This document shows, piece after piece, positions 1 through 64,000 of a stretch of DNA of 64,000 nucleotides. Each line of letters begins with the position of its first letter. Positions within the stretch are counted from its first letter, which is position 1. Made by a program: the position numbers and the translations under genes. The stretch comes from Escherichia coli. Its GTDB lineage: Bacteria > Pseudomonadota > Gammaproteobacteria > Enterobacterales > Enterobacteriaceae. Under the pieces are notes generated by a model. That model saw only the letters and a list, made by a program, of their open reading frames with translations. It was not told the origin of the DNA and did not search any database. The DNA lies in assembly GCF_003334765.1 (NCBI RefSeq), contig NZ_QOWT01000003.1, one strand, 5' to 3'.

Positions 1-332
1 ATATCCCCCATAACCCTCTCCTTAGCTTATACAGATATCATTGAGTGACCGGTGTTGAGAAATCCGGTGGTTTAGGGGGATAGAGCAACAATCGCACCAC
101 TCTTGCCAGGTTTGGCGGGAAATATAAAAAAATGTGAGGCGGCTCGAAACTTAAGGGCTTTTTGTGAATGAACTCACAGGTGCTAAATGAGAATTAAAAT
201 CACTCCTGAAAATTATTATTGCCAGCCCATTTATCAATTTTTCTCTTTTCTCAAAATCAGTGATTCCTTATCATTATGATAATGAGTGCCGGAAGGATTA
301 AATATTTGAACGCAATCGTTTAACTACGTTTT

Positions 333-911
333 CTAAATTTCAGTATACCTTTCCTTCGCTGTAATAAAGTCGTCCGGAGTATCAATATCTAAAATTATTT
401 CTGCATTTTCTATTTCGACGGAATAATGATCTCCCATAAGGAGTGCCTGACGCATATTGGTGACATTGGGTCGTTGGATTGCCTGCATCAGGCATGGTTT
501 TGACACTAAAATCGGATGGCCGGGGATGCCATTATGGAGTGGCAGTATTGCGCCATCATTTCGTAACGACCAGATTTTTCTAAAAATATCGATGGTGAGG
601 GTTGGCATGTCACCGTGGGTGAGAAAACAATGTTCTGTTTGCACTTCGGGTACTGCGGCCTTGACGGATGTTAGTAAACCCTGCGCATAATCTGGGTTGT
701 GAATAATAGTGATATTGCTCTGGTTCGCATAACGTTCGTGCAGTTCATTACCACGATAGCCGGTGACTAAAATAATTCGGCTACAAAACTGCAACGCATT
801 TTTGATACTTGTATCAAGAATTGTTCCCTGTTCCCAGGGTAACATCATTTTCCATTGCCCCATTCTTGATGATAATCCGGCAGCGGTAATTATACAGTCG
901 ATGGCTGACAT
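333..911 (-). CDS. mocA: molybdenum cofactor cytidylyltransferase (MocA/YgfJ)
   Basis: 192-aa ORF with N-terminal nucleotidyltransferase glycine-rich motif (AAGLSSRMG); length and sequence match recalled E. coli YgfJ/MocA; divergent from yqeC. Confidence 0.9.
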   Translation of the reverse strand: MSAIDCIITAAGLSSRMGQWKMMLPWEQGTILDTSIKNALQFCSRIILVTGYRGNELHERYANQSNITIIHNPDYAQGLLTSVKAAVPEVQTEHCFLTHGDMPTLTIDIFRKIWSLRNDGAILPLHNGIPGHPILVSKPCLMQAIQRPNVTNMRQALLMGDHYSVEIENAEIILDIDTPDDFITAKERYTEI

Positions 912-1013
912 AGTGGTTCCATTATTTATAGGGGCTAATAACGCCTGATAATTGCGTTACTTCCTGATGGATTAAGTTGGGGATAATTTATCCCAGAGAG
1001 GTCATAAAGACTC

Positions 1014-1784
1014 GTGAAAAGTATAGTTGACCCATCGGCATTAGTCATTGATTTAGGTGCGCAGAAACGTCCCACTGTGATTTCTGTTGTTGGTGCTGGG
1101 GGGAAAACCAGCTTGCTTTTTTGGCTGGCAGAACTGCTCCAGGCTAGCGGCAGGCGTGTGTTAATCACGACGACGACACATATGTTTATGCCAACGTCTC
1201 ACTGGCCCGTGGTTTTCTGTCGTGATCCCGCCATGCTTCCTCATGCGTCTCTTACATCCCCCATTTCATTTTGTTTTCACAGCTGGAAAGCGAACCAGGG
1301 AAAAGTGCAGGGATTTACGCCAGAAGCGATTGATGCACTGGTGCAACGACCAGAGTGTGACGTAATTCTCATTGAAGCAGATGGCTCGCGTGGAATGCCG
1401 TTAAAAGCGCCTGATGAGCACGAACCTTGCATACCCAAAAGCAGTTGCTGCGTGATTGCTGTGATGGGAGGACATACTTTGGGCGCGAAAGTGAGCACAG
1501 AAAATGTCCATCGCTGGTCGCAGTTTGCTGATATTACCGGGTTAACACCTGATGCAACCTTGCAACTGAGCGATCTCGTTGCGCTGGTTCGCCACCCTCA
1601 GGGGGCGTTTAAAAACGTACCGCAAGGTTGTCGGCGAGTCTGGTTCATTAACCGTTTTTCTCAATGTGAGAATGCGATTGCACAAAGCGAGCTCCTTCAA
1701 CCGCTGCAACAACACGACGTAGAGGCAATCTGGCTGGGCGATATACAAGAACATCCTGCAATCGCGCGCAGATTTGTGAATTAG
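1014..1784 (+). CDS. yqeC: selenium-dependent molybdenum hydroxylase system protein YqeC (P-loop protein)
   Basis: 256-aa ORF with Walker A-like motif VVGAGGKTS; synteny with yqeB/mocA as in E. coli K-12. Confidence 0.88.
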   Translation: MKSIVDPSALVIDLGAQKRPTVISVVGAGGKTSLLFWLAELLQASGRRVLITTTTHMFMPTSHWPVVFCRDPAMLPHASLTSPISFCFHSWKANQGKVQGFTPEAIDALVQRPECDVILIEADGSRGMPLKAPDEHEPCIPKSSCCVIAVMGGHTLGAKVSTENVHRWSQFADITGLTPDATLQLSDLVALVRHPQGAFKNVPQGCRRVWFINRFSQCENAIAQSELLQPLQQHDVEAIWLGDIQEHPAIARRFVN

Positions 1785-1831
1785 CGGCCCGGGTATTCCG
1801 GGTTACTGAAAGGATATCCATTGAGGTTGGT

Positions 1832-3457
1832 ATGAATATTTTCACAGAGGCTGCAAAACTCGAAGAGCAAAATTGTCCGTTTGCTATGGCGCAAATTGTT
1901 GATAGCCGAGGCTCGACTCCCCGCCATTCTGCACAAATGTTAGTGCGCGCCGATGGTTCTATCGTCGGTACAATTGGTGGCGGAATGGTTGAGCGGAAGG
2001 TGATTGAAGAGTCGCTTCAGGCATTGCAGGAACGTAAGCCGCGATTATTCCATGGACGTATGGCTCGTAACGGTGCGGATGCTGTCGGGTCAGATTGTGG
2101 AGGTGCAATGTCAGTATTTATCAGCGTCCATGGTATGCGTCCACGTCTGGTGTTGATTGGCGCGGGGCATGTCAACCGGGCGATAGCCCAGAGTGCGGCG
2201 CTATTAGGATTTGATATTGCCGTTGCTGATATTTATCGCGAAAGCCTCAATCCTGAACTATTCCCACCATCAACCACGCTTCTCCATGCTGAGTCGTTTG
2301 GTGCGGCAGTGGAAGCACTGGATATTCGCCCTGATAATTTTGTCCTGATTGCCACGAATAATCAGGATCGTGAAGCCCTCGACAAACTCATTGAACAGCC
2401 CATTGCATGGTTGGGGTTGCTGGCAAGTCGTCGCAAGGTTCAGCTTTTCCTGCGTCAATTGCGTGAGAAAGGCGTGGCTGAAGAACATATTGCCCGTTTA
2501 CATGCGCCCGTTGGTTACAACATAGGTGCGGAAACGCCGCAGGAGATCGCCATCAGCGTGCTGGCAGAAATATTACAGGTGAAAAATAACGCGCCGGGTG
2601 GGCTGATGATGAAACCTTCTCATCCTTCCGGACACCAGCTGGTGGTGATTCGCGGTGCGGGAGATATCGCCAGTGGTGTGGCGCTACGTCTGTATCATGC
2701 GGGTTTTAAAGTGATCATGCTGGAAGTGGAAAAACCGACAGTGATTCGTTGTACCGTGGCGTTTGCCCAGGCCGTGTTCGATGGCGAAATGACGGTCGAA
2801 GGCGTCACTGCTCGCCTGGCAACCAGCTCTGCGGAAGCGATGAAACTTACCGAACGCGGATTCATTCCTGTGATGGTAGATCCCGCCTGTTCATTGCTTG
2901 ATGAACTGAAACCGCTTTGCGTGGTGGACGCTATTCTGGCGAAACAGAATTTGGGAACGCGGGCAGATATGGCACCAGTAACAATCGCGCTTGGGCCGGG
3001 CTTTACTGCTGGGAAGGATTGTCATGCGGTAATTGAAACAAATCGCGGGCACTGGCTCGGTCAGGTGATTTACTCTGGTTGTGCGCAGGAGAATACCGGT
3101 GTTCCTGGCAATATTATGGGGCATACCACCCGACGGGTGATCCGTGCTCCTGCTGCAGGCATTATGCGATCCAACGTGAAATTAGGCGATCTGGTGAAAG
3201 AGGGCGATGTGATTGCCTGGATTGGTGAGCATGAAATTAAAGCACCGTTGACGGGGATGGTGCGTGGCTTGTTGAACGACGGCCTGGCAGTGGTTGGTGG
3301 TTTTAAAATTGGTGATATCGATCCTCGTGGTGAAACCGCTGATTTCACCAGCGTTTCTGATAAAGCCCGGGCGATTGGCGGCGGCGTACTTGAGGCGTTA
3401 ATGATGTTGATGCATCAGGGCGTGAAAGCGACAAAAGAAGTGCTGGAAGTGGCTTAA
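1832..3457 (+). CDS. yqeB: XdhC/CoxI-family molybdenum hydroxylase accessory protein YqeB
   Basis: 541-aa ORF, length and synteny match K-12 YqeB; tandem XdhC-like domains inferred from sequence pattern. Confidence 0.88.
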   Translation: MNIFTEAAKLEEQNCPFAMAQIVDSRGSTPRHSAQMLVRADGSIVGTIGGGMVERKVIEESLQALQERKPRLFHGRMARNGADAVGSDCGGAMSVFISVHGMRPRLVLIGAGHVNRAIAQSAALLGFDIAVADIYRESLNPELFPPSTTLLHAESFGAAVEALDIRPDNFVLIATNNQDREALDKLIEQPIAWLGLLASRRKVQLFLRQLREKGVAEEHIARLHAPVGYNIGAETPQEIAISVLAEILQVKNNAPGGLMMKPSHPSGHQLVVIRGAGDIASGVALRLYHAGFKVIMLEVEKPTVIRCTVAFAQAVFDGEMTVEGVTARLATSSAEAMKLTERGFIPVMVDPACSLLDELKPLCVVDAILAKQNLGTRADMAPVTIALGPGFTAGKDCHAVIETNRGHWLGQVIYSGCAQENTGVPGNIMGHTTRRVIRAPAAGIMRSNVKLGDLVKEGDVIAWIGEHEIKAPLTGMVRGLLNDGLAVVGGFKIGDIDPRGETADFTSVSDKARAIGGGVLEALMMLMHQGVKATKEVLEVA

Positions 3458-3464
3458 ATGAAAA

Positions 3465-3492
3465 TGGCCGGATGGTATTACCCACCCGGCCT
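3465..3492. repeat. 28-bp GC-rich hairpin repeat, copy 1 (tggccggatggtattacccacccggcct)
   Basis: Exact 28-bp direct repeat of the copy at 3645..3672; internal imperfect inverted repeat ggccggatgg/ccacccggcc; lies just after the yqeB stop. Confidence 0.7.
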
Positions 3493-3516
3493 GAGACTGA
3501 TGACAAACGCCAAATT

Positions 3517-3617
3517 GCCTGATGCGCTACGCTTATCAGGCCTACAAGTGCATTGCAATCTATTGAATTTGCTATGTTTTGTAGGACGGATAAGGCGCTC
3601 GCGCCGCATCCGGCATC
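3517..3617. repeat. REP/BIME-like element (two inverted REP palindromic units)
   Basis: gcctgatgcgctacgcttatcaggcctac and gtaggacggataaggcgctcgcgccgcatccggcatc resemble E. coli REP units in opposite orientations, between convergent yqeB and yqeA. Confidence 0.65.
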
Positions 3618-3644
3618 AACAAAGCGCACTTACTTGACAATCTT

Positions 3645-3672
3645 TGGCCGGATGGTATTACCCACCCGGCCT
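3645..3672. repeat. 28-bp GC-rich hairpin repeat, copy 2
   Basis: Identical to 3465..3492; lies just after the yqeA stop (minus strand). Confidence 0.7.
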
Positions 3673-3677
3673 TTAAA

Positions 3678-4610
3678 TTACTGACAAATCACCGTTCCTG
3701 TTTTGCCTTCAATCCCTTCTTTCGCTTTGCTCAATACGGTAATCAGTGCTTCACGACCTGCGCGAGAGCGAGCAAACGAGGCGGCAGCTTCCACTTTAGG
3801 CAGCATAGAACCTTTCGCAAAATGACCTTCTTCGATAAAGCGTTCAGCATCACTTAATGACAGGCGATCGAGCCACTGTTCATTCTCTTTACCGAAGTTA
3901 ATGGCCACTTTTTCTACCGCAGTCAGAATGATCAGCATATCGGCATCAATCATTTCTGCTAAACGGGCGCTGGCCCAGTCTTTATCGATAACCGCGCTGG
4001 CACCACGCAGATGGTTACCTTCACGAATAACAGGGATACCACCACCGCCAACGGTGATCACCACCTGACCTGCATCTACCAGAGCTTTAACCGTTTCTTT
4101 TTCAATGATATCAACCGGTTTTGGCGAGGCAACAACACGGCGATAGCCGCGACCAGCATCTTCTTTCAGAGTGTAACCCTGTTTTGTCAGTTGCTCTGCT
4201 TCTTGCTCGGTAAAGAACGAACCGATCGGCTTGGTCGGGTTGAGGAATGCCGGATCGTTAGCGTCGACTTCGACCTGAGTAACCAGCGTTGCTACAGGTT
4301 TATTAATGCCCCGAGAAAGCAGTTCTTCTCTTAAAGCGTTTTGTAGATCGTAACCAATATAACCCTGGCTTAATGCAACACAGACAGACATCGGCAGCAT
4401 TGGCGAGTGCGCTTCAGTTTTTGCGGCAGCTTCAAAGGCCTGGTTAATCATGCCCACCTGCGGCCCGTTACCATGAGTGACGATAACTTCATGTCCCTGG
4501 GCAATTAAATCAACAATTGCCTGAGAAGTAATTTTTACCGCTTTCATTTGCCCGGCCAGGTCATCGCCCAGCGCATTCCCGCCCAGGGCGAGAACAATTT
4601 TCTTACTCAT
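3678..4610 (-). CDS. yqeA: carbamate kinase-like protein YqeA
   Basis: 310-aa ORF; carbamate kinase/amino acid kinase family pattern (KIVLALGGNAL N-terminus); last gene of the ygeW-yqeA cluster. Confidence 0.9.
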   Translation of the reverse strand: MSKKIVLALGGNALGDDLAGQMKAVKITSQAIVDLIAQGHEVIVTHGNGPQVGMINQAFEAAAKTEAHSPMLPMSVCVALSQGYIGYDLQNALREELLSRGINKPVATLVTQVEVDANDPAFLNPTKPIGSFFTEQEAEQLTKQGYTLKEDAGRGYRRVVASPKPVDIIEKETVKALVDAGQVVITVGGGGIPVIREGNHLRGASAVIDKDWASARLAEMIDADMLIILTAVEKVAINFGKENEQWLDRLSLSDAERFIEEGHFAKGSMLPKVEAAASFARSRAGREALITVLSKAKEGIEGKTGTVICQ

Positions 4611-4657
4611 TTTTCCTCACTCATCATTCTTGATTGTGTATAGATCCCTGGCAGTGG

Positions 4658-6043
4658 TTAGAGCACGGGAGGGACAAACGGTTTGCGTCGCAGGAAACGA
4701 CCTCGCCCGGCTTTGCCTGTAAAGGTGCCGTCACAGAAAATCGTTTCACCACGGGATAAGGTTCTGACAATCGCGCCCTGACAGGTAAAACCCTCCCATG
4801 GCGAGTAGTCGGCGTTGTCGTGGAGATGGCGATGCTGAATTTGTTGGCTCTGACGTGGGTCGATAATCACCACGTCGCCGTCGGAACCGGGCGCTAATAA
4901 TCCTTTTTGCGGCCACAGGCCAAACAACCTGGCGGGCATTGCGCTGGTTAATTCAACAAAGCGTTCCGGTGTTATACGTCCCGTCATCACGCCACTGGAA
5001 AACAGTAACTGCATGCGGTTTTCCACACCGGGTAAGCCATTTGGGCAGCGACTGAAATCGCCTTTAGAAATTTGCAGGCGTTGAGCCATCGAGAAGGTGC
5101 AGTGATCGGTTGCCACCACGTCAATCGCACCATCGCTGATGCCACACCACAGTTTGTCCTGCTCGCGTACGTTACGCAGCGGTGGGCTAAGAATGAACTT
5201 CATGCCATCTTCTGTATCGTAACTGCGTTCGTCCAACAGGAGATATTGTGGGCAGGTTTCAACCCAGACTGGCTGGTGATTCGCACGGGCAAGACGCAGA
5301 TAATCCAGACCTAAGCCGTTAGACAGGTGCACGATATAGAGCGGGGCGTTACCGGCAATTTGTGCCAGGTTAATCATGCGGGCGATGGCTTCCGCTTCGC
5401 ATTCCAGAGGGCGACTCAAGGCATGATAGCGCGGCGCGGTTAACCCTGCGGCGATAAATTCCGCCCGCTTGCTGGCGATAGCCGCATCATTTTCCGGGTG
5501 CACGGTGGTCAGCGCGCCGGATTCATGCAAGCGGCGTAATGCCTGCAAAACCTCGTCATCGTTGAGTTTGTATTGATAGGTTAAATAGAGTTTAAAACTG
5601 CTCAGTCCTTCCTCGACCATCATCGGGATTTCGTCGAGGATTGCGTGATTAATGTGCTGGATCACACCGTGAAAGCTGTAATCGATGACCGCTTTATGGG
5701 CGGCATAACCACGATAAACCTCCAGTTGATGGCGTAACCGACAGCCGTTTGGGCCAAATCCCATATGGTCAATAATGGTTGTTGTACCGCCACACGCAGC
5801 TGCGCGGGTACCGGTAAAAAAATCATCACAACTGCGCGCGATGCCGACATCAATATTGAAATGCGTATGGACATCCACGCCGCCAGGGAAAACGTAACAG
5901 CCAGTGGCATCAATTTCTTCATACGGGAGCTGCGGCGAAATATTGTTGCCCAACTGGCGAACAATCCCGCTTTCAATCAGCAAATCCTGTTTGGCTTGTC
6001 CATCTGCGTTAACGACAGTGCCGTTTTTGATCAATACGCGCAT
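4658..6043 (-). CDS. hyuA: D-phenylhydantoinase / dihydropyrimidinase-family amidohydrolase HyuA (YgeZ)
   Basis: ORF track gives 4658..6055 from a TTG; an ATG at 6043 preceded by GGAG gives the 461-aa protein starting MRVLIKNG; metal-binding HxH motif (DVHTH) present. Confidence 0.9.
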   Translation of the reverse strand: MRVLIKNGTVVNADGQAKQDLLIESGIVRQLGNNISPQLPYEEIDATGCYVFPGGVDVHTHFNIDVGIARSCDDFFTGTRAAACGGTTTIIDHMGFGPNGCRLRHQLEVYRGYAAHKAVIDYSFHGVIQHINHAILDEIPMMVEEGLSSFKLYLTYQYKLNDDEVLQALRRLHESGALTTVHPENDAAIASKRAEFIAAGLTAPRYHALSRPLECEAEAIARMINLAQIAGNAPLYIVHLSNGLGLDYLRLARANHQPVWVETCPQYLLLDERSYDTEDGMKFILSPPLRNVREQDKLWCGISDGAIDVVATDHCTFSMAQRLQISKGDFSRCPNGLPGVENRMQLLFSSGVMTGRITPERFVELTSAMPARLFGLWPQKGLLAPGSDGDVVIIDPRQSQQIQHRHLHDNADYSPWEGFTCQGAIVRTLSRGETIFCDGTFTGKAGRGRFLRRKPFVPPVL

Positions 6044-6095
6044 AGCAAACTCCAAAAACCCTCCGGCGAACCGGAGGGGAATAAGTGAAGAGTAA

Positions 6096-7307
6096 TTACT
6101 CTGTTGCCAGCCAGCTTAACGGGATTGCAGCGTACATCGCGGCACAGGTCACCAGGTGAGATTTCCAGGTTTTTTCGTTAGGTGCATGCGCTTCAGGTTC
6201 TTTACCCGGGCCAAAGCCGATCACCGGAATGCCGTGACGGCCCATGATAGATACGCCGTTAGTTGAGAAGGTCCACTTATCAACAACCGGCGCTTTGCCA
6301 AACAGCCCTTCGTAGGCATTCACCAGTGCTTTAACGGTGAAGTGATCTTCTTCCACTTTCCAGGTCGGGAAGTAGCATTCGGTTGGGTAAACCAGGCCAG
6401 TCCAGGACGGACGGTCGTAGTTGTACATAGAAACAACCGCGTTAGCTTTCTGTACTGCAGGCAGGGCGCGGATTTCGTCCAGCGCGCCTTCCCAGGTTTC
6501 GCCCCAGGTCAGACGACGGTCGATTGAAACTGCGCAGCTGTCTGCTACAGCGCAACGGCTTGGGGATGTGAAGAAGATTTCAGAAACGGTGAGGGTGCCT
6601 TTGCCGAGGAATTCGTCATAACCCAGACGTTGGGAGAGTTCTTGTAATTCGCCAAGAATCGGACCCATTTTGAAAATGGCGTTATCACCGCGTTCTGGTG
6701 CAGAACCGTGGCAGCTAACACCCTGAACATCAATACGAATTTCCATACGACCGCGCTGACCACGGTATACCTGGCAGTCGGTTGGTTCGGTACTGACCAC
6801 AAATTCCGGGCGAATGCCGGATTGTTCAATAATGTACTGCCAGCACAGACCGTCGCAGTCTTCTTCCTGCACCGTACCGGTAACCAGCAGGGTATATTCA
6901 TCTTCCAGACCGAGGTCTTTAATGATTTTACCGGCATAAACCATAGAGGCCATGCCACCTTCCTGGTCGGAAGTACCGCGACCACCAATCAGTTCATCAG
7001 TTTCCATGCCTTCGTACGGATCGAAGTCCCAGTTTTTGATGTTGCCAATGCCGACGGTATCGATATGAGCGTCCATTGCCACCAGACGCGGGCCGTGGCC
7101 GATATAACCGAGAACGTTGCCCATCGGGTCGATTTCAACTTTATCGAAGCCGACTTTTTCCATCTCTTCTTTAATACGATGTACTACGCGTTTCTCGTCG
7201 CAGCTTTCACTGGGAATAGCAACCATGTCGCGCAGGAAGCGAGTCATATCCGCCTGGTAATCTTTTGCTTTTTCAAGAATCAGTTTGAATGGAATATTCT
7301 TAGCCAT
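6096..7307 (-). CDS. ygeY: M20-family peptidase/amidohydrolase YgeY
   Basis: 403-aa ORF; synteny and length match K-12 YgeY. Confidence 0.88.
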
Positions 7308-7364
7308 TATTTTTCTCCAGATTTTTTACTCCCCGTTTTGCAGGGAGCAGTTCCAATAGGGTGA

Positions 7365-8561
7365 TTAAGGTGCTACAGCGTGTTTGCCTTCCCAGACAAC
7401 TTCGCGGTAGTGCTTCACGTCGGTGTCGCCTTCAGTGCTGATAACCAGCACCACGGCATCTTTGTTCAGCGCCAGTTTTTCCATCAGGCTTTGACGTTGC
7501 GGGTGATAATGAACCGCTGCGAGAACGCCCAAACCGACAGCGCCGGATTCACCGGAGATGATGCGCGGGTCGTTGCCGTACGGATTACCCAGCACGCGCA
7601 TACCTAATGCGGCAACGCTGTCCTGGCAGGAGATGAATTGGGTGGCGCAGTTACGTAGGATTTCCCAGCCCAGCGGGTTAGGTTCGCCACAGGCCAGGCC
7701 TGCCATGATGGTGGCCATATCACCGCCAACGTTGACGATGTCGCCTTTGACGCCGGAGCGATAAATACAGTCAGCTTTGTCAGGTTCAACAATAATGCTG
7801 TGCAGATTTTGCGGGCTATAGACGTCGACCAGATAACCCAGCACACCACCGGCCATTGCTCCGACACCGGCTTGCAGCAGAACGTGCGTCGGGGTTACGC
7901 CCATTTCACGCATTTGCTCGACGGCTTCATCTGCCAGGGTTGCGTAGCCTTGCATGATCCAGGTTGGGATTTTGGTGTAACCTTCCCATGCCGTGTCCTG
8001 TACCACTTCCCAGCCGTGCTGCTGCGCGTGTTGCATGGTCAGGCGAACGGTATCGTCATAGTTCATATCCGTGACGATGCACTCGGCACCGAGGTTCAGA
8101 ATGGCGTCAACGCGTTCCTGAGCAGAACCTTTCGGCATGTAAATCACCGCATTCTGTCCGAGTTGCTGTGCTGCCCACGCCACACCGCGCCCGTGGTTGC
8201 CGTCGGTGGTGGTCGCGAAAGTCATTTTTTCGCCGATGGCATTTTTCAGGTGCTCAAATGACAGCGTTTCGATATCAAGATGATATTTTTCACACAATAA
8301 TTGAGCGATGGCGTACGCACCGCCAAGCATTTTGAAGGCGTTCAGACCGAATCGTTTTGATTCGTCTTTGACGAGAATTTTCTTCACACCAAAAAGGTTT
8401 GCGAGATCGTCCAGCGCACAAAGCGGTGTTGGGCGATAACCAGCTATTTTCTGGTGGAACTGGCGCGCCAGTTTGGCCTGGCTTTGCGAAAAGAGCGGTG
8501 ATGTTTCGCCGTTGAAAAATTTGTTATCGGCGATATCAATCTTCAATGAGAAAACGGACAT
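7365..8561 (-). CDS. ygeX: 2,3-diaminopropionate ammonia-lyase (PLP-dependent) YgeX/DpaL
   Basis: 398-aa ORF; synteny and length match K-12 YgeX. Confidence 0.9.
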   Translation of the reverse strand: MSVFSLKIDIADNKFFNGETSPLFSQSQAKLARQFHQKIAGYRPTPLCALDDLANLFGVKKILVKDESKRFGLNAFKMLGGAYAIAQLLCEKYHLDIETLSFEHLKNAIGEKMTFATTTDGNHGRGVAWAAQQLGQNAVIYMPKGSAQERVDAILNLGAECIVTDMNYDDTVRLTMQHAQQHGWEVVQDTAWEGYTKIPTWIMQGYATLADEAVEQMREMGVTPTHVLLQAGVGAMAGGVLGYLVDVYSPQNLHSIIVEPDKADCIYRSGVKGDIVNVGGDMATIMAGLACGEPNPLGWEILRNCATQFISCQDSVAALGMRVLGNPYGNDPRIISGESGAVGLGVLAAVHYHPQRQSLMEKLALNKDAVVLVISTEGDTDVKHYREVVWEGKHAVAP

Positions 8562-8618
8562 ATCCTATCCTTTTGGCCTCTGGAAATAGAGGGCCGACCA
8601 GCTGATCGGCCCGAGGGG

Positions 8619-9809
8619 TTATTTCACGCGTTCTTGCGCTTCTTTCAGCAGTTGCTCGAGCAGTGCACCTGGTTTGGCGTATTTACGGGACAGGATCATC
8701 GCGGCGATGATATAAGGCTTCCAGCTGGCTTCTTTGTAGGTAGCGATACGGTATTTTTCGAATACGCCTTCAGTCACTTCACCTTCTTTACAGGATACGC
8801 CGCTGATATCAGCTGGCAGGCAGTGCATGTACAGGGCTTCGCCATCACGGGTCAGTTCCATCATCTCTTCAGTACAATGCCAGTCTTTGTGTTGCGCGTT
8901 CTGTGCCAGACACTGTTTTTCCAGTGCTTTTAAGCCTTCGTGATCGTTCGCACGCAGCAATTCAGTACGCTCTTCCATCACTTTGTAAGGTGCCCATGAC
9001 TTCGGATAAACGATGTCTGCGTCTTTGAAGGCTTCTTCCATGCTGGTGACCTGACGGAAGCTACCACCGGAGGCTTTAGCATTGTTTTTCGCCACTTCAA
9101 CCACATCCGGGATCAGGTCGTAGCCTTCCGGATGGGCCAGGGTGACATCCATACCGAAGCGAGTCATCAGACCGATGATGCCTTGTGGTACAGAGAGCGG
9201 TTTGCCATAGCTTGGAGAGTAGGCCCAGGTCATGGCGATTTTTTTACCTTTCAGGTTTTCCAGTGAACCAAAGTGTTCACGTAACCACGCGAGGTCAGCC
9301 ATTGACTGAGTCGGGTGGTCAATATCGCATTGCAGGTTCACTAAAGCCGGACGCTGTGGCAGTACACCCTGCTTGTAACCGTCATCAAGTGCAGCGCCAA
9401 CTTCACGCATATAGGCGTTGCCTGCGCCCAGATACATATCGTCGCGAATACCAATAGCGTCGGCGCAGAAGGAGATCATATTGGCGGTTTCACGCACGGT
9501 TTCGCCGTGAGCGATTTGTGATTTGCCTTCGTCGAGATCTTGTTGTGCAAGGCCGAGCAGGTTAAGCGCGGAAGCATAAGAGAAGCGGGTACGGGTGGAG
9601 TTGTCGCGGAATACGGAAATACCTAATCCACTATTAAAGACTTTGGTTGAGATGTTTTCAGCACGCAGTGCTTTTAATGCTGCGGCAACGTCCAGTACTT
9701 GTTTCAGTTCATCTGGCGTCTGTTCCCACGTTAACAAAAAATCTTTCTCGTGAAGGTGAGAGGTCAGCGAATTGATATCCTTAATCAGCTCATTAACAGT
9801 TTTCATCAT
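8619..9809 (-). CDS. ygeW: YgeW, transcarbamylase-family protein of uncertain substrate
   Basis: 396-aa ORF; aspartate/ornithine carbamoyltransferase fold family by sequence pattern; first gene of a co-directional five-gene cluster. Confidence 0.9.
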   Translation of the reverse strand: MMKTVNELIKDINSLTSHLHEKDFLLTWEQTPDELKQVLDVAAALKALRAENISTKVFNSGLGISVFRDNSTRTRFSYASALNLLGLAQQDLDEGKSQIAHGETVRETANMISFCADAIGIRDDMYLGAGNAYMREVGAALDDGYKQGVLPQRPALVNLQCDIDHPTQSMADLAWLREHFGSLENLKGKKIAMTWAYSPSYGKPLSVPQGIIGLMTRFGMDVTLAHPEGYDLIPDVVEVAKNNAKASGGSFRQVTSMEEAFKDADIVYPKSWAPYKVMEERTELLRANDHEGLKALEKQCLAQNAQHKDWHCTEEMMELTRDGEALYMHCLPADISGVSCKEGEVTEGVFEKYRIATYKEASWKPYIIAAMILSRKYAKPGALLEQLLKEAQERVK

Positions 9810-10284
9810 AAAGTCCCGGTAGTGGAATGACAGGCAAAGTGGTTTATTTCACTGTGACTTGCCAAAGTGATTGGTGTTTTCACAGCTATACCTGGGACTA
9901 ACAATAAGTGTGCCAGAATTATCCGCGCGGCTGCAAAAGACTAATTTGACGGATAATGTGTGGGGTTGATCACAAATTGATGCCAGCTTCTGGTTGTTTG
10001 TAAAATACGAAAACGTTTGGCTTTTTTTATCGCGTTATTTATTTGCTGCTAAGTATCAGAAATAAGATAAAGGGGCAGGCTATCTCTCTTCAGTTTGATA
10101 AACTCACCGCCGTAATTCTCATATTGATATAGAAATGTGATATCTCTTCCATAATTTCATTAGAAAATGATAAAAATCTTATGTTTTTATCAAAGCCAAT
10201 TTCGCCTGAGTTAATATCATCATGATCTGTGAACCATCAACGTCTTCAATGATCGACTTTTAAGTAAGTCTGGAAGGTAAAGCT

Positions 10285-12063
10285 ATGGAGCTTGCTACTA
10301 CGCAGTCAGTATTGATGCAAATTCAACCGACAATTCAGCGTTTTGCCAGAATGCTTGCCAGCGTTTTGCAGCTTGAGGTTGAGATCGTTGATGAAAACTT
10401 GTGTCGCGTTGCCGGAACGGGCGCGTATGGGAAGTTTCTTGGTCGCCAGTTGAGCGGCAACTCACGCCTGCTCCGCCACGTCCTGGAAACGAAAACTGAA
10501 AAAGTTGTGACACAGTCTCGCTTCGATCCCCTTTGCGAAGGTTGCGATAGTAAAGAAAATTGCCGCGAAAAAGCATTTCTGGGTACGCCTGTCATTTTAC
10601 AGGATCGTTGTGTTGGGGTGATAAGTTTGATTGCCGTTACCCACGAGCAACAAGAGCATATCAGTGATAATTTACGCGAATTTTCTGATTATGTTCGCCA
10701 TATATCCACCATTTTTGTTTCGAAACTTCTGGAGGATCAGGGGCCAGGAGATAACATCAGTAAAATATTTGCGACCATGATCGATAATATGGATCAGGGC
10801 GTATTAGTTGTAGATGATGAAAATCGGGTTCAGTTTGTTAATCAGACTGCCTTAAAAACACTTGGTGTTGTGCAAAATAATATTATTGGGAAACCTATCC
10901 GTTTCAGACCATTAACATTTGAGAGTAATTTTACCCATGGACATATGCAGCATATTGTTTCATGGGACGATAAAAGTGAATTAATCATTGGTCAATTGCA
11001 TAACATTCAGGGCCGACAATTATTTTTAATGGCGTTTCACCAATCGCATACCAGTTTTTCTGTAGCAAATGCACCTGATGAACCGCATATTGAACAATTG
11101 GTTGGCGAGTGCCGTGTTATGCGGCAATTAAAACGACTCATTAGCCGTATTGCACCCAGCCCATCCAGCGTTATGGTGGTTGGTGAAAGCGGCACGGGTA
11201 AAGAAGTCGTCGCCCGTGCAATCCATAAGTTGAGCGGAAGACGGAATAAACCCTTTATTGCTATCAACTGTGCCGCGATTCCGGAGCAGCTTCTGGAGAG
11301 CGAACTGTTCGGTTATGTTAAAGGTGCATTTACTGGCGCTTCTGCCAACGGTAAAACAGGGTTGATTCAGGCGGCGAATACGGGCACGCTGTTTCTCGAT
11401 GAAATAGGTGATATGCCATTAATGTTGCAGGCTAAATTACTGCGCGCTATTGAGGCACGTGAAATTCTGCCGATTGGTGCCAGTAGCCCAATACAAGTCG
11501 ACATTCGCATCATTTCTGCAACTAATCAGAATTTGGCCCAGTTCATTGCCGAAGGTAAATTCCGCGAAGATCTCTTCTACCGACTTAATGTTATCCCGAT
11601 AACTCTGCCACCGCTGCGTGAACGTCAGGAAGATATTGAACTATTGGTGCATTACTTTTTACATCTGCATACCCGTCGTCTGGGATCGGTTTATCCTGGC
11701 ATTGCTCCCGATGTCGTCGAAATATTGCGTAAGCATCGTTGGCCCGGAAACCTGCGCGAGTTAAGCAATTTGATGGAATATCTGGTTAACGTGGTTCCTT
11801 CAGGTGAAGTTATCGACAGCACGCTATTGCCGCCAAATCTGCTGAATAATGGCACAACGGAGCAAAGTGATGTAACAGAGGTCAGTGAGGCGCACCTGTC
11901 ACTCGATGATGCGGGCGGCACGGCGCTGGAGGAGATGGAAAAGCAAATGATCCGCGAGGCGCTTTCACGTCATAACAGCAAGAAGCAAGTTGCTGATGAA
12001 CTGGGCATCGGCATTGCTACGCTCTATCGCAAGATTAAGAAATATGAGTTGTTAAACACATAA
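10285..12063 (+). CDS. ygeV: sigma54-dependent transcriptional activator YgeV
   Basis: 592-aa ORF; AAA+ sigma54-interaction domain (GESGTGKE Walker A, ESELFGY motif) and C-terminal HTH; N-terminal sensory domain. Confidence 0.93.
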   Translation: MELATTQSVLMQIQPTIQRFARMLASVLQLEVEIVDENLCRVAGTGAYGKFLGRQLSGNSRLLRHVLETKTEKVVTQSRFDPLCEGCDSKENCREKAFLGTPVILQDRCVGVISLIAVTHEQQEHISDNLREFSDYVRHISTIFVSKLLEDQGPGDNISKIFATMIDNMDQGVLVVDDENRVQFVNQTALKTLGVVQNNIIGKPIRFRPLTFESNFTHGHMQHIVSWDDKSELIIGQLHNIQGRQLFLMAFHQSHTSFSVANAPDEPHIEQLVGECRVMRQLKRLISRIAPSPSSVMVVGESGTGKEVVARAIHKLSGRRNKPFIAINCAAIPEQLLESELFGYVKGAFTGASANGKTGLIQAANTGTLFLDEIGDMPLMLQAKLLRAIEAREILPIGASSPIQVDIRIISATNQNLAQFIAEGKFREDLFYRLNVIPITLPPLRERQEDIELLVHYFLHLHTRRLGSVYPGIAPDVVEILRKHRWPGNLRELSNLMEYLVNVVPSGEVIDSTLLPPNLLNNGTTEQSDVTEVSEAHLSLDDAGGTALEEMEKQMIREALSRHNSKKQVADELGIGIATLYRKIKKYELLNT

Positions 12064-12073
12064 CCTCAGTGAA

Positions 12074-12104
12074 TCCGGCCTGAATTCAGGCCGGATATCC
12101 TTTT
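12074..12104. terminator. palindromic hairpin between convergent ygeV and xdhC (likely bidirectional terminator)
   Basis: Perfect inverted repeat tccggcctgaa/ttcaggccgga followed by tatcctttt on the plus strand; sits between the ygeV stop and xdhC stop. Confidence 0.55.
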
Positions 12105-12582
12105 ACTTCGTTTTCTCGCAATCCAGAACTGTATTTACAATCATCTGATACCCCGTGCAGCGACAAAGATTTCCCGCCAGTCCGCGACGAATTTCCGTAA
12201 TGGTTAATGGCTTCTCGCGTGGTTTCGCCAGCATTGCCGTGGTAGCCATAATCAGGCCAGGCGTACAAAACCCGCACTGCACTGCGCCGGATTTCGCATA
12301 AGCCTGCTGAACATGAGAAAGTTTTCCGCCTTTCGCTTCACCTTCCAGCGTGCGGATCTCTTTTCCTTCAGCCCAGGCGGCAAGGTATAAGCAACTGTCT
12401 ATTGCTGTGCCGTCGACCAACACCGTACAGGCACCACATTCACCCACGCAGCACCCTTGTTTGACACTTAGCAGTCCTTGTTCGCGGAGTAATTCCGAGA
12501 GCGGCGTGCCTGGTGCGGCGTGAAGCTGAAAAGGCATCCCGTTAATGGTGCATTCGATGGTAATTGTTTCGCTGTGATTCAT
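12103..12582 (-). CDS. xdhC: xanthine dehydrogenase iron-sulfur subunit
   Basis: 159-aa ORF with 2Fe-2S cysteine clusters ([16 protein letters not shown]); overlaps the xdhB stop by 4 nt. Confidence 0.93.
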
Positions 12583-13457
12583 TGCAATTTTCCCCCCGCC
12601 GCGGCGACGGCTTCGCTAATCACTTTTTTGGTCATCGTCTGGATGAGATGCAGACGAAACTCTTTACTGGCCCGCCATGAAGAACGCGGGGCGACATCTT
12701 GCAGGACAGATTCGCTGATAGCTTCCAGCGTTTGCAGGTTTAATGGCGCATTTTGTGCAGTCTGTTCGGCATGTTGGCAGCGAATCGGCGTTGGCGCGGC
12801 AACACCAAATGCCAGGCGTAATTCGCTGAAATTGCCGTTATCCAGTCGGCAATGTGCGGCGCAGCCAATCGTTGAAATATCCATTGCGTCGCGCATGGCA
12901 TATTTAAAATGCGCGCTGCCCGCGTGTTCTTTCGGCTGTGGCGGAAAATGAAAGGCGACGAGGATTTCGTCATGCTCAAGAGACACTTTGCCCGGCCCGG
13001 TGTGAAAGCCATTAATCGGGACGAAACGAACACCGCGCGGGGAGTGGATCTCCAGTTTCGCGTCATAAATTAGCGTTGGCGTGGCAGAATCTGCGCTGGT
13101 GGCACCGTTGCAAATATTTCCACCGTAGGTAGCGACGTTACGGATCTGCGGTCCAGCAATGGACGTGGCCGCAGCACATAACGCCGGGAGATGACGTTGA
13201 GTTATAGGATCTTCTATTAGCTGGGTAAATGTCGTTGCAGAGCCGATACGTAGCGAGCCATCTTCCGCCAGCGTAATTCCCCGCAGCTCCGCCAGATTAT
13301 GAATATCAACAATATGGCGATAACGGTCATTGTGATGGTGGAGCTGAATCAGTACGTCAGTGCCACCGGCGAGCAGTTTGGCCTGCGGGTTGTCAGCCAG
13401 CAGGTTGATGGCATCGGCAAGGGTTGCTGCGCGATGGTAAGAAGCAAAATCAAACAT
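12579..13457 (-). CDS. xdhB: xanthine dehydrogenase FAD-binding subunit
   Basis: 292-aa ORF; synteny xdhA-xdhB-xdhC. Confidence 0.93.
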
Positions 13458-13467
13458 GATGTTATCC

Positions 13468-15726
13468 TCAAATCAATCCTGCCAGATGGAACTCTTCATA
13501 TAACCGTTTTGGCGTCAGCGGCAGTGTATTGATTGCAACACCGGTAGCCATCTTCACCGCGTTACGAATAGCAGCGGCAACAGGAATTATTGGTGGCTCA
13601 CCCAGTGACTTATGTCCGTATGCGGATTGCGGCTCATTGATTTCGACGAACGCGCTTTCCAGTTGTGGCAGATCCGGCATGGTCGGCATTTTGTAATCCA
13701 GCAGATTGGGGTTACGGACCACGCCGCTTTTAGCATCGATGATCATCTCTTCAAATAGCGCCCAGCCAATGCCCATTCCCATTCCGCCGTGTACCTGACC
13801 TTCTGCCAGCAGTGGATTAAGAATATGCCCTGAATCATGAACGTTGAGGATGCGGTTGATGGTGACTTTGCACAGCGCAATATCGACCGTCAGATCAACA
13901 AAGGTACAGCCAAACGCCGGTGGGTTAGTGGTGGTTTTGATGGAGCTTTCAGCAGAGAGCTGCCCGCCGCGTTCAGGGTGGTAGAAAGCGTCCATCGCCA
14001 AATCTTTTAACGACATTAACGGCTCTTCCGGTCGTTCAACCAGCACGATATGGCCTTTTATCAGGGTCAGATTCATCGCTGACTGATGTAGCATGACTGC
14101 GGCGTGAGCGATGATTTTCTCTTTTAATAATAGTGCCGCACTGCGCAGCGCAGGCGCGGCAACATAGCTCTGGCGTGAGGCAAATGCGCCGGGATCGAAC
14201 GGCGTAACGTCGGTATCTTGAGTTGAAATAACGCGAACGTCGCTGACCGGAACCCCCACGGTTTCTGCCACCATTTGCGAGAAGACGGTGTCGGCACCCT
14301 GACCGATTTCCGTCGCGCCGCTTTGCACGTTGATGGTTCCATCCTGATTCATCAGAAGGCGCGCGCCTGCTATTTCTACGCCGACAGGCCAGGTGTTAGA
14401 GGTGTAGCTAAAACAGGCGACGCCAACGCCGCGGCGCAAATTGCCTTGCTGGTTCTGGCATTCTGCACGGCGTTTTTCCCATTCAAAGATTTTCCGGCCT
14501 TTTTCAAGACACTCCGGCAACCCTGCGCTGTAAATACGTTTGCCCGTGAGCGGATTAGCATCTCCTTCGCGGGCGGCGTTGCGTAAACGAATTTCAACAG
14601 GATCAATACCTAACGCTGTCGCGGCGTCATCAAGCATAGACTCAACGGCAAATACGACTTGTGGCGCGCCATAACCACGCATCGCACCAGCCGAGGGGAG
14701 GTTGGTATAGCAGGTCTTTGAACTGTAAGCGTAGGCACAACGAGGATAAAGGTAAGCGACTTTATTCCCCCCCGCAGAAGCGATGGAGTGCCCGTGAGAT
14801 GCATAAGCGCCGGTGTTAGACAGAACATCCAGACTATAACCTTTCAATGTTCCGTCGCGGTTCACGCCCATTTGCCCGTCAATGGTAAAAGCGTGGCGGG
14901 TACGGGTTGCGAGGAAACACTCTTCACGGCTAAGGGAAACTTTCACCGGAATGCCGCCAAGCTTGCTGGTCAGGAATGCCGCCATTGGCTCTTCCAGTAC
15001 ATCCTGTTTATTACCAAAACCGCCACCGACAAATGGTTTGATGACTCGTACGCATGACCAGGGAATATCCAGCGCCTGACCAACCACGCGGCGAACAATG
15101 TGCGGGATCTGGGTGCTGGAAACGATGGTAATTCGCGAGTCATCCTCCATCCACGCCAGCGATGTTACGCTTTCCATGTGACAATGTTGAATAACGGGGG
15201 TCTGATAGTGCCCCTGTACCTGGTAGTCGGCGGCATCGATTGTTTGTTGGACATTACCCGTCGACATCGTGCTTTGTTTCAGTAAATTGCCACCGTTATG
15301 GATTGGTGCAGCGTCTTCTGCCAGCGCCGCTTCTGGCGTGGTGATAACGGGTAATTCTTGCCACTCAATGCTGACCAATTGCGCCGCTTTTTCTGCCGTG
15401 AGTTCATCGCGGGCCACGACGATGGCAACGGCGTCACCATGATGACGAACATGGCGAGTTAGCAGTGCGCGATCGGCGGTATCGCGCTTGTTTTCGTCAA
15501 GTGTCCAGGCATGCCCAGCTGTAGCGAATGGAATATCAGGCACATCTTCCCAGGTAAAAATCGCCAGTACGCCCGGCAAACTTCTGGCTTGTTCATCATT
15601 AATACTTACGGCATAACCATGTGCGATAGGGCTACGTACATATTTCGCATAACACATGCCCGCCATAACATAATCGTCAGTATATCGTGCCCGCCCGGTG
15701 ACCTTAGCAATGGCATCGACGCGCAT
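13468..15726 (-). CDS. xdhA: xanthine dehydrogenase molybdenum-binding subunit
   Basis: ORF track extends to 15765, but the internal ATG giving MRVDAIAKVTG yields the 752-aa length recalled for XdhA. Confidence 0.92.
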   Translation of the reverse strand: MRVDAIAKVTGRARYTDDYVMAGMCYAKYVRSPIAHGYAVSINDEQARSLPGVLAIFTWEDVPDIPFATAGHAWTLDENKRDTADRALLTRHVRHHGDAVAIVVARDELTAEKAAQLVSIEWQELPVITTPEAALAEDAAPIHNGGNLLKQSTMSTGNVQQTIDAADYQVQGHYQTPVIQHCHMESVTSLAWMEDDSRITIVSSTQIPHIVRRVVGQALDIPWSCVRVIKPFVGGGFGNKQDVLEEPMAAFLTSKLGGIPVKVSLSREECFLATRTRHAFTIDGQMGVNRDGTLKGYSLDVLSNTGAYASHGHSIASAGGNKVAYLYPRCAYAYSSKTCYTNLPSAGAMRGYGAPQVVFAVESMLDDAATALGIDPVEIRLRNAAREGDANPLTGKRIYSAGLPECLEKGRKIFEWEKRRAECQNQQGNLRRGVGVACFSYTSNTWPVGVEIAGARLLMNQDGTINVQSGATEIGQGADTVFSQMVAETVGVPVSDVRVISTQDTDVTPFDPGAFASRQSYVAAPALRSAALLLKEKIIAHAAVMLHQSAMNLTLIKGHIVLVERPEEPLMSLKDLAMDAFYHPERGGQLSAESSIKTTTNPPAFGCTFVDLTVDIALCKVTINRILNVHDSGHILNPLLAEGQVHGGMGMGIGWALFEEMIIDAKSGVVRNPNLLDYKMPTMPDLPQLESAFVEINEPQSAYGHKSLGEPPIIPVAAAIRNAVKMATGVAINTLPLTPKRLYEEFHLAGLI

Positions 15727-15820
15727 GCATGATTCACCCGTAGCGGTTGCTTCCCGCGCTTCCATAGAAATCCCCTCGATTTGAACATTTGGTTCTTATG
15801 GCAAAGATTTAGTCTAAGCA

Positions 15821-15837
15821 GGCAAGATTTACGCCAG
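15821..15837 (-). promoter_or_regulatory. candidate sigma54 (-24/-12) promoter for xdhABC
   Basis: Minus strand reads cTGGCGTaaatcTTGCc: GG and GC separated by 10 nt as in the TGGCAC-N5-TTGC consensus; about 95 nt upstream of the xdhA start; ygeV (sigma54 activator) is adjacent. Confidence 0.5.
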
Positions 15838-16179
15838 AAACGACGATAAGCGTTAGGGGAGGTAGGAAGTGTGATGACGTTAAAAAAACACAGATATGAT
15901 ACGAAACAGGACTCTGAATAGGGGCAGTGATACGTATCAATATGAGTGGCGATAAAATCAATGTGATAAATTGGGATTATTACGCATCAGGATGGGAAAT
16001 AGGGTAAAAAGTCAGGAAGTTCGATACCTCTACAGCGAATATTTTGCTGATGATACTTCCCTTTGCCAAATGAAATTAACCTCTTTCTCTATTACCACGT
16101 TTTTCCAGAAGCAAGAGATTGGGTATCAAGAGGCTGGCTGCTATGATAAGGCGTCTTGTTTTTTAAGCGAGGAAAGATT

Positions 16180-16935
16180 TTGAGTGCGGGACGCCTGAAT
16201 AAAAAATCTCTGGGTATCGTGATGTTGTTATCGGTTGGACTGCTTTTGGCGGGCTGTTCGGGTAGCAAATCATCCGATACAGGAACGTATTCCGGCTCCG
16301 TTTACACCGTGAAACGGGGGGATACGCTATATCGTATTTCGCGCACCACGGGAACCAGCGTAAAAGAACTGGCGCGACTGAACGGCATTTCCCCCCCTTA
16401 CACCATTGAAGTTGGTCAGAAACTAAAACTGGGTGGGGCGAAAAGTAGCAGTATTACACGTAAATCAACCGCCAAATCAACGACCAAAACCGCATCGGTT
16501 ACACCGTCATCAGCGGTACCGAAATCATCCTGGCCGCCAGTAGGGCAACGTTGTTGGTTATGGCCAACGACAGGGAAAGTTATCATGCCGTATTCGACAG
16601 CAGATGGCGGCAATAAAGGGATTGATATCTCAGCTCCACGGGGTACACCTATTTACGCCGCGGGTGCAGGAAAGGTGGTGTATGTGGGCAACCAGCTGCG
16701 TGGCTACGGTAATCTCATCATGATTAAACACAGTGAAGATTACATTACGGCTTACGCCCATAATGACACGATGCTGGTAAATAATGGGCAAAGCGTGAAG
16801 GCTGGGCAAAAAATCGCCACTATGGGGAGCACGGATGCGGCATCTGTTCGCCTGCATTTCCAGATTCGTTACCGTGCAACGGCAATTGATCCGCTACGTT
16901 ACTTGCCGCCTCAGGGCAGCAAGCCAAAATGCTGA
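16180..16935 (+). CDS. ygeR: LysM-domain M23 peptidase-family lipoprotein YgeR
   Basis: ORF track starts at 16156; a TTG at 16180 preceded by GAGGAAA gives the 251-aa form; lipobox LLAGC; LysM-like segment and C-terminal M23-like region. Confidence 0.85.
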   Translation: MSAGRLNKKSLGIVMLLSVGLLLAGCSGSKSSDTGTYSGSVYTVKRGDTLYRISRTTGTSVKELARLNGISPPYTIEVGQKLKLGGAKSSSITRKSTAKSTTKTASVTPSSAVPKSSWPPVGQRCWLWPTTGKVIMPYSTADGGNKGIDISAPRGTPIYAAGAGKVVYVGNQLRGYGNLIMIKHSEDYITAYAHNDTMLVNNGQSVKAGQKIATMGSTDAASVRLHFQIRYRATAIDPLRYLPPQGSKPKC

Positions 16936-16968
16936 TGGCGAATTAATCAGCAGTCAGCAGCGTGGCAC

Positions 16969-16996
16969 TTGCTAAGGAGAGCGTAAGGTTTATAAT
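16969..16996 (+). promoter_or_regulatory. glyU promoter (-35 TTGCTA, 16-nt spacer, -10 TATAAT)
   Basis: Near-consensus sigma70 hexamers placed so that transcription would start about 10 nt before the tRNA 5' end. Confidence 0.6.
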
Positions 16997-17013
16997 GCCT
17001 TACGCATCTCGAA

Positions 17014-17087
17014 GCGGGCGTAGTTCAATGGTAGAACGAGAGCTTCCCAAGCTCTATACGAGGGTTCGATTCCCTTCGCCCGCTCCA
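17014..17087 (+). tRNA. glyU: tRNA-Gly (anticodon CCC)
   Basis: 74-nt sequence GCGGGCGTAGTTCAATGGTAGAACGAGAGCTTCCCAAGCTC...CGCCCGCTCCA with 7-bp acceptor stem, CCC anticodon in loop CUUCCCAAG, T-loop GGTTCGATTCC, encoded CCA end. Confidence 0.95.
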
Positions 17088-17200
17088 ATTTATCTTCGCC
17101 GTAATACTTCCCCATTTTGTTGTAAATAAAAAGCGTTTACGCAATGCAATCCTTTTGTAACAACCCAGGTAAAACACCTTATTTTCAAGTTGTTAAATAA

Positions 17201-18853
17201 GTGGTTATCTACGCTTTTAACAAACGATTGATGGAATATTTTATGAAAGGGAAATCTGCATTAACTCTTCTGCTCGCTGGTATATTTTCGTGCGGCACAT
17301 GCCAGGCGACAGGGGCAGAAGTGACGAGTGAATCTGTATTTAACATTCTTAATTCCACGGGGGCAGCAACAGATAAAAGTTATTTATCGTTAAATCCAGA
17401 TAAGTATCCTAATTATCGTCTTCTGATTCACTCAGCCAAATTACAAAATGAAATAAAGAGCCACTATACCAAAGACGAAATTCAAGGATTGCTAACATTA
17501 ACAGAAAACACACGAAAGTTAACGTTGACGGAGAAACCCTGGGGAACGTTTATTCTTGCTTCTACTTTCGAAGATGACAAAACAGCGGCAGAAACCCACT
17601 ATGATGCTGTCTGGTTGAGGGATAGTTTATGGGGCTATATGGCATTAGTATCAGATCAGGGAAATAGTGTAGCCGCAAAAAAGGTTCTGCTCACCCTGTG
17701 GGATTATATGTCTACGCCCGACCAGATTAAGCGGATGCAGGACGTCATTAGCAACCCAAAACGACTGGATGGAATTCCCGTGCAAATGAATGCTGTGCAT
17801 ATCCGATTTGACAGCAACTCCCCCGTGATGGCAGATGTGCAGGAAGAAGGCAAGCCGCAGCTGTGGAACCATAAACAAAATGATGCTTTAGGTCTTTACC
17901 TTGATCTCCTTATACAAGCAATCAACACTGGTACTATTAACGCTGAAGATTGGCAAAAAGGTGACCGATTAAAGTCGGTTGCGCTGCTGATTGCTTATCT
18001 GGATAAAGCCAATTTCTATGTTATGGAAGATTCCTGAGCATGGGAAGAAGATGCCCGATTAAACACATCTTCCGTTGCACTGGTGACCTCTGGACTGGAA
18101 CGTTTGTCAAACCTACTCTCGAAGAAAGACTCTGTTTTTGTCTCTGATTTACTACGCGAAGCTAAAGTCAATGAACTGGATGAAACTCTTTCAACAACGA
18201 GGTTGAACCACCTCATAGATAAAGGTTATGAAAGAATAACGTTACAGCTTGATTTAGGGGGAGAATCCCCAGGTTATCTGGAAAAAGATAAACATTACAG
18301 AGAAGCCGATGCGGCTTTACTTAATGTTATTTATCCTACAAATCTTTCAAAGATAAACACCAGAAGAAAAGAGCAAGTTCTAAAAATAGTTAAAAAACTA
18401 GCAGGTCCGTATGGTATAAAAAGATACGAGAAGGATAATTATCAGTCGGCAAATTTTTGGTTCAATGATATTAAAACCGATACCGATCAAAATTCGCATG
18501 CAAAAAGAGAAAAGAGCTTCATTCCATCAACAGAAGCAGAATGGTTTTTTGACTCATGGTATGCAAAATCAGCAGCAATTGTTTATAAAGAATCAAGAAA
18601 AGAAGAGTATTTGAATGACTCAGTACAATTTATGAATAGATCATTGGCCCAAATAACAGGCGAGAATATGATTGGTGCAAATGGCAGGAGCGTACCAGAA
18701 ATGGCACTTCCCGAAAGCTATAACTATATCCACAAGTCGGGAACTTTGCATGAAGCGCCAAGCCCTATCATTCCGCTAAATTGGTCGAAAGCTTCAATGA
18801 CTCTCATGTTGAAAGAGATGTCCAACCTTATCAATGATGAGGGAATTAAATAG
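17201..18853 (+). pseudogene. ygeQ: glycoside hydrolase family 15-like lipoprotein, interrupted by in-frame TGA (ygeQ-like)
   Basis: Two ORFs (17201..18037, 18083..18853) in the same frame separated by a single TGA at 18035..18037; GH15-like WEE...NTSS motif immediately after the stop; N-terminal signal/lipobox-like segment. Confidence 0.75.
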
Positions 18854-18984
18854 TTTTCATAATGAGTTACAGCACAACGTTGGGTATTGACTGAGCAAGA
18901 TGAACGACAAGGACAACGACATCAGCCTTATGAGGAGCAAGAAAATGAAAGCAAATTCGAAAACGATCAGAAGGATGAAAGTTA

Positions 18985-19932
18985 ATGTTCGGTCTGAGGA
19001 CAGTAAATCGAAACACTCATACGTTTGAAACCACTTTTCAAAATTGGAAAGAAAATGGCGAAGATGTTGCATTATTAATGCCCGAATTTAGTGCTAAATG
19101 GCTACCGATAGCAGAAGAGAGTGGCAGCTGGTCTGGATGGGTATTGCTTGGAGAAATATTTCCCTTAATTTCATCTGAGCTCGCTGGGATGGCTTTAATG
19201 CCAGAAACGGAAAGGTTAATAGGGGAATGCCTCAGTTTATCCAGTTCCCCGTTAAATCTAAAGCATCCTGAACTAAAATATAATCGTTTGCGCGTAGGTA
19301 AAGTATTTGATGGAGTATTGAGCCCTGCTCAACCACTAATAAGAATATGGACAGGGGAATTGAATCTTTGGTTAGATAAAGTCACAGTCTGCCAATACGG
19401 AAACGCTCCAGCGTTAGACAAAAAATCGTTATATTGCTCCATTCATTTTGTAATTGGATTTAGTAAAACATGTTACAGAAGTCTTGTTGATATTGAAGTT
19501 GGTGATGTTTTATTAATCTCAAATAATTTGGCTTATGCGGTTGTTTATAATACAAAAATTTGTGATTTAATTTATCCAGAGGAGTTAAAAATGGCTGATC
19601 ATTTTGAGTACGAGGAAGATTTTGAAACAGATGATTTTGATATCAAAAAAAACGAGAGTGAGATTTATGATGAAAATGACGATCAGATGATTAATAGTTT
19701 TGAAGACTTGCCTGTAAAAATTGAGTTTGTTCTTGGTAAGAAAATAATGAATCTATATGAAATAGACGAACTCTGTGCAAAAAGAATAATATCTCTGCTT
19801 TCTGAATCTGAGAAAAATATAGAAATACGTGTAAATGGCGCGCTAACTGGCTATGGCGAACTTGTTGAAGTGGATGATAAATTGGGCGTAGAGATTCATT
19901 CTTGGTTATCAGGGCATAATAATGTCAAATAG
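18985..19932 (+). CDS. epaO: T3SS cytoplasmic sorting platform/C-ring protein (SctQ; SpaO/YscQ family)
   Basis: 315 aa; C-terminal SpoA-like region (VKIEFVLGKK...EIRVNGALTGYGELVEVDDKLGVEI); acidic linker; immediately precedes the sctRSTU homologs. Confidence 0.8.
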   Translation: MFGLRTVNRNTHTFETTFQNWKENGEDVALLMPEFSAKWLPIAEESGSWSGWVLLGEIFPLISSELAGMALMPETERLIGECLSLSSSPLNLKHPELKYNRLRVGKVFDGVLSPAQPLIRIWTGELNLWLDKVTVCQYGNAPALDKKSLYCSIHFVIGFSKTCYRSLVDIEVGDVLLISNNLAYAVVYNTKICDLIYPEELKMADHFEYEEDFETDDFDIKKNESEIYDENDDQMINSFEDLPVKIEFVLGKKIMNLYEIDELCAKRIISLLSESEKNIEIRVNGALTGYGELVEVDDKLGVEIHSWLSGHNNVK

Positions 19933-40494: not shown

Positions 40495-40635
40495 ATACCT
40501 GTAGATCATCATAATCCATATCATGGTTATGAAATAATCCATATTAATTATCAATTAATGAACTTTATGAATTTTATCTGCTGTAAAATTAGGTGGTTAA
40601 TAATAATCTCAATAATTCAACTTAATTTGAAAATT

Positions 40636-40700
40636 GGAATATCCATCACATAACGACATGTCGCAGCAATTTAATCCATATTTATGCTGTTTCCGACCTG
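40636..40700 (+). promoter_or_regulatory. araE promoter control region (candidate CRP site and tandem AraC half-sites)
   Basis: tggaatatccatcaca resembles a CRP half-consensus; agcaatttaatccata and tgctgtttccgacctga resemble araI1/araI2-type direct repeats; about 60-130 nt upstream of the araE ATG. Confidence 0.5.
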
Positions 40701-40762
40701 ACACCTGCGTGAGTTGTTCACGTATTTTTTCACTATGTCTTACTCTCTGCTGGCAGGAAAAA

Positions 40763-42181
40763 ATGGTTACTATCAATACGGAATCTGCTTTAACGCCACG
40801 TTCTTTGCGGGATACGCGGCGTATGAATATGTTTGTTTCGGTAGCTGCTGCGGTCGCAGGATTGTTATTTGGTCTTGATATCGGCGTAATCGCCGGAGCG
40901 TTGCCGTTCATTACCGATCACTTTGTGCTGACCAGTCGTTTGCAGGAATGGGTGGTTAGTAGCATGATGCTCGGTGCAGCAATTGGTGCGCTGTTTAATG
41001 GTTGGCTGTCGTTCCGCCTGGGGCGTAAATACAGCCTGATGGCGGGGGCCATCCTGTTTGTACTCGGTTCTATAGGGTCCGCTTTTGCGACCAGCGTAGA
41101 GATGTTAATCGCCGCTCGTGTGGTGCTGGGCATTGCTGTCGGGATCGCGTCTTACACCGCTCCTCTGTATCTTTCTGAAATGGCAAGTGAAAACGTTCGC
41201 GGTAAGATGATCAGTATGTACCAGTTGATGGTCACACTCGGCATCGTGCTGGCGTTTTTATCCGATACAGCGTTCAGTTATAGCGGTAACTGGCGCGCAA
41301 TGTTGGGGGTTCTTGCTTTACCAGCAGTTCTGCTGATTATTCTGGTAGTCTTCCTGCCAAATAGCCCGCGCTGGCTGGCGGAAAAGGGGCGTCATATTGA
41401 GGCGGAAGAAGTATTGCGTATGCTGCGCGATACGTCGGAAAAAGCGCGAGAAGAACTCAACGAAATTCGTGAAAGCCTGAAGTTAAAACAGGGCGGTTGG
41501 GCACTGTTTAAGATCAACCGTAACGTCCGTCGTGCTGTGTTTCTCGGTATGTTGTTGCAGGCGATGCAGCAGTTTACCGGTATGAACATCATCATGTACT
41601 ACGCGCCGCGTATCTTCAAAATGGCGGGCTTTACGACCACAGAACAACAGATGATTGCGACTCTGGTCGTAGGGCTGACCTTTATGTTCGCCACCTTTAT
41701 TGCGGTGTTTACGGTAGATAAAGCAGGGCGTAAACCGGCTCTGAAAATTGGTTTCAGCGTGATGGCGTTAGGCACTCTGGTGCTGGGCTATTGCCTGATG
41801 CAGTTTGATAACGGTACGGCTTCCAGTGGCTTGTCCTGGCTCTCTGTTGGCATGACGATGATGTGTATTGCCGGTTATGCGATGAGCGCCGCGCCAGTGG
41901 TGTGGATCCTGTGCTCTGAAATTCAGCCGCTGAAATGCCGCGATTTCGGTATTACCTGTTCGACCACCACGAACTGGGTGTCGAATATGATTATCGGCGC
42001 GACCTTTCTGACACTGCTTGATAGCATTGGCGCTGCCGGTACGTTCTGGCTCTACACTGCGCTGAACATTGCGTTTGTGGGCATTACTTTCTGGCTCATT
42101 CCGGAAACCAAAAATGTCACGCTGGAACATATCGAACGCAAACTGATGGCAGGCGAGAAGTTGAGAAATATCGGCGTCTGA
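40763..42181 (+). CDS. araE: arabinose:H+ symporter (MFS sugar porter)
   Basis: ORF track starts at 40634; the internal start [10 protein letters not shown] gives the 472-aa AraE length; sugar-porter MFS motifs. Confidence 0.93.
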
Positions 42182-42187
42182 TTTCAC

Positions 42188-42220
42188 GGGCCGGATGTGC
42201 TGTACATCCGGCCCTTTTTT
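42188..42220 (+). terminator. rho-independent terminator after araE
   Basis: Hairpin gggccggatgtgctgtacatccggccc followed by tttttt. Confidence 0.8.
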
Positions 42221-42309
42221 CGTTAATAGAGATTGGGCACTTGGCCGTTGAGGCGTTTGTCTCGTTCCTTATTCAGCCTTGTTGCGGTAACACACATCAG
42301 GAGAGAGGA

Positions 42310-43002
42310 ATGAAAACAATTGGTTTGCTGGGAGGAATGAGCTGGGAATCCACCATTCCTTACTATCGTTTGATAAATGAAGGCATTAAACAGCGGCTTG
42401 GTGGGCTTCACTCTGCGCAAGTGCTGCTACATAGCGTCGATTTTCATGAAATAGAAGAGTGCCAGCGTCGCGGGGAATGGGATAAAACCGGGGACATTCT
42501 GGCTGAGGCGGCGCTTGGCTTACAGCGGACGGGCGCAGAAGGTATTGTGTTATGTACCAATACGATGCATAAAGTGGCGGATGCCATTGAGTCACGTTGC
42601 ACTCTGCCTTTCTTACACATTGCGGATGCCACCGGACGTGCAATTACCGGGGCCGGAATGACTCGTGTGGCGCTGCTGGGTACGCGTTACACCATGGAAC
42701 AGGATTTTTATCGCGGGCGGCTGACGGAACAATTTTCCATCAATTGTCTTATTCCTGAAGCGGATGAACGGGCGAAAATTAATCAGATTATTTTTGAAGA
42801 ACTGTGTCTGGGGCAATTTACCGAAGCGTCACGCGCTTATTATGCGCAAGTGATTGCTCGCCTTGCAGAACAGGGCGCACAGGGCGTCATTTTTGGCTGC
42901 ACAGAAATTGGTTTACTGGTGCCAGAAGAGCGCAGTGTTTTGCCTGTGTTTGATACCGCGGCGATCCATGCCGAGGATGCTGTCGCTTTTATGCTGTCGT
43001 AG
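42310..43002 (+). CDS. ygeA: Asp/Glu-type amino acid racemase YgeA
   Basis: ORF track 42241..43002; the internal start [15 protein letters not shown] gives the 230-aa form; racemase family pattern. Confidence 0.88.
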
Positions 43003-43924
43003 CTGACGACAAAATAGCGTCAAGAGAAGTGACCAGTTTCGGTAACCCCGCTTGTAAATGCCCACTAAACGCCTGAACCAGCGCTGATGACGGGCGGTGC
43101 AGGGGGCGGATCAGGCTGACGGTGAACGGAACCGCAATACTGAACCGCCGCACCACTAAACCGCTTGCCGCATAATCTAGTGCGGTGAGCGGGTTAACCA
43201 CCGAAACACCTACCCCCGCCCGTACCATTGCGCAGACTGACGCGGCGTTGTGGGTTTCTACGATCATGCGTCGTTTAACCTGATGTTCAGTAAATAGCTG
43301 ATCCAGCAACTGGCGATAGCTGTCAGTACGGGAAAGGCTGATGTAGTTCTCACCCTGAAAATCATCCGGCGTTAATACCTTTTTTACCGCCAGCGGATGA
43401 CCCGGAGGTAACACACACACTTCATCTAAAGAGAGTAATTCGGTACGTTCTGTTCCCGCAGGCGTATGGAGCGTTTCAGTGAGTCCTAAATCATGACGCT
43501 GGGCCGAGAGCCACTCTTCAAGTAGCGGTGATTCCTGGGGCACGATATTTAAGCTGACATCGGGATAACGTGCCAGAAAGGGTTGCAGGAGCTGCGGTAA
43601 AAAAGATTGCGAAAAGACCGGCAGGCAGGCAATAGACAGTTCTCCCTGGCGAAACTCGCGCAGACTTTCTGCGGCGCTGACAATGCGATCCAGTCCGTAC
43701 CAGGATCGTTGCACTTCTTCAAACAGACGCAGTCCTTGCACGGTAGGATGTAATCGCCCACGTACGCGCTCAAACAATTTCAGCCCGATCACCTTCTCAA
43801 AGCGCGCAAGTTCGCGGCTGACGGTTGGCTGTGAGGTGTGTAGCAGGTGTGCCGCCTCAGTCAGGCTTCCGGCGGTCATTACCGCATGAAAAATTTCAAT
43901 ATGACGTAAGTTAACGGCGGCCAT
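42989..43924 (-). CDS. lysR: LysR transcriptional activator of lysA
   Basis: 311 aa; N-terminal LysR-type HTH; divergent from lysA. Confidence 0.95.
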
Positions 43925-44045
43925 TAGCGCTCTCTCGCAATCCGGTAATCCATATCATTTTTGCATAGACTCGACATAAATCGATATTTTTTATTCTTTT
44001 TATGATGTGGCGTAATCATAAAAAAGCACTTATCTGGAGTTTGTT

Positions 44046-45308
44046 ATGCCACATTCACTGTTCAGCACCGATACCGATCTCACCGCCGAAAATCTGCTGC
44101 GTTTGCCCGCTGAATTTGGCTGCCCGGTGTGGGTCTACGATGCGCAAATTATTCGTCGGCAGATTGCAGCGCTGAAACAGTTTGATGTGGTGCGCTTTGC
44201 ACAGAAAGCCTGTTCCAATATTCATATTTTGCGCTTAATGCGTGAGCAGGGCGTGAAAGTGGATTCCGTCTCGTTAGGCGAAATAGAGCGTGCGTTGGCG
44301 GCGGGTTACAATCCGCAAACGCACCCCGATGATATTGTTTTTACGGCAGATGTTATCGATCAGGCGACGCTTGAACGCGTCAGTGAATTGCAAATTCCGG
44401 TGAATGCGGGTTCTGTTGATATGCTCGACCAACTGGGCCAGGTTTCGCCAGGGCATCGGGTATGGCTGCGCGTTAATCCGGGGTTTGGTCACGGACATAG
44501 CCAAAAAACCAATACCGGTGGCGAAAACAGCAAGCACGGTATCTGGTACACCGATCTGCCCGCCGCACTGGACGTGATACAACGTCATCATCTGCAGCTG
44601 GTCGGCATTCACATGCACATTGGTTCTGGCGTTGATTATGCCCATCTGGAACAGGTGTGTGGTGCTATGGTGCGTCAGGTCATCGAATTCGGTCAGGATT
44701 TACAGGCTATTTCTGCGGGCGGTGGGCTTTCTGTTCCTTATCAACAGGGTGAAGAGGCGGTTGATACCGAACATTATTATGGTCTGTGGAATGCCGCGCG
44801 TGAGCAAATCGCCCGCCATTTGGGCCACCCTGTGAAACTGGAAATTGAACCGGGTCGCTTCCTGGTAGCGCAGTCTGGCGTATTAATTACTCAGGTGCGG
44901 AGCGTCAAACAAATGGGGAGCCACCACTTTGTGCTGGTTGATGCCGGGTTCAACGATCTGATGCGCCCGGCAATGTACGGTAGTTACCACCATATCAGTG
45001 CCCTGGCAGCTGATGGTCGTTCTCTGGAACACGCGCCAACGGTGGAAACCGTCGTCGCCGGACCGTTATGTGAATCGGGCGATGTCTTTACCCAGCAGGA
45101 AGGGGGAAATGTTGAAACCCGCGCCTTGCCGGAAGTGAAGGCAGGTGATTATCTGGTACTGCATGATACAGGGGCATATGGCGCATCAATGTCATCCAAC
45201 TACAATAGCCGTCCGCTGTTACCAGAAGTTCTGTTTGATAATGGTCAGGCGCGGTTGATTCGCCGTCGCCAGACCATCGAAGAATTACTGGCGCTGGAAT
45301 TGCTTTAA
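44046..45308 (+). CDS. lysA: diaminopimelate decarboxylase
   Basis: 420-aa ORF matching LysA; PLP-dependent fold-III decarboxylase pattern. Confidence 0.95.
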   Translation: MPHSLFSTDTDLTAENLLRLPAEFGCPVWVYDAQIIRRQIAALKQFDVVRFAQKACSNIHILRLMREQGVKVDSVSLGEIERALAAGYNPQTHPDDIVFTADVIDQATLERVSELQIPVNAGSVDMLDQLGQVSPGHRVWLRVNPGFGHGHSQKTNTGGENSKHGIWYTDLPAALDVIQRHHLQLVGIHMHIGSGVDYAHLEQVCGAMVRQVIEFGQDLQAISAGGGLSVPYQQGEEAVDTEHYYGLWNAAREQIARHLGHPVKLEIEPGRFLVAQSGVLITQVRSVKQMGSHHFVLVDAGFNDLMRPAMYGSYHHISALAADGRSLEHAPTVETVVAGPLCESGDVFTQQEGGNVETRALPEVKAGDYLVLHDTGAYGASMSSNYNSRPLLPEVLFDNGQARLIRRRQTIEELLALELL

Positions 45309-45314
45309 CTGCGG

Positions 45315-46346
45315 TTAGTCGCTGGTTGCATGATGACTTGCCTCCAGCGACGGAGTTGACACTGAATGACGACGTACCAGCGTCGGACTAAAGACATTAG
45401 TGATTTCCGGGAGAGGGCGATTATCCGCCAGCGCCAAAGCCAGTTCGGCAGCCTGGGTCGCCATCGTCACGATTGGGTAACGCACGGTGGTCAGGCGCGG
45501 ACGCACATAGCGTGACACCAGCACATCATCAAAGCCAATTAACGAAATCTCACCCGGTACATCAATACCATTATCATTGAGAACGCCCATCGCACCCGCC
45601 GCCATTGAATCGTTATAACAGGCTACCGCAGTGAAATTTCTTCCTCGTCCCAAAAGCTCGGTCATTGCCTGTTCGCCGCCGCTTTCGTCTGGTTCGCCAA
45701 ATGTCACCAGCCGGTCATTGGCCGCAATACCACTTTCAGCAAGGGCATCGTAATACCCTTGCAGACGATCTTCGGCGTCAGAAATAGAGTGGTTAGAGCA
45801 CAGATAACCAATGCGGGTATGACCTTGCTGAATTAAATGACGCGTTGCCAGCCAGGCACCGTAACGATCGTCCAGAGCAATACAACGGTTTTCAAAGCCA
45901 GGCAGGATACGGTTGATCAGCACCATACCGGGCATTTGTTTCATTAATGAGGCTAAATCAGCATCCGGGATCATTTTGGCATGGACGACCAACGCAGCAC
46001 AGCGATGGCGGATCAGTTGCTCAATGGCCTGACGCTCTTTTTGTTCGTTGTGGTAACCGTTGCCAATCAATAAAAAATTACCGGTGTGATAAGCCACCTG
46101 TTCGACCGCTTTCACCATTGCACCGAAAAACGGATCGGAAACATCACCAACGACCAGACCGACCGTTTCAGTGGTCTGCTGCGCCAGCGCACGGGCGTTG
46201 GCGTTCGGGTGATAGCTAAGAGACTCCATTGCACTATGCACAGCCAGCCGGGAAGCTTCGCTGGCTTTGGGTGAATTATTAATGACGCGGGAAACGGTGG
46301 CGACTGAAACGCCTGCCAGTCGGGCTACATCCTTTATGGTCGCCAT
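45315..46346 (-). CDS. galR: galactose operon repressor (LacI family)
   Basis: 343 aa; N-terminal LacI-type HTH (MATIKDVARLAGVSVATVSRVIN). Confidence 0.95.
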   Translation of the reverse strand: MATIKDVARLAGVSVATVSRVINNSPKASEASRLAVHSAMESLSYHPNANARALAQQTTETVGLVVGDVSDPFFGAMVKAVEQVAYHTGNFLLIGNGYHNEQKERQAIEQLIRHRCAALVVHAKMIPDADLASLMKQMPGMVLINRILPGFENRCIALDDRYGAWLATRHLIQQGHTRIGYLCSNHSISDAEDRLQGYYDALAESGIAANDRLVTFGEPDESGGEQAMTELLGRGRNFTAVACYNDSMAAGAMGVLNDNGIDVPGEISLIGFDDVLVSRYVRPRLTTVRYPIVTMATQAAELALALADNRPLPEITNVFSPTLVRRHSVSTPSLEASHHATSD

Positions 46347-46559
46347 GAAAATACCTTAGTGGGTAAACGCTTACATTCTTTCAGTGTTACGGAAAACGCC
46401 CGTTGGTTCAAGGGGTGGCGTGTTTTCATCGTGGGAATGTGAGCCAAACGCAAATAAGTAAGACAAAAAAAGAGATTGCAAACCTTTGGTTACACTTTGC
46501 GAAACGCTGTTGCGATTGACCGCTGGTGGCGTTTGGCTTCAGGTTGCTAAAGTGGTGAT

Positions 46560-46641
46560 CCCAGAGGTATTGATAGGTGAAGTCAACTTCGGGTTGAGCA
46601 CATGAATTACACCAGCCTGCGCAGATGCGCAGGTTTTTTTT
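46560..46641 (+). ncRNA. omrB: small regulatory RNA OmrB (RygB)
   Basis: 82-nt unit from CCCAGAGGTATTGAT to the terminator hairpin cctgcgcagatgcgcagg plus T8; shares 5' and 3' ends with the adjacent copy; galR-aas intergenic location. Confidence 0.88.
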
Positions 46642-46755
46642 GCCGGTCATCAATCTGTAACAGTAACCGACAATTTACACACCTCGTTGCATTTCCCTTC
46701 ATTCCTTTGCGTTTTCTCGCTGGCGAAGAGTCGTCGTGCAGACCACAATCAAGAT

Positions 46756-46843
46756 CCCAGAGGTATTGATTGGTGAGATTATTCGGTACGCTCTTCGTAC
46801 CCTGTCTCTTGCACCAACCTGCGCGGATGCGCAGGTTTTTTTT
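46756..46843 (+). ncRNA. omrA: small regulatory RNA OmrA (RygA)
   Basis: 88-nt unit with the same conserved 5' end and terminator hairpin cctgcgcggatgcgcagg plus T8; tandem with omrB. Confidence 0.88.
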
Positions 46844-46909
46844 CGCACCTAATTTACTGTCGCTCGCGTTCTTTATCTCGTGTAATCTCCCTCCATTCGC
46901 TTTTACTGA

Positions 46910-50276
<3,367 letters not shown>

Positions 50277-50281
50277 TATTT

Positions 50282-50303
50282 AACGCCGGTTTTAACCGGC
50301 GTT
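50282..50303. terminator. perfect palindrome between convergent lplT and tas (possible bidirectional terminator)
   Basis: aacgccggtt tt aaccggcgtt is a perfect 10-bp inverted repeat; flanking T/A runs are weak. Confidence 0.45.
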
Positions 50304-50307
50304 AATC

Positions 50308-51348
50308 TTATGGTGCCGGATAAGTATAAACCTGATGCACCGCTTCAATTTCAGCTAATACGTCTTCGCTTAACTCCAGATGCAAACTTTCGATGTTAGT
50401 TTTCAGCTGATCCATCGTGGTTGCGCCCAGCAGAGTGCTGGCAACAAACGGTTGACGGCGTACAAACGCGAGCGCCATCTGAGCAGGGTCCAGGCCATGA
50501 CGTCTGGCGATATCAACATACGCCGCGACGGCTTTTTGCGTTTGCTCACCGCTATAGCGGGTGAACCGACTAAAGAGCGTATTACGTGCGCCAGCGGGTT
50601 TTGCACCATTGAGATATTTCCCGGTCAGCGTGCCGAAACCCAGGCACGAATAGGCCAGCAGTTCGACCCCTTCATACTGGCTGACTTCTGCCAGACCTAC
50701 TTCAAAACTGCGGTTTAACAGACTGTAAGGGTTCTGAATGGTGACAATACGCGGCAGATCGTGTTTGTCCGCCAGATGCAGGTAGCGCATTACGCCAAAT
50801 GCAGTTTCGTTCGACACGCCGATATAACGAATTTTTCCCGCGCGTTGGTACTCTGCCAGTGCGTCCAGCGTATCCAGCAGCGAAACCGCAGGCGCAGAAT
50901 CCGTCCAGCTATAACCGAGTTTGCCGAAGCAGTTGGTCGGGCGCTGCGGCCAGTGCACCTGATAAAGATCGAGGTAATCAGTCTGTAGGCGCTTGAGGCT
51001 GTCATGCAGCGCTTCGCGGATATTCTTCCGATCCAGCGCCTGATCCGGGCGGATGCCCTTGTCATTATTGCGCGACGGTCCGCTCACTTTGGAGGCGATA
51101 ATTAACTTTTCGCGGCTGCCATGTTTCGCCAGCCAGTTGCCGACGTAGGTTTCGGTTAACCCTTGCGTTTCGGGGCGCGGAGGTACTGGGTACATTTCGG
51201 CAACGTCGATAAGGTTAATGCCCTGAGCGACGGCATAGTCGAGTTGTGCGTGGGCGTCGGCTTCGCTGTTCTGTTCACCAAACGTCATCGTGCCAAGCCC
51301 CAGCGTGCTGACTTCCAGCGAACTGTGGGGTATACGGTGATATTGCAT
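50308..51348 (-). CDS. tas: NADP(H)-dependent aldo-keto reductase Tas
   Basis: 346-aa ORF with aldo-keto reductase family pattern. Confidence 0.93.
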   Translation of the reverse strand: MQYHRIPHSSLEVSTLGLGTMTFGEQNSEADAHAQLDYAVAQGINLIDVAEMYPVPPRPETQGLTETYVGNWLAKHGSREKLIIASKVSGPSRNNDKGIRPDQALDRKNIREALHDSLKRLQTDYLDLYQVHWPQRPTNCFGKLGYSWTDSAPAVSLLDTLDALAEYQRAGKIRYIGVSNETAFGVMRYLHLADKHDLPRIVTIQNPYSLLNRSFEVGLAEVSQYEGVELLAYSCLGFGTLTGKYLNGAKPAGARNTLFSRFTRYSGEQTQKAVAAYVDIARRHGLDPAQMALAFVRRQPFVASTLLGATTMDQLKTNIESLHLELSEDVLAEIEAVHQVYTYPAP

Positions 51349-51455
51349 AGCCGTTTCCTTTTTATAATCACGACATAAGGAATATAAAAATGGCAGAGGG
51401 AAGGGAAAAGGGAAAGAGAAAAATCTTAAGGCCAGCCGGATGCTGACCTTATTTG

Positions 51456-51674
51456 TTAACGTTCAATAATTTGCGAAACATCATCACGGTTAATTTGCAT
51501 CGCGTTACCTTGCTGATCGTGATAACTCACCAGCCCGGTATCATCATCAATTTCAGGTTTTCCATCGGTCAAAATCATACGGCCATCTTTGGTCGCCATG
51601 ACGTAATCACTGGAACACCCGGAAACAGCAAACGCCAGTCCGACTGCAGAAATTATTACTGCCCATTTTTTCAT
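51456..51674 (-). CDS. ygdR: small lipoprotein YgdR
   Basis: 72 aa with signal peptide and lipobox (AVSGC). Confidence 0.85.
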
Positions 51675-51811
51675 CCGGTTATCCTCATTTGGCCTACCTA
51701 TGATAATAGTCTGTTTATAAACCGACGTTATATATCTTGAAAGCAGGAAAATCTTAAACTGTGAGGGTAAAAGGAGTGAGTACGCCCTCCCGCAGGAGAG
51801 CGTACGGAGTA

Positions 51812-52525
51812 TCAGAGCGGATTCTTTTTGTTGCGAATCAAGTTGAGGCTTTCAACCGCAATAGAGAAGAACATCGCGAAGTAGATGTAACCTTTCGGTA
51901 CGTGGATGTCGAAACTTTCCAGAATCAGGGTAAAGCCCACCAGAATCAGGAAAGAGAGCGCCAGCATTTTTACCGAAGGATGGCGTTCGACAAAATCACC
52001 AATCGAGCGCGCGGCGAACATCATCACGCCTACGGCAATCACCACGGCTGCCATCATAATAAACAGGTGATCTGACAGACCCACAGCCGTAATCACCGAG
52101 TCGAGGCTAAAGATAATATCCAGCAGCATAATCTGCACGATAGCGCCGAGGAATGATGAAACGCGTGTTTTCAGCCCTTCTTCTTCACCTTCAATGGATT
52201 CGTGGATTTCCTTGCTGGCTTTCCAGATAAGGAACAAGCCACCCAGAAGCAGAATCAAATCACGGGCAGAAATTTCCTGACTGAATATTGTAAAAAGCGG
52301 ATTTGTCAGGCGCGTAACCCAGGCGATTGATGCCAGCAGCGCCAGACGCATAACCATGGCTCCCGCCAACCCCAGACGGCGCGCATGAGCACGTTGTGCT
52401 GTGGGAAGCTTTGCCACCACCAGAGAAAGGAAAATAATATTGTCGATCCCAAGAACGATCTCCAGCAGCGTCAGCGTACCGAGCGCAAGCCAGGCGTTAG
52501 GATCGGTTATCCATGCAAATAACAT
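51812..52525 (-). CDS. ygdQ: TerC-family inner membrane protein YgdQ
   Basis: 237-aa polytopic membrane protein. Confidence 0.88.
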
Positions 52526-52593
52526 CTAAAAAGCCCTGCCAAAAAAATGAAGCGGTAATTATATGCCCGGAAAGCGGCAGGTCAAAGCGATGG

Positions 52594-53283
52594 CTACTGG
52601 ATCAGAAAATGACGGGCCAGTAGTGCACTGGTGAAATTCTTCTTCAAATAAAAGCCGCGTGGCAGCGTCAGAATCCGTTCGCCCCGGGCACCAATGGCTT
52701 CGGTAAGCGCTTTCGCATTCGCTGCTTTCGGTCGTATCTGTAAATACTCCCCGTGACGAGCGGTAATCCGCTCAACCTGACCGAGAACAATCATATCCAT
52801 TAATTCTTCCCAGTCTTCGCGTAGCTGCCGGTCTTCCTCTTCATTCGGGCTCCACAGCAACGGTGATCCAACGCGACGCTGCGCCAGCGGGATGCTGCGC
52901 TCGCCTTCAACCGGTATCCACAGTACGCGTTTGAGTTTGTGGCGCACGTGGCTGGTTTCCCAGGTCACCCCGCTATTGCCCGTTAACGGGGCAACACAAA
53001 CGAATGTTGTTTCCAGCGGACGACCAAGACTATCCACAGGGATAGTTTTAAGTTCCACGCCCAGAGCAGCAAAATCTTGCTCAGGTTTACTCCCTGCGCT
53101 GGCACCTAGCCAGATCTCCAGTAACACGCCAATCCAGCCTTTATCGCGTTTTAAATTCTCTGGCGTAACCAGCCCGACAAGTGCCGCCAGTTCTCCCAAT
53201 GTATAACCAGAAAGTTGCTGTGCTTGCGCTAACAACTGTTCTTCAGTTTCGGGAGGAGAGAGCAGTGGGCGAGGTTGGGACAT
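52594..53283 (-). CDS. mutH: DNA mismatch repair endonuclease MutH
   Basis: 229-aa ORF matching MutH N-terminus ([18 protein letters not shown]). Confidence 0.95.
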
Positions 53284-53967
53284 GTCATGATACCTTGATT
53301 AAAAAACAAACAGTAATTATGTGCCGAATATTCGCAGTGTAACTTTTTCCACATGCGTTGTTCAATTCTCTGATTTATATTGCTTTTTAGGTTGCCGGTA
53401 ATCGAGTTGCGCAACACTGCAACGGGTTTTCCAAATCTGGTCACTGAAAATAAACAGGATCTTACACCATGTTATCCACAGAAAGCTGGGATAACTGTGA
53501 AAAACCTCCACTACTGTTTCCATTTACAGCCTTGACGTGCGACGAAACTCCAGTTTTTAGTGGTTCAGTGCTTAACTTAGTGGCACATTCTGTGGATAAA
53601 TACGGCATTGGTTGATCTTTCGCCAACCCGTAAATGAGAGGTGTGACCTGGGTCACGAATTACTCTTTTTCATTACTAAAATTACATGTAATGCATTGAC
53701 TGATAATGAATATTTTAAAATGTCTATATCGGGCTTATTCAGAATGCTCCGGGTTTTCCCGTAGTAATTCCGTAGTTCTTCACAACTCTATCCACAGAAA
53801 AGGTGAATAAAAACGGCTATCCACCCCTTCCTCTGTTTATAACTCTGCACATAACTGTGAGTTATTCAATTGTTATTAGTGTGTAATGCCCTGCAGAGAG
53901 TGGTTTACCGTCTTCCTGGAGTATGAAACAATCATTCGTATATAAAGCTTTATTTTGAGGTAGTCCG

Positions 53968-54498
53968 GTGATTGATGACGATGGCTACCGCCCAAACGTA
54001 GGTATCGTGATTTGTAATCGCCAGGGGCAGGTAATGTGGGCCCGGCGATTTGGTCAGCACTCCTGGCAATTTCCGCAAGGCGGAATCAACCCCGGAGAAT
54101 CCGCAGAGCAGGCGATGTACCGTGAATTGTTTGAAGAAGTAGGATTAAGCCGCAAAGACGTTCGAATCCTTGCTTCAACGCGTAACTGGTTGCGCTACAA
54201 ATTACCGAAACGTTTGGTGCGTTGGGACACGAAGCCGGTTTGTATCGGCCAAAAACAAAAATGGTTTCTCTTGCAGCTGGTGAGCGGCGATGCAGAAATC
54301 AATATGCAAACCAGCAGTACACCAGAGTTTGACGGCTGGCGATGGGTAAGTTACTGGTATCCGGTCAGACAGGTGGTGTCATTTAAACGTGATGTCTACC
54401 GTAGGGTAATGAAAGAGTTCGCGAGTGTGGTGATGTCACTGCAGGAAAATACGCCAAAACCACAAAACGCATCTGCTTATCGACGTAAAAGAGGTTAA
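53968..54498 (+). CDS. rppH: RNA pyrophosphohydrolase (Nudix)
   Basis: 176 aa; Nudix box ([22 protein letters not shown]). Confidence 0.95.
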
Positions 54499-54510
54499 GT
54501 CACGCCAATT

Positions 54511-64000: not shown

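Follow-up and report, generated by a model that had tools for sequence, protein, structure and literature searches.

The mocA, yqeC, and yqeB genes of Escherichia coli as a cofactor-maturation module, and their candidate role in selenium delivery to molybdenum hydroxylases

A known locus within a purine and urate gene cluster

The 64-kb stretch of E. coli DNA analyzed here (the window) carries three intact genes near its left edge, followed by a repeat-bearing intergenic region:

333-911, minus strand: mocA (ygfJ), intact open reading frame of 192 aa; same interval in RefSeq
1014-1784, plus strand: yqeC, intact open reading frame with a GTG start, 256 aa; same interval in RefSeq
1832-3457, plus strand: yqeB, intact open reading frame of 541 aa; same interval in RefSeq
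3458-3677, between convergent genes: yqeB-arcC (yqeA) intergenic region with REP-like palindromes

The DNA of positions 1 to 4000 was 100% identical to that of E. coli K-12 MG1655, in which mocA (b2877), yqeC (b2876), and yqeB (b2875) are the same genes, with zero differences in coordinates or annotation. The original prediction of a mocA, yqeC, and yqeB trio at 333 to 3457 agreed with the open reading frames, RefSeq, and NCBIfam cutoffs alike; the locus was already known, and its recovery here is a re-identification without new biology. The trio, in which yqeC and yqeB are spaced by 47 bp, is the cofactor-maturation module of the known K-12 purine/urate catabolic supercluster, composed of xdhABC, ygeV, ygeWXY-hyuA-yqeA, yqeBC, mocA, and ygfK-ssnA-ygfM-xdhD.

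Within the yqeB-arcC region, two 27-nt hairpin copies (3465-3491 and 3647-3673) bracket the REP-like palindromes, and because of this repeat the DNA of the region matched approximately 23 places per genome. Scans of positions 1 to 3800 for sigma-70 promoters and terminators gave counts near shuffle expectation, the sole noteworthy element being the terminator-like hairpin at 3491-3466 (minus strand), which is followed by a T-rich tail. Rfam, run at gathering thresholds over the full window, returned only OmrA, OmrB, and tRNA-Gly, and the presence of a Moco riboswitch or another known RNA close to the trio was therefore rejected.

Domain architecture of MocA, YqeC, and YqeB

MocA scored 214.2 bits against NCBIfam model TIGR03310, above the curated equivalog cutoff of 186.45. 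It is a CTP:molybdopterin cytidylyltransferase with a published activity (Neumann et al. [quoted passage not shown] The role first proposed for mocA, making the cytidine dinucleotide form of the molybdenum cofactor, is thus borne out by published work on the identical K-12 protein. The gene lies upstream of ygfK-ssnA-ygfM-xdhD in the same orientation and reads directly into those genes.

Profile searches placed YqeC and YqeB in the expected families rather than in unrelated ones, with scores that, like that of MocA, lie well outside what chance would give. YqeC matched TIGR03172 (240.9 bits; cutoff, 73.05) and Pfam PF19842 (E = 5.5e-42) and retains an intact Walker A motif (G27AGGKTS33), so that its earlier label as a P-loop protein was correct. 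It models as a SIMIBI-class P-loop NTPase fold, a class whose members include the metal-center chaperones UreG, HypB, and CooC. Sequence identity to UreG, HypB, CooC, MeaB, and MobB was just 9 to 20%, a PDB sequence search with YqeC found no relative, and its own invariant motifs, E121ADG124 and H136EPCIP141 (the latter containing Cys139), set it apart from the G3E/SIMIBI metallocenter-assembly NTPases.

YqeB was originally described as XdhC-like, a description that holds for its N-terminal half and fails for its C-terminal half:

1832-2572, plus strand: yqeB N-terminal half, residues 1-247, a predicted XdhC-family molybdenum cofactor-binding chaperone module
2642-3457, plus strand: yqeB C-terminal half, residues 271-541, the YqeB/EF2563-specific domain

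Residues 12 to 247 matched Pfam XdhC_CoxI (PF02625; E = 9.8e-20) and XdhC_C (PF13478; E = 1.2e-32), domains shared with XdhC, PaoD, and PucA, the Moco-insertion chaperones of xanthine oxidase-family enzymes, and the PDB relatives of this half were the solved XdhC-like proteins 2we7 and 3on5. By analogy, an XdhC-type job would be expected of YqeB: binding and protecting Moco, helping to modify its terminal ligand, and inserting it. The match to the XdhC equivalog TIGR02964, at 110.8 bits, nonetheless fell below the cutoff of 161.6; judged from its sequence, YqeB belongs to the XdhC family yet is not the canonical XdhC of xanthine dehydrogenase. It also differs from canonical XdhC and PaoD in carrying an extra domain of 270 residues and from XdhC, PaoD, and PucA in not being cotranscribed with a hydroxylase.

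That extra domain (TIGR03309, 417 bits against a cutoff of 220, residues 271 to 526) models as a Rossmann-like module, a biotin carrier-like barrel-sandwich hybrid, and a long C-terminal helix. A PDB sequence search with it found no relative, and no solved structure matched the whole domain; its chemistry is therefore guessed from the pieces of the fold. In the model, the barrel has the barrel-sandwich hybrid fold of biotinyl/lipoyl carrier domains. A carrier role was nonetheless rejected: the family consensus of the barrel hairpin (IAxVxxxPVxA) has no conserved Lys, and the target lysine of the Bacillus biotin/lipoyl attachment protein aligns with Glu in YqeB. The barrel is thus unlike the swinging arms of BCCP and the E2 lipoyl domain. 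The Rossmann-like module was likewise considered as a duplicate of the XdhC_C Rossmann domain and rejected (hhalign probability of 7.5%, generic beta-alpha-beta only). Invariant Arg and Lys are plentiful in the C-terminal half; in the numbering of the domain fragment, to which 261 is added for positions in YqeB, its invariant residues are R45, K110, E141, R144, R174, R217, K231, D234, and K250. The YqeB-specific domain showed no invariant cysteine, a residue on which a perselenide relay would normally depend; we counted this against the involvement of selenium.

Hydroxylases beside the trio and their shared regulation

The trio was first described as lacking its catalytic partner in the window. 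This was not the case, as xdhA, xdhB, and xdhC are present within it, and the remaining hydroxylase genes lie just beyond its left edge, where the original prediction expected ygfK, ssnA, ygfM, and xdhD. Both sets, together with the sigma-54 elements of the cluster, are as follows:

1-11, minus strand: initial 11 bases of ygfK, start codon included; the reverse complement ATGGGGGATAT encodes MGDI
84-100, minus strand: ygfK sigma-54 promoter, exact match to GTGGTGCGATTGTTGCT; published ChIP-seq site (PMC4591121)
1415-1431, plus strand: sigma-54 promoter inside yqeC, driving yqeB; identical to the published site TGAGCACGAACCTTGCA
9901-9915, minus strand: sigma-54 promoter of the ygeW-ygeX-ygeY-hyuA-yqeA operon, match to TGGCACACTTATTGT; ChIP-seq site OS30 (PMC4591121)
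10285-12063, plus strand: ygeV (annotation), the sole sigma-54 enhancer-binding protein in the cluster
12103-15765, minus strand: xdhC-xdhB-xdhA, a molybdenum hydroxylase of the xanthine dehydrogenase family
15822-15836, minus strand: sigma-54 promoter of the xdhA operon, a promoter match agreeing with site OS29 (PMC4591121)

The xdhC-xdhB-xdhA genes, with xdhA 8.6 kb from yqeB, matched NF007426 (1486 bits), NF007427 (534 bits), and NF007387 (342 bits). On the other side, the ygfK start codon lies at window position 11, and ygfK heads the ygfK-ssnA-ygfM-xdhD operon, whose remainder lies past the left edge of the window; RefSeq annotation places xdhD 5.2 to 8.1 kb beyond that edge, and its product scored 2123 bits against TIGR03313. 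The partner appeared to be missing because the 64-kb window was cut there; with hydroxylase genes in both the window and the left flank, the trio is no orphan. The E. coli XdhD-YgfM enzyme reduces urate to 2,8-dioxopurine (PMC12507026), and YqeB has been proposed as a common XdhC-type chaperone of XdhD and XdhABC (PMC2997495).

The cluster appears to be coregulated, in that xdhA, ygeW, yqeB, and ygfK each have a ChIP-verified sigma-54 promoter (four in total). That of ygfK falls within the 321 bp separating mocA from ygfK, and mutating the site within yqeC abolishes YqeB protein (PMC4591121). YgeV is the presumed activator of all four. A de novo scan for TGGCAC-N5-TTGC with up to 2 mismatches gave 79 matches against 73.6 expected; being near chance, it was uninformative alone, and the analysis relied on the four ChIP-verified sites only.

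Across E. coli genomes, pangenome matches numbered 5176 for the trio, 5178 for xdhD, and 5322 for xdhA. We rejected these counts as a means of choosing the client: a single shared deletion can account for the near-equal values of the trio and xdhD, which are therefore not functional evidence. In E22, the trio-lacking strain examined, the trio and xdhD have been lost in one IS1-bounded deletion, with one end inside ygeV and the other shortly before uacT.

Selenium and a proposed route of cofactor maturation

The route by which selenium enters molybdenum hydroxylases is the least understood in the biological use of this element, and these enzymes drive the anaerobic breakdown of urate and purines by gut bacteria, with a bearing on gout and hyperuricemia. 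That yqeB and yqeC mark the selenium-cofactor trait, as first noted for this DNA, is supported by published analyses (PMC2276186, PMC5029168, PMC11448449), and the YqeB/EF2563 domain occurs where SelD is present (PMC5029168; bioRxiv 10.1101/2025.04.24.650524). In Clostridioides difficile, deletion of yqeB phenocopies that of selD on xanthine and urate (PMC11448449), and in Clostridium sporogenes both 2,8-dioxopurine dehydrogenase and xanthine dehydrogenase depend on SelD (bioRxiv 10.1101/2025.04.24.650524). As in E. coli, TIGR03309 and TIGR03172 proteins of Enterococcus faecalis, C. difficile, and purinolytic clostridia are encoded beside purine-catabolic molybdenum hydroxylases, and the E. 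coli locus has two features expected of a selenium-dependent hydroxylase system, namely yqeB and yqeC together and a xanthine oxidase-family hydroxylase nearby. In the literature searched, selenium dependence was demonstrated for clostridial enzymes only, genetically in C. difficile and C. sporogenes. The Firmicutes domain is usually a stand-alone protein of ~260 aa often adjoining selD, whereas that of E. coli is fused to XdhC. E. coli K-12 is known to carry selD at another place in its genome, and its SelD served as a marker in the preprint (bioRxiv 10.1101/2025.04.24.650524). No selD was found within the window or its retrieved flanks, which we counted against a role for selenium.

A catalog of natural fusions, drawn from 150 cluster representatives of the YqeB-specific domain, ties MocA, YqeC, XdhC, and this domain into one machine; together with the folds of YqeC and the domain itself, it is the modest addition made here. 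The domain stood alone in 76 representatives. Fusions with XdhC, which may come first or second in the chain, numbered at least 28, those with YqeC 10, and those with a MocA-like cytidylyltransferase about 11 (6 + 1 by BLAST and 4 typed later). One 777-aa protein (P0246) unites YqeC, MocA, and YqeB in a single chain. Its operon runs yedF, a cysteine desulfurase/selenocysteine lyase-like gene, a Se/S carrier, selD, the fusion, and a TIGR03311 selenium-dependent xanthine dehydrogenase (1240 bits). A yqeC-yqeB-selD operon is also present in another genome, and a further protein (P0324) joins a MeaB-type GTPase to the YqeB domain. A genomic context scan kept 80 loci, 54 of them from Collinsella; because this genus dominates, statistics were limited to the 26 other taxa, in which the 10 kb around the YqeB domain held an XdhC-like gene in 22/26, YqeC in 20/26, a Mo-hydroxylase large subunit in 11/26, and SelD in 4/26. 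The neighboring hydroxylases in other genomes were of the XdhA, XdhD, and TIGR03311 types.

From sequence, structural models, and analogy, we consider it probable, at roughly 60%, that the trio makes, probably selenates, and inserts MCD into XdhD and perhaps XdhA. In this route, MCD made by MocA would be held by the XdhC-like N-terminal half of YqeB, while the YqeB-specific half would bind an anionic donor or cofactor and swap the terminal molybdenum ligand for selenium from the selenophosphate of SelD, a selenium counterpart of the sulfuration carried out by XdhC with a NifS-like enzyme. YqeB would then insert the finished cofactor into the apoenzyme, and YqeC may assist or gate delivery via nucleotide hydrolysis in a manner helpful but not strictly required. 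The clients would be XdhD-YgfM first and, second, probably XdhABC. Two observations on YqeC were counted against the trio acting in this way: enterobacterial yqeC diverges much faster than yqeB, and in C. difficile a yqeC deletion had no phenotype, the gene being dispensable there (PMC11448449). The biochemical roles were described at the outset as poorly defined, which agrees with PMC11448449; nothing newer was found in the literature.

An alternative is that in E. coli YqeB acts, together with YqeC, as a conventional sulfur-type XdhC chaperone delivering sulfurated MCD to XdhD and/or XdhABC, the selenium label being guilt by association from clostridia and enterococci. The N-terminal half is clearly of the XdhC family, selD is unlinked to the locus, and a published comparison found no active-site residues that distinguish selenium-type from sulfur-type enzymes (bioRxiv 10.1101/2025.04.24.650524). 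In the literature searched, we found no report of selenium in E. coli XdhD or XdhA (nor, more broadly, of selenium dependence of XdhD or XdhABC) and no test of E. coli yqeB, yqeC, or selD for these hydroxylase activities, and the study that purified active XdhD-YgfM mentions selenium only in the title of a cited reference. Yet the 417-bit match shows a full TIGR03309 domain in E. coli YqeB, one about 44 to 60% identical (best segment) to its other genomic relatives; the domain is encoded in operons alongside selD, yedF, and Se/S-carrier genes and, by the literature, is found where SelD is present (PMC5029168). Moreover, a sulfur-type chaperone, PaoD, separately serves PaoABC (PMC2997495). We regard the sulfur-type alternative as unlikely.

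The trio could also serve XdhD-YgfM only, with XdhABC matured independently of YqeB and YqeC, as mocA runs straight into the ygfK-xdhD operon, as the selenium-linked NCBIfam set TIGR03309 to TIGR03315 covers XdhD, YgfM, YgfK, and SsnA and not XdhABC, and as matches to xdhA occur in ~146 more complete E. coli genomes than do matches to the trio or xdhD, strain E22 being one confirmed case. Strains without the trio, however, are also without mocA, so that their XdhABC may simply be inactive. The xdhA operon has a sigma-54 promoter just as yqeB does; the hydroxylase encoded beside the YqeB domain most resembles the XdhA type in Endozoicomonas, Thermosediminibacter, and two MAGs, one from Bacillota and one from Archaeoglobi; the xanthine dehydrogenase of C. 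sporogenes too needs SelD (bioRxiv 10.1101/2025.04.24.650524); and, besides PaoD, E. coli has no other XdhC homolog to serve XdhABC (PMC2997495). An exclusive role for XdhD thus seems rather unlikely to us. An older reading, in which the locus would serve selenate reduction as an accessory system, survives in the name of YgfK, still a "putative selenate reductase subunit" in RefSeq and NCBIfam; it is very improbable, given the biochemical evidence that YgfK reduces 2,8-dioxopurine as part of the urate pathway (PMC12507026) and a neighborhood made up entirely of purine/urate catabolic genes.

Within the preferred reading of selenated MCD delivered to XdhD and perhaps XdhA, we put forward tentatively, and at somewhat less than even odds, that the YqeB-specific domain is an uncharacterized kind of selenotransferase, passing selenium from selenophosphate to the terminal position of XdhC-bound MCD in a process channeled with MocA and YqeC. 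Such an enzyme would combine a Rossmann-like module with a barrel of the carrier-like kind, would have no catalytic cysteine, and would be without a solved whole-domain counterpart; the natural YqeC-MocA-YqeB fusion suggests a channeled complex of the three. If such a selenotransferase exists, XdhD of K-12, and perhaps XdhA, would be selenium-dependent enzymes, a use of the element in the most thoroughly studied of all bacteria. Because E. coli K-12 is genetically tractable and carries the system in full, the locus offers a good experimental handle.

The trio and its probable catalytic partners

The genes mocA, yqeC and yqeB are present as originally named, with open reading frames, RefSeq intervals and family scores agreeing to the base, and we regard their identities as near certain. 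They and the hydroxylase genes to their right are arranged as follows.

333-911, minus strand: mocA, intact open reading frame, 192 aa; RefSeq interval identical
1014-1784, plus strand: yqeC, intact open reading frame, GTG start, 256 aa; RefSeq interval identical
1832-3457, plus strand: yqeB, intact open reading frame, 541 aa; RefSeq interval identical
12103-15765: xdhC-xdhB-xdhA, a xanthine-oxidase-family hydroxylase, 8.6 kb from yqeB

All three products passed curated NCBI cut-offs: MocA for TIGR03310 (214 bits, cut-off 186), YqeC for TIGR03172 (241 bits, cut-off 73) and YqeB for TIGR03309 (417 bits, cut-off 220). The possibility raised earlier, that profile HMMs would place YqeB and YqeC in unrelated families, thus falls away. 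YqeC also matched PF19842, and residues 12-247 of YqeB correspond to the Pfam families XdhC_CoxI and XdhC_C. The locus is already known and belongs to the bacterial genome with the best annotation; window positions 1-4000 match E. coli K-12 MG1655 at 100% identity.

The original prediction held that the trio had no catalytic partner in the window, a claim contradicted by xdhC-xdhB-xdhA (1486 bits to NF007426, 534 to NF007427 and 342 to NF007387). Its expectation that ygfK, ssnA, ygfM and xdhD would lie to the left was borne out: mocA directly precedes the ygfK-ssnA-ygfM-xdhD operon and shares its strand; the start codon of ygfK is found at window position 11, and xdhD lies 5.2-8.1 kb past position 1 (XdhD, 2123 bits to TIGR03313; YgfM, 490 bits to TIGR03312). 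The flanking genome therefore does contain a molybdenum hydroxylase gene, and the trio looked like an "orphan" only because of where the window ends. We consider the trio to be a maturation module for the neighbouring hydroxylases (probability about 0.8).

yqeB is expressed from a sigma-54 promoter located within yqeC, and sigma-54 ChIP-seq sites also lie ahead of ygfK, ygeW and xdhA (PMC4591121). These published sites were located in the window:

84-100, minus strand: sigma-54 site, ygfK
1415-1431, plus strand: sigma-54 site, yqeB
9901-9915, minus strand: sigma-54 site, ygeW
15822-15836, minus strand: sigma-54 site, xdhA

The cluster encodes a single sigma-54 activator, YgeV (10285-12063), which would act on these promoters. 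The arrangement suggests that yqeB shares its regulation with both hydroxylase operons.

A proposed route for selenium and its rival

MocA is defined by experiment as the CTP:molybdopterin cytidylyltransferase, and YqeB was proposed as an XdhC-type chaperone common to XdhD and XdhABC (PMC2997495). XdhD-YgfM reduces urate to 2,8-dioxopurine, and the remaining steps of the urate pathway are performed by YgfK, SsnA, HyuA, YgeW, YgeY, YgeX and YqeA (PMC12507026). In Clostridium sporogenes, SelD is needed by 2,8-dioxopurine dehydrogenase and xanthine dehydrogenase (bioRxiv 10.1101/2025.04.24.650524). In Clostridioides difficile, loss of yqeB gives the selD phenotype on xanthine and urate, whereas loss of yqeC has no effect; according to the authors of that study, both proteins lack known domains (PMC11448449).

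We propose that, once MocA has made the cytosine-dinucleotide form of the molybdenum cofactor (the step established by experiment), the XdhC half of YqeB would hold it and the YqeB-specific half would swap a terminal ligand of the molybdenum for selenium supplied by SelD. Once complete, the cofactor would be inserted into apo-XdhD and probably apo-XdhA, and YqeC would aid delivery through nucleotide hydrolysis. For E. coli specifically, we lean slightly toward selenium chemistry. The main rival, in which the E. coli system would install sulfur instead, seems to us unlikely. The literature searched yielded no E. coli study of yqeB, yqeC, mocA or selD in urate or xanthine metabolism, and no selenium measurement on E. 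coli XdhD or XdhA. Elsewhere, the entire trio occurs as a single YqeC-MocA-YqeB chain (P0246, 777 aa) in a six-gene operon (4338-12573 of L003, a Logan SRR30309637 contig) of yedF, a cysteine desulfurase/selenocysteine-lyase-like gene, a Se/S carrier, selD, the fusion and a selenium-dependent xanthine dehydrogenase (TIGR03311, 1240 bits), in effect a full set of genes for selenium delivery and the hydroxylase. The trio locus is a convenient place for testing how selenium is inserted.

The YqeB-specific domain (residues 271-541) includes a long C-terminal helix, and the domain as a whole had no matching solved chain. Its invariant residues are mainly Gly, Arg, Lys, Glu and Asp, with no cysteine among them, a composition that may fit binding of a phosphorylated ligand, either selenophosphate or the cofactor pyrophosphate. 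The YqeB barrel was ruled out as a swinging-arm carrier because the biotin/lipoate attachment lysine is not conserved, and descent of the domain's Rossmann part from a copy of that in XdhC_C was undetectable (hhalign probability 7.5%).

For YqeC, a sequence search of the PDB found no detectable relative. Alignment of 20 relatives showed the following to be invariant: the Walker A motif (G27AGGKTS33), E121ADG124, H136EPCIP141 including Cys139, R167-W168 (His166 being nearly so), H194, G197 and K200. The 183-aa YqeC annotated in some E. coli records would be missing the conserved P-loop; the GTG start that yields 256 aa is therefore correct. YqeC diverges far faster than YqeB across the same genera (identity to E. 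coli for YqeB and YqeC, respectively: Klebsiella aerogenes, 79% and 53%; Yokenella, 79% and 59%; Morganella, 65% and 47%; Aeromonas veronii, 67% and about 40%), which parallels its dispensability in C. difficile.

Fusions and neighbours in other genomes

Among the 150 best representatives, the YqeB domain stood alone in 76 and was joined to XdhC in 28 or more (the two occurring in both orders), to YqeC in 10, to a MocA-like cytidylyltransferase in about 11 (one with a ModE domain too) and to a MeaB-type GTPase in 1; ModC-, Nudix- or RNase H-like modules were occasional. The unusual partners were a MeaB-type G3E GTPase (P0324; L004, 538-2337), ModE plus MocA-like (P0276), a ModC-like ABC ATPase (P0277), a Nudix hydrolase (P0334) and RNase H-like modules (P0280 and P0308); some of these fusions, from short metagenomic contigs, could be gene-calling artefacts. 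Other contigs carried the order yqeC-yqeB-selD, or a YqeB-YqeC fusion followed by xdhC.

A one-genome-per-species scan gave 80 loci, of which Collinsella accounted for 54. Among the 26 other taxa, genes no more than 10 kb from the YqeB domain encoded XdhC-like proteins (22/26), YqeC (20/26), a hydroxylase large subunit (11/26), MocA-like proteins (9/26) and SelD (4/26). The nearest type among the 11 large subunits was XdhD in Edwardsiella and Tissierella; TIGR03311 in Vallitalea (two loci), Clostridium cavendishii, a Syntrophomonadaceae MAG and Photobacterium; and XdhA in Endozoicomonas, a Bacillota MAG, Thermosediminibacter and an Archaeoglobi MAG. The marker is thus not bound to one hydroxylase subtype, and given this variety the in-window XdhABC remains in play as a candidate client. 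In the archaeal locus (L079, Archaeoglobi archaeon JdFR-42), the YqeB-specific domain adjoins an XdhC-like module and a hydroxylase of the XdhA type that has FAD and Fe-S subunits, so the trait extends beyond bacteria.

E. coli populations and other window features

Of 5426 complete E. coli genomes, 5176 carried the trio (about 4.6% lacked it), 5178 xdhD and 5322 xdhA; we rejected these counts as an indicator of the client, as they reflect physical linkage. Strain E22 (L088) has an IS1-bounded deletion that starts inside ygeV and stops just before uacT, by which the trio and xdhD were lost together and xdhABC was kept without mocA, yqeB and yqeC. In FAM21845 (L087), an IS1/IS3-associated replacement starts inside mocA and leads into an arsenic-resistance island.

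The convergent yqeB/arcC intergenic region (3458-3677) holds two REP-like palindromes between copies of a 27-nt direct repeat, ggccggatggtattacccacccggcct (3465-3491 and 3647-3673), which itself forms a hairpin; because of this REP-like DNA, a 4-kb query returned about 23 matches per E. coli genome. At 18471-22132, annotation records an inserted IS2 and a series of genes with frameshifts or truncations (an orgA/mxiK-like fragment, a LuxR-type regulator and a lytic transglycosylase); these are what is left in K-12 of the decayed ETT2 type III secretion system. An Rfam scan of the whole window found no Moco riboswitch; it did find the tandem sRNAs OmrA and OmrB (86 and 97 bits; 46560-46843) and tRNA-Gly (17014-17084), all known K-12 features.

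Follow-up and report, generated by a model that had tools for sequence, protein, structure and literature searches.

Why does one and the same GC-rich hairpin stand on either side of a REP doublet between the convergent Escherichia coli genes yqeB and yqeA? In the window (the whole 64-kb stretch of DNA that was analysed), the 28-mer TGGCCGGATGGTATTACCCACCCGGCCT is present in exactly two copies, both on the + strand and with 0 mismatches, and a search of the 64 kb that allowed up to 3 mismatches found no further copy; shuffles of the window put the chance expectation for such matches at 0. The original prediction was right that the starts of the two copies lie 180 bp apart, that each copy adjoins the stop of one of the two convergent genes, and that two oppositely oriented REP palindromes lie between them (Table 1). 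On both sides the 28-mers abut the intervening element, with 28/28 identity and 0 nt between repeat and element.

A hairpin pair around a BIME-1 element

That the two copies are stable hairpins was confirmed by fold prediction. As RNA, each 28-mer folds at -16.7 kcal/mol on the + strand and at -22.6 kcal/mol on the - strand, with z scores of -3.5 to -6.6; the - strand hairpin has 10 contiguous pairs and the + strand stem contains an A.C mismatch. As single-stranded DNA, the 28-mer reaches -8.8 and -10.7 kcal/mol, leaving one unpaired base at each end. A comparison with Rfam found no known RNA family at the hairpin/BIME region; the matches in the window are OmrA, OmrB and tRNA, all of them elsewhere. 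The ORF that we call yqeA carries the RefSeq annotation arcC carbamate kinase in matching genomes.

Table 1. Features of the yqeB-yqeA spacer and its neighbouring genes, in coordinates of the window.
Feature	Position	Strand	Description
yqeB	1832..3457	+	ORF of 541 aa; annotated yqeB in matching genomes; TAA stop 3455-3457
U-rich tail after copy 1	3456..3465	-	A-UUUUCAUUU in - strand RNA; overlaps the yqeB stop codon
Hairpin copy 1	3465..3492	+	Left duplicated target; stem 3466-3491; 7 nt past the yqeB stop
BIME-1 (RIB/RIP type, REP doublet), inserted DNA	3493..3644	+	152 bp; gone from sampled shorter alleles
Left terminal motif	3493..3510	+	GAGACTGATGACAAACGC; imperfect terminal inverted repeat with the right end
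Y-type palindromic unit (REP), CTAC end	3516..3545	+	TGCCTGATGCGCTACGCTTATCAGGCCTAC; inverted repeat with the Z unit
L linker	3546..3580	+	35 bp; IHF-like site inside, 3556-3568, - strand ATTCAATAGATTG
Z-type palindromic unit (REP), GTAG start	3581..3615	+	GTAGGACGGATAAGGCGCTCGCGCCGCATCCGGCA
Right terminal motif	3624..3644	+	GCGCACTTACTTGACAATCTT; agrees with the family consensus CGCACTTTGTCAGCAATCTG
Hairpin copy 2	3645..3672	+	Right duplicated target; exact repeat; ends 5 nt before the yqeA stop
yqeA/arcC-like carbamate kinase	3678..4610	-	ORF of 310 aa; stop 3678-3680; convergent to yqeB

Judged by its sequence, the DNA between the hairpins is a complete member of the BIME-1 family (also named RIB or RIP, and in E. 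coli REP doublet or REPIN). BIME-1 has been defined as one y and one z1 REP with a long conserved L linker that carries an IHF site (PMC3333891), and described as an extragenic element of ~150 bp at gene 3' ends whose presence varies among isolates (PMC3333891; PMC1187871). Here the Y and Z REPs are oppositely oriented, with complementary arms and the tags CTAC and GTAG. The putative IHF site ATTCAATAGATTG has one mismatch to WATCAANNNNTTR, and the linker core TTGAATTT is conserved across the 120 stretches of the scan described below. Similarity to dispersed copies extends over the full length, outer flanking motifs included; identity to the BIME-1 at uspB-pitA is 88.9% over 151 nt, which is the whole element, with no extension beyond it. 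Single-stranded DNA of the 152-bp element folds with Y paired back on Z1 (-27.2 kcal/mol, z -3.1). No other REP element was found in the 64-kb window, and BLAST matches of the insert at 47.4, 62.3 and 22.3 kb proved to be chance similarity inside coding sequence. Two features were not found in the published descriptions of BIME-1 that could be searched: imperfect terminal inverted repeats, and a duplicated terminator hairpin that brackets full-length copies.

Filled and empty alleles at yqeB-yqeA

The hairpins had been suggested to form part of a composite repeat, and a genome-wide search for the 28-mer had been proposed as a test for a repeat family. Among 5,426 complete E. coli genomes the 28-mer was found at 5,324 places in 3,883 genomes, with a maximum of 2 per genome, and no copy was found in these genomes away from yqeB-yqeA or on plasmids. 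A dispersed repeat family is ruled out by this distribution, and because there are at most two copies per genome, at one locus, the 28-mer is duplicated target DNA and not part of the mobile element. The hairpin-BIME-hairpin arrangement is present in 1,649 of the 5,426 genomes, and alleles devoid of BIME carry one hairpin copy. Shorter alleles (25 among the 40 matches listed) all span 371 bp as against 551 bp, and the difference of 180 bp is the sum of the 152 bp of BIME-1 and the 28 bp of one hairpin. In the four empty alleles that were aligned (O157, ST131 MS8345, WEM25 and MRSN346595) there is one hairpin and no BIME, and the spacer consists of TAAATGAAAA-TGGCCGGATGGTATTACCCACCCGGCCT-TTAAATTA and nothing else, so that both the duplication and the empty site are directly visible. 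An empty site with exactly one repeat copy, the mark of a target-site duplication, is found at yqeB-yqeA and also at two further loci, uspB-pitA and narP-ccmH. The 28-mers are thus very probably a target-site duplication of a single terminator hairpin, made when BIME-1 inserted.

Filled alleles correspond to a close haplotype group, 1,652 records being at least 99% identical to the window vs 1,649 filled genomes; K-12 and BL21 are both filled. O157, ST131 and further haplotypes, 1-2.4% diverged from the window, supply the empty alleles that were sampled. This haplotype distribution, which is the sole basis for the polarity of insertion at yqeB-yqeA, fits a single insertion in one lineage followed by rare losses. 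Over 6,343 flanking bases, the empty allele of WEM25 differs from the window at 1 position, the filled allele of Z142-6 at 35 and the O157 allele at 68; the best account of WEM25 is that the insertion was lost recently and precisely, by way of its 28-bp repeats. Taken alone, yqeB-yqeA is nothing out of the ordinary: a BIME-1 insertion whose presence varies among strains, flanked by two poorly characterised genes.

Comparison of the two alleles also indicates what happened to the terminator. In the empty allele, 5 nt separate the yqeA stop from the single hairpin, after which the - strand continues with AUUUUCAUUU. A terminator scan scores this hairpin as intrinsic on that strand; it looks like the intrinsic terminator of yqeA and is possibly weakly bidirectional. 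In the filled allele, the scan passes copy 1 on the - strand (stem 3491..3466, 10 pairs, tail ATTTTCATTT), and the tail after copy 1 is the one that also follows the single hairpin of the empty allele. Copy 2 fails the scan on the + strand, where the mismatched stem is followed by the tail TTTAAATT. The gene-proximal copies are without a U-tract, the one on the yqeB side being followed by GAGACUG (+; the far copy on this strand by UUUAAAUU) and the one on the yqeA side by AAAGAUUG (-). Each hairpin copy has retained one of the two tracts after insertion and, for each gene, the T-rich tract adjoins the copy that is farther away. The claim of the original prediction that the hairpins are not followed by T-runs therefore applies to the gene-proximal copies but not to the far ones, which carry ATTTTCATTT and TTTAAATT. 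Intrinsic terminators, including bidirectional ones between convergent genes, likewise have a GC-rich stem-loop with an A-tract before it and a T-tract after it, past the stop codons; the gene-proximal hairpins differ from them, after insertion, in the missing U-tracts.

As the two alleles read, BIME-1 insertion left the U-tract of yqeA on copy 1, now 180 nt farther from yqeA. Each transcript would then meet a hairpin devoid of a U-tract first, largely read through the REP doublet and end at the far copy, and both 3' UTRs would be ~180 nt longer and mutually complementary over ~220 nt. According to published work, REPs located in 3' UTRs stabilise the mRNA upstream of them and attenuate transcription (PMC3333891), and a secondary effect of the hairpin pair on 3' ends is possible.

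Flanking repeats at other BIME-1 loci

The uspB-pitA and narP-ccmH loci, which were encountered by chance, have the same organisation, each with its own local hairpin. The first is filled in 1,940 genomes, with empty alleles 173 bp shorter, and the second in 1,505 genomes, with empty alleles 176 bp shorter; the empties at each hold one terminator of A-tract, hairpin and T-tract. To gauge how general the pattern is, one genome per species was scanned for the Y-REP plus linker pattern, giving 120 stretches from E. albertii, E. whittamii, other Escherichia lineages and Pseudocitrobacter. Copies with both end motifs are uniform in size (51/55 measure 150-152 bp), and the 53 elements that had both terminal motifs and enough flank were reduced to 45 non-orthologous loci. 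For each element the 45 nt on the left were compared with the 45 nt on the right, with mismatched left/right pairs as control.

Flanking direct repeats whose local-alignment score exceeds 18, the control's 99th percentile, were found at 32 of the 45 loci, with scores of up to 56. A strict test for ungapped, abutting repeats gave a score of at least 10 at 17/45 loci vs 0/1,980 control pairs, and of at least 5 at 22/45 loci vs 1.6% of control pairs. The repeats at the 32 loci are 13-39 bp long with a median of 23, seven of them are exact, and their median fold is -13 kcal/mol. Their sequence is specific to the locus at each BIME-1 locus scored, as is to be expected where independent insertions carry repeats of their own targets. 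The flanks show directly that the repeats end at the hairpin feet: there are 0-1 unpaired nt on the 5' side in 28/32 cases and 0-2 unpaired nt on the 3' side in 28/32, and the DNA around the duplicated hairpins is A-rich before the left copy and T-rich after the right copy.

Other REP clusters at the same loci served as a specificity control, which needed strict criteria since loose ones were dominated by chance 11-mer matches. Flanking repeats were present at 1/29 of these clusters, that one being a variant BIME-1 tandem, and none were found at the remaining 28 non-BIME-1 clusters of these loci. The barA-gudD and gldA-yijF sites of SCPM-O-B-8794, a divergent genome labelled 'E. coli', were tried as filled/empty pairs and set aside, their flanks being only 80-93% identical; both sites are occupied in E. 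coli proper. Within this sample, the rule that BIME-1 duplicates a whole hairpin is well supported statistically and specific to BIME-1.

The rule has exceptions. At 13 of the 45 full-length copies the long duplication is absent; four loci without it have exact abutting repeats of 5-7 bp, and a strong hairpin stands against one end of the element at 9/13. The fixed duplication length that is classically expected of a DDE transposase is not seen, as repeat length is either 4-7 bp or 13-39 bp and follows the size of the hairpin. Duplication length is bimodal, comprising either a few bases or a whole stem-loop, and duplication of the whole hairpin is the main outcome of BIME-1 insertion, not the sole one.

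Could insertion instead produce a random stagger, anywhere between 4 and 40 bp, from which selection retains the cases with an intact terminator hairpin on both sides, so that integration would not have to be directed by structure? Repeat lengths do vary widely, short repeats of 4-7 bp exist, and insertions that destroy a terminator could well be counter-selected. We nevertheless consider such a filter improbable, given that both boundaries lie 0-2 nt from the hairpin feet in 28/32 cases and that the repeats are either 4-7 bp or a whole hairpin, with no intermediates that end inside loops. A random stagger also predicts many overshoots by several nt, and one was seen (L079, 36-39 bp, with 19 unpaired nt).

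The original prediction suggested that the hairpins may be 3' stabilisers or part of a composite repeat. In the functional reading built on this, the two hairpins and the REPs form a composite element, as paired 3' stabilisers or as a dispersed composite repeat, that is kept for the protection of the yqeB and yqeA mRNAs. Both copies fold stably 5-7 nt past stop codons, REPs have the stabilising and attenuating effects reported for them (PMC3333891), and two exact copies are retained in 1,441 genomes. However, the 28-mer is confined to one locus at no more than two copies per genome, and in most genomes that have yqeB-yqeA a single hairpin without BIME suffices. Around other BIME-1 copies stand different hairpins, each specific to its locus, which makes the hairpins a property of the targets rather than of the element, and at older insertions the two copies have diverged to identities of 74-96%, which argues against selection on the pair. 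As an account of origin the composite element is largely refuted and very unlikely, and the footprint of an insertion, a target-site duplication, explains the pair better than a designed set of stabilisers and best overall. Least credible of all is that the filled state is ancestral, the single-hairpin alleles all being deletions between repeats already present, and that these repeats arose by tandem duplication on the spot, independently of any movement of BIME. Precise loss does occur, as in WEM25, and E. coli and E. albertii seem to have an orthologous BIME-1 at uspB-pitA though most E. coli are empty there, but filled alleles of yqeB-yqeA occur only within one group of close haplotypes, the sampled empties come from the diverged haplotypes given above, and a duplication unrelated to the element cannot account for locus-specific repeats that recur at at least 32 independent BIME-1 copies and always abut the ends.

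Element ends, a candidate route of integration, and loss

The 22 copies with sharp ends give the end consensus 5'-GAGACTGATGACAAACGCAA ... CGCACTTTGTCAGCAATCTG-3', in which the outer 15 nt of the left end form an inverted repeat with the right end at 12 positions. Terminal inverted repeats, empty sites and duplication of the target together give BIME-1 the formal marks of a small non-autonomous transposon. The element end CTGATGA presumably resembles the end of IS10. A C^T dinucleotide lies 1-2 nt inside both BIME-1 termini. TnpA-REP binds REPs, and in vitro it cuts BIME DNA in single-stranded form at C^T, a dinucleotide that it needs for cleavage, and joins it again, on either strand (PMC3333891); TnpA-REP/RAYT is a candidate for the enzyme, and the only one in the literature. 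Its relatives, the Y1 transposases of IS200/IS605 type, make no target duplication (PMC3333891). We considered whether TnpA-REP might cut the target at C^T too, but the boundaries read A|A/G and T|T, with no CT. A plain copy of the IS200/IS605 pathway is therefore unfit, since the target has no C^T and the relatives make no duplication.

The ancestral yqeB-yqeA spacer was very probably 40 bp long, with one GC-rich hairpin between AAAA and TTTAAATT; the 152-bp BIME-1 integrated at the hairpin foot, and the whole stem-loop together with 1 nt on each side was duplicated. BIME-1 usually inserts in this way, with a terminator-type hairpin that serves as target and is duplicated from foot to foot. 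It is quite possible, if short of probable, that the integration of BIME-1 (the REPIN of E. coli) at intrinsic-terminator hairpins is directed by structure, with the two strands joined at the equivalent foot and the hairpin duplicated whatever its length. In the strand-transfer geometry that we infer, the element would be linked to each strand at the corresponding 5' foot of the palindrome; the target being palindromic, the offset between the two joins would equal the length of the palindrome, and the single-stranded hairpin arms or gaps would then be filled in. Equivalently, the element would integrate across the base of a cruciform extruded from the target. The short duplications of 4-7 bp may arise by the same reaction on unextruded DNA beside the hairpin foot. 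In a replication variant, the nascent strand on which the hairpin has just been copied would be joined to the element, both would fold back, and the hairpin would be copied again. Two complete single-strand insertions, one per strand, were rejected by reasoning: the heteroduplex would segregate without a duplication, so a step of gap fill-in or re-copying is needed.

Several known systems share part of this behaviour. BIME-1 resembles MITEs in being short and non-coding and in its terminal inverted repeats, target repeats, single-copy empty site and capacity to fold back (PMC3184786). The duplication made by MITEs, however, is short, fixed and set by a DDE transposase, whereas that of BIME-1 is 4-39 bp and set by the secondary structure of the target, and the candidate enzyme of BIME-1 is a Y1/HUH protein whose relatives make none. 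REPs resemble the subterminal hairpins of IS200/IS605, the family to which TnpA-REP (RAYT) is akin, but IS200/IS605 elements have neither terminal inverted repeats nor a target duplication and BIME-1 has both; the missing duplication in these relatives is one reason why REPs resisted acceptance as transposons. Group IIC introns favour terminator stem-loops at gene ends. So does the pneumococcal SPRITE repeat (PMC3184786). Unlike the target of BIME-1, the hairpin is not known to be duplicated by either. REP dimers of other phyla have been described as 'inserted within' palindromes (Di Nocera et al. 2013), a geometry in which palindrome halves flank the dimer and which differs from duplication of the whole hairpin.

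No description of a hairpin or a target duplication at BIME-1 ends was found in the searchable open literature, which covers the main RAYT, REPIN and BIME papers and reviews but not the key papers of the 1990s, and the whole-hairpin rule is apparently undescribed so far. How REPs spread is still unclear and 'remains to be elucidated' according to a 2021 review (PMC8266576; likewise PMC3333891). REP/BIME sequences account for a substantial part of the intergenic DNA of E. coli, and it is the general duplication rule, not the yqeB-yqeA locus, that is of interest, as it bears on how REP elements move. A duplication of hairpin length is a clear signature by which insertions and empty sites can be called across genomes. 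It constrains the mechanism, which would have to join strands at both feet of a stem-loop and then fill in the gaps, and it makes the terminator hairpin a defined target for a transposition assay. In annotation, identical 'terminator' pairs around a REP doublet are insertion scars, and since the gene-proximal copy is without a U-tract, the 3' ends predicted at such loci may be wrong. Structure-directed integration, if true, would be the first sequence footprint of REP transposition and would account for the location of REPs at gene 3' ends. Each insertion would then turn a terminator into two half-terminators around a REP doublet, and the long repeats would render it reversible and amplifiable.

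Precise excision of Tn10 and Tn5 occurs by slippage between flanking direct repeats and is stimulated by inverted repeats. BIME-1 is alike in being a fold-back element whose flanking direct repeats allow exact loss with restoration of the target, as in WEM25, but its repeats are 13-39 bp as against 9 bp and are themselves hairpins. Bachellier et al. reportedly described 'excisions of a whole BIME-1' in 1997. Such long flanking repeats permit either precise loss of the element or its tandem amplification. At uspB-pitA, the elements of E. coli and E. albertii have locus-specific linker variants in common; this insertion may predate the split of the two species, and the many empty alleles of E. 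coli may reflect loss or introgression. At one locus of Escherichia sp. E1V33 the order is hairpin-BIME-hairpin-BIME-hairpin and both elements share rare variants, which is the product expected from unequal exchange between the hairpin repeats.

Possible loss, exchange and amplification of BIME-1

The yqeB-yqeA site is empty in E. coli WEM25 (L132, NZ_CP061530.1), whose flanks, compared over window positions 300-6850, differ from those of the filled window allele at 1 of 6,343 bases; the same comparison between the window and one filled strain gave 35 differences in the flanking bases. Judged from these alignments, the empty site of WEM25 appears to reflect a precise and recent loss, in which the BIME went together with one hairpin copy. 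At the uspB-pitA locus, where roughly two thirds of the E. coli genomes have no insertion, linker variants specific to the locus are common to the BIME-1 elements of E. coli (L007, 370-600) and Escherichia albertii (L026). The sequences would fit either an old insertion followed by many precise losses or exchange between lineages.

Escherichia sp. E1V33 (L102, 86-495) carries a tandem array of the form hairpin-BIME-1-hairpin-BIME-1-hairpin, in which one 30-bp hairpin is present in three identical copies and the rare variants TTGAATTAGCA are common to both BIME-1 elements. This arrangement looks like an amplification that would have arisen through unequal exchange between duplicated hairpins.

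Duplicated hairpins, short repeats and stop codons

Comparison of two loci with duplicated hairpins (L006, 405-615, and L007, 370-600) with genomic sequences L128-L131 indicated that differences acquired after duplication lie chiefly in the loops. The right hairpin copy at uspB-pitA has lost TAA from its loop; at narP-ccmH the left copy differs in the loop and upper stem, and the other copy is still identical to the hairpin of the empty site. At four further junctions (L036, L077, L008 and L056) BIME-1 lacks a whole-hairpin duplication and is adjoined at both ends by exact 5-7 bp repeats, which is why the length of the duplication looks bimodal. The short repeat in L077 corresponds to the 3' arm of a hairpin, and only on the left side is that hairpin present in full.

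The hairpins in the window begin 7 nt past the stop codon of yqeB and 5 nt past that of yqeA (3458-3466 and 3671-3677), and the empty allele has the same two spacings. Liang, Rudd and Deutscher (2015) reportedly found that REP hairpins lying at such a short distance from stop codons interfere with translation termination.

Unexpected matches and other features

Exact matches to the BIME-1 pattern were also found on short contigs (L033, L047 and L115-L119) of assemblies labelled Bacteroides MAG, Collinsella MAG, Desulfosporosinus, Methylobacterium and Alkalicoccobacillus, which are probably contaminated with enterobacterial DNA.

Coordinates of the E. albertii element and of RNA genes in the window
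Feature	Location	Strand	Support
E. albertii uspB-pitA BIME-1	L026, reverse-complement coordinates 4941-5091	-	
OmrA/OmrB-family sRNA genes (two, adjacent)	window 46560-46641, 46756-46843	+	Rfam, 86 and 97 bits
tRNA-Gly(CCC) gene	window 17014-17087	+	

The OmrA/OmrB-family and tRNA genes bear no relation to the BIME-1/hairpin finding. An AT-rich coding sequence at about 22250-22450 of the window (+ strand) seems to encode an NPTH motif (ccaaccctactcacattgca), judged by eye from the nucleotides; because of this apparent motif, the sequence suggests a candidate FlhB/YscU-type export-switch protein of type III secretion.

Follow-up and report, generated by a model that had tools for sequence, protein, structure and literature searches.

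Five adjacent Escherichia coli genes, ygeW-ygeX-ygeY-hyuA-yqeA, very probably supply the enzymes for the lower half of reductive, anaerobic uric-acid breakdown

Which compound is degraded by a row of E. coli genes that begins with a transcarbamylase and ends with a carbamate kinase, and is ATP gained from it? The question is raised by five genes in the 64-kb stretch of E. coli DNA analyzed here (the window), which a preliminary description had presented as co-directional and tightly spaced. This is indeed how they are arranged, and all five are intact and lie on the minus strand, which had been left unstated:

8619-9806, or 9809 (the end given in the preliminary description) if the earlier of two tandem ATGs is used, minus strand: ygeW (open reading frame and NF005538)
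7365-8561, minus strand: ygeX, also called dpaL (open reading frame and TIGR03528)
6096-7307, minus strand: ygeY (open reading frame and TIGR03526)
4658-6043, minus strand: hyuA (open reading frame and TIGR02033)
3678-4610, minus strand: yqeA, annotated arcC (open reading frame and TIGR00746)

Each open reading frame starts with ATG, ends with TAA and contains no internal stop; four of the five are preceded by a clear Shine-Dalgarno motif, and the intergenic gaps, going from ygeW to yqeA, measure 57, 57, 52, and 47 nt.

Proteins were assigned to families by comparing their NCBIfam profile scores with the curated cut-off of each family, and all five exceed the cut-offs of the families originally named for them. 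YgeW scores 825 bits against NF005538 (cut-off 453), matches PDB: 3q98 over its full length (E = 2.9e-269), and carries the motifs of the transcarbamylase superfamily (STRTR at 70, HPTQ at 164, and HCLP at 328); the published YgeW active-site residues, including R122, are present, except that the listed K363 reads W at that position. The 3q98 structure has been described as knotted, and the match to it places YgeW in the knotted transcarbamylase subgroup (AOTCase/SOTCase/YTCase), the knot itself being taken from that description. YgeW is a knotted catabolic carbamoyltransferase that forms carbamoyl phosphate by phosphorolysis at one ureido group in (R)-2,3-diureidopropionate. YgeX (TIGR03528, 651 bits; cut-off 532) is a PLP-dependent 2,3-diaminopropionate ammonia-lyase responsible for the last step, to pyruvate and ammonia. 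YgeY (TIGR03526, 722 bits; cut-off 321), whose closest solved relatives are ArgE and DapE, is an M20 (ArgE/DapE-type) amidohydrolase that removes the remaining ureido group to leave 2,3-diaminopropionate. HyuA scores 675 bits with the D-hydantoinase/dihydropyrimidinase model TIGR02033 (cut-off 393), has an HxH metal motif at residue 59, and is a D-stereospecific hydantoinase that opens the ring of 5-ureidomethylhydantoin to give 2,3-diureidopropionate. YqeA, finally, scores 386 bits with TIGR00746 (cut-off 358), matches the Enterococcus faecalis carbamate kinase (PDB: 1b7b; E = 5.5e-90) over residues 1-296, and is a carbamate kinase, which makes ATP and carbamate from carbamoyl phosphate and ADP.

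Taken together with recent biochemistry, these assignments answer the question with high confidence: the five genes account for the lower half of reductive uric-acid breakdown under anaerobic conditions (the 2,8-dioxopurine pathway), which has already been characterized. In the upper half, XdhD-YgfM, YgfK, and SsnA reduce urate to 2,8-dioxopurine, dearomatize it and open the six-membered ring to yield 5-ureidomethylhydantoin; their genes lie just outside the window, past its low-coordinate end. HyuA then opens the hydantoin ring to (R)-2,3-diureidopropionate, and YgeW, using phosphate, splits off one of the two ureido groups, most probably that at position 3, with carbamoyl phosphate and (R)-3-amino-2-ureidopropionate as products. 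Transfer of the phosphate to ADP by YqeA yields one ATP per urate and at the same time draws the unfavorable YgeW equilibrium forward. Hydrolysis of the second ureido group by YgeY gives 2,3-diaminopropionate, which is converted to pyruvate and two ammonia by YgeX.

Published experiments are the source for the enzyme activities and the intermediates, for ATP formation and the phenotypes of mutants, and for the binding of sigma-54. Two studies from 2025 reconstituted the pathway with E. coli enzymes, namely a preprint (Liu et al., 2025) and a paper in Life Metab (Li et al., 2025; PMC12507026); both used the recombinant products of E. coli K-12 ygeW, ygeX, ygeY, hyuA, and yqeA, and the functional claims made here rest on these two papers. 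Liu et al. reconstituted the route from urate to pyruvate in full, and Li et al. describe a parallel reconstitution of the same steps. By analogy with other pathways, YgeW had been suggested to act phosphorolytically on a carbamoylated intermediate and to supply YqeA with carbamoyl phosphate for ATP synthesis; the first point has been demonstrated with the E. coli enzyme, and in the experiments of Liu et al. the diureido substrate and ADP gave ATP, plus the mono-ureido product, only when both YgeW and YqeA were present. Deletion mutants of E. coli lacking ygeW, ygeX, ygeY, or hyuA do not turn labeled urate into acetate, and pathway mutants accumulate the matching urate-derived intermediates; the ygeX mutant builds up diaminopropionate, which the YgeX enzyme turns into pyruvate (Liu et al., 2025). 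E. coli K-12 uses urate only in particular anaerobic media conditions. The idea of a catabolic, ATP-linked role for YgeW predates this work: the title of a 2011 structure paper calls the protein a 'knotted ancestral catabolic transcarbamylase', and a 2018 review considered that it most likely produces carbamoyl phosphate for ATP. The initial interpretation is thus supported as essentially right, but it had already been published in 2025. Of the anaerobic purine- or pyrimidine-derived route that it envisaged, the purine part holds, with urate established as the substrate by published experiments, and the pyrimidine part falls away.

The surroundings of the module point the same way, and the xdhABC genes and sigma-54 activator gene said to adjoin it are found on its high-coordinate side:

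10285-12063, plus strand: ygeV, a sigma-54 activator gene divergent from ygeW
12103-15765, minus strand: xdhCBA, the neighbor beyond ygeV

On the other side, the module is flanked by yqeB/yqeC/mocA and the ygfK promoter, whose sigma-54 site lies at positions 100-84 of the window. In an annotated E. coli locus that is 100% identical across the 6.6-kb query, ygfK, ssnA, ygfM, xdhD, and uacT follow on the low-coordinate side, and the upper-pathway genes (xdhD-ygfM, ygfK, ssnA) and the urate transporter gene thus cluster with the module. Many E. coli chromosomes match the module stretch with 100% identity. Of 5426 complete E. coli genomes, 5161 contain a coding-only query in full, and ∼5% lack the module.

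How the genes are expressed can be read in part from the spacer between ygeW and ygeV, which holds two elements:

9900-9916, minus strand: sigma-54 (-24/-12) promoter element CTGGCACACTTATTGTT, ∼94 nt ahead of the start of ygeW
9959-9974, minus strand: CRP-like half-palindrome TGTGATCAACCCCACA, a pattern match upstream of the sigma-54 element

The sigma-54 element follows the pattern TGGCAC-N5-TTGT at 9915-9900, with TTGT rather than TTGC at -12, and is one of three one-mismatch matches found by pattern search in the whole 64 kb. It is identical to the ChIP-seq site OS30 (Bonocora, 2015), falls under an RpoN peak that genomic SELEX mapped to this spacer, and is unchanged in UPEC 536. With a properly spaced -24/-12 element and an adjoining gene for an enhancer-binding protein, the module has the promoter layout of a sigma-54-dependent operon. 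YgeV consists of an N-terminal sensor region followed by PAS, AAA+, and HTH domains (Pfam matches Sigma54_activat, 2.1e-70; PAS_8, 1.5e-6; HTH_8, 3e-13) and is presumably the direct activator of the ygeW promoter; expression of ygfT is reduced in a ygeV mutant, and a YgeV iModulon has been described whose gene list, in its available portion, includes ygeW, ygeX, ygeY, and hyuA. According to Li et al. (PMC12507026), the spacer holds a native Crp site and urate use is repressed by glucose; we infer that the pattern match at 9959-9974 is this Crp site. Transcription begins at the sigma-54 promoter 94 nt before ygeW, presumably activated by YgeV and modulated by CRP, and would read through the hairpin-bearing gaps, probably into hyuA-yqeA, as far as a terminator hairpin that serves the convergent yqeB as well.

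Three of the four gaps contain predicted GC-rich hairpins:

8591-8612, minus strand: 9-bp GC-rich hairpin, without a U-run, in the ygeW/ygeX gap (centroid -18.3 kcal/mol)
7327-7349, minus strand: 9-bp hairpin in the ygeX/ygeY gap (z = -2.8)
6054-6078, minus strand: 8-bp GC hairpin plus trailing UUUUU in the ygeY/hyuA gap (z = -2.8)

None of 200 shuffled sequences folds as well as the hairpin at 7327-7349. The ygeW/ygeX and ygeX/ygeY gaps are unchanged in UPEC 536, and the ygeY/hyuA gap has a single change there, which makes the U-run longer; promoter and gaps are nearly invariant in a lineage in which coding DNA differs by 3.2%. Judged by its predicted fold, the hairpin at 6054-6078 resembles an intrinsic terminator or an attenuator, which fits the 'ygeWXY operon' of the literature. 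The five genes might accordingly not form one unit, ygeWXY being a sigma-54 operon that ends before hyuA, with hyuA-yqeA expressed separately or by partial read-through. This is the alternative that we take most seriously, although we judge it to be somewhat the less probable arrangement. It draws on the hairpin and its U5 run, on the operon name in use, on the sequence constraint on the gaps between module genes, and on the absence of yqeA from the available portion of the YgeV-iModulon gene list. Set against it are the short stem of the hairpin, whose U-run extends into the hyuA ribosome-binding site, the fact that hyuA shares the iModulon with ygeWXY as far as that portion goes, the failure to find a sigma-70-like promoter in the ygeY/hyuA or hyuA/yqeA gaps, and the single pathway served by all five products. 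Because a terminator-like hairpin precedes hyuA and yqeA does not appear in the iModulon list, co-transcription of all five genes remains an assumption.

The 3′ end of the module has a structure of its own, defined by repeat comparison and folding:

3465-3672, minus strand: module 3′ end, with a doubled terminator hairpin and REP elements

Here a 28-nt terminator hairpin is present in two copies, at 3645-3672 and 3465-3492, around two REP-type elements (REP-derived Rfam matches, below threshold, at 3538-3620). A polymorphic 180-bp REP insertion has duplicated the yqeA/yqeB terminator hairpin; many E. coli genomes have the 'empty site' form with a single hairpin, and in K-12-type strains the insertion displaces the U-run-bearing copy of the yqeA terminator 180 nt downstream. 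It is conceivable, and we put it forward only tentatively as something rather unlikely, that the strongly conserved GC hairpins found in all but one of the gaps are functional RNA elements, that the one before hyuA splits the module into differently expressed segments, ygeWXY and hyuA-yqeA, and that yqeA expression varies between strains through the REP insertion. If so, strain-variable yqeA expression might account for some of the still unexplained variation in urate consumption that Liu et al. saw between strains. The internal transcript structure of the module is a concrete and testable question.

A second alternative concerns the order in which the two ureido groups are removed, on which the two 2025 papers differ. 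Li et al. (PMC12507026) assign the YgeW product as albizziin (2-amino-3-ureidopropionate), which would mean that YgeW phosphorolyzes the 2-ureido (N-alpha) group and that YgeY then hydrolyzes the 3-ureido group: the product formed from UMH by CdHyuA, EcYgeW, and phosphate co-elutes with commercial L-albizziin, YgeY and YgeX turn L-albizziin into pyruvate, and albizziin built up in an overexpression strain. The accessible passages of their text and supplement contain no mention of a standard of the other isomer, and in the chromatography of Liu et al. the two mono-ureido isomers overlap as a doublet. Liu et al. used authentic (R)- and (S)-3-amino-2-ureidopropanoate standards, obtained only the M+1 product in tracing with [1,3-15N2]-urate, and ran the reaction in reverse, E. 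coli YgeW and carbamoyl phosphate converting authentic (R)-3-amino-2-ureidopropanoate to the diureido compound; all three results indicate the 3-ureido group. Homology agrees with the isotope and reverse-reaction data. The nearest solved relatives of YgeW outside its own subfamily, similar also in the active site, are N-acetylornithine transcarbamylases, whose target in an N-alpha-acyl amino acid is the distal amine, and those of YgeY, ArgE and DapE, are N-alpha-deacylases; both relationships fit the order in which the 3-ureido group goes first. A 2025 commentary regards the order as still open, and the homology provides independent support in this dispute. Isotope data and homology together favor the 3-ureido group as the target of YgeW, and we regard the opposite order as unlikely.

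Could the module have nothing to do with urate, and instead be a hydantoinase-carbamoylase system that acts on pyrimidines or exogenous 5-substituted hydantoins or makes D-amino acids, in line with the pyrimidine-derived option of the preliminary description? HyuA is annotated as a D-phenylhydantoinase and scores best with the dihydropyrimidinase model, and YgeY is an M20 amidohydrolase, as L-carbamoylases are; but labeled urate passes through the module enzymes, the mutants pile up urate-derived intermediates, and the genes sit among others for purine transport and oxidation, which makes such a system very improbable, though there may be side activities on other hydantoins. Historically, YgeW was proposed to be the oxamate transcarbamylase that serves anaerobic allantoin degradation and YqeA the carbamate kinase paired with it, which is what the oxamate analogy of the preliminary description would mean if taken at its word. 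In favor of this proposal, each of the two routes starts from purines and leads to carbamoyl phosphate and ATP, but it can safely be set aside: the E. coli oxamate transcarbamylase is AllFGH, unrelated to YgeW in sequence and unlike YgeW with its classical transcarbamylase fold, published assays of YgeW for this activity were negative, the title and abstract of a 2022 paper name ybcF as the catabolic carbamate kinase of the oxamate route, and the true YgeW substrate has since been identified in the 2025 literature.

The assignment to the urate pathway bears on human physiology, as about one-third of human urate is excreted into the intestine, where gut anaerobes including E. coli dispose of it by this pathway; the 2025 literature reports that each urate yields one ATP and that the pathway confers a fitness advantage in mice. 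Urate disposal pays because the YgeW/YqeA step gives ATP, which is of relevance to gout and to engineered uricolytic probiotics. These main points are already in the 2025 literature, to which the window adds no new biology.

Compared with known systems, the module belongs to the same locus as the published 2,8-dioxopurine pathway (Liu et al., 2025; Li et al., 2025), with 100% identity to E. coli chromosomes, and nothing substantive differs apart from the 180-bp REP insertion, polymorphic in E. coli, at its 3′ end. Like the arginine deiminase pathway (ArcB, a catabolic ornithine transcarbamylase, with the carbamate kinase ArcC), it couples a phosphorolytic transcarbamylase to a carbamate kinase for substrate-level ATP, an analogy also drawn by Liu et al., and YqeA satisfies the arcC equivalog model. 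Its substrate, however, is a urate-derived diureido acid rather than citrulline, and YgeW groups with the knotted AOTCases/SOTCases rather than with the OTCases, scoring 133 bits with the OTCase model, below the cut-off of 281. The annotation of the cluster shows neither an arginine deiminase (arcA-type) gene nor one for an arginine/ornithine antiporter. In its working the module resembles an arginine deiminase module, yet it is not a member of the arginine deiminase operons. The anaerobic allantoin/oxalurate route of E. coli (AllFGH and ybcF) is likewise purine-derived and likewise gains ATP by ureido phosphorolysis and a kinase, but it starts with oxidative ring opening (allantoin) where the module pathway starts with reductive ring opening, and its transcarbamylase, AllFGH, has three subunits, bears no similarity to YgeW and is encoded at a separate locus. 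In reductive pyrimidine catabolism and industrial hydantoinase-carbamoylase processes, a cyclic amidohydrolase likewise performs ring opening to an N-carbamoyl acid, and decarbamoylation follows; there the carbamoyl group is simply hydrolyzed, whereas the module conserves one of two as carbamoyl phosphate and ATP. The closest solved homologs of YgeW and YgeY come from the Xanthomonas-type arginine pathway, with its N-acetylornithine transcarbamylase and its acetylornithine/acetylcitrulline deacetylase (ArgF′/ArgE). Its ArgF′-type enzymes have a carboxylate-anchoring Lys and Gln/Glu in common with YgeW; the sequence similarity is remote (∼74 bits). That pathway is biosynthetic, and its compounds are C5, acetyl, and L, whereas the module is catabolic, with C3, carbamoyl, and D (R) compounds, and its chemistry is formally the reverse, leading from an N-alpha-acyl, omega-ureido amino acid through an N-alpha-acyl diamino acid to the free diamino acid.

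The role of the ygeW-ygeX-ygeY-hyuA-yqeA module as the lower half of anaerobic reductive uric acid (2,8-dioxopurine) breakdown is already known and established by experiment. In vitro, urate has been converted to pyruvate by a set of E. coli enzymes in purified form (Liu et al., bioRxiv 10.1101/2025.04.24.650524), and an independent study rebuilt the pathway from enzymes of C. difficile and E. coli (Li et al., Life Metab 2025, PMC12507026); Liu et al. also carried out isotope tracing in C. sporogenes and in mutants of E. coli MG1655, and earlier work found that deletions of ygeW, ygeX, ygeY and hyuA in E. coli stop the conversion of labelled urate to acetate. Formation of ATP from 2,3-diureidopropanoate, Mg and ADP needs both E. 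coli YgeW and YqeA, neither of which suffices alone, and Liu et al. explicitly liken this step to the arginine deiminase pathway (10.1101/2025.04.24.650524). Given the published ATP assay and reconstitutions, the preliminary description, which had proposed an ATP-yielding route through a transcarbamylase and a carbamate kinase, was right in outline. HyuA acts first, converting 5-ureidomethylhydantoin to (R)-2,3-diureidopropionate by opening its hydantoin ring. YgeW phosphorolyses one ureido group of this product, releasing carbamoyl phosphate; YqeA turns the latter into ATP and, through this consumption, stimulates YgeW. YgeY hydrolyses the remaining ureido group to leave 2,3-diaminopropionate, which YgeX breaks down to pyruvate and ammonia. 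The conserved cluster was tabulated as early as 2008, YgeW appears as a "knotted ancestral catabolic transcarbamylase" in the title of a structure paper from 2011, and a 2018 review considered supply of carbamoyl phosphate for ATP its most likely role, the substrate being unknown at the time. An earlier suggestion, that YgeW serves as the oxamate transcarbamylase, did not hold up in experiments (the oxamate enzyme is AllFGH). A pyrimidine or hydantoin reading of the module is also rejected, since labelled urate passes through these enzymes.

The genes of the module are as follows.

8619-9806 (9809 with the first of two tandem ATGs), minus strand, ygeW
7365-8561, minus strand, ygeX/dpaL
6096-7307, minus strand, ygeY
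4658-6043, minus strand, hyuA
3678-4610, minus strand, yqeA (annotated arcC)

All five open reading frames are intact (ATG start, TAA stop) and are separated, in order from ygeW to yqeA, by gaps of 57, 57, 52 and 47 nt. The five genes named in the preliminary description, which gave no strand, are all present where it placed them, and each protein scores above the cut-off curated for the NCBIfam model specific to its label. YgeW has all three defining transcarbamylase motifs (STRTR, HPTQ and HCLP) together with the published active-site residues, and it matches the crystal structure 3q98 (E = 2.9e-269); solved carbamate kinases are close relatives of YqeA. It should be noted that ygeW starts with two tandem ATG codons at 9806-9809, the second of which is used by RefSeq (395 aa), and that K-12, review and PDB numbering counts from the first (396 aa), so that residue numbers are shifted by one. 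K363 in the residue list of a 2015 review falls on a Trp of YgeW in the 396-aa numbering, a mismatch that is probably off by one because the next residue is a Lys.

The window is Escherichia coli chromosome, and many complete E. coli genomes match its segment 3400-10000 with 100% identity. Of 5426 complete E. coli genomes searched with a coding-only query, 5161 carry the whole module, and 247 lack any match. In one strain, ET358 (locus L002, 7046-9042), a truncated ygfT borders on an IS1A element, and just 42 nt of the 5' end of ygeW are left; this IS1-associated deletion spans from inside ygfT through ygeW, so that the whole urate-degradation island is gone, with ygeV and xdhABC kept. Of the 5183 places matched by the coding-only query, a single one is in a record labelled as plasmid, which could reflect an F-prime-type capture or an artefact of assembly or classification.

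The regulatory features around the module are the following.

10285-12063, plus strand, ygeV, with PAS, sigma-54 AAA+ and HTH domains
9915-9900, minus strand, sigma-54 element TGGCAC-N5-TTGT, ~94 nt upstream of ygeW, found by pattern search
9974-9959, minus strand, CRP-like site, a sequence match
15837-15821, minus strand, published sigma-54 ChIP-seq motif of xdhA, CTGGCGTAAATCTTGCC, located in the window
100-84, minus strand, published sigma-54 ChIP-seq motif of ygfK, GTGGTGCGATTGTTGCT, located in the window

In the window, ygeV is followed by xdhCBA, in agreement with the sigma-54 activator and xdhABC neighbours noted from the sequence beforehand. The other flank of the module holds yqeB, yqeC and mocA, and the annotated reference locus of strain 2452 (L001) then goes on with ygfK, ssnA, ygfM, xdhD and the urate transporter gene uacT. 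The same reference locus contains degenerate ETT2-like type III secretion genes at 33844-41904, several of them frameshifted or partial, a few kb past xdhA and a tRNA-Gly, which would correspond to ~17200-25300 of the window. The sigma-54 element of ygeW is among just three sites in the 64-kb window that match the pattern with one mismatch, is letter-for-letter the ChIP-seq site OS30 (Bonocora 2015) assigned to ygeW, and is covered by an RpoN genomic-SELEX peak. Together with the xdhA and ygfK sites, this places three sigma-54 promoters around ygeV within 16 kb, an arrangement compatible with a YgeV regulon. Li et al. (PMC12507026) mention that the ygeV-ygeW spacer has a Crp site and that glucose represses urate use. 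A search of this spacer for inverted repeats as candidate YgeV-binding sites gave just one weak AT-rich palindrome, and an Rfam scan of 3300-10400 (E ≤ 1) matched only two REP-derived sRNAs, both sub-threshold; the 94-nt leader of ygeW had no hit to a riboswitch or leader element.

A sigma-70 scan gave 4 sites, fewer than the 6.2 in shuffles, and the internal gaps had none. Published work refers to a ygeWXY operon, and the YgeV-iModulon gene list, in the part available, includes hyuA with ygeWXY and leaves out yqeA; the carbamate kinase gene may therefore be less tightly co-regulated than the rest. Stable GC hairpins occur in three of the four gaps (8591-8612, 7327-7349 and 6054-6078, minus strand), and the one before hyuA (6054-6078) carries a UUUUU tail and resembles an intrinsic terminator or attenuator. 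Compared with UPEC 536, in which the promoter elements are unchanged, the coding DNA has 189 differences over 5916 positions, with only 10 amino-acid changes, whereas the four gaps together have a single one over 213 (Fisher p = 0.009 against coding). Near-identity of the gaps while the coding DNA diverges indicates that the gaps are constrained, and suggests, from sequence comparison, that the hairpins matter as functional RNA elements within the module.

Downstream of yqeA, in the spacer between the convergent yqeB and yqeA (3465-3672), a 28-nt terminator hairpin, TGGCCGGATGGTATTACCCACCCGGCCT, is present twice, 180 nt apart, with two REP-type elements between the copies. Many E. coli genomes (H42-H49, UPEC 536) have a single uninterrupted hairpin at this place, an empty site that is predicted to form a neat bidirectional terminator between the two genes; this strain type therefore has an insertion of the REP/BIME type, polymorphic among E. 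coli, together with a duplication of 28 bp. As a result of the insertion, the copy nearer to yqeA has no U-run.

Which ureido group YgeW removes is where the two reconstitutions part: Liu et al. name the 3-ureido group, whereas Li et al. (PMC12507026) name the 2-ureido group, with albizziin as the expected product, and a commentary of November 2025 counts the order of cleavage as an open question. Support is unequal, with four lines for the order of Liu et al. against co-elution for that of Li et al. In the former study, tracing with [1,3-15N2]-urate gave M+1 product only, custom-synthesised (R) and (S) 3-amino-2-ureidopropanoate served as standards, the reverse reaction was run with E. coli YgeW and carbamoyl phosphate, and selectivity for (R) was strict. 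Li et al. base their assignment on co-elution with commercial L-albizziin, and in the chromatography of Liu et al. both mono-ureido isomers overlap as a doublet. We consider it likely that the order of Liu et al., with the 3-ureido group leaving first, is correct. Homology to known systems points the same way, as an inference and not as proof. The nearest solved relatives of YgeW outside its own subfamily are N-acetylornithine transcarbamylases, which have in common with it the carboxylate-anchoring Lys and Gln/Glu and act on the distal amine of an N-alpha-acylated amino acid, and those of YgeY are the N-alpha-deacylases ArgE and DapE. Since 2,3-diureidopropionate is analogous to N-acyl-citrulline but has a shorter chain, YgeW followed by YgeY would mirror N-acetylornithine transcarbamylase and ArgE run backwards, which predicts that the 3-ureido group goes first.

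Follow-up and report, generated by a model that had tools for sequence, protein, structure and literature searches.

A probable sigma-54 promoter, with a conserved departure from consensus at -12, for the ygeW operon of Escherichia coli

Our analysis indicates, with high probability, that positions 9900-9916 hold the sigma-54 (RpoN) promoter of the ygeW-ygeX-ygeY-hyuA-yqeA operon, part of the anaerobic uric-acid degradation cluster, acting through the mechanism involving YgeV and CRP that is proposed below. The promoter itself is already known and mechanistically ordinary, while the comparative detail is partly new. All positions refer to the window, the whole 64,000-nucleotide stretch of DNA that was analyzed. 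This window belongs to the E. coli chromosome, as its segment 9400-10700 matches 5,190 of 5,426 complete E. coli genomes at 95-100% identity. Since 60878-60894 (minus strand, CTGGAACAGTTTTCGCT) matches the published intragenic antisense sigma-54 site IA22 in recC, the window stretches from the ygfK promoter as far as the recC region. Another published site, IS34, located within yqeC and driving yqeB, is expected in the yqeC open reading frame at 1014-1784. In E. coli strain M15 (NZ_CP185789.1), the match to 9400-10700 comes in two pieces, with an IS5-like IS903B between them.

The ygeW gene encodes a knotted carbamoyltransferase and occupies 8619..9809 on the minus strand, as assigned from its open reading frame and the flanking annotation in E. 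coli genomes. It is the first gene of a minus-strand run, ygeW-ygeX-ygeY-hyuA-yqeA, which extends down to 3678 with gaps of 40-57 nt; the names past ygeW were taken from the K-12 gene order and from papers on the uric-acid pathway. According to two such papers (PMC12507026; bioRxiv 10.1101/2022.07.24.501321), the genes of the operon correspond to steps of reductive uric-acid degradation. The initial annotation had placed ygeV divergently adjacent to ygeW, and this arrangement was confirmed by a plus-strand open reading frame at 10285..12063 that is annotated as a sigma-54 interaction domain protein in 5,190 E. coli genomes. Pfam domains in YgeV comprise PAS (162-206), Sigma54_activat (272-439), an AAA lid (445-528), and HTH_8 (548-587), in addition to a weak GAF match. 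Carrying the Sigma54_activat and HTH_8 domains, YgeV is therefore expected to bind DNA upstream. Previous studies tie this protein to the pathway: ygeV was reported as necessary for uric-acid consumption (Iwadate and Kato 2019, as cited in bioRxiv 10.1101/2022.07.24.501321), and xdhABC, ygeWXY, ygfK, and ygfT form a single expression module attributed to YgeV (Lamoureux et al. 2023, PMC10602906). PMC12507026 further reports that glucose represses the uric-acid pathway, and that the ygeV/ygeW spacer was swapped for constitutive promoters by one group.

The core promoter is readily visible in the sequence. Read from 9915 to 9900 on the minus strand, the DNA is TGGCAC-ACTTA-TTGTT, exactly as initially described, and a preceding C completes the 17-mer CTGGCACACTTATTGTT at 9916..9900, which lies 90 nt from the ygeW ATG. 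The GG at -25/-24 (9914/9913), the full TGGCAC, the spacing, and the TTG with its G at -13 (9902) all follow the pattern TGGCAC-N5-TTGCW, and the single departure is a T in place of the consensus C of the GC at -12 (9901). The element is directed at ygeW, and transcription is predicted to start at 9889, 12 nt downstream of the -12 base, leaving a 5' untranslated region of 80 nt before the ATG at 9809. The rule that places the start 19 nt beyond the motif centre and the distance of 80 listed for this site (both from PMC4591121) point to the same position, 9889.

To be sure, the string alone is not significant window-wide: the loose pattern TGGCAC-N5-TTGNW has one match in the 64 kb against 0.37 expected, and 29 of 100 shuffled sequences contained at least one. 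A position weight matrix was more discriminating. We built it from 38 intergenic E. coli sigma-54 ChIP-seq motifs (Bonocora et al. 2015), excluding the four that belong to this cluster. When the intergenic region was scored in this way, as the initial annotation had proposed, CTGGCACACTTATTGTT came out at the top of all 127,968 positions on both strands, with 15.7 bits (training median 16.7; iid P = 2e-6), a score above that of 13 of the 38 training sites. About 0.001 matches scoring this high are expected on the ygeW strand of the ygeV/ygeW spacer. The rank depends in part on two psp promoters of the GT type that the matrix includes, since removing them lowers the score to 13.4 bits and the rank to 3. 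The initial annotation had considered the site a candidate, though weak, sigma-54 promoter. The candidate was upheld by ChIP-seq site OS30, the genomic SELEX peak, the matrix scan, and the 41-species comparison, all detailed below, whereas the word "weak" understates a site that outscores every other sigma-54 match in the window and whose GT is conserved and recurs in pspA and pspG. The matrix also matched, at 14-15 bits, ATGGCACAGTGGCTGCA (60640-60656, plus strand) and CTGGCACAGAACGCGCA (8893-8909, minus strand, within ygeW), both outside the 135 high-stringency ChIP-seq sites of Bonocora et al.

RNA polymerase with sigma-54 is known to bind this element in vivo (PMC4591121) and in vitro (PMC8743547). 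The in vivo evidence is the OS30 row in Table 1 of Bonocora et al. (2015, PLoS Genet, PMC4591121), which lists a peak at 3004190 with a fold above threshold of 3, the motif CTGGCACACTTATTGTT, the plus strand, the gene ygeW, and a distance of 80, and carries no EcoCyc flag. OS30 and the element described here are one object: they agree in the 17-mer, in the orientation, and in a start predicted 80 nt ahead of ygeW. The in vitro evidence comes from genomic SELEX, in which reconstituted RpoN holoenzyme gave a peak of 53-55% relative intensity within the ygeV/ygeW spacer (Shimada et al. 2021, PMC8743547). In addition, a sigma-54 promoter ahead of b2870/ygeW was predicted by Francke et al. 2011 (PMC3162934), and sigma-54 promoters upstream of xdhABC and ygeWXY are credited to Reitzer and Schneider 2001 by Lamoureux et al. 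(PMC10602906). Bonocora et al. stressed that a binding site is not necessarily a promoter, and the occupancy at ygeW was low, 3-fold above threshold compared with 11-201 for many classical promoters (PMC4591121). That study is confined to binding at OS30 and addresses neither the departure at -12 and its conservation nor the upstream sites. In the literature searched, we found neither a mapped 5' end for ygeW nor data on its mRNA level in rpoN or ygeV mutants.

The element is conserved well beyond E. coli. A protein-guided scan with one genome per species listed 80 of 591 ygeW relatives, and in 41 of these 80 loci, the best sigma-54 matrix match within the 450 nt before ygeW was the -24/-12 element, scoring 12.9-17.0 bits and located 65-110 nt from the ATG (with a single exception at 228 nt). 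These 41 loci represent Escherichia, Citrobacter, Klebsiella, Enterobacter, Edwardsiella, Hafnia, Morganella, Serratia, Erwinia, Aeromonas, and Photobacterium, and also take in betaproteobacterial or Rhodocyclaceae metagenome-assembled genomes. A YgeV homologue adjoins ygeW in most of them. Among the other listed loci, the element was absent from the distant, non-proteobacterial ygeW relatives, including those of Bacteroidetes, Riflebacteria, and Verrucomicrobia. When 20 Enterobacterales spacers were aligned with MAFFT, TGGCAY-N2-TTATTGTT formed a patch of identity surrounded by diverged sequence.

The comparison also bears on the unusual -12 base. The initial annotation had called the GC at -12 near-invariant, a fair description given that this position is C in 35 of the 38 training sites and in about 125 of the 135 ChIP-seq sites (our own count over Tables 1 and 2 of PMC4591121). 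Across the 41 listed ygeW loci, by contrast, the base is T in 21, A in 14, G in 6, and C in none, while the TTG before it and the T/A after it are kept. The sister promoters xdhA, ygfK, and ygfT retain GC. Such an absence of C across orthologues is suggestive of selection against it and, the species being related, does not amount to statistical proof. Since the oddity is conserved across dozens of species, it does not mark a weak or decaying site; the comparison shows GT at -12 to be an old, maintained state. Promoters lacking this C form about 7% of the 135 ChIP-seq sites, and they include the EcoCyc-confirmed pspA (TTGGCACGCAAATTGTA) and pspG (TTGGCATGATTCTTGTA) promoters, which, like ygeW, pair a canonical -24 TGGCA(C/T) with TTGT instead of TTGC (PMC4591121). 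They differ from ygeW in the A (rather than T) that follows, giving TTGTA, in belonging to another regulon, and in their activator, PspF, which has no sensory domain. Moreover, pspA and pspG depend on IHF, instead of a CRP-like site as at ygeW. By analogy with these promoters, T at -12 would permit normal activator-dependent function. The grip of the RpoN domain on the -24 element dominates closed-complex formation, and the -12 contacts serve as a regulatory centre that blocks melting (PMC5095919); a site that is bound through a perfect -24 despite an altered -12 fits this description. We speculate that the T may tune the stability of the closed complex or the basal leak.

Further upstream, the strongest conserved block of the 20-spacer alignment lies on the minus strand at about 10087-10143 and reads ATCACAtTT-N3-TATCAAtaTGAtAAT ... 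TTTATCA-N3-TG, its core being the palindrome TTATCA-N3-TGATAA. We propose this palindrome as a candidate YgeV enhancer. By alignment and palindrome scan, E. coli has a candidate site at 10087..10101 (TTATCAAACTGAAGA on the minus strand, centred about -205), and a second one at 10116..10130 (ATATCAATATGAGAA on the minus strand, centred about -234), which is the E. coli version of TTATCA-N3-TGATAA. Adjoining the latter is a conserved minus-strand half-site block, ATATCACATTTCTAT (10129..10143), in which ATCACAtTT is invariant or nearly so across the 20 species, and which may represent a third enhancer half-site. At -205 to -247, these candidate sites are unusually distant.

When up to two mismatches are allowed, 39 of the 41 listed loci have the palindrome 155-245 nt upstream of the -24 element; one of the two loci without a match has just 80 nt of upstream sequence. 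Its density is 3.5 per kb in this zone compared with 0.08 per kb in the rest of the loci, a 42-fold difference, and the matches elsewhere are mostly in conserved coding sequence within ygeW and ygeX. The 64-kb window contains 18 matches against 4.2 expected, four of which are upstream of three sigma-54 promoters: the two at ygeW, one at ygfK (268-282, a perfect match), and one at xdhA (15955-15969), the latter two 125-175 nt upstream of their promoters. As the palindrome resembles AT-rich motifs such as Fur-like GATAAT hexamers, its assignment to YgeV draws on co-occurrence only. Papers that mention ygeV, among the literature searched, contain no description of it. Taken jointly, the propositions that the missing C is a selected, ancient feature of ygeW and that TTATCA-N3-TGATAA is the YgeV enhancer make a possible but, in our estimate, somewhat doubtful reading. 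Closer to ygeV, 10190-10245 holds two more conserved blocks, ATGATAnTAAC and TTGATAAAAA (in ygeW-sense orientation), which may be the ygeV promoter or an autoregulatory site.

Between the candidate enhancer and the core promoter lies a CRP-like site, TGTGATCAACCCCACA (9959..9974), with one mismatch to TGTGA-N6-TCACA and centred about -77.5 from the predicted start. This block is conserved in 20 of the 20 aligned Enterobacterales spacers. The window contains seven such sites against 2.0 expected, among them a perfect TGTGA-N6-TCACA at ygfK (163-178, about -97.5), two helical turns further than that of ygeW. A native Crp site in the ygeV/ygeW spacer is also mentioned in PMC12507026. Inspection by eye revealed no match to the IHF pattern WATCAA-N4-TTR between enhancer and promoter. 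A second TGGCA at about 9975-9985 (GCTGGCATCAATTTGTGATC) was dismissed as a promoter, given its wrong -12 spacing and its overlap with the CRP-like site. A PurR-box-like palindrome also resides between the enhancer block and the CRP-like site (10007-10022, minus strand AGCCAAACGTTTTCGT, core AAACGTTT). We did not retain it as a candidate, as its core is no commoner than chance in the window; in the 20-spacer alignment, only Escherichia, Citrobacter, Atlantibacter, and Trabulsiella preserve it.

An Rfam search of 9700-10400, covering spacer and leader, gave no match at E <= 1, and the E. coli leader folds no better than its shuffles (z = -0.7), which led us to reject a riboswitch or known leader RNA. 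A hairpin at 9853-9886 (minus strand) has a closing stem, GCUG(UG)...(CA)CAGC, that is conserved in 15 species, its interior not being conserved, and RNAalifold recovered just the 4-bp closing stem GCUG...CAGC, with one compensatory change and little covariation. A long-range pairing of AGTCCCAGG with CCGGGACT that would sequester the ribosome-binding site was likewise discarded: its 5' arm is upstream of the predicted start and therefore outside the RNA. Immediately ahead of the ygeW start codon, Enterobacteriaceae share a nearly invariant block, GCCnGTCATTC(C)ACnACCAGGA (9812-9836, minus strand GCCTGTCATTCCACTACCGGGAC), which contains a Shine-Dalgarno-like AGGA, while the remaining leader diverges.

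We propose the following mechanism for this promoter. Sigma-54 polymerase would wait at the element as a closed complex, anchored chiefly by the perfect -24 TGGCAC. YgeV, encoded divergently, would bind sites of the TTATCA-N3-TGATAA type about 205-245 bp upstream, and DNA looping would bring it to the polymerase, probably aided by a CRP-induced bend at about -77, with CRP conveying catabolite control. YgeV would then spend ATP to open the promoter, and transcription would proceed from near 9889 through ygeW-ygeX-ygeY-hyuA-yqeA.

The main alternative, to which we assign a small but real chance, is that sigma-54 holoenzyme binds here and never fires (a silent or "parking" site), and that ygeW is transcribed from another, CRP-dependent sigma-70 promoter in the spacer. 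The low ChIP occupancy would suit a silent site, as would the conserved CRP-like site at 9959-9974 combined with the glucose repression of the pathway mentioned above, and, in E. coli, a GATAAT hexamer (9923-9918, minus strand) that abuts the -24 box. However, this hexamer has no -35 partner and is conserved no further than Escherichia and Citrobacter, and the CRP-like site would sit near -55 of a start driven by it, a non-standard activating position. A sigma-70 scan of 9700-10400 yielded two 9-of-12 matches, no more than shuffled sequences did, and the -10 of the one on the ygeW strand overlaps the start codon; we consequently rejected a sigma-70 promoter for ygeW. The -24/-12 element, on the other hand, is conserved in three gammaproteobacterial orders and in betaproteobacteria, at a fixed distance from ygeW and beside a sigma-54 activator gene. 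Such deep conservation at a fixed distance argues for function and therefore makes a silent site unlikely.

A different possibility is that the sigma-54 promoter does function but YgeV is not its activator, or not the sole one; another enhancer-binding protein, for instance, could act from solution or from other sites. The literature searched held no direct data on YgeV binding to DNA or on ygeW expression in relation to YgeV, and YgeV has also been tied to the regulation of indole and LEE (PMC9426417). Nevertheless, ygeV lies next to ygeW in nearly all element-bearing proteobacterial loci, ygeWXY belong to the YgeV expression module (PMC10602906), uric-acid degradation is impaired in ygeV mutants (Iwadate and Kato 2019, as conveyed by a paper citing it), and the same palindrome precedes three sigma-54 promoters of the cluster. 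In light of this gene linkage and co-expression module, an activator other than YgeV is unlikely. That the element fits a loose pattern by mere coincidence, in a spacer rich in AT, and has no biological role is barely credible. The missing near-invariant C and the pattern counts given above, with nearly a third of shuffles positive, would allow for it, but the published ChIP-seq and genomic SELEX experiments show binding and thereby refute this reading (PMC4591121, PMC8743547). The matrix rank of 1 and the conservation in 41 listed species amid diverged flanks speak against it as well.

A sigma-54 promoter of the ygeW operon activated by YgeV would have several relatives, near and far. Like ygeW, prpR-prpBCDE pairs a catabolic operon with a divergent gene for an enhancer-binding protein and adds catabolite control to a sigma-54 promoter. 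It differs in the activator family, the sensor domain, and the pathway, and the role of CRP at ygeW is deduced solely from the conserved site. Within the window, the sigma-54 promoters of xdhA (15821-15837) and ygfK (84-100), both on the minus strand and both taken from the table of PMC4591121, share with ygeW the gene cluster, the YgeV expression module, and an upstream TTATCA-N3-TGATAA-like palindrome, and ygfK has a CRP-like site as well. Unlike ygeW, xdhA and ygfK keep GC at -12 and deviate at -24 (TGGCGT and TGGTGC, respectively), and their candidate enhancers are nearer to the core element. Further away, the DioR regulon of Clostridiales similarly places ygeW-ygfK-ssnA-ygeY, dpaL, and xdh-type genes under sigma-54 and a dedicated activator, though in Firmicutes, by computational reconstruction, and with an enhancer motif of its own (PMC6615313).

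The literature searched contained no description of a conserved C-less -12 or of the layout of candidate YgeV enhancer and CRP site. We regard the C-less -12, the candidate YgeV enhancer, and the CRP-like sites at -77.5 (ygeW) and -97.5 (ygfK) as useful leads that hold no great surprise. Gut bacteria degrade uric acid by a reductive pathway that was solved recently and is being engineered for gout probiotics, and the ygeW operon is part of this pathway. Native control by a sigma-54 promoter, together with a remote enhancer and a CRP-like site, would explain why the pathway stays silent when cells are cultured ordinarily and why glucose represses it. If the selected -12 and the YgeV enhancer both hold true, ygeW would join the psp promoters in a "-12 without C" subclass, in which an altered fork-junction contact sets the basal leak or the demand for activator, and the YgeV regulon that controls uric-acid degradation in the gut would become mappable by sequence.

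Follow-up and report, generated by a model that had tools for sequence, protein, structure and literature searches.

Ju et al. are said to have described in 2019 many hairpins between convergent genes that terminate transcription without Rho and without U-tracts. The intrinsic terminators of E. coli combine a stable, GC-rich stem-loop in the 3' UTR with a U-tract of about 7-8 nt, and the RNA ends 7-9 nt past the stem. Another kind of gene-end hairpin was reported by Dar and Sorek in 2018 (PMC6061677), who found that Rho-dependent mRNAs end right after stable stem-loops without U-tracts, including stem-loops located within downstream coding regions, and held PNPase and RNase II responsible for trimming the RNAs to these ends. 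For hairpins between convergent genes, Wang et al. (2022 preprint, 10.1101/2022.10.23.513370) described termination by head-on and trailing collisions, a model that works best for highly expressed pairs.

Here we analyse two perfect palindromes located between convergent gene pairs of E. coli, ygeV/xdhC (site 1) and lplT/tas (site 2). According to our analysis they probably act as RNA hairpins at the 3' ends of convergent mRNAs, site 1 in both directions and site 2 in one only.

Two palindromes between convergent stop codons

The DNA analysed is a 64,000-nt stretch of an E. coli chromosome (referred to as the window), which lies in reverse orientation with respect to MG1655 and is identical to it at both palindrome sites; the identity is 100% over positions 7071..18379 and 99.95% over 26584..62945. 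Offsets taken from BLAST alignments can be off by one base because of a 1-nt indel elsewhere, and MG1655 coordinates were therefore converted using the stop codons as anchors (3003968 = 12103; 2972637 = 50308). Between the two aligned segments MG1655 contains nothing but IS2H, whereas positions 18380..26583 of the window hold 8.2 kb of type III secretion (ETT2) genes, several with frameshifts; the strain is therefore K-12-like, but not K-12.

The preliminary description of this DNA reported perfect inverted repeats centred between the convergent stop codons at both junctions. Our analysis found both of them, under gene names that match the RefSeq annotation, and revealed that each extends to arms of 12 nt: tccggcctgaa/ttcaggccgga at 12074..12095 is the inner part of the site-1 palindrome ATCCGGCCTGAATTCAGGCCGGAT, and aacgccggtt/aaccggcgtt at 50282..50303 is the inner part of the site-2 palindrome (Table 1). 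At junction 1 the stop codons of ygeV (12061-12063, + strand) and xdhC (12103-12105, - strand) are separated by 39 nt, with the midpoint at 12083 and the centre of the palindrome at 12084.5. At junction 2 the stop codons of lplT (50274-50276, + strand) and tas (50308-50310, - strand) are separated by 31 nt, with the midpoint at 50292 and the centre of the palindrome at 50292.5. Both centres thus fall at most 1.5 nt from the midpoint of the flanking stop codons.

Either strand of site 1 is predicted to fold into a 10-bp stem with a 4-nt loop (-18.8 kcal/mol), and the predicted RNA hairpins reach -20.6 kcal/mol on the + strand and -21.0 kcal/mol on the - strand. For site 2 the predicted fold is a stem of 10-11 bp with a 4-nt loop on both strands (-16.5 to -17.2 kcal/mol). 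The z-scores of the hairpins of the two sites range from -3.1 to -4.5.

The window contains four perfect inverted repeats whose arms measure 12 nt or more and whose loop does not exceed 10 nt, vs 0.025 +/- 0.16 expected from 40 dinucleotide-preserving shuffles of the same sequence. All four sit just past gene ends, and such repeats are therefore the usual gene-end signature in this window; the remaining two lie downstream of ygeG and of yqeG, and the one at yqeG matches a mapped 3' end.

Several other repeats were noted in the window. The spacer between yqeB (+) and arcC (-) at 3458..3677 contains two identical, directly repeated copies of a 28-nt hairpin unit TGGCCGGATGGTATTACCCACCCGGCCT (3465-3492 and 3645-3672), which flank two REP-like units; this arrangement looks like an insertion of a REP pair accompanied by duplication of a terminator hairpin. 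In the divergent ygeW/ygeV spacer, where a published RpoN gSELEX peak is also located, an AT-rich perfect inverted repeat TGATAAAAA-N7-TTTTTATCA (10168..10192) may be a regulator site. The divergent lysA/lysR promoter region contains the perfect inverted repeat TTTTTATGAT-N8-ATCATAAAAA (43997..44024), which could be a LysR-type operator.

Table 1. Genes, hairpins, mapped mRNA 3' ends and bicyclomycin-sensitive regions at the two junctions (window coordinates)
Feature	Position	Strand	Source
ygeV CDS (sigma-54-dependent regulator), left partner at junction 1	10285..12063	+	ORF list, RefSeq annotation
xdhC (xdhABC) mRNA 3'-end cluster, dominant 12070	12066..12073	-	PMC10687069 Supplementary Data 2
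Site-1 perfect palindrome ATCCGGCCTGAATTCAGGCCGGAT, 12+12 nt, no spacer	12073..12096	either	sequence, folding
ygeV-side tail AUCCUUUU; mapped ygeV 3' end at 12104	12097..12104	+	terminator scan, published 3'-end map
xdhC CDS, right partner at junction 1	12103..12582	-	ORF list, RefSeq annotation
Weak bicyclomycin-sensitive region, antisense to xdhC; MG1655 3003812 (minus)	12259	+	PMC7815308 Supplementary file 2
lplT CDS (last gene of aas-lplT), left partner at junction 2	49083..50276	+	ORF list, RefSeq
Bicyclomycin-sensitive (Rho) region, antisense to lplT; MG1655 2973171 (plus)	49774	-	PMC7815308 Supplementary file 2
tas mRNA 3' ends	50235..50238	-	Adams et al. Term-seq (PMC7815308 Supplementary file 1); PMC10687069
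Second hairpin, within last 11 codons of lplT; bounds tas mRNA	50241..50273	-	folding, sequence
Site-2 palindrome TTAACGCCGGTT-TT-AACCGGCGTTAA, 12+12 nt, 2-nt spacer	50280..50305	either	sequence, folding
lplT mRNA 3'-end cluster, dominant 50312	50305..50313	+	PMC10687069 Supplementary Data 3, LB RNAtag-seq
tas CDS, right partner at junction 2	50308..51348	-	ORF list, RefSeq annotation

Mapped mRNA 3' ends and the probable action of Rho

Published 3' ends are available for all four genes, in part from Bar et al. (PMC10687069), who re-analysed the term-seq data of Dar and Sorek and added their own LB RNAtag-seq data. The mapped ends lie 3-8 nt past hairpins (ygeV 12104, xdhC 12070, lplT 50312, tas 50235-50238). 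For ygeV, the anatomy of the site-1 hairpin and the position of the 3' end mark it as a canonical intrinsic terminator. The tail AUCCUUUU has 5 U among the 8 nt directly after the stem, and site 1 was flagged by the terminator scan on the + strand only. The primary ygeV 3' end (MG1655 3003967, minus strand; window 12104) coincides with the last U of this tail, 8 nt past the stem and within the xdhC stop codon, with a signal of 0.97 and significance in 3/3 replicates (Dar and Sorek term-seq, PMC10687069 Supplementary Data 2).

On the other strand, the tail UCACUGAG has no U-tract (2/8 U), and the primary xdhC 3' end (MG1655 3004001, plus strand; window 12070, - strand) maps 3 nt past the site-1 stem, in a cluster at MG1655 3003998-3004005 that comprises few reads (signal 0.64, significant in 2/3 replicates). 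The ygeV and xdhC transcripts, ending at 12104 (+) and 12070 (-), overlap by 35 nt over one common hairpin. Site 1 is a two-way 3'-end marker, with the xdhC end arising either by termination or by trimming.

At site 2 the terminator scan made no call on either strand. The lplT-side tail UCUUAUGG is weak in U (4/8), and the primary lplT 3' end (MG1655 2972633, minus strand; window 50312) maps 7 nt past the stem, after the weak U-tract tail UCUUAUG; in LB RNAtag-seq this end has few reads, with a signal of 0.63 and significance in 2/3 replicates. The tas-side tail AUAUUAAU is A-rich, with 4 U in its first 8 nt, and no tas mRNA end is mapped at the site-2 palindrome: tas reads through. Its 3' ends (MG1655 2972707, 2972709 and 2972710, plus strand) are found ~45 nt beyond the palindrome, 3-6 nt past a second hairpin (50241..50273) embedded in the lplT coding sequence. 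This hairpin has a perfect 9-bp core (ACGGCGCUG/CAGCGCCGU, 50244..50270) and a predicted stability of -18.9 kcal/mol on the tas strand; PMC10687069 Supplementary Data 3 depicts its fold as well. The position of the tas end agrees in three data sets (Adams Term-seq, Dar and Sorek term-seq and LB RNAtag-seq), and its signal reaches 0.96-0.98 (TRS on the Dar and Sorek term-seq and LB RNAtag-seq data). The tas and lplT ends are staggered over the two hairpins, which leaves the two mRNAs with ~78 nt of complementary 3' ends.

The lysA/galR junction has the same layout as tas/lplT. Stable hairpins at 45239..45278 and 45317..45356 lie inside both coding ends and flank a convergent junction of 6 nt, and the published galR 3' end (MG1655 2977706, window ~45239) coincides with the stem base of the hairpin within lysA. 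The window thus has more than one case of a hairpin embedded in a convergent neighbour.

These positions bear on the proposal of the preliminary description that both repeats are shared bidirectional terminators. For site 1 the proposal stands as a statement about 3'-end formation, with both ends mapped, and for tas at site 2 it does not hold, because tas ends elsewhere. Transcript 3' ends well beyond the hairpin, which that description had named as the observation that would speak against it, were found in the tas direction only, ~45 nt past site 2. Its remark that a clear T-run is present only on the ygeV side agrees with the U counts after the stem, which are 5 for ygeV, 2 for xdhC, 4 for lplT and 4 for tas, the last in an A-rich context.

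Bicyclomycin data (PMC7815308) indicate where Rho may act on these strands. The sensitive region on the tas strand, located ~460 nt past the tas 3' end, has a Rho score of 7.6 (p = 1e-17), although such scores are indirect because bicyclomycin also unleashes antisense transcription; the downstream/upstream reads change from 16/146 to 199/239 upon addition of the drug. Since this strand is bicyclomycin-sensitive further downstream, it appears to be Rho, not the palindrome, that stops tas transcription. The sensitive region on the ygeV strand has a weak Rho score (3.06, from low read counts), which hints at a leak at the ygeV terminator. PMC7815308 lists no Rho region past site 1 on the strand of xdhC; low expression in LB may be the explanation. 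All four genes are absent from the SMRT-Cappable-seq supplements.

On the reading that we favour, both palindromes would work as RNA, not as DNA, by forming stable GC-rich hairpins that end convergent mRNAs. In the case of ygeV, the hairpin followed by AUCCUUUU would cause Rho-independent release at the last U. The polymerase that transcribes xdhABC would pass the site-1 hairpin and stop further on in antisense ygeV, owing to Rho or to a clash with an oncoming polymerase, and 3'-5' exonucleases would then trim the transcript to the hairpin, which would shield the mRNA. In the case of lplT, site 2 would bound the aas-lplT mRNA through its weak U-tract, by inefficient intrinsic termination, by protection, or by both. 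The tas transcript would cross site 2, because its tail there is A-rich, continue into antisense lplT, be stopped by Rho, and be trimmed, presumably by the exonucleases PNPase and RNase II, to the hairpin embedded in lplT, because enzymes that start at the 3' end would reach this stable hairpin first. Stopping by Rho followed by trimming would be the best-supported account for both the xdhC and the tas directions; for tas it is backed by the bicyclomycin data, and for xdhC we infer it.

A different account would treat both elements as collision-driven bidirectional terminators (Ju et al. 2019; Wang et al. 2022), in which the hairpin pauses polymerases arriving from either side and collisions release them, with no need for a U-tract or for Rho. 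Site 1 has features that such a mechanism calls for: a convergent gene pair, ends that overlap by 35 nt on one hairpin, and one side without a U-tract. However, the model does best with highly expressed pairs, and the ygeV, xdhABC and lplT signals are weak in the mapped conditions; moreover, the tas mRNA ends past the site-2 palindrome, on a strand that is bicyclomycin-sensitive. We therefore regard collisions as the main rival explanation of the two elements, but an unlikely one.

It is also conceivable, if improbable, that the 78-nt and 35-nt overlaps couple the convergent partners, either through RNase III acting on 3'-3' duplexes or through collisions programmed by the hairpins. If so, the palindromes would be regulatory elements and not passive gene ends.

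Conservation and the case for an RNA element

The site-1 palindrome is present at one locus per genome in 5277/5426 E. coli genomes, and its 39-nt query matches with at least 99% identity in 4598/5292 matching records. Likewise, the site-2 palindrome is present at one locus per genome in 5370/5426 genomes, with at least 99% identity in 5233/5370. These copy numbers come from a search with a 39-nt query at E <= 10, in which two places per genome correspond to both strands of one palindrome. In strains that are ~97% identical overall the stems are unchanged and the flanks vary.

A few strains carry rearrangements close to these sites. In E. coli WL297 (record 1339..1500) the homology to the window stops beside the site-2 palindrome, at ~50312, and lplT is replaced: next to tas lie another hairpin (CGCCTGGTG-CAAAA-CACCAGGCG) and a DUF4139 gene. 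In E. coli 31B22CPO057 (record 1..93) an IS1 end truncates the left arm of site 2 (at ~50283) and splits lplT from tas. In E. coli CP61_Sichuan, a pig isolate, IS5 cuts ygeV into two pseudogene fragments and leaves the palindrome and xdhC intact; we considered this insertion as a disruption of the palindrome and rejected it, as it lies within ygeV itself. Outside the chromosome, the 20-nt core of site 1 CCGGCCTGAATTCAGGCCGG matches a 4115-bp plasmid-like record (NZ_JCAPUO010000003.1) at 3390..3409, and the site-1 search returned 32 plasmid places in total.

Orthologous junctions in relatives were gathered by searches for XdhC and LplT homologues combined with contig look-ups. A contig scan with YgeV returned only paralogous sigma-54 activators (33-50% identity) and no orthologous locus, and Klebsiella aerogenes, where no convergent ygeV follows xdhC, is uninformative on the junction. 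A stable hairpin is present at 7/7 orthologous xdhC/ygeV junctions (z-scores from -1.9 to -7.9) and its sequence differs; these hairpins are too divergent for column alignment and were compared by inspection. The Pseudocitrobacter junction retains the 24-nt core and extends the stem to 16 bp, that of Klebsiella indica retains GGCCTGAATTCAGGCC within an outer stem that is different but compensating, and Citrobacter amalonaticus, Yokenella, Atlantibacter and Buttiauxella possess unrelated hairpins. In Atlantibacter the U-tract is on the xdhC side, and its position is not conserved among the relatives. At the lplT/tas junction Citrobacter rodentium has REP units, Salmonella has another hairpin, and Enterobacter cloacae has two hairpins, one of them flanked by an A-run and a T-run. 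The hairpin embedded in lplT is present in Salmonella and C. rodentium and is lost in E. cloacae. This pattern across relatives fits selection on RNA structure at gene ends, not on a protein-binding DNA motif.

The same data bear on the idea that the palindromes are sites recognised at the DNA level, such as an operator of a dimeric regulator (e.g. YgeV), a recombination or cruciform site, or a decayed REP-like repeat. Perfect dyad symmetry is what one would expect of such sites, GGCCGGAT/ATCCGGCC of site 1 recurs in REP-like hairpins at other places in the window, the lplT/tas junction of C. rodentium is filled by REP units, and in one strain an IS1 end adjoins the site-2 palindrome. Nevertheless, we consider this idea very improbable: both palindromes are confined to a single locus in E. 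coli, they are located between stop codons, far from promoters, relatives that conserve YgeV have unrelated hairpins in place of this sequence, and RNA 3' ends map at the bases of the stems. A search of Rfam with both sites yielded nothing above the gathering threshold. As both palindromes are single-copy, we discarded the idea of a REP or another repeated element, and a protein-binding site was likewise rejected, as the RpoN gSELEX peak reported near ygeV is in the ygeV/ygeW divergent spacer, away from the convergent junction. That the palindromes arose by chance and do nothing, an idea for which only their short length speaks, can practically be dismissed, given four observed repeats vs ~0.025 expected, near invariance over thousands of genomes with variable flanks, a hairpin kept at 7/7 orthologous xdhC/ygeV junctions, and 3' ends that map at the palindromes.

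Relationship to known gene-end hairpins

The importance of these two junctions beyond careful annotation is small, and the 3' ends at both of them are already in published tables. They illustrate that a symmetric hairpin between convergent genes need not be a two-way terminator, that the use of a hairpin is governed by the tails flanking it and by which hairpin is the most downstream one, and that 3'-end hairpins can hide in the coding sequence of the neighbour (tas in lplT, galR in lysA). The persistence, at the xdhC/ygeV junction of relatives, of a hairpin whose sequence and U-tract side change agrees with the published idea of easy switching between Rho-dependent and Rho-independent ends.

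With REP/BIME elements the palindromes share an imperfect resemblance to the GGCCGGAT motif, and REP units do occur at the lplT/tas junction of C. rodentium and at the yqeB/arcC junction of the window. REP units are defined by many copies with a consensus, whereas both palindromes have one locus per genome, are shorter than a REP unit and are perfectly symmetric.

The overlapping bidirectional terminators of Ju, Li and Liu (2019) and Wang et al. (2022) are characterised by one hairpin with the two mRNA ends flanking it. Site 1 has this arrangement, with its single hairpin and 35-nt mRNA overlap, although ygeV and xdhC are weakly expressed. Site 2 lacks it, as its ends are staggered over two hairpins with a 78-nt overlap.

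Compared with intrinsic terminators of E. coli, both sites provide the stable GC-rich stem-loop on both strands (-18.8 kcal/mol for site 1 and -16.5 kcal/mol for site 2), placed in a 3' UTR. The ygeV side adds a U-run and an end 8 nt past the stem, and the lplT side a weak U-rich tail and an end 7 nt past the stem. The xdhC and tas directions differ in that they lack a U-tract at these sites, the xdhC end being only 3 nt off the stem and the tas ends lying elsewhere.

It is in these two directions that the resemblance to the protective stem-loops of Dar and Sorek (PMC6061677) is found, as stable hairpins without U-tracts occur just before precise ends, 3 nt away for xdhC and 3-6 nt away for tas. 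For tas the likeness extends to an end within the coding sequence of the neighbour (lplT) and to a bicyclomycin-sensitive region downstream on the same strand, while xdhC departs from the class in that no Rho signal is recorded on its strand. The elements at both junctions are thus known kinds of gene-end hairpin, namely an intrinsic terminator or a protective stem-loop at a Rho-dependent end.

Follow-up and report, generated by a model that had tools for sequence, protein, structure and literature searches.

RNA polymerase carrying σ54 forms a closed complex that has no intrinsic ability to start transcription, and it needs an upstream-bound AAA+ activator, DNA looping and ATP hydrolysis. At the classical promoters of this kind (glnAp2 with NtrC, hyc/hyp with FhlA and pspA with PspF), as at xdhA, a -24/-12 element is occupied by the closed complex before activation. 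The activator sites of the classical systems lie 100–200 bp upstream and are often paired about two helical turns apart, an arrangement to which the region upstream of xdhA can be likened.

The closest described object is the xdhA promoter of Escherichia coli itself. Zhao 2010 (PMC2831329) assigned to xdhA (b2866) the promoter tttcTGGCGTAAATCTTGCCTGctta, the same sequence as the element analyzed here, and reported that xdhA expression increased 4.9-fold upon σ54 induction and decreased 2.1-fold in an rpoN mutant. Bonocora 2015 (PMC4591121) located a σ54 ChIP-seq peak, OS29, on exactly CTGGCGTAAATCTTGCC (fold-above-threshold of 11), marked the promoter with a ‘C’, i.e. experimentally confirmed in EcoCyc, and placed the predicted start 84 nt upstream of the K-12 start codon of xdhA; further σ54 sites were assigned at ygeW, ygfK, ygfT and within yqeC. 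The same study considered most of the new promoters in the Zhao microarray list to be false positives, xdhA being among five that were confirmed, and pointed out that σ54 binding sites need not be productive promoters. The σ54 promoter of xdhABC is, both as an observation and in its interpretation, already in the literature and not new.

With regard to the activator, the PRECISE-1K paper (PMC10602906) describes a ‘YgeV iModulon’ that includes xdhABC and ygeWXY. The portion of that paper dealing with YgeV credits the σ54 promoters located upstream of the operons xdhABC and ygeWXY to Reitzer and Schneider 2001, and cites a lowered ygfT expression in a ygeV mutant. Published reports also state that ygeV is needed for anaerobic uric acid consumption, and that uric acid acts as an inducer of ygfK and ygfT. 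The published effects of YgeV thus concern ygfT expression and uric acid consumption, and the grouping of xdhABC and ygeWXY as a YgeV/RpoN unit is the current published hypothesis, in the form of the YgeV iModulon. Neither a direct action of YgeV at xdhA nor an account of where YgeV binds in E. coli was found in the literature searched. In clostridia, Nie 2019 (PMC6615313) predicted a DioR regulon comprising dpaL, ygeW-ygfK-ssnA-ygeY, yqeC-ygfJ-yqeB-xdhC and hyp-xdhABC; the function of DioR was given there as unknown, and the protein was still termed uncharacterised in 2024.

The window, that is, the whole stretch of 64,000 nucleotides (64 kb) analyzed here, is E. coli chromosomal DNA in reverse orientation relative to K-12. 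Around the flagged element, the DNA matches many E. coli chromosomes at 100% identity, and 5412 of the 5426 complete genomes have the region. According to the RefSeq annotation of an identical strain, the gene order is actS (ygeR) / xdhA-xdhB-xdhC / ygeV / ygeW-dpaL (ygeX)-ygeY-hyuA-arcC. In both the open reading frame list and RefSeq, xdhA (13468-15765; 765 aa with the RefSeq start), xdhB (12579-13457) and xdhC (12103-12582) lie on the minus strand, with a gap of 10 nt between xdhA and xdhB and an overlap of 4 nt between xdhB and xdhC; the two latter genes, close-packed behind xdhA (12103-13457), form a single operon with it. The gene of the σ54 enhancer-binding protein, ygeV (10285-12063, plus strand), is divergent from ygeW (8619-9809, minus strand, from the open reading frame list) and convergent with xdhC. 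The sequence-only reading had placed ygeV immediately downstream of xdhC, which is borne out by a gap of only 40 nt, but the two genes converge and a hairpin with a 10-bp stem, ATCCGGCCTG-AATT-CAGGCCGGAT (12073-12096), stands between them. The whole palindrome reads ATCCGGCCTGaattCAGGCCGGAT, its 10-bp stem being perfect, and the hairpin is probably a shared bidirectional terminator of xdhC and ygeV.

Two starts are annotated for xdhA, namely the K-12 ATG at 15726 (752 aa) and the RefSeq/PGAP ATG at 15765 (765 aa). A ribosome-binding site, GAGGGGA (15771-15777), precedes the latter and, together with the start region and the 13 extra N-terminal codons, it is kept in L156, a metagenomic locus whose XdhA orthologue is 80% identical. 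Because of this ribosome-binding site and the conservation of the added codons, the longer version is probably genuine and 15765 is probably the true start. The distance from the end of the σ54 motif to xdhA depends on this choice: the figure of about 95 nt given earlier holds for the K-12 start, but it becomes 56 nt for the RefSeq start. In this annotation alone does the locus differ from the catalogued E. coli promoter (EcoCyc; Zhao 2010; OS29), in which the 17-mer, its position and its orientation are all the same and which is hence the same object.

On the minus strand, positions 15821-15837 read cTGGCGTaaatcTTGCc, with GG at 15835-15834 and GC at 15823-15822. The claim that both dinucleotides stand in the σ54 consensus spacing is confirmed by this direct reading of GG-N10-GC. 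The element, which can be split as TGGCGT-AAATC-TTGCC, lies upstream of xdhA and has the same orientation. To call it near-consensus was generous: the spacing agrees, but TGGCGT departs from TGGCAC and TTGCC from TTGCA/T, and the site falls in the lower third of real sites. A σ54 position weight matrix (PWM) trained on 46 intergenic ChIP-seq sites of Bonocora 2015, from which the sites of this gene cluster were left out, scored it at 14.3 bits, a value exceeding just 26% of the training sites. Further, the TGGC-N7-TTGC core occurs six times in the window vs. 4.0 expected, and dinucleotide shuffles of the window gave a mean of 1.7 matches scoring at least as high as the xdhA element. By itself, the xdhA motif is not rarer than would be expected by chance in a sequence of 64 kb.

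When the PWM scan that had been proposed along with the sequence-only reading was run, the xdhA site came out as the second best in the window. The top two of the 128,000 scanned positions were the ygeW site (15.7 bits) and the xdhA site, both of them intergenic and in sense orientation into their operons, on either side of ygeV. Because the two best PWM sites are intergenic, sense-oriented and flank the gene of a σ54 activator, the context of the xdhA element is not that of a chance match. The chance of such a match in the strand-specific window of approximately 150 nt before xdhA, obtained by arithmetic from the shuffle rate, is about 0.002; placement and conservation of the element (the latter described below) are beyond chance. 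By the rule of Bonocora 2015, in which the motif centre (here 15829) is followed by the start 19 nt further downstream, transcription is predicted to begin at 15810 on the minus strand; the leader would then measure approximately 45 nt with the ATG at 15765 and 84 nt with the K-12 start, 15726, the second value being in agreement with the ‘distance 84’ of that study.

To follow the element beyond this chromosome, we compared five E. coli strains, in which the spacer diverged by up to 4.4%, and searched metagenomes with an XdhA peptide as anchor, leaving out the E. coli codon to keep E. coli from saturating the results. The TGGCGTA..TCTTGCC core was unchanged in the five strains, the sole change within the element being an A-to-T substitution in the non-critical spacer. 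The metagenome scan returned xdhABC loci of graded similarity. In L156, the element was kept as TTGGCGTAGTTCTTGCC and its TGGCGTA..TCTTGCC core was invariant despite the diverged flanks, most of the spacer aligning poorly with that of E. coli. Wherever the upstream DNA could be read, a -24/-12 element is present 42–67 nt before the start for every XdhA orthologue with 66% identity or more (the L156, L135/L122, L194/L104 and L163 groups), while no such element was found at that position for the orthologues of 57% identity or less from the same scan.

In line with these results, the σ54 promoter call upstream of xdhA matches both the published rpoN-dependent expression (PMC2831329) and the σ54 occupancy observed by ChIP-seq (PMC4591121). 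Taking direct reading, PWM and ChIP-seq match together, we hold with high confidence that 15821-15837 is a functional σ54 promoter of xdhABC.

A second stretch of the spacer, TTTTTTTAACGTCATCACA (15870-15888, minus strand; -78 to -60), located between the candidate activator boxes described below and the promoter, differs hardly at all between E. coli and L156, whereas the adjacent DNA diverges. It is possibly a site for bending or for an accessory protein. The exact consensus for IHF, WATCAANNNNTTR, was sought between the xdhA boxes and the promoter, this block included, and was not found there, in which respect xdhA differs from the classical systems.

In some E. coli strains (H1-H3; locus L206), the actS-xdhA spacer carries an IS1 insertion with a 9-bp target duplication, GAGGTATCG (16022-16030), roughly between -212 and -220 relative to the predicted start of xdhA. 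As this lies just upstream of both candidate boxes, the predicted xdhA promoter and enhancer are left intact.

Concerning the regulator, a Pfam scan of YgeV found a PAS domain (162-201), a σ54 AAA+ domain (Sigma54_activat, 272-439), a lid domain and a helix-turn-helix (HTH) domain of the Fis type (HTH_8, 548-587), and no receiver domain. The label ‘orphan response regulator’ is thus a loose one, and with respect to the classical systems xdhA would stand apart in having an activator with a PAS sensor region and without a receiver. With this architecture, YgeV is probably ligand-controlled rather than phosphorylated.

A homologous-protein search with YgeV returned 120 near-identical E. coli clusters, other genera being absent among the matches listed. 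In a genome contig scan, which was dominated by the generic AAA+ peptide FLDEIGDM, the matches listed comprised distant full-length homologues (34–38% identity) and no close orthologues; their hosts were Sedimentibacter, Clostridium thailandense, Terrisporobacter, Desulfosporosinus and Citrobacter werkmanii (L002). The genes of these homologues adjoin ygeX/ygeW/ygeY or xdhC/xdhA, and beside each of them lies a σ54 PWM match of 14–20 bits, which ranked first in most loci and third in C. werkmanii. The Sedimentibacter regulator, encoded beside ygeX-ygeW-ygeY, is 36% identical to YgeV over YgeV residues 10-585 (E = 4e-129) and has the same HTH segment, LGIGIATLYRK. At the level of protein sequence, YgeV is a full-length homologue of regulators whose loci match the clostridial DioR group, the comparison having been made with metagenome and genome homologues and not with the exact DioR proteins of PMC6615313.

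Upstream of the σ54 sites in the Firmicute loci, we found tandem palindromes of the form TTATCA-N3(4)-TGATAA, the same as the published DioR sites. With two mismatches or fewer, the DioR consensus occurs 18 times in the window vs. 4.2 expected; such boxes are found upstream of ygfK (perfect), ygeW (two) and xdhA (15955-15969), and inside yqeC. Another 29 kb of the cluster contains the consensus three times, each beside a ChIP σ54 site. A DioR PWM was then built from the 19 published clostridial sites only, and 88 kb of E. coli DNA were scanned with it. The top four matches each lay 180–242 bp from a ChIP-seq σ54 site, such neighbourhoods making up approximately 3% of the sequence, and were located at ygfK (23.0 bits), in the ygfT-uacT spacer (16.4 bits), at ygeW (16.4 bits) and inside yqeC, before yqeB (15.8 bits). 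An enrichment of TGATA/TATCA pentamers was treated as a lead only, because AT-rich intergenic DNA inflates such counts, and was superseded by the clostridial-site PWM and local shuffles.

At ygfK, the σ54 promoter GTGGTGCGATTGTTGCT (84-100, minus strand; PWM 11.9 bits; ChIP-seq site OS31) is accompanied by the box TTATCATAATGATAA (268-282), an exact match to the DioR consensus situated 202 nt before the start predicted for ygfK. The region of this box, cATTATCATAATGATAAGG, is identical in 17 of 19 bases to the C. botulinum ygeW site ATTTATCATAATGATAAGG (CBO2885, PMC6615313), which suggests either strong constraint or that the cluster was transferred horizontally along with its control sites. 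The ygfK promoter region contains two overlapping σ54-like motifs offset by 9 nt on the minus strand, GTGGTGCGATTGTTGCT and CTGGCAAGAGTGGTGCG (93-109), and the -24/-12 element has been assigned to the former by Bonocora 2015 and to the latter by Zhao 2010.

The σ54 promoter of ygeW-ygeX(dpaL)-ygeY, CTGGCACACTTATTGTT (9900-9916, minus strand; 15.7 bits; ChIP-seq site OS30), is preceded by two DioR-type boxes, one at 10116-10130 (ATATCAATATGAGAA, -234) and the other at 10087-10101 (-205), with a local shuffle frequency of 0.003 for the ygeW box. The ygeV-ygeW spacer also holds a CRP-like dyad, TGTGATCAACCCCACA (approximately 9945-9975, minus strand), about 50–65 nt upstream of the ygeW -24 element, which fits the ‘native Crp-binding site’ and the glucose repression described in PMC12507026. 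Inside yqeC, the σ54 site TGAGCACGAACCTTGCA (1415-1431, plus strand; ChIP-seq site IS34), which drives yqeB, has its DioR-type box TTCTCACATTGAGAA (1658-1672) approximately 223 nt downstream of the predicted start. This sole box lies in the leader before yqeB, an unusual position for an enhancer; in C. difficile, the SigL promoter is located before yqeB and not before yqeC. Together, the predicted enhancer map would comprise sites at -152/-131 for xdhA, -234/-205 for ygeW, -202 for ygfK, -199 for ygfT/uacT and +223 for yqeB.

At xdhA itself, the best DioR-PWM match of the upstream region is a distal candidate YgeV box, TTATCACATTGATTT (15955-15969, minus strand; centre at -152), with two mismatches to TTATCANNNTGATAA and a score of 7.1 bits, a value reached by 11% of local shuffles. 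A proximal candidate, CACTCATATTGATAC (GTATCAATATGAGTG on the plus strand; 15934-15948, minus strand), has its centre at -131, at a distance of 21 bp from that of the distal one, and scored -0.3 bits with the clostridial PWM. Within the 64 kb there are exactly two copies of its 12-mer TATCAATATGAG (plus strand), one upstream of xdhA and one upstream of ygeW, and the 12-mer recurs in the box of the ygfT-uacT spacer. Both boxes are unchanged among the E. coli strains, and their counterparts in L156 (CTATCATAATGAGTT and GGCTCATTATGATAC) are found at -153/-132 vs. -152/-131 in E. coli, the surrounding spacer having diverged. The other σ54-type xdhA promoters examined are all preceded by stronger boxes with a spacing of 20–23 bp: in L194/L104 a perfect TTATCAATATGATAA is accompanied by a second box, and there are three boxes in L135 and two in L163. 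For the upstream activator site that the sequence-only reading could not locate by eye, these two boxes, the proximal one with the 12-mer shared with ygeW, are candidates, although at xdhA the sites are degenerate.

We rejected the perfect palindrome TGATACGTATCA (15928-15939) as an activator site, since its right half is not conserved in L156 whereas CTCA-N3-TGATAC is. It follows from the L156 alignment that this palindrome consists of the right half of the proximal box and an adjacent, non-conserved TATCA.

In L156, a gene for a 453-aa σ54 activator (7727-9088) ends directly upstream of xdhA, and both boxes follow its stop codon. The similarity of this protein to YgeV (37% over 294 aa) is confined to the AAA+ and HTH regions; as the upstream activator of L156 differs from YgeV, recognition of the boxes does not have to fall to a YgeV orthologue in all species. 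In L156, either similar boxes are recognized by a second family of regulators, or a ygeV orthologue is located outside the stretch analyzed.

Comparison with the clostridial DioR regulon (PMC6615313) showed the same gene content as in the E. coli cluster and a regulator architecture that matches that of the YgeV-like loci, with full-length homology. In both, a box of the form TTATCA-N3-TGATAA lies 130–240 bp from the σ54 sites, and a TGAGA half-site variant is common to C. difficile and E. coli. Unlike the DioR regulon, the E. coli genes are distributed over several divergent and convergent operons along approximately 31 kb, the xdhA boxes are degenerate, and the box of yqeB is located on the downstream side of the promoter; the clostridial DioR sites, of which the C. 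botulinum ygeW site is an example, are themselves computational predictions. On balance, these parallels in sequence and arrangement lead us to favour, with some reserve, the view that YgeV is the enterobacterial DioR orthologue and reads the same box, TTATCA-N3-TGA(T/G)AA.

Other explanations of the element were weighed against the σ54 promoter activated by YgeV. That it is a functionless chance match is hardly credible: about 1.7 equal or better PWM matches are expected in the window and the core pattern is found six times where four are expected, which would allow for such a match, yet the element has the correct place and orientation, it is conserved across XdhA orthologues, and xdhA expression depends on rpoN (PMC2831329). 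Moreover, the in vivo σ54 occupancy (PMC4591121) excludes chance unless the ChIP-seq peak were irreproducible. It is also improbable, if less so, that σ54 binds here with little consequence while xdhABC is transcribed mainly from an upstream σ70 promoter. Binding sites are not always productive promoters (Bonocora 2015, PMC4591121), and one match to a σ70 promoter, TTGGCA-17-CAAAAT, was found at 16069-16041. However, this sole match is at chance level (1 found vs. 0.8 expected), for which reason a σ70 promoter was rejected as the main driver of xdhABC; in addition, xdhA expression tracks rpoN (PMC2831329), and the -24/-12 core and upstream boxes are conserved where the neighbouring DNA is not.

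Somewhat less remote, though still unlikely, is a genuine σ54 promoter of xdhABC that responds to an activator other than YgeV, for example to NtrC under nitrogen limitation, or to several activators. This would account for the response of xdhA to the level of σ54 in ordinary medium lacking a purine inducer (PMC2831329), for the different activator gene directly upstream of xdhA in L156 and for the poor match of the xdhA boxes to the DioR PWM. As for NtrC, genomic SELEX places a site inside the operon, between xdhB and xdhC, but this is approximately 3 kb downstream of the promoter rather than upstream of it. The co-variation of xdhABC with the YgeV iModulon (PMC10602906), the exact 12-mer common to the xdhA upstream region and the ygeW and ygfT enhancers, and the strong DioR-type boxes at orthologous xdhA promoters all speak against a different activator.

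In the activation by YgeV that we prefer, σ54 RNA polymerase sits on the -24 GG / -12 GC element as a closed complex, as the occupancy in the published ChIP-seq data shows, and transcription would start at approximately 15810 only once an AAA+ enhancer-binding protein, bound 130–150 bp upstream, loops to the polymerase and hydrolyses ATP. The most likely activator would be YgeV, acting through the quasi-palindromic TATCA-N3-TGA(T/G)A boxes at 15955-15969 and 15934-15948, and it may respond to a purine-related signal via its N-terminal/PAS region. Under the same control, xdhABC, ygeWXY, ygfK-ssnA-ygfM-xdhD, ygfT and yqeB would constitute one purine/uric-acid regulon, corresponding in E. coli to the DioR regulon of clostridia. 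We consider this full model, with a σ54 promoter of xdhABC activated by YgeV through two boxes, to be likely, a judgement which already allows for a different activator being responsible.

The xdhABC promoter itself is of a textbook type and is catalogued in EcoCyc and in two genome-wide σ54 studies, and the value added here lies in the link between YgeV and the DioR motif and in the resulting enhancer map, a directly testable prediction. The genes of the regulon serve gut bacteria in degrading purines and uric acid anaerobically; their overexpression in engineered E. coli Nissle strains is being pursued as a gout therapy, and their regulation ‘remains poorly understood’, according to one paper. 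A concrete set of YgeV sites would permit verification of the regulon, identification of the inducing ligand and rewiring of these genes without swapping whole intergenic regions. If YgeV is indeed DioR, this architecture of boxes plus promoter would be conserved across phyla.

Follow-up and report, generated by a model that had tools for sequence, protein, structure and literature searches.

The ETT2 island of E. coli lies beside glyU, a tRNA-Gly gene (PMC3977695). In the ETT2 literature the gene considered here is named pkgA, for 'phosphorylase kinase and glucoamylase', and in O157 Sakai it is split into ECs3736 (=B2863) and ECs3737 (=B2862); the same review attributes the description of 'widespread mutational attrition' of ETT2 to Ren et al. 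2004 (PMC3977695). In the MG1655 record (NC_000913.3), ygeQ (b2863) is kept as a CDS for a 264-aa 'putative lipoprotein YgeQ', and ygeP (b2862) is a pseudogene cut by IS2H. The broken state of ygeQ is therefore already known, both from the K-12 annotation and from the ETT2 literature under the name pkgA. For the enzyme family to which the gene is related, glycoside hydrolase family 15 (GH15), an (alpha/alpha)6 barrel has been described, with the general acid in the loop from alpha5 to alpha6 and the general base in the loop from alpha11 to alpha12 (PMC12446779).

We analysed a 64-kb stretch of E. coli DNA (the window) that carries this locus. The glyU gene, tRNA-Gly(CCC), is at 17014..17087 on the plus strand and serves as the chromosomal landmark of the ETT2 island; ygeQ/pkgA is the first gene after it. 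The K-12 ygeQ/ygeP locus has the same position directly after glyU at the ETT2 edge, the same TGA and a sequence identical to the window across the site. In the window the 3' part of ygeQ is complete and ends at the natural stop at 18853; in K-12 the part beyond window position ~18379 has been lost to IS2H. The Sakai-type pkgA is split by a frameshift, unlike the TGA of the window and K-12. Together the results lead us to conclude, with a probability of about 95%, that ygeQ/pkgA is one GH15-like gene inactivated by a single, lineage-specific nonsense mutation that changed GGA (Gly265) to TGA.

Translation of 17201-18856 in one frame showed that the TGA at 18035-18037 is the sole internal stop of a 1611-nt frame at 17243-18853 on the plus strand, in agreement with the first-pass annotation, which had described two ORFs in one frame parted only by this codon. 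Read through, the frame gives ...YVMEDS*AWEEDARLNTSS... and then stays open to the natural stop at 18851-18853. Within 17243-18853 the coding frame holds only the internal TGA and the terminal stop, and the other two frames hold 36 and 43 stops. The N-terminal fragment (17243..18037, plus strand; 264 codons plus TGA) is the equivalent of K-12 ygeQ b2863, as judged from the ORF list, the translation and the RefSeq annotation of an identical locus and of MG1655. This fragment carries a signal/lipobox-like N-terminus and the first part of a GH15-like barrel. The in-frame C-terminal remainder (18038..18853, plus strand) corresponds, by RefSeq annotation and homolog alignment, to the K-12 pseudogene ygeP b2862. 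The downstream piece had been called a second ygeQ ORF; its K-12 name is ygeP, and the whole gene is pkgA. Part of this remainder, 18104-18853 (TTG start, 249 aa), is annotated by PGAP as a 'hypothetical protein'. The product of the intact ygeQ/pkgA allele, of which WP_000676929.1 is an example, is 536 aa in length; the intact protein compared with the PDB below was that of locus L002 (1594-3201).

The premature TGA occupies codon 265 (18035..18037, plus strand), which alignment shows to be GGA (Gly265) in intact alleles, and the change from GGA is a G>T transversion at 18035. The sense codon was thus one of those named beforehand in the first-pass annotation, and it lies one substitution away from TGA. 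Alignment placed GGA at codon 265 in four E. coli alleles (L002, L005, L006 and L007) and also in the frameshifted O157:H7 allele (L003), and in an alignment of the site the window, strain LR-64-2 and a K-12 derivative had TGA where intact strains had GGA. Outside E. coli the equivalent codon is GGT or GGG, with GGT in E. albertii, GGG in Yersinia and, again, GGT/GGG in Commensalibacter. When the window ygeQ was compared codon by codon with two intact alleles, both were 1611 nt long with zero indels and 26 or 16 substitutions, and TGA/GGA at codon 265 was the sole difference that created a stop.

A megablast search with 17150-18900 as the query against 5426 complete E. coli genomes found the region in 4035. 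Among the matches listed, a split annotation, 'protein YgeQ' plus 'hypothetical protein', goes with alleles that share 99.9-100% identity with the window, and full-length ygeQ alleles at 99.5% identity or less bear a single annotation, 'glycoside hydrolase family 15 protein'; also among the matches listed, TGA occurs only on the alleles 99.9-100% identical to the window. Counts of 61-mers centred on codon 265 gave an exact TGA match in 945 and an exact GGA match in 1656 of the 3466 complete E. coli genomes holding the segment, with about 865 genomes differing at neighbouring SNPs and thereby falling outside both counts. The genomes with the exact TGA 61-mer include the K-12 derivatives XL1-Blue and MC4100. 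Since this TGA 61-mer recurs in hundreds of independent assemblies (945 complete genomes assembled independently), a sequencing error, which the first-pass annotation had wished to exclude, is ruled out as the source of the TGA. No stop at codon 265 was found in the other lineages and species examined (E. coli GGA alleles, E. albertii, Yersinia and 23 homologs), and the stop is restricted to one lineage both among the matches listed and in the 61-mer counts. From haplotype identity among the matches listed we infer a single origin: the TGA would have arisen once, on the haplotype common to K-12 and its relatives, and would have spread clonally since.

The spacer between glyU and ygeQ (17088..17242, plus strand) carries a 78-nt deletion with its junction at about 17097/17098, as seen in an alignment to four GGA-bearing E. 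coli alleles. The 78 nt are missing from both TGA alleles compared, those of the window and K-12, and the sequence is present in all four of the GGA-bearing alleles examined. The deletion accompanies the TGA as a second, linked change on this haplotype. It lies about 145 nt upstream of the ygeQ ATG and could affect the promoter.

In a large protein collection the intact 536-aa protein had 252 homologs at E <= 1e-5, in hosts that include E. albertii (76% identity), Yersinia enterocolitica (60%), Commensalibacter, Bifidobacterium, Elusimicrobiota, Bdellovibrionales and others. For alignment we used 23 of the 252 sequences, spanning 37-76% identity. Every one of the 23 is a single protein of about 490-610 aa that covers both ygeQ halves, so that the two fragments of the 1611-nt frame are collinear with single full-length proteins. 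Gly265, Trp267, Glu268, Glu269, Asn274, Ser276, Ser277 and P490-E491-S492 are invariant in all 23. In the window, W267-E268-E269 is encoded at 18041-18049 and P490-E491-S492 at 18710-18718, both within the ygeQ 3' remainder. The first-pass annotation had predicted that the halves would align to one GH15-family protein, and this was borne out: both match single GH15-like proteins in many taxa, and no ortholog starts or stops at the site.

The relation to GH15 is distant. The Pfam family PF00723 (Glyco_hydro_15) matched residues 94-401 weakly (i-Evalue 2.2e-4, 20.7 bits), and an NCBIfam scan of the intact protein gave only a far sub-threshold match to TIGR01577. Searches of PDB sequences returned matches only to the GH15-like domains of phosphorylase kinase (PhK) alpha and beta, in which D-x-G-x-W-E was aligned, including the mutated Gly; canonical glucoamylases were absent from both the profile and the single-sequence searches of PDB sequences, even at E <= 10. 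From the 23-sequence alignment, AlphaFold2 modelled the intact protein as an (alpha/alpha)6 barrel (pLDDT 87.1, pTM 0.88). With this model the top Foldseek matches in the PDB were PhK beta, the GH15 glycosidase 5z3c, fungal and bacterial glucoamylases and dextran dextrinase, all with probability 1.00; the entries at this probability include 5z3c (TM 0.70 on the target), 1ayx, 1lf6, 1gah and 9ju0. The Foldseek list also has entries related to 5z3c whose labels describe them as E178A and E335A mutants.

The model places WEE in an inter-helix loop (residues 256-274, flanked by helices 242-255 and 275-292). E491 falls in another such loop, after helix 454-469 and before helix 513-532, the latter being the last helix in our own count. 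The positions of E268/E269 and of E491 are, at the level of motif and loop, consistent with the roles of the GH15 general acid and general base, respectively. The intact protein resembles the GH15 enzymes (glucoamylase, glucodextranase, trehalase, isomaltose glucohydrolase and dextran dextrinase) in its predicted (alpha/alpha)6-barrel fold and its weak PF00723 match, and similarly in the invariant W-E-E in a loop that precedes a barrel helix and the invariant E491 in the loop that precedes the last helix. It is unlike them in that the relation is very distant, with a Pfam E of 2.2e-4 and 10-17% identity to solved GH15 enzymes. It also presumably lacks the N-terminal beta-sandwich domain that we take to be typical of bacterial glucoamylases.

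The nearest solved relatives are the GH15-like N-terminal domains of PhK alpha and beta (PDB 8jfk), at E = 1.2e-7 with the family profile and E = 1.4e-9 in Foldseek. These domains are eukaryotic, cytosolic and regulatory and form part of proteins of more than 1000 aa, whereas YgeQ is predicted to be exported and stands alone; their motif is W-E-R or W-E-R-G, compared with W-E-E in YgeQ. Based on sequence and model, intact YgeQ/PkgA appears to be a member of a divergent, phosphorylase-kinase-like branch of GH15 and not a typical glucoamylase. The GH15 resemblance proposed in the first-pass annotation therefore holds, through the predicted fold and a weak PF00723 match, but the implied likeness to an ordinary glucoamylase does not. 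That PhK alpha and beta domains outrank canonical glucoamylases as solved relatives of an exported bacterial protein, by sequence and by fold, is an observation in its own right.

Full-length pkgA homologs in Yersinia enterocolitica (3001-4581 of locus L010) and Commensalibacter (3001-4641 of locus L011) lie in neighbourhoods without type III secretion genes, and the Commensalibacter homolog adjoins an EamA transporter and a GH32 glycosidase. Because pkgA homologs occur in such contexts, pkgA is not intrinsically a component of a type III secretion system. The family may act on carbohydrates. Among the full texts that mention ygeQ, no functional or biochemical study was found, nor was a characterised member of the family.

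Taken together, these results suggest how the mutation would abolish function. The intact gene would encode an exported, probably lipid-anchored, GH15-like (alpha/alpha)6-barrel protein of 536 aa. With TGA in place of GGA at codon 265, translation would end at 18037 and yield a 264-aa fragment. This fragment would stop three residues before the presumed general-acid glutamate in W267-E268-E269 and would be without the barrel's second half, in which the presumed general base Glu491 lies. The invariant W267-E268-E269 and E491 are both lost from the 264-residue fragment, and their catalytic role is presumed from motif and model. Since the presumed acid, the presumed base and half of the barrel would be missing, truncated YgeQ is not expected to be an active glycosidase. 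We found no evidence that contradicts the nonsense-mutation reading among the results presented here.

Downstream of the TGA, a scan of the sequence located a 7-bp inverted repeat, GAAGATG / CATCTTC, with a 12-nt loop (18047..18072, plus strand). The first-pass annotation had noted this repeat and placed it six nucleotides past the stop; the repeat is present, but the spacing is different. The perfect arms are at 18047-18053 and 18066-18072, the first of them 9 nt past the TGA, and the RNAfold minimum-energy structure instead pairs GGAAGA with UCUUCC, in a shifted register beginning 5 nt past the TGA. The minimum free energy of a 61-nt segment was -12.5 kcal/mol, compared with -12.3 +/- 2.6 for dinucleotide shuffles (z = -0.08), and 85 of 200 shuffles were at least as stable. 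The 64-kb window contains 141 perfect 7-bp inverted repeats with loops of 3-15 nt, and 2.9% of positions have one beginning within the next 21 nt. The arms are formed by the codons of Glu269-Asp270-(Ala271), GAA-GAT-G, and of (Thr275)-Ser276-Ser277, (A)CA-TCT-TC, so that conserved amino acids fix five of the seven pairs and wobble positions set the other two. GGA alleles have the identical hairpin. E. albertii and Yersinia each retain 6/7 pairs, having lost one at a wobble position, and in Commensalibacter (L011) the pairs are kept through a G-U pair and a GAC/ACG change. In this last case the third bases of the Asp codon (GAT>GAC) and of the Thr codon (ACA>ACG) have both changed and preserve one hairpin pair, which, as a single case at two synonymous sites, we judge to be chance. 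With four lineages and two free positions, there is therefore no evidence of selection on the hairpin structure. The hairpin is a by-product of the conserved E-D...T-S-S codons and not a recoding signal, and it plays no part in the inactivation of ygeQ. As a recoding stimulator it was rejected on its stability relative to shuffled sequence, its identity in GGA alleles and its origin in the Glu-Asp and Thr-Ser-Ser codons.

Several other explanations for the in-frame TGA were weighed against a nonsense mutation. The first-pass annotation had offered programmed read-through as its less likely option: the UGA at 18035 would be decoded at a useful frequency, stimulated by the hairpin, to make a full-length GH15-like protein beside the short form. 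Points in favour of such a reading are that no stop codon of E. coli is leakier than UGA and that the RF2 variant of K-12 is a weak one, together with the hairpin that begins 5-9 nt downstream of an in-frame UGA and the frame past the TGA that is still intact in the window. However, the hairpin is no stabler than shuffled sequence, occurs unchanged in alleles that have no stop to read through, owes five of its seven pairs to conserved amino acids, and does not keep both of its wobble-determined pairs in E. albertii or Yersinia. Near-cognate read-through of UGA inserts Trp, which would here replace a Gly that is invariant across the family. Furthermore, only one near-identical haplotype carries the TGA among the matches listed. 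IS2H later removed the 3' end of the gene from K-12, and the lesions of other lineages are of other kinds, so that selection is not maintaining the region past the TGA. We consider programmed read-through highly improbable. Insertion of selenocysteine at the UGA, directed by a bacterial SECIS hairpin immediately downstream, would also account for the stem-loop that closely follows, and the site does resemble bacterial selenocysteine insertion sites such as fdhF in having a UGA with a stem-loop within about 10 nt. The xdhA gene lies about 1.5 kb upstream, in an xdh/ygf region that we take to be selenium-linked. Unlike fdhF-type sites, ygeQ has no SECIS-like structure, no Cys or Sec in its relatives and a TGA that is lineage-specific. 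An Rfam scan of 17800-18300, SECIS models included, gave zero matches at E <= 10, and neither the hairpin loop CCCGAUUAAACA nor its stem resembles what we take to be the apical loop of an E. coli fdhF-type SECIS. The homologous position is Gly in 23 of 23 homologs, never Cys or Sec, and the TGA arose from GGA recently, within E. coli. Selenocysteine was rejected on these grounds, and its likelihood is close to nil. Read-through and selenocysteine insertion alike predict a stop and a structure that are conserved beyond coding needs, and selenocysteine further predicts Cys in relatives; none of these predictions holds, and both readings are therefore disfavoured.

It could also be argued that the TGA is a genuine gene end, such that the 264-aa YgeQ lipoprotein and the 249-aa ORF starting at TTG 18104 are independently functional genes, as PGAP annotates them. 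Both are CDS features in RefSeq, MG1655 retains ygeQ as a CDS under the name 'putative lipoprotein YgeQ', and the split allele is common, being found in at least 945 genomes. Against this, homologs outside the TGA haplotype are all single proteins that run across both parts, and not one of them starts or stops at the split point, which falls inside the barrel, in an inter-helix loop immediately before the invariant WEE. The downstream starts are GTG or TTG, with a weak GGA(A) upstream of TTG 18104, and K-12 is without most of the downstream piece, which its own record calls a pseudogene. Two independent genes are accordingly very unlikely. Finally, there is a slim chance that the TGA allele is not dead, either because the 264-aa lipoprotein has taken on a new, non-enzymatic role or because leaky decoding of the UGA, in K-12-like strains whose RF2 variant is weak, yields a little G265W full-length protein that still matters. 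If this were so, the frequency of the allele, at least 945 of 3466 genomes, would reflect selection rather than clonal hitch-hiking.

We thus favour a nonsense mutation in a decaying island gene, as the first-pass annotation had thought likeliest: intact alleles carry GGA, homologs are single proteins, and independent lesions occur elsewhere. These lesions include a frameshift in pkgA of O157:H7 ATCC 35150 (1594-3199 of locus L003), an IS3-family insertion in strain PRO_A-1412-6M-A (3022-4250 of locus L006), the IS2H truncation in K-12 (2822-4050 of locus L004) and IS421 insertions in ECO12, EC2 and 25403 (H1/H3/H4). With this nonsense mutation, the documented record of mutational attrition in ETT2 gains one precisely defined lesion. 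Its importance lies mainly in annotation, as this is an ordinary broken gene and not a programmed recoding site. The 'protein YgeQ' and the adjacent 'hypothetical protein' of K-12-like RefSeq genomes are the halves of one pkgA and should be given one pseudogene annotation. The intact gene may be of modest interest, as it represents a widespread exported bacterial family whose nearest solved relatives are the PhK alpha and beta GH15-like domains.

The GC content of ygeQ is 40%, that of the downstream ETT2 genes 35%, and that of the core genes actS and xdhA 51-53%. Homology of the window to the ETT2 arrangement of O157/E. albertii-type strains stops at about 18866, 13 nt past the ygeQ stop. In those strains ygeQ is followed by a GhoT/OrtT-family toxin gene, an AraC-type regulator (eivF) and sctC; in the window, about 18866-19932 holds a 3' fragment of a SpaN/EivJ needle-length gene and then a YscQ/HrcQ gene, which RefSeq marks as frameshifted in a strain identical to the window. 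The window past 18866 therefore appears, on sequence comparison, to amount to an internal ETT2 deletion plus further pseudogenes. Elsewhere in the window, tandem OmrA/OmrB sRNA genes were identified at 46560-46641 and 46756-46843 on the plus strand (Rfam RF00079, 86 and 97 bits), as expected for the region.

Follow-up and report, generated by a model that had tools for sequence, protein, structure and literature searches.

The Salmonella SPI-1 island, which is complete and functional, carries its genes in the order invFGEABCIJ-spaOPQRS. For the ETT2 island of Escherichia coli, the isoform with an 8.7-kb eiv deletion was reportedly first catalogued by Ren et al. in 2004. An 8.74-kb ETT2 deletion isoform appears in that part of a review (PMC11068852) in which its authors revisit their earlier survey of isoforms in APEC, and a separate publication states that eivJICAEGF is lost “between two small direct repeats” (PMC5422975). 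Because the latter statement cites a paper on Flag-2, the published claim is weakly sourced. This work concerns a 64-kb stretch of E. coli DNA (referred to here as the window) in which 131 bp separate ygeQ from epaO. We conclude with high confidence that these 131 bp are a scar left where 8,737 bp were deleted from the glyU-linked ETT2 island. The deletion most likely arose through short-repeat slippage or illegitimate recombination, and it is apparently old, inherited, and spread by recombination.

The location is that of ETT2: a tRNA-Gly gene lies at 17014-17087, xdhABC and actS are found upstream, and epa, epr, org, ygeG-K, yqeH-K, and yqeF/G are found downstream. The features around the interval are as follows, with a slash marking the breakpoint.

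17014 to 17087, plus strand: tRNA-Gly (glyU), the chromosomal anchor beside ETT2 (Rfam, 17014-17084, 71.6 bits; PGAP annotation of BS74R-D, 8015-8088 in locus L001)
17243 to 18853, plus strand: ygeQ, a glycoside hydrolase family 15 (GH15) gene (pkgA, EC042_3075 homologue), 1,611 nt
18854 to 18866, plus strand: retained native ygeQ 3' flank, TTTTCATAATGAG, 13 nt, identical through the G at 18866 to what follows the GH15 stop codon in both intact loci
18866 to 18867, no strand: deletion junction, CATAATGAG/TTACAG, where 8,737 bp of intact ETT2 is missing
18866 to 18985, plus strand: eivJ 3' remnant (SpaN/InvJ/SctP family), the last 39 codons and TAA, ~120 nt
18985 to 19932, plus strand: epaO (SctQ/SpaO family), a 315-aa ORF with the same start and frame in the divergent E7-1N7
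19922 to 21626, plus strand: epaP, epaQ, and epaR (SctR, SctS, and SctT), export apparatus (ORF list; PGAP annotation of BS74R-D)

The gene content is that of the 8.7-kb isoform. The window lacks eivF, eivG, eivE, eivA, eivC, and eivI, the deletion has brought ygeQ and the 3' end of eivJ together immediately before epaO, and epaOPQRS and eprHIJK are kept, with epaS frameshifted.

The C-terminal ORF of the ygeQ/GH15 gene ends with TAG at 18851-18853, and epaO begins with ATG at 18985 (ORF list and sequence). The resulting spacing of 131 bp (18854-18984) agrees with the figure of about 130 bp given in an earlier note on this DNA. That note had also called the gap AT rich, a description that does not hold up: the GC content of the gap (38.9%) is higher than that of ~85% of the 131-bp windows over positions 17100-34000 (mean, 34.6%). 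As the gap lies above the island average, AT-richness is no distinguishing property. Compared with the whole 64-kb window, which has a GC content of 46%, the gap is modestly lower, at the 28th percentile. Nor is the gap an intergenic spacer, given that 18866-18985 is the 3' end of eivJ; the interval consists of the junction and a gene stump. By tblastn, residues 151-189 of O157 EivJ match 18866-18982 at 94.9% identity (E = 1e-20), and a profile search matches EivJ to the SpaN C terminus. The stump has no start codon, translation places TAA and TGA in frame directly upstream, and its own TAA overlaps the epaO ATG (TAATG). In BS74R-D, which is 99.99% identical to the window over 19.6 kb, PGAP labels the stump “SpaN/EivJ family, incomplete, missing N-terminus.”

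The possibility that the gap holds a functional RNA or a regulatory element was considered and rejected. An Rfam search returned no family in the gap (glyU was the only match), and across 18400-19200 promoter-like sites were not in excess and no terminator was found. A minus-strand ORF at 18857-19072 (71 aa), which runs antisense to the coding sequence of the eivJ remnant and epaO, is unsupported and was treated as spurious.

Breakpoints were placed by comparison with two independent intact ETT2 loci, O157:H7 Z1811 (L004) and the more divergent E7-1N7 (L003). Exact anchors put the last retained base on the left at position 1997 of the Z1811 locus and 1773 of the E7-1N7 locus, and the first retained base on the right at 10735 and 10511, respectively. 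The deleted length is exactly 8,737 bp relative to each intact locus, and the missing segment corresponds to bases 991297-1000033 of NZ_CP062729.1. Both breakpoints fall inside the gap, between 18866 and 18867, where the earlier note had supposed that a deletion junction might be preserved. The deletion extends from 13 nt past the ygeQ (GH15) stop to eivJ codon 150/151.

In both intact loci, PGAP annotates the GH15 gene as being followed by a 180-nt GhoT/OrtT-family gene, eivF, sctC (eivG), the gatekeeper gene (eivE), the SctV gene (eivA), the SctN gene (eivC), a SpaM-family gene (eivI), eivJ, and epaO. The order A-I-C-J expected in the earlier note is therefore A-C-I-J in ETT2, a trivial correction. 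The genes lost are the GhoT/OrtT-family gene, the regulator gene eivF, the secretin gene eivG (SctC), the gatekeeper gene eivE (SctW), the export gate gene eivA (SctV), the ATPase gene eivC (SctN), the stalk gene eivI (SctO), and the 5' three-quarters of eivJ (SctP). The central proposal of the note, that an eiv block is missing between ygeQ and epaO by deletion, is thus upheld, since intact loci carry eivF-G-E-A-C-I-J at exactly this place. Its claim that the whole block had gone is too strong, as the last 39 codons of eivJ survive, and the extent of the loss was understated on the other side, where the deletion also took the GhoT/OrtT-family gene, along with a hairpin that lies downstream of ygeQ in intact loci. 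A tblastn search of the 64-kb window with all O157 Eiv proteins gave the EivJ C terminus as the sole match, and the deleted 8,737-bp segment had no blastn match in the window. An arrangement with ygeQ naturally beside epaO and the eiv genes elsewhere, which would speak against deletion, was not observed: the eiv genes lie between the two in intact loci, and the window holds no further eiv sequence.

The sequences around the breakpoint in the two parents and in the window are given below.

Left parent: ...TTTTCATAATGAG/GCGGTCCTGGATTAAAAGGACCGC...
Right parent: ...CCCAACACAATGATG/TTACAGCAC...
Window: ...TTTTCATAATGAG/TTACAGCAC...

Alignment to complete ETT2 for microhomology, as suggested in the earlier note, showed that the junction of the window, which is also the majority junction, shares only 1 nt exactly (G); either parent could be the source of this G at 18866. 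An imperfect 8-mer direct repeat with one mismatch is present at the two sites, as CATAATGA after ygeQ (inside the retained flank at 18854-18866) and as CACAATGA in eivJ, and lies out of register by one base. When random breakpoint pairs were drawn from the same AT-rich DNA in a permissive Monte Carlo analysis, 3.3% of them had an equal or better repeat. Given the 1-nt microhomology, the out-of-register repeat, and this chance level, repeat-mediated slippage is plausible, rather than proven, for the window allele.

The intact allele also contains a hairpin with an 8-bp stem and an N8 loop (GCGGTCCT-GGATTAAA-AGGACCGC; Z1811 locus, 1998-2021). The first nucleotide of the hairpin is also the first base of the deletion, 13 nt past the GH15 stop, such that the hairpin abuts the left breakpoint, and it is lost in the window. 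A 61-nt stretch with the hairpin has a predicted dG of -10.8 kcal/mol (z = -4.1), and 0 of 200 shuffled sequences were as stable. As no T-run follows, the hairpin is not a canonical intrinsic terminator. Hairpins beside short repeats have a classic association with slipped-mispairing deletions.

To gauge how widely the scar occurs, 5,426 complete E. coli genomes were surveyed. The junction is present in 1,939 to 1,941 of these genomes (36%) and, with 1,941 carriers, is not an artefact. The undeleted eivJ site is kept in 1,263 genomes, and at least 80% of eivA is kept in 979; in none of the 5,426 does eivA occur at more than one place. In another ~330 genomes, which represent other isoforms, eivA is only partly kept: just the 3' 27% of the gene remains, beside an AraC/eivF-like fragment (e.g., NZ_CP086526.1, 945617-946168). 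The isoform of these genomes is a different internal eiv deletion, probably corresponding to the published 4.99- or 5.68-kb one, and it retains both parental sites of the 8.7-kb deletion.

The junction itself exists in two forms. In 15 of the 1,941 carriers it reads CATAATGATGTTACAG, with one extra T (referred to here as +T), and the remaining ~1,926 have the form without this T (-T). The +T form was located at 301-361 in extracted locus L006 and at 2001-2061 in L007 to L013; its carriers include ETEC strains TW11681 and WS1933D as well as 504239, EA2, MB53, LR-46, F3_13_1_3, and the AH/CX/CT group. The +T sequence is the exact product of an exchange within the AATGA of the AATGA/CAYAATGA direct repeats. 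A slipped-mispairing deletion should have one repeat copy at each parental breakpoint and leave a single copy at the junction. Here, CATAATGA and CACAATGA are present in the parents, the +T allele of the 15 genomes is the expected product, and the window allele is one T short, with 1 nt of exact microhomology. All 7 +T loci examined share EpaQ WP_000998122.1, and in a comparison of 7 +T, 7 -T, and 2 intact loci, all sampled +T strains have two private SNPs just to the right of the junction. With these SNPs in common, the +T strains represent one local haplotype, which could equally be a separate event. The +T and -T classes also have states in common that differ from those of the two intact references, each of which comes from a distant lineage. 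Descent of the -T form from an undeleted eivJ parent that already lacked the T was also considered. Among the 1,263 undeleted genomes there were no exact matches to such a parent, and the best matches all carry the T; as every undeleted allele carries it, parental polymorphism does not explain the -T junction.

In the history that we favor, the deletion would most likely have come about through RecA-independent illegitimate recombination or replication slippage between the imperfect repeats CATAATGA and CACAATGA, and the stable hairpin at the left breakpoint may have assisted. The primary product would have been the now rare junction allele CATAATGA-TGTTACAG (+T), and the common -T allele, as found in the window, would have arisen when the lineage that later became widespread lost one further T. 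From there, the scar would have been inherited as an old lesion and spread by recombination rather than having been re-formed in each strain. On grounds of parsimony, +T first followed by loss of the T appears to be the most economical sequence of events.

Three other accounts were weighed. The first, which we regard as possible though on balance unlikely, makes the common -T junction primary: a break-and-join event or template switch on 1 nt (G) would have produced it, the CAYAATGA likeness would be coincidental, and +T would be either an independent second deletion or a later insertion. The single nucleotide of exact microhomology and the modest improbability of the imperfect repeat (P of ~0.03 in the permissive Monte Carlo analysis) are compatible with this account. 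The imbalance of ~1,926 -T genomes to 15 +T genomes and the private SNPs beside the junction in +T strains also point toward it, but each version of it has a cost. If +T were a second deletion, two independent events would have to agree within one base on both sides, which is very unlikely without a sequence-directed mechanism; if +T were an insertion, restoration of the parental T would be less parsimonious than its loss. In either case, the +T allele equals the repeat-recombination product exactly.

A second account, which we consider improbable, is that of a recurrent hot spot, with many independent origins across E. coli lineages in place of one or two ancient events. The segment has been called “often deleted” owing to its flanking repeats (PMC5422975), yet these repeats (5 nt exact, 8 nt imperfect) are weak for high-frequency deletion, and ~99% of carriers have the non-canonical -T form of the junction, not the product expected to recur at a repeat hot spot. 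The junction does occur in strains of very different origin and on two flank backgrounds, with the flanks of the window, ATCC 8739, and AR_0085 lying many SNPs away from those of O26, O111, and O43 strains, and undeleted alleles are also present in small genomes with a 100%-identical left flank; descent combined with homologous recombination of the flanks explains sharing across sister lineages equally well. Finally, a reading in which the short arrangement came first, and strains such as O157 and 042 gained the eiv block by insertion between ygeQ and epaO, is effectively refuted: it has only the bare presence/absence polymorphism in its favor, whereas the gap keeps a truncated eivJ 3' end without a start codon, the 39 C-terminal codons of an inserted gene would not pre-exist at its target, and the SPI-1 order invF...invJ-spaO agrees with the intact ETT2 loci. 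The start-less eivJ remnant thus sets the polarity as deletion, and an old deletion, most likely by repeat-associated slippage or illegitimate recombination, subsequently inherited and exchanged, remains our preferred reading.

The genes on either side of the scar carry lesions of their own. On the left, the ygeQ/GH15 gene is colinear with the intact gene of ATCC 8739, from which it differs at 9 nt, and is split by one in-frame nonsense codon (GGA to TGA, 18035-18037, codon 265); the ORF beside the gap is the C-terminal part of this split gene. Strains with an intact GH15 gene include ATCC 8739 and O26. Since the same nonsense codon splits the gene in K-12, the K-12 “YgeQ” is just its N-terminal 264-aa fragment (WP_000676919.1). 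Between glyU and ygeQ, at 17097-17101, O157 and many other strains have ~78 extra bp (Z1811 locus, 159-236) that are missing from the window and K-12, a difference that splits many genome matches into two pieces.

On the right, EpaO matches the NCBIfam profile NF006018 (SpaO-type SctQ) with 487 bits, residues 2-315 aligning with profile positions 3-303 of 303. Measured against the 328-aa O157 form, epaO is marked as frameshifted by PGAP both here and in all of the deletion carriers examined. Within the 5' end of the gene (18945-19040), the window reads CTCATACG where O157 reads CTC-TACG; with the extra A, the ATG at 18985 opens a 315-aa epaO that spans the whole SctQ profile, and the same frame is found in E7-1N7 (MFGLRKVNGNTHSFETTFQNWK...). 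The O157 form, shorter by 1 bp, may be the derived one, in which case the pseudogene flag may be an annotation artefact. Further along, epaS/SctU (21635-22755) is split into ORFs of 243 aa and 130 aa by a frameshift near 22363, a further inactivating lesion. According to the PGAP annotation of the near-identical BS74R-D, orgA is frameshifted and the LuxR-type regulator gene at 27853-28485 has an internal stop; the lytic transglycosylase gene past the regulator (start, ~28504) is also flagged in that strain. The ygeH gene of BS74R-D, which is otherwise 99.9 to 100% identical to the window, holds an IS2 element, at a site where the alignment blocks overlap by 6 bp (30727-30732 in the window), probably the target duplication. 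Lacking IS2, the window has an uninterrupted ygeH (HilA-family regulator). IS2 in ygeH is a known feature of ETT2 isoforms (PMC11068852).

Functionally, a tblastn search of the 64-kb window found no SctC, SctV, or SctN for a SPI-1-type injectisome. With SctC, SctV, SctN, SctW, and SctO gone, together with most of SctP, the locus would be unable to assemble one. As such, ETT2-related phenotypes in strains of this kind must stem from surviving regulators or remnants instead of an ETT2 needle complex. With the hairpin lost and no recognizable promoter, epaOPQRS would be expressed only by read-through from upstream. The scarred island often keeps open epaO/P/Q/R frames, and one could speculate, with considerable doubt, that a new ygeQ-epa transcription unit arose through the deletion and maintains expression of the remaining export-gate genes. 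The wide retention of the island in scarred form would then reflect a selected non-secretory role. The +T/-T dimorphism would also be a phylogenetic marker for one versus two losses. Short of this, the strain has a common degenerate ETT2 isoform whose significance goes little beyond bookkeeping. In practical terms, the junction CATAATGAG/TTACAG and the rare +T variant provide a simple in silico or PCR marker for ETT2 isoform typing, and the scar is a small case study of pathogenicity-island decay, probably through short-repeat- or hairpin-associated deletion.

Compared with SPI-1, whose inv/spa arrangement sets the gene order to be expected here, the window is without the whole inv-equivalent half. 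The ETT2 remnant of K-12 has the same ygeQ allele with its premature stop and matches the window at 100% identity over 17000-18379. The homology ends at 18379, within ygeQ, where a larger deletion took the junction, epaO-S, and more; this scar is therefore absent from K-12. Relative to intact ETT2, as in EAEC 042, O157:H7, and ST69 (PMC2808357, PMC7058095), the flanks and remaining genes of the window are colinear and 94 to 99% identical. The differences are the missing 8,737 bp, which span the GhoT-like gene through eivJ', the ygeQ nonsense codon, and, from the PGAP annotation of BS74R-D, the epaS and orgA frameshifts and the stop in the LuxR-type regulator gene. The closest match is the 8.74-kb isoform. 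As far as the isoform account in PMC11068852 goes, it concerns the same glyU-side island and the same eivF-to-eivJ loss, and 8,737 bp fits 8.74 kb; like the window, this isoform retains epaO-S, eprH-K, orgA/B, and the regulators, and we find no substantive difference between the two. Together with the frequent eivJICAEGF loss noted elsewhere (PMC5422975), this bears out the earlier note's remark that such a deletion had been described for many ETT2 variants. The scar is thus the common, already described ETT2 deletion isoform, to which this analysis makes small additions: breakpoints resolved to the base, the stump of eivJ, a hairpin abutting the left breakpoint, the 36% frequency, and the +T/-T dimorphism.

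Follow-up and report, generated by a model that had tools for sequence, protein, structure and literature searches.

The textbook Hfq-dependent regulators OmrA and OmrB tie the EnvZ-OmpR envelope and osmolarity sensor to the expression of outer-membrane proteins, iron-uptake systems, curli and flagella. Like the duplicated sets GlmY/GlmZ, Qrr1-5, RyhB/IsrE and SdsN of enterobacteria or Vibrio, they are paralogous small RNAs (sRNAs) that share a seed and a terminator and are expressed from separate promoters integrating different signals. OmrA and OmrB, however, are encoded next to each other on one strand and have essentially the same seed and targets, whereas GlmY and GlmZ act hierarchically and the Qrr genes are dispersed. 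MicF, which depends on OmpR, and the sigma-E-dependent RybB and MicA resemble OmrA/OmrB in that they depend on Hfq and direct a 5'-end seed against the initiation regions of outer-membrane protein mRNAs. The sequences of these RNAs are nevertheless unrelated to those of OmrA/OmrB, their regulators are different, and only OmrA/OmrB feed back on ompR-envZ. The parallel between RybB and OmrA/OmrB has been pointed out previously (PMC2588501).

We analyzed a window of 64,000 nucleotides (nt) of Escherichia coli DNA in which, judging from the sequence, the region between galR and aas is virtually certain to encompass two neighboring genes, each transcribed on its own, that encode the paralogous Hfq-binding sRNAs OmrB and OmrA. 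The omrB gene (82-nt OmrB, formerly RygB) occupies positions 46560-46641 and the omrA gene (88-nt OmrA, formerly RygA) positions 46756-46843, both on the plus strand. The two units, with these lengths and on one strand, had been proposed in a first-pass annotation of the raw sequence; the 196 bp given there as the distance between them holds from start to start, and the gap between the end of omrB and the start of omrA is 114 bp. Searching the entire window with Rfam 15 yielded three matches above the gathering score, two of which are to RF00079 (OmrA-B, gathering score 40 bits). These two matches score 86.1 bits for omrB and 96.6 bits for omrA, with covariance-model E-values of 1e-15 to 1e-18, and span model positions 1-87 of 87, that is, neither unit is truncated. 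Furthermore, unit 1 is identical to the curated K-12 omrB (b4445) at all 82 positions and unit 2 to the curated K-12 omrA (b4444) at all 88. The identification as OmrB followed by OmrA, for which the first-pass annotation had suggested a covariance-model search as a check, is thus borne out.

The flanking genes place the pair where it had been predicted to lie. On the left, galR (45315-46346, minus strand) is divergent from the sRNA genes and matches the NF008002 GalR equivalog model with 734.5 bits; on the right, aas (46931-49090, plus strand) is codirectional with the sRNAs and matches the NF005959 equivalog model with 1527 bits. Both assignments agree with the RefSeq annotation. The aas start codon is located 88 nt past the end of omrA, and LysA and LplT lie beyond the GalR and Aas flanks. 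In the K-12 reference genome NC_000913.3, omrA (b4444; 2976102-2976189) and omrB (b4445; 2976304-2976385) are both on the minus strand, between aas and galR; the window reads in the direction opposite to the K-12 numbering, with the gene order unchanged. Because galR is divergent and aas starts downstream, the two plus-strand terminators described below end no coding gene and, therefore, must belong to short transcripts initiated within the intergenic region.

Compared with OmrA/OmrB of E. coli K-12 (RF00079), the locus has the same sequence, order, strand, 196-bp start spacing, flanks and promoter determinants, and there is no difference within the sRNA locus. Thus, the omrB-omrA pair of this window is the canonical, already characterized E. 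coli locus, with nothing new to it. Family membership, identity to the type genes, synteny, structure and covariation, promoter determinants and complementarity to ompR were computed here; transcription, dependence on Hfq and RNase E, control by OmpR, RpoS and RstA, and pairing in vivo are known from the literature on the same sequence. The importance of the result lies solely in correct annotation, namely, in the presence of intact, canonical copies of both regulators in the window. In the sampled E. coli RefSeq records annotated by PGAP, there is no feature at omrA or omrB, and the curated NC_000913.3 alone names both. Given that the PGAP records list nothing at this position, recovery of the pair from raw sequence represents the correct behavior of the scan.

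The two RNAs are alike at their ends and dissimilar in the center, as originally noticed. In the pairwise alignment, which had been proposed as a further check, 59 of the 88 columns are identical overall, with 20 identities among the first 21 nt and 32 among the last 35 nt. The first 15 nt, CCCAGAGGTATTGAT, are common to both units, and a search of the 64-kb window that tolerates two mismatches recovers this 15-mer nowhere else (0.14 sites expected). The 26-nt terminator pattern, with three mismatches allowed, likewise occurs at only two sites (0.00 expected). This two-unit repeat is far beyond chance. The terminator scan identified Rho-independent terminators at 46614-46641 in omrB (stem 46616-46622/46627-46633, loop AGAT, T8 46634-46641) and at 46816-46843 in omrA (stem 46818-46824/46829-46835, loop GGAT, T8 46836-46843), both on the plus strand. 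In both copies, the stem is CCTGCGC/GCGCAGG followed by T8. The first-pass annotation described the terminator hairpins as identical, which is accurate for the stems and the T8 tails; a single base distinguishes the loops. Two positions ahead of the stem, OmrB has G and OmrA has A.

Both RNAs show the Rfam architecture, in which an unpaired 5' end is followed by an outer GGUG/CACC helix, a central hairpin specific to each copy, the terminator hairpin and U8, and both fold more stably than shuffled sequences (z = -2.9 and -2.7). The seed, or target-pairing region, comprises nt 1-21, at 46560-46580 in OmrB and 46756-46776 in OmrA (plus strand), and the RF00079 5' end CCCAGAGGUAUUGAU, which is unpaired in the Rfam consensus, coincides with nt 1-15 of both units. 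The mean probability that nt 1-15 are unpaired is 0.84 for OmrA and 0.52 for OmrB, and in the minimum-free-energy fold of OmrB, nt 7-9 and 12-15 are partly paired. In silico, the accessibility of the OmrB seed thus appears less clear-cut than that of OmrA. The OmrB-specific central hairpin, seen in the minimum-free-energy fold, maps to 46583-46597 (plus strand); it is kept in nine upstream-type copies from Enterobacterales, with changes on both sides at two pairs. The OmrA-specific central hairpin GGTACGCTCTTCGTACC (46785-46801, plus strand) is supported by the fold and by the consensus of 11 downstream-type copies, in which the closing pair is GC, AU or GU.

The two genes are expected to be controlled by separate promoters. 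A scan of 46300-47000 for the sigma-70 consensus detected no promoter, an outcome that is to be expected where promoters are weak, rely on an activator and have poor -35 elements, and for a -12C promoter, and that we did not count against transcription. The -10 elements were placed by hand relative to the 5' ends of the sRNAs and checked against the published positions. The -10 hexamer of PomrB is TAAAGT (-12 to -7; 46548-46553, plus strand), with -12T at 46548 and the transcription start site at 46560, and the pattern TA.A.T is conserved in 11 species. The -10 hexamer of PomrA is CACAAT (46744-46749, plus strand), with -12C at 46744; CCACAAT is conserved in nine of the 11 species, the exceptions being Enterobacter sp. 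Bisph1, with CGACAAT, and Serratia grimesii, which differs. The -12T of omrB versus the -12C of omrA is the basis for the use of sigma-70 versus sigma-S, respectively (PMC12692685).

Cross-species alignments of the region from -120 to +5 reveal distinct conserved blocks for each promoter. Upstream of omrB, the CTTACACTTTGC block (46483-46501, plus strand), which is conserved in 11 species, corresponds to the published box B2, the region of the OmpR and RstA consensus. Two bases of PomrB with a known role, T-75 and A-68, are both present in the window, as T46485 and A46492. Changing them (T-75C/A-68G) reduces OmpR activation from 81-fold to 3.3-fold, and mutation of T-75/A-68 abolishes the effect of multicopy RstA (PMC13425233). 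Their match to T46485 and A46492 provides independent confirmation that the 5' end is at 46560. A second PomrB block, GCTGTTGCGATTG (-54 to -42; 46506-46518, plus strand), is near-invariant across the 11 species and is probably the published box B1. Within 46347-46520, roughly 140 bp separate the galR start codon from the conserved OmpR/RstA box, so that the promoter of the divergent galR must share this short region with the upstream activating sequences of omrB.

In PomrA, the cross-species alignment shows three conserved upstream blocks on the plus strand, TGTAACAG (46656-46663), GTTGCATTT (46686-46694; GTTGCAYTT) and TCATTCCTTTGCGTTTTC (46699-46716). OmpR-P activates both promoters directly in vitro, and PomrA cut to -60 loses this activation, that is, DNA upstream of -60 is needed (PMC5175337). 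The presence of conserved PomrA blocks upstream of -60 is consistent with this requirement. When the two promoters are aligned with each other, short common motifs become apparent, GTTRCA..TT and TTGCG.TT..C.CGCTGG, which fits a scenario in which the duplication took in the promoter and the two copies later diverged. Taken at the level of sequence determinants, which are present for both genes, the promoters in the window can be predicted to depend on OmpR, with sigma-S acting on omrA only, the regulation itself having been described for these promoters previously (PMC5175337, PMC12692685).

The target side of the system was addressed with the ompR translation initiation region taken from NC_000913.3, using RNAduplex and 1000 dinucleotide-shuffled targets. 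In the predicted duplex, nt 1-9 of the sRNA pair with CCUUUGGGA at ompR positions -17 to -9, overlapping the Shine-Dalgarno sequence. For OmrB, the duplex has dG of -19.0 kcal/mol, with two of the 1000 shuffled targets scoring as well (z = -3.6); for OmrA, dG is -16.9 kcal/mol, with 11 of 1000 as good (z = -2.6). The predicted pairing between the seed and ompR matches the published mechanism. Specifically, compensatory mutations demonstrate that the conserved 5' end base-pairs with ompT and cirA close to their ribosome-binding sites, control by OmrA/OmrB needs Hfq and RNase E, and ompR-envZ is a direct target, resulting in negative feedback (PMC2588501). The initial expectation that target pairing resides in the conserved 5' end is demonstrated by these experiments, which include mutagenesis of the seed, and agrees with the RNAduplex test. 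The terminator hairpin with its U8 tail is compatible with Hfq binding. Copy-specific roles include pairing of the OmrA central region with btuB, the control of omrA by sigma-S and that of omrB by RstA (PMC13425233, PMC12692685).

Together, these features outline how the locus would operate. Each of the two genes would be transcribed from its own promoter upon activation by OmpR, the response regulator of EnvZ-OmpR, with PomrA additionally dependent on sigma-S through its -12C and PomrB responsive to multicopy RstA. Transcription would end at the Rho-independent terminator of each gene, where the U-tail and the hairpin would form the usual Hfq-binding module. The 5' ends, which are single-stranded and nearly identical, would then form imperfect duplexes with the translation initiation regions of numerous mRNAs, including ompT, cirA, fecA, fepA, csgD, flhDC and ompR-envZ itself. 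Such pairing would block ribosome binding, often triggering RNase E-dependent decay, and in the case of ompR would close a negative feedback loop on the activator of the sRNAs. The divergent central parts would account for copy-specific targets, for example, that of OmrA on btuB.

Within E. coli, the locus is nearly universal. The 586-bp galR-aas intergenic region was found in 5,424 of the 5,426 complete genomes, the other two giving no match at all to this region. At a coverage of at least 80%, 5,414 of these 5,426 genomes contain the omrB unit together with its promoter and 5,407 contain the omrA unit, so that each unit is found in more than 99.6% of them. About 10-20 genomes show truncated matches; for example, in H30, the match is confined to the initial 111 nt of the omrB query, and in H40, to the transcribed part of omrA. 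The truncated and absent matches could stem from infrequent natural deletions or insertions affecting the locus. One E. coli plasmid record contains a copy of the galR-aas intergenic region.

Relatives of the pair were gathered from one-genome-per-species contigs using the 15-nt seed, and Rfam was run on 20 Enterobacterales loci, which added 30 further RF00079 matches. The seed scan covered 298 Gb of genomes, of which only the Enterobacterales loci were used. Across the 298 Gb, the seed matched mostly as isolated single sites in unrelated phyla, and we set these aside as presumed chance matches, about 550 of which are expected by arithmetic alone (298e9 x 2 / 4^15). One of the 20 loci was too short to score; among the 19 scorable ones, nine contain a tandem pair with the starts 195-201 bp apart and eight carry a lone copy; the spacing is 275 bp in the pair of Serratia grimesii and 2,042 bp between the two copies of Pantoea stewartii. 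A published survey agrees with this distribution (PMC13425233).

Some of these loci have peculiarities of their own. In S. grimesii (L044), both Omr copies have similar, longer central regions. In P. stewartii (L027, 2747-4879), the two RF00079 copies flank a gene for a 579-aa FtsI/PBP3-like protein, which scores 687 bits against NF011685, below the 737-bit cutoff, and is probably a paralogue. The downstream copy is still located directly upstream of aas, and galR is replaced as the upstream neighbor by a gene for a BisC/TorA-family molybdopterin reductase. Two different contigs of Edwardsiella hoshinae (L089 and L090) contain the 15-nt seed, and these seed matches might correspond to unlinked Omr copies.

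The alignment used for covariation comprised 31 copies, 27 of them distinct, and the outer helix and the terminator were scored. In this alignment, nt 1-15 are invariant by construction, the copies having been collected with an exact seed, and this invariance is not evidence of conservation. Over the outer helix and the terminator, 96% of the cells are paired in the 27 distinct sequences, compared to 17-54% when the partners are slid, and the covariation score was reached by none of 500 shuffles. The terminator stands out, with 100% of the cells paired and three pairs changed on both sides: CCTGCGC is replaced by CCTACGC, CCCACGC or CCTGCGT, each time with the matching change in the partner strand. 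The GGUG/CACC helix is invariant across the 27 distinct sequences and, hence, uninformative for covariation. The central hairpins are kept within each copy type, with some compensatory changes.

These observations bear on several other readings of the region, the least improbable of which supplements the established function and does not replace it. On the strength of synteny, there is a slim chance that the placement of omrA upstream of aas has an added function in cis beside the known role in trans; such an effect could arise if the omrA terminator were read through in a regulated manner, or by promoter occlusion. If present, this cis function would couple envelope-stress signaling to the aas-lplT lysophospholipid-recycling operon. 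A more radical version, in which both units are cis-acting leader or attenuator elements that tune aas-lplT by termination or read-through of transcripts initiated between galR and aas and do not act in trans, we consider to be highly improbable. Both terminators are indeed on the aas strand, with that of omrA ending 88 nt before the aas start codon, and the downstream copy of P. stewartii stays immediately upstream of aas even though the copies have been separated. The terminators, however, are strong, with seven G+C-rich pairs and T8, and the most conserved part of the units is the 5' seed rather than any aas-proximal element. Moreover, RNAs identical to these act in trans on unlinked targets, as established by compensatory mutations (PMC2588501).

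It is less plausible still, to the point of being nearly negligible, that the region encodes a small protein. A plus-strand open reading frame of 55 aa (46602-46769) exists mechanically, with its ATG inside unit 1, but this ATG is lost even in Citrobacter, where CACATGAAT is replaced by CACTAGAAT or CACAAAATT. The frame also crosses the terminator hairpin and the T8 tract into the next promoter, and conservation tracks the RNA helices rather than codons. Given that the ATG is not conserved, we rejected the coding reading. Finally, although hairpin-bearing intergenic repeats are common in E. coli, the probability that the two units are a chance or selfish repeat of the REP type that lacks a transcript of its own is vanishingly small, this reading being excluded by the copy number (just two in the 64-kb window), by the synteny of the position across genera and by the covariance-model scores already cited, as well as by the conserved dedicated promoter of each copy. 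The reading as two genes for trans-acting sRNAs, OmrB and OmrA, is the one that we adopt.

Elsewhere, the window differs from K-12-like records in that it contains a fuller remnant of a type III secretion island of the ETT2 type beside a tRNA-Gly gene; K-12 is not known to carry most of this island, and if it indeed lacks it, the window would derive from a non-K-12 E. coli. The tRNA-Gly(CCC) gene, at 17014-17087, is followed by the degraded island at about 17243-32400, with genes for YscQ, EscR/S/T/U, PrgH/EprH, EscJ, OrgA and the HilA-like YgeH. In strain BS74R-D, the first 25 kb of which are 100% identical to the window, several of the island genes are annotated as frameshifted or partial. 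Positions 30727-30732 of the window are the junction of an IS2 insertion that splits ygeH in BS74R-D; the window itself carries no IS2 at this site. The two alignment blocks overlap by 6 bp, at 30727-30732, which is consistent with a target-site duplication.
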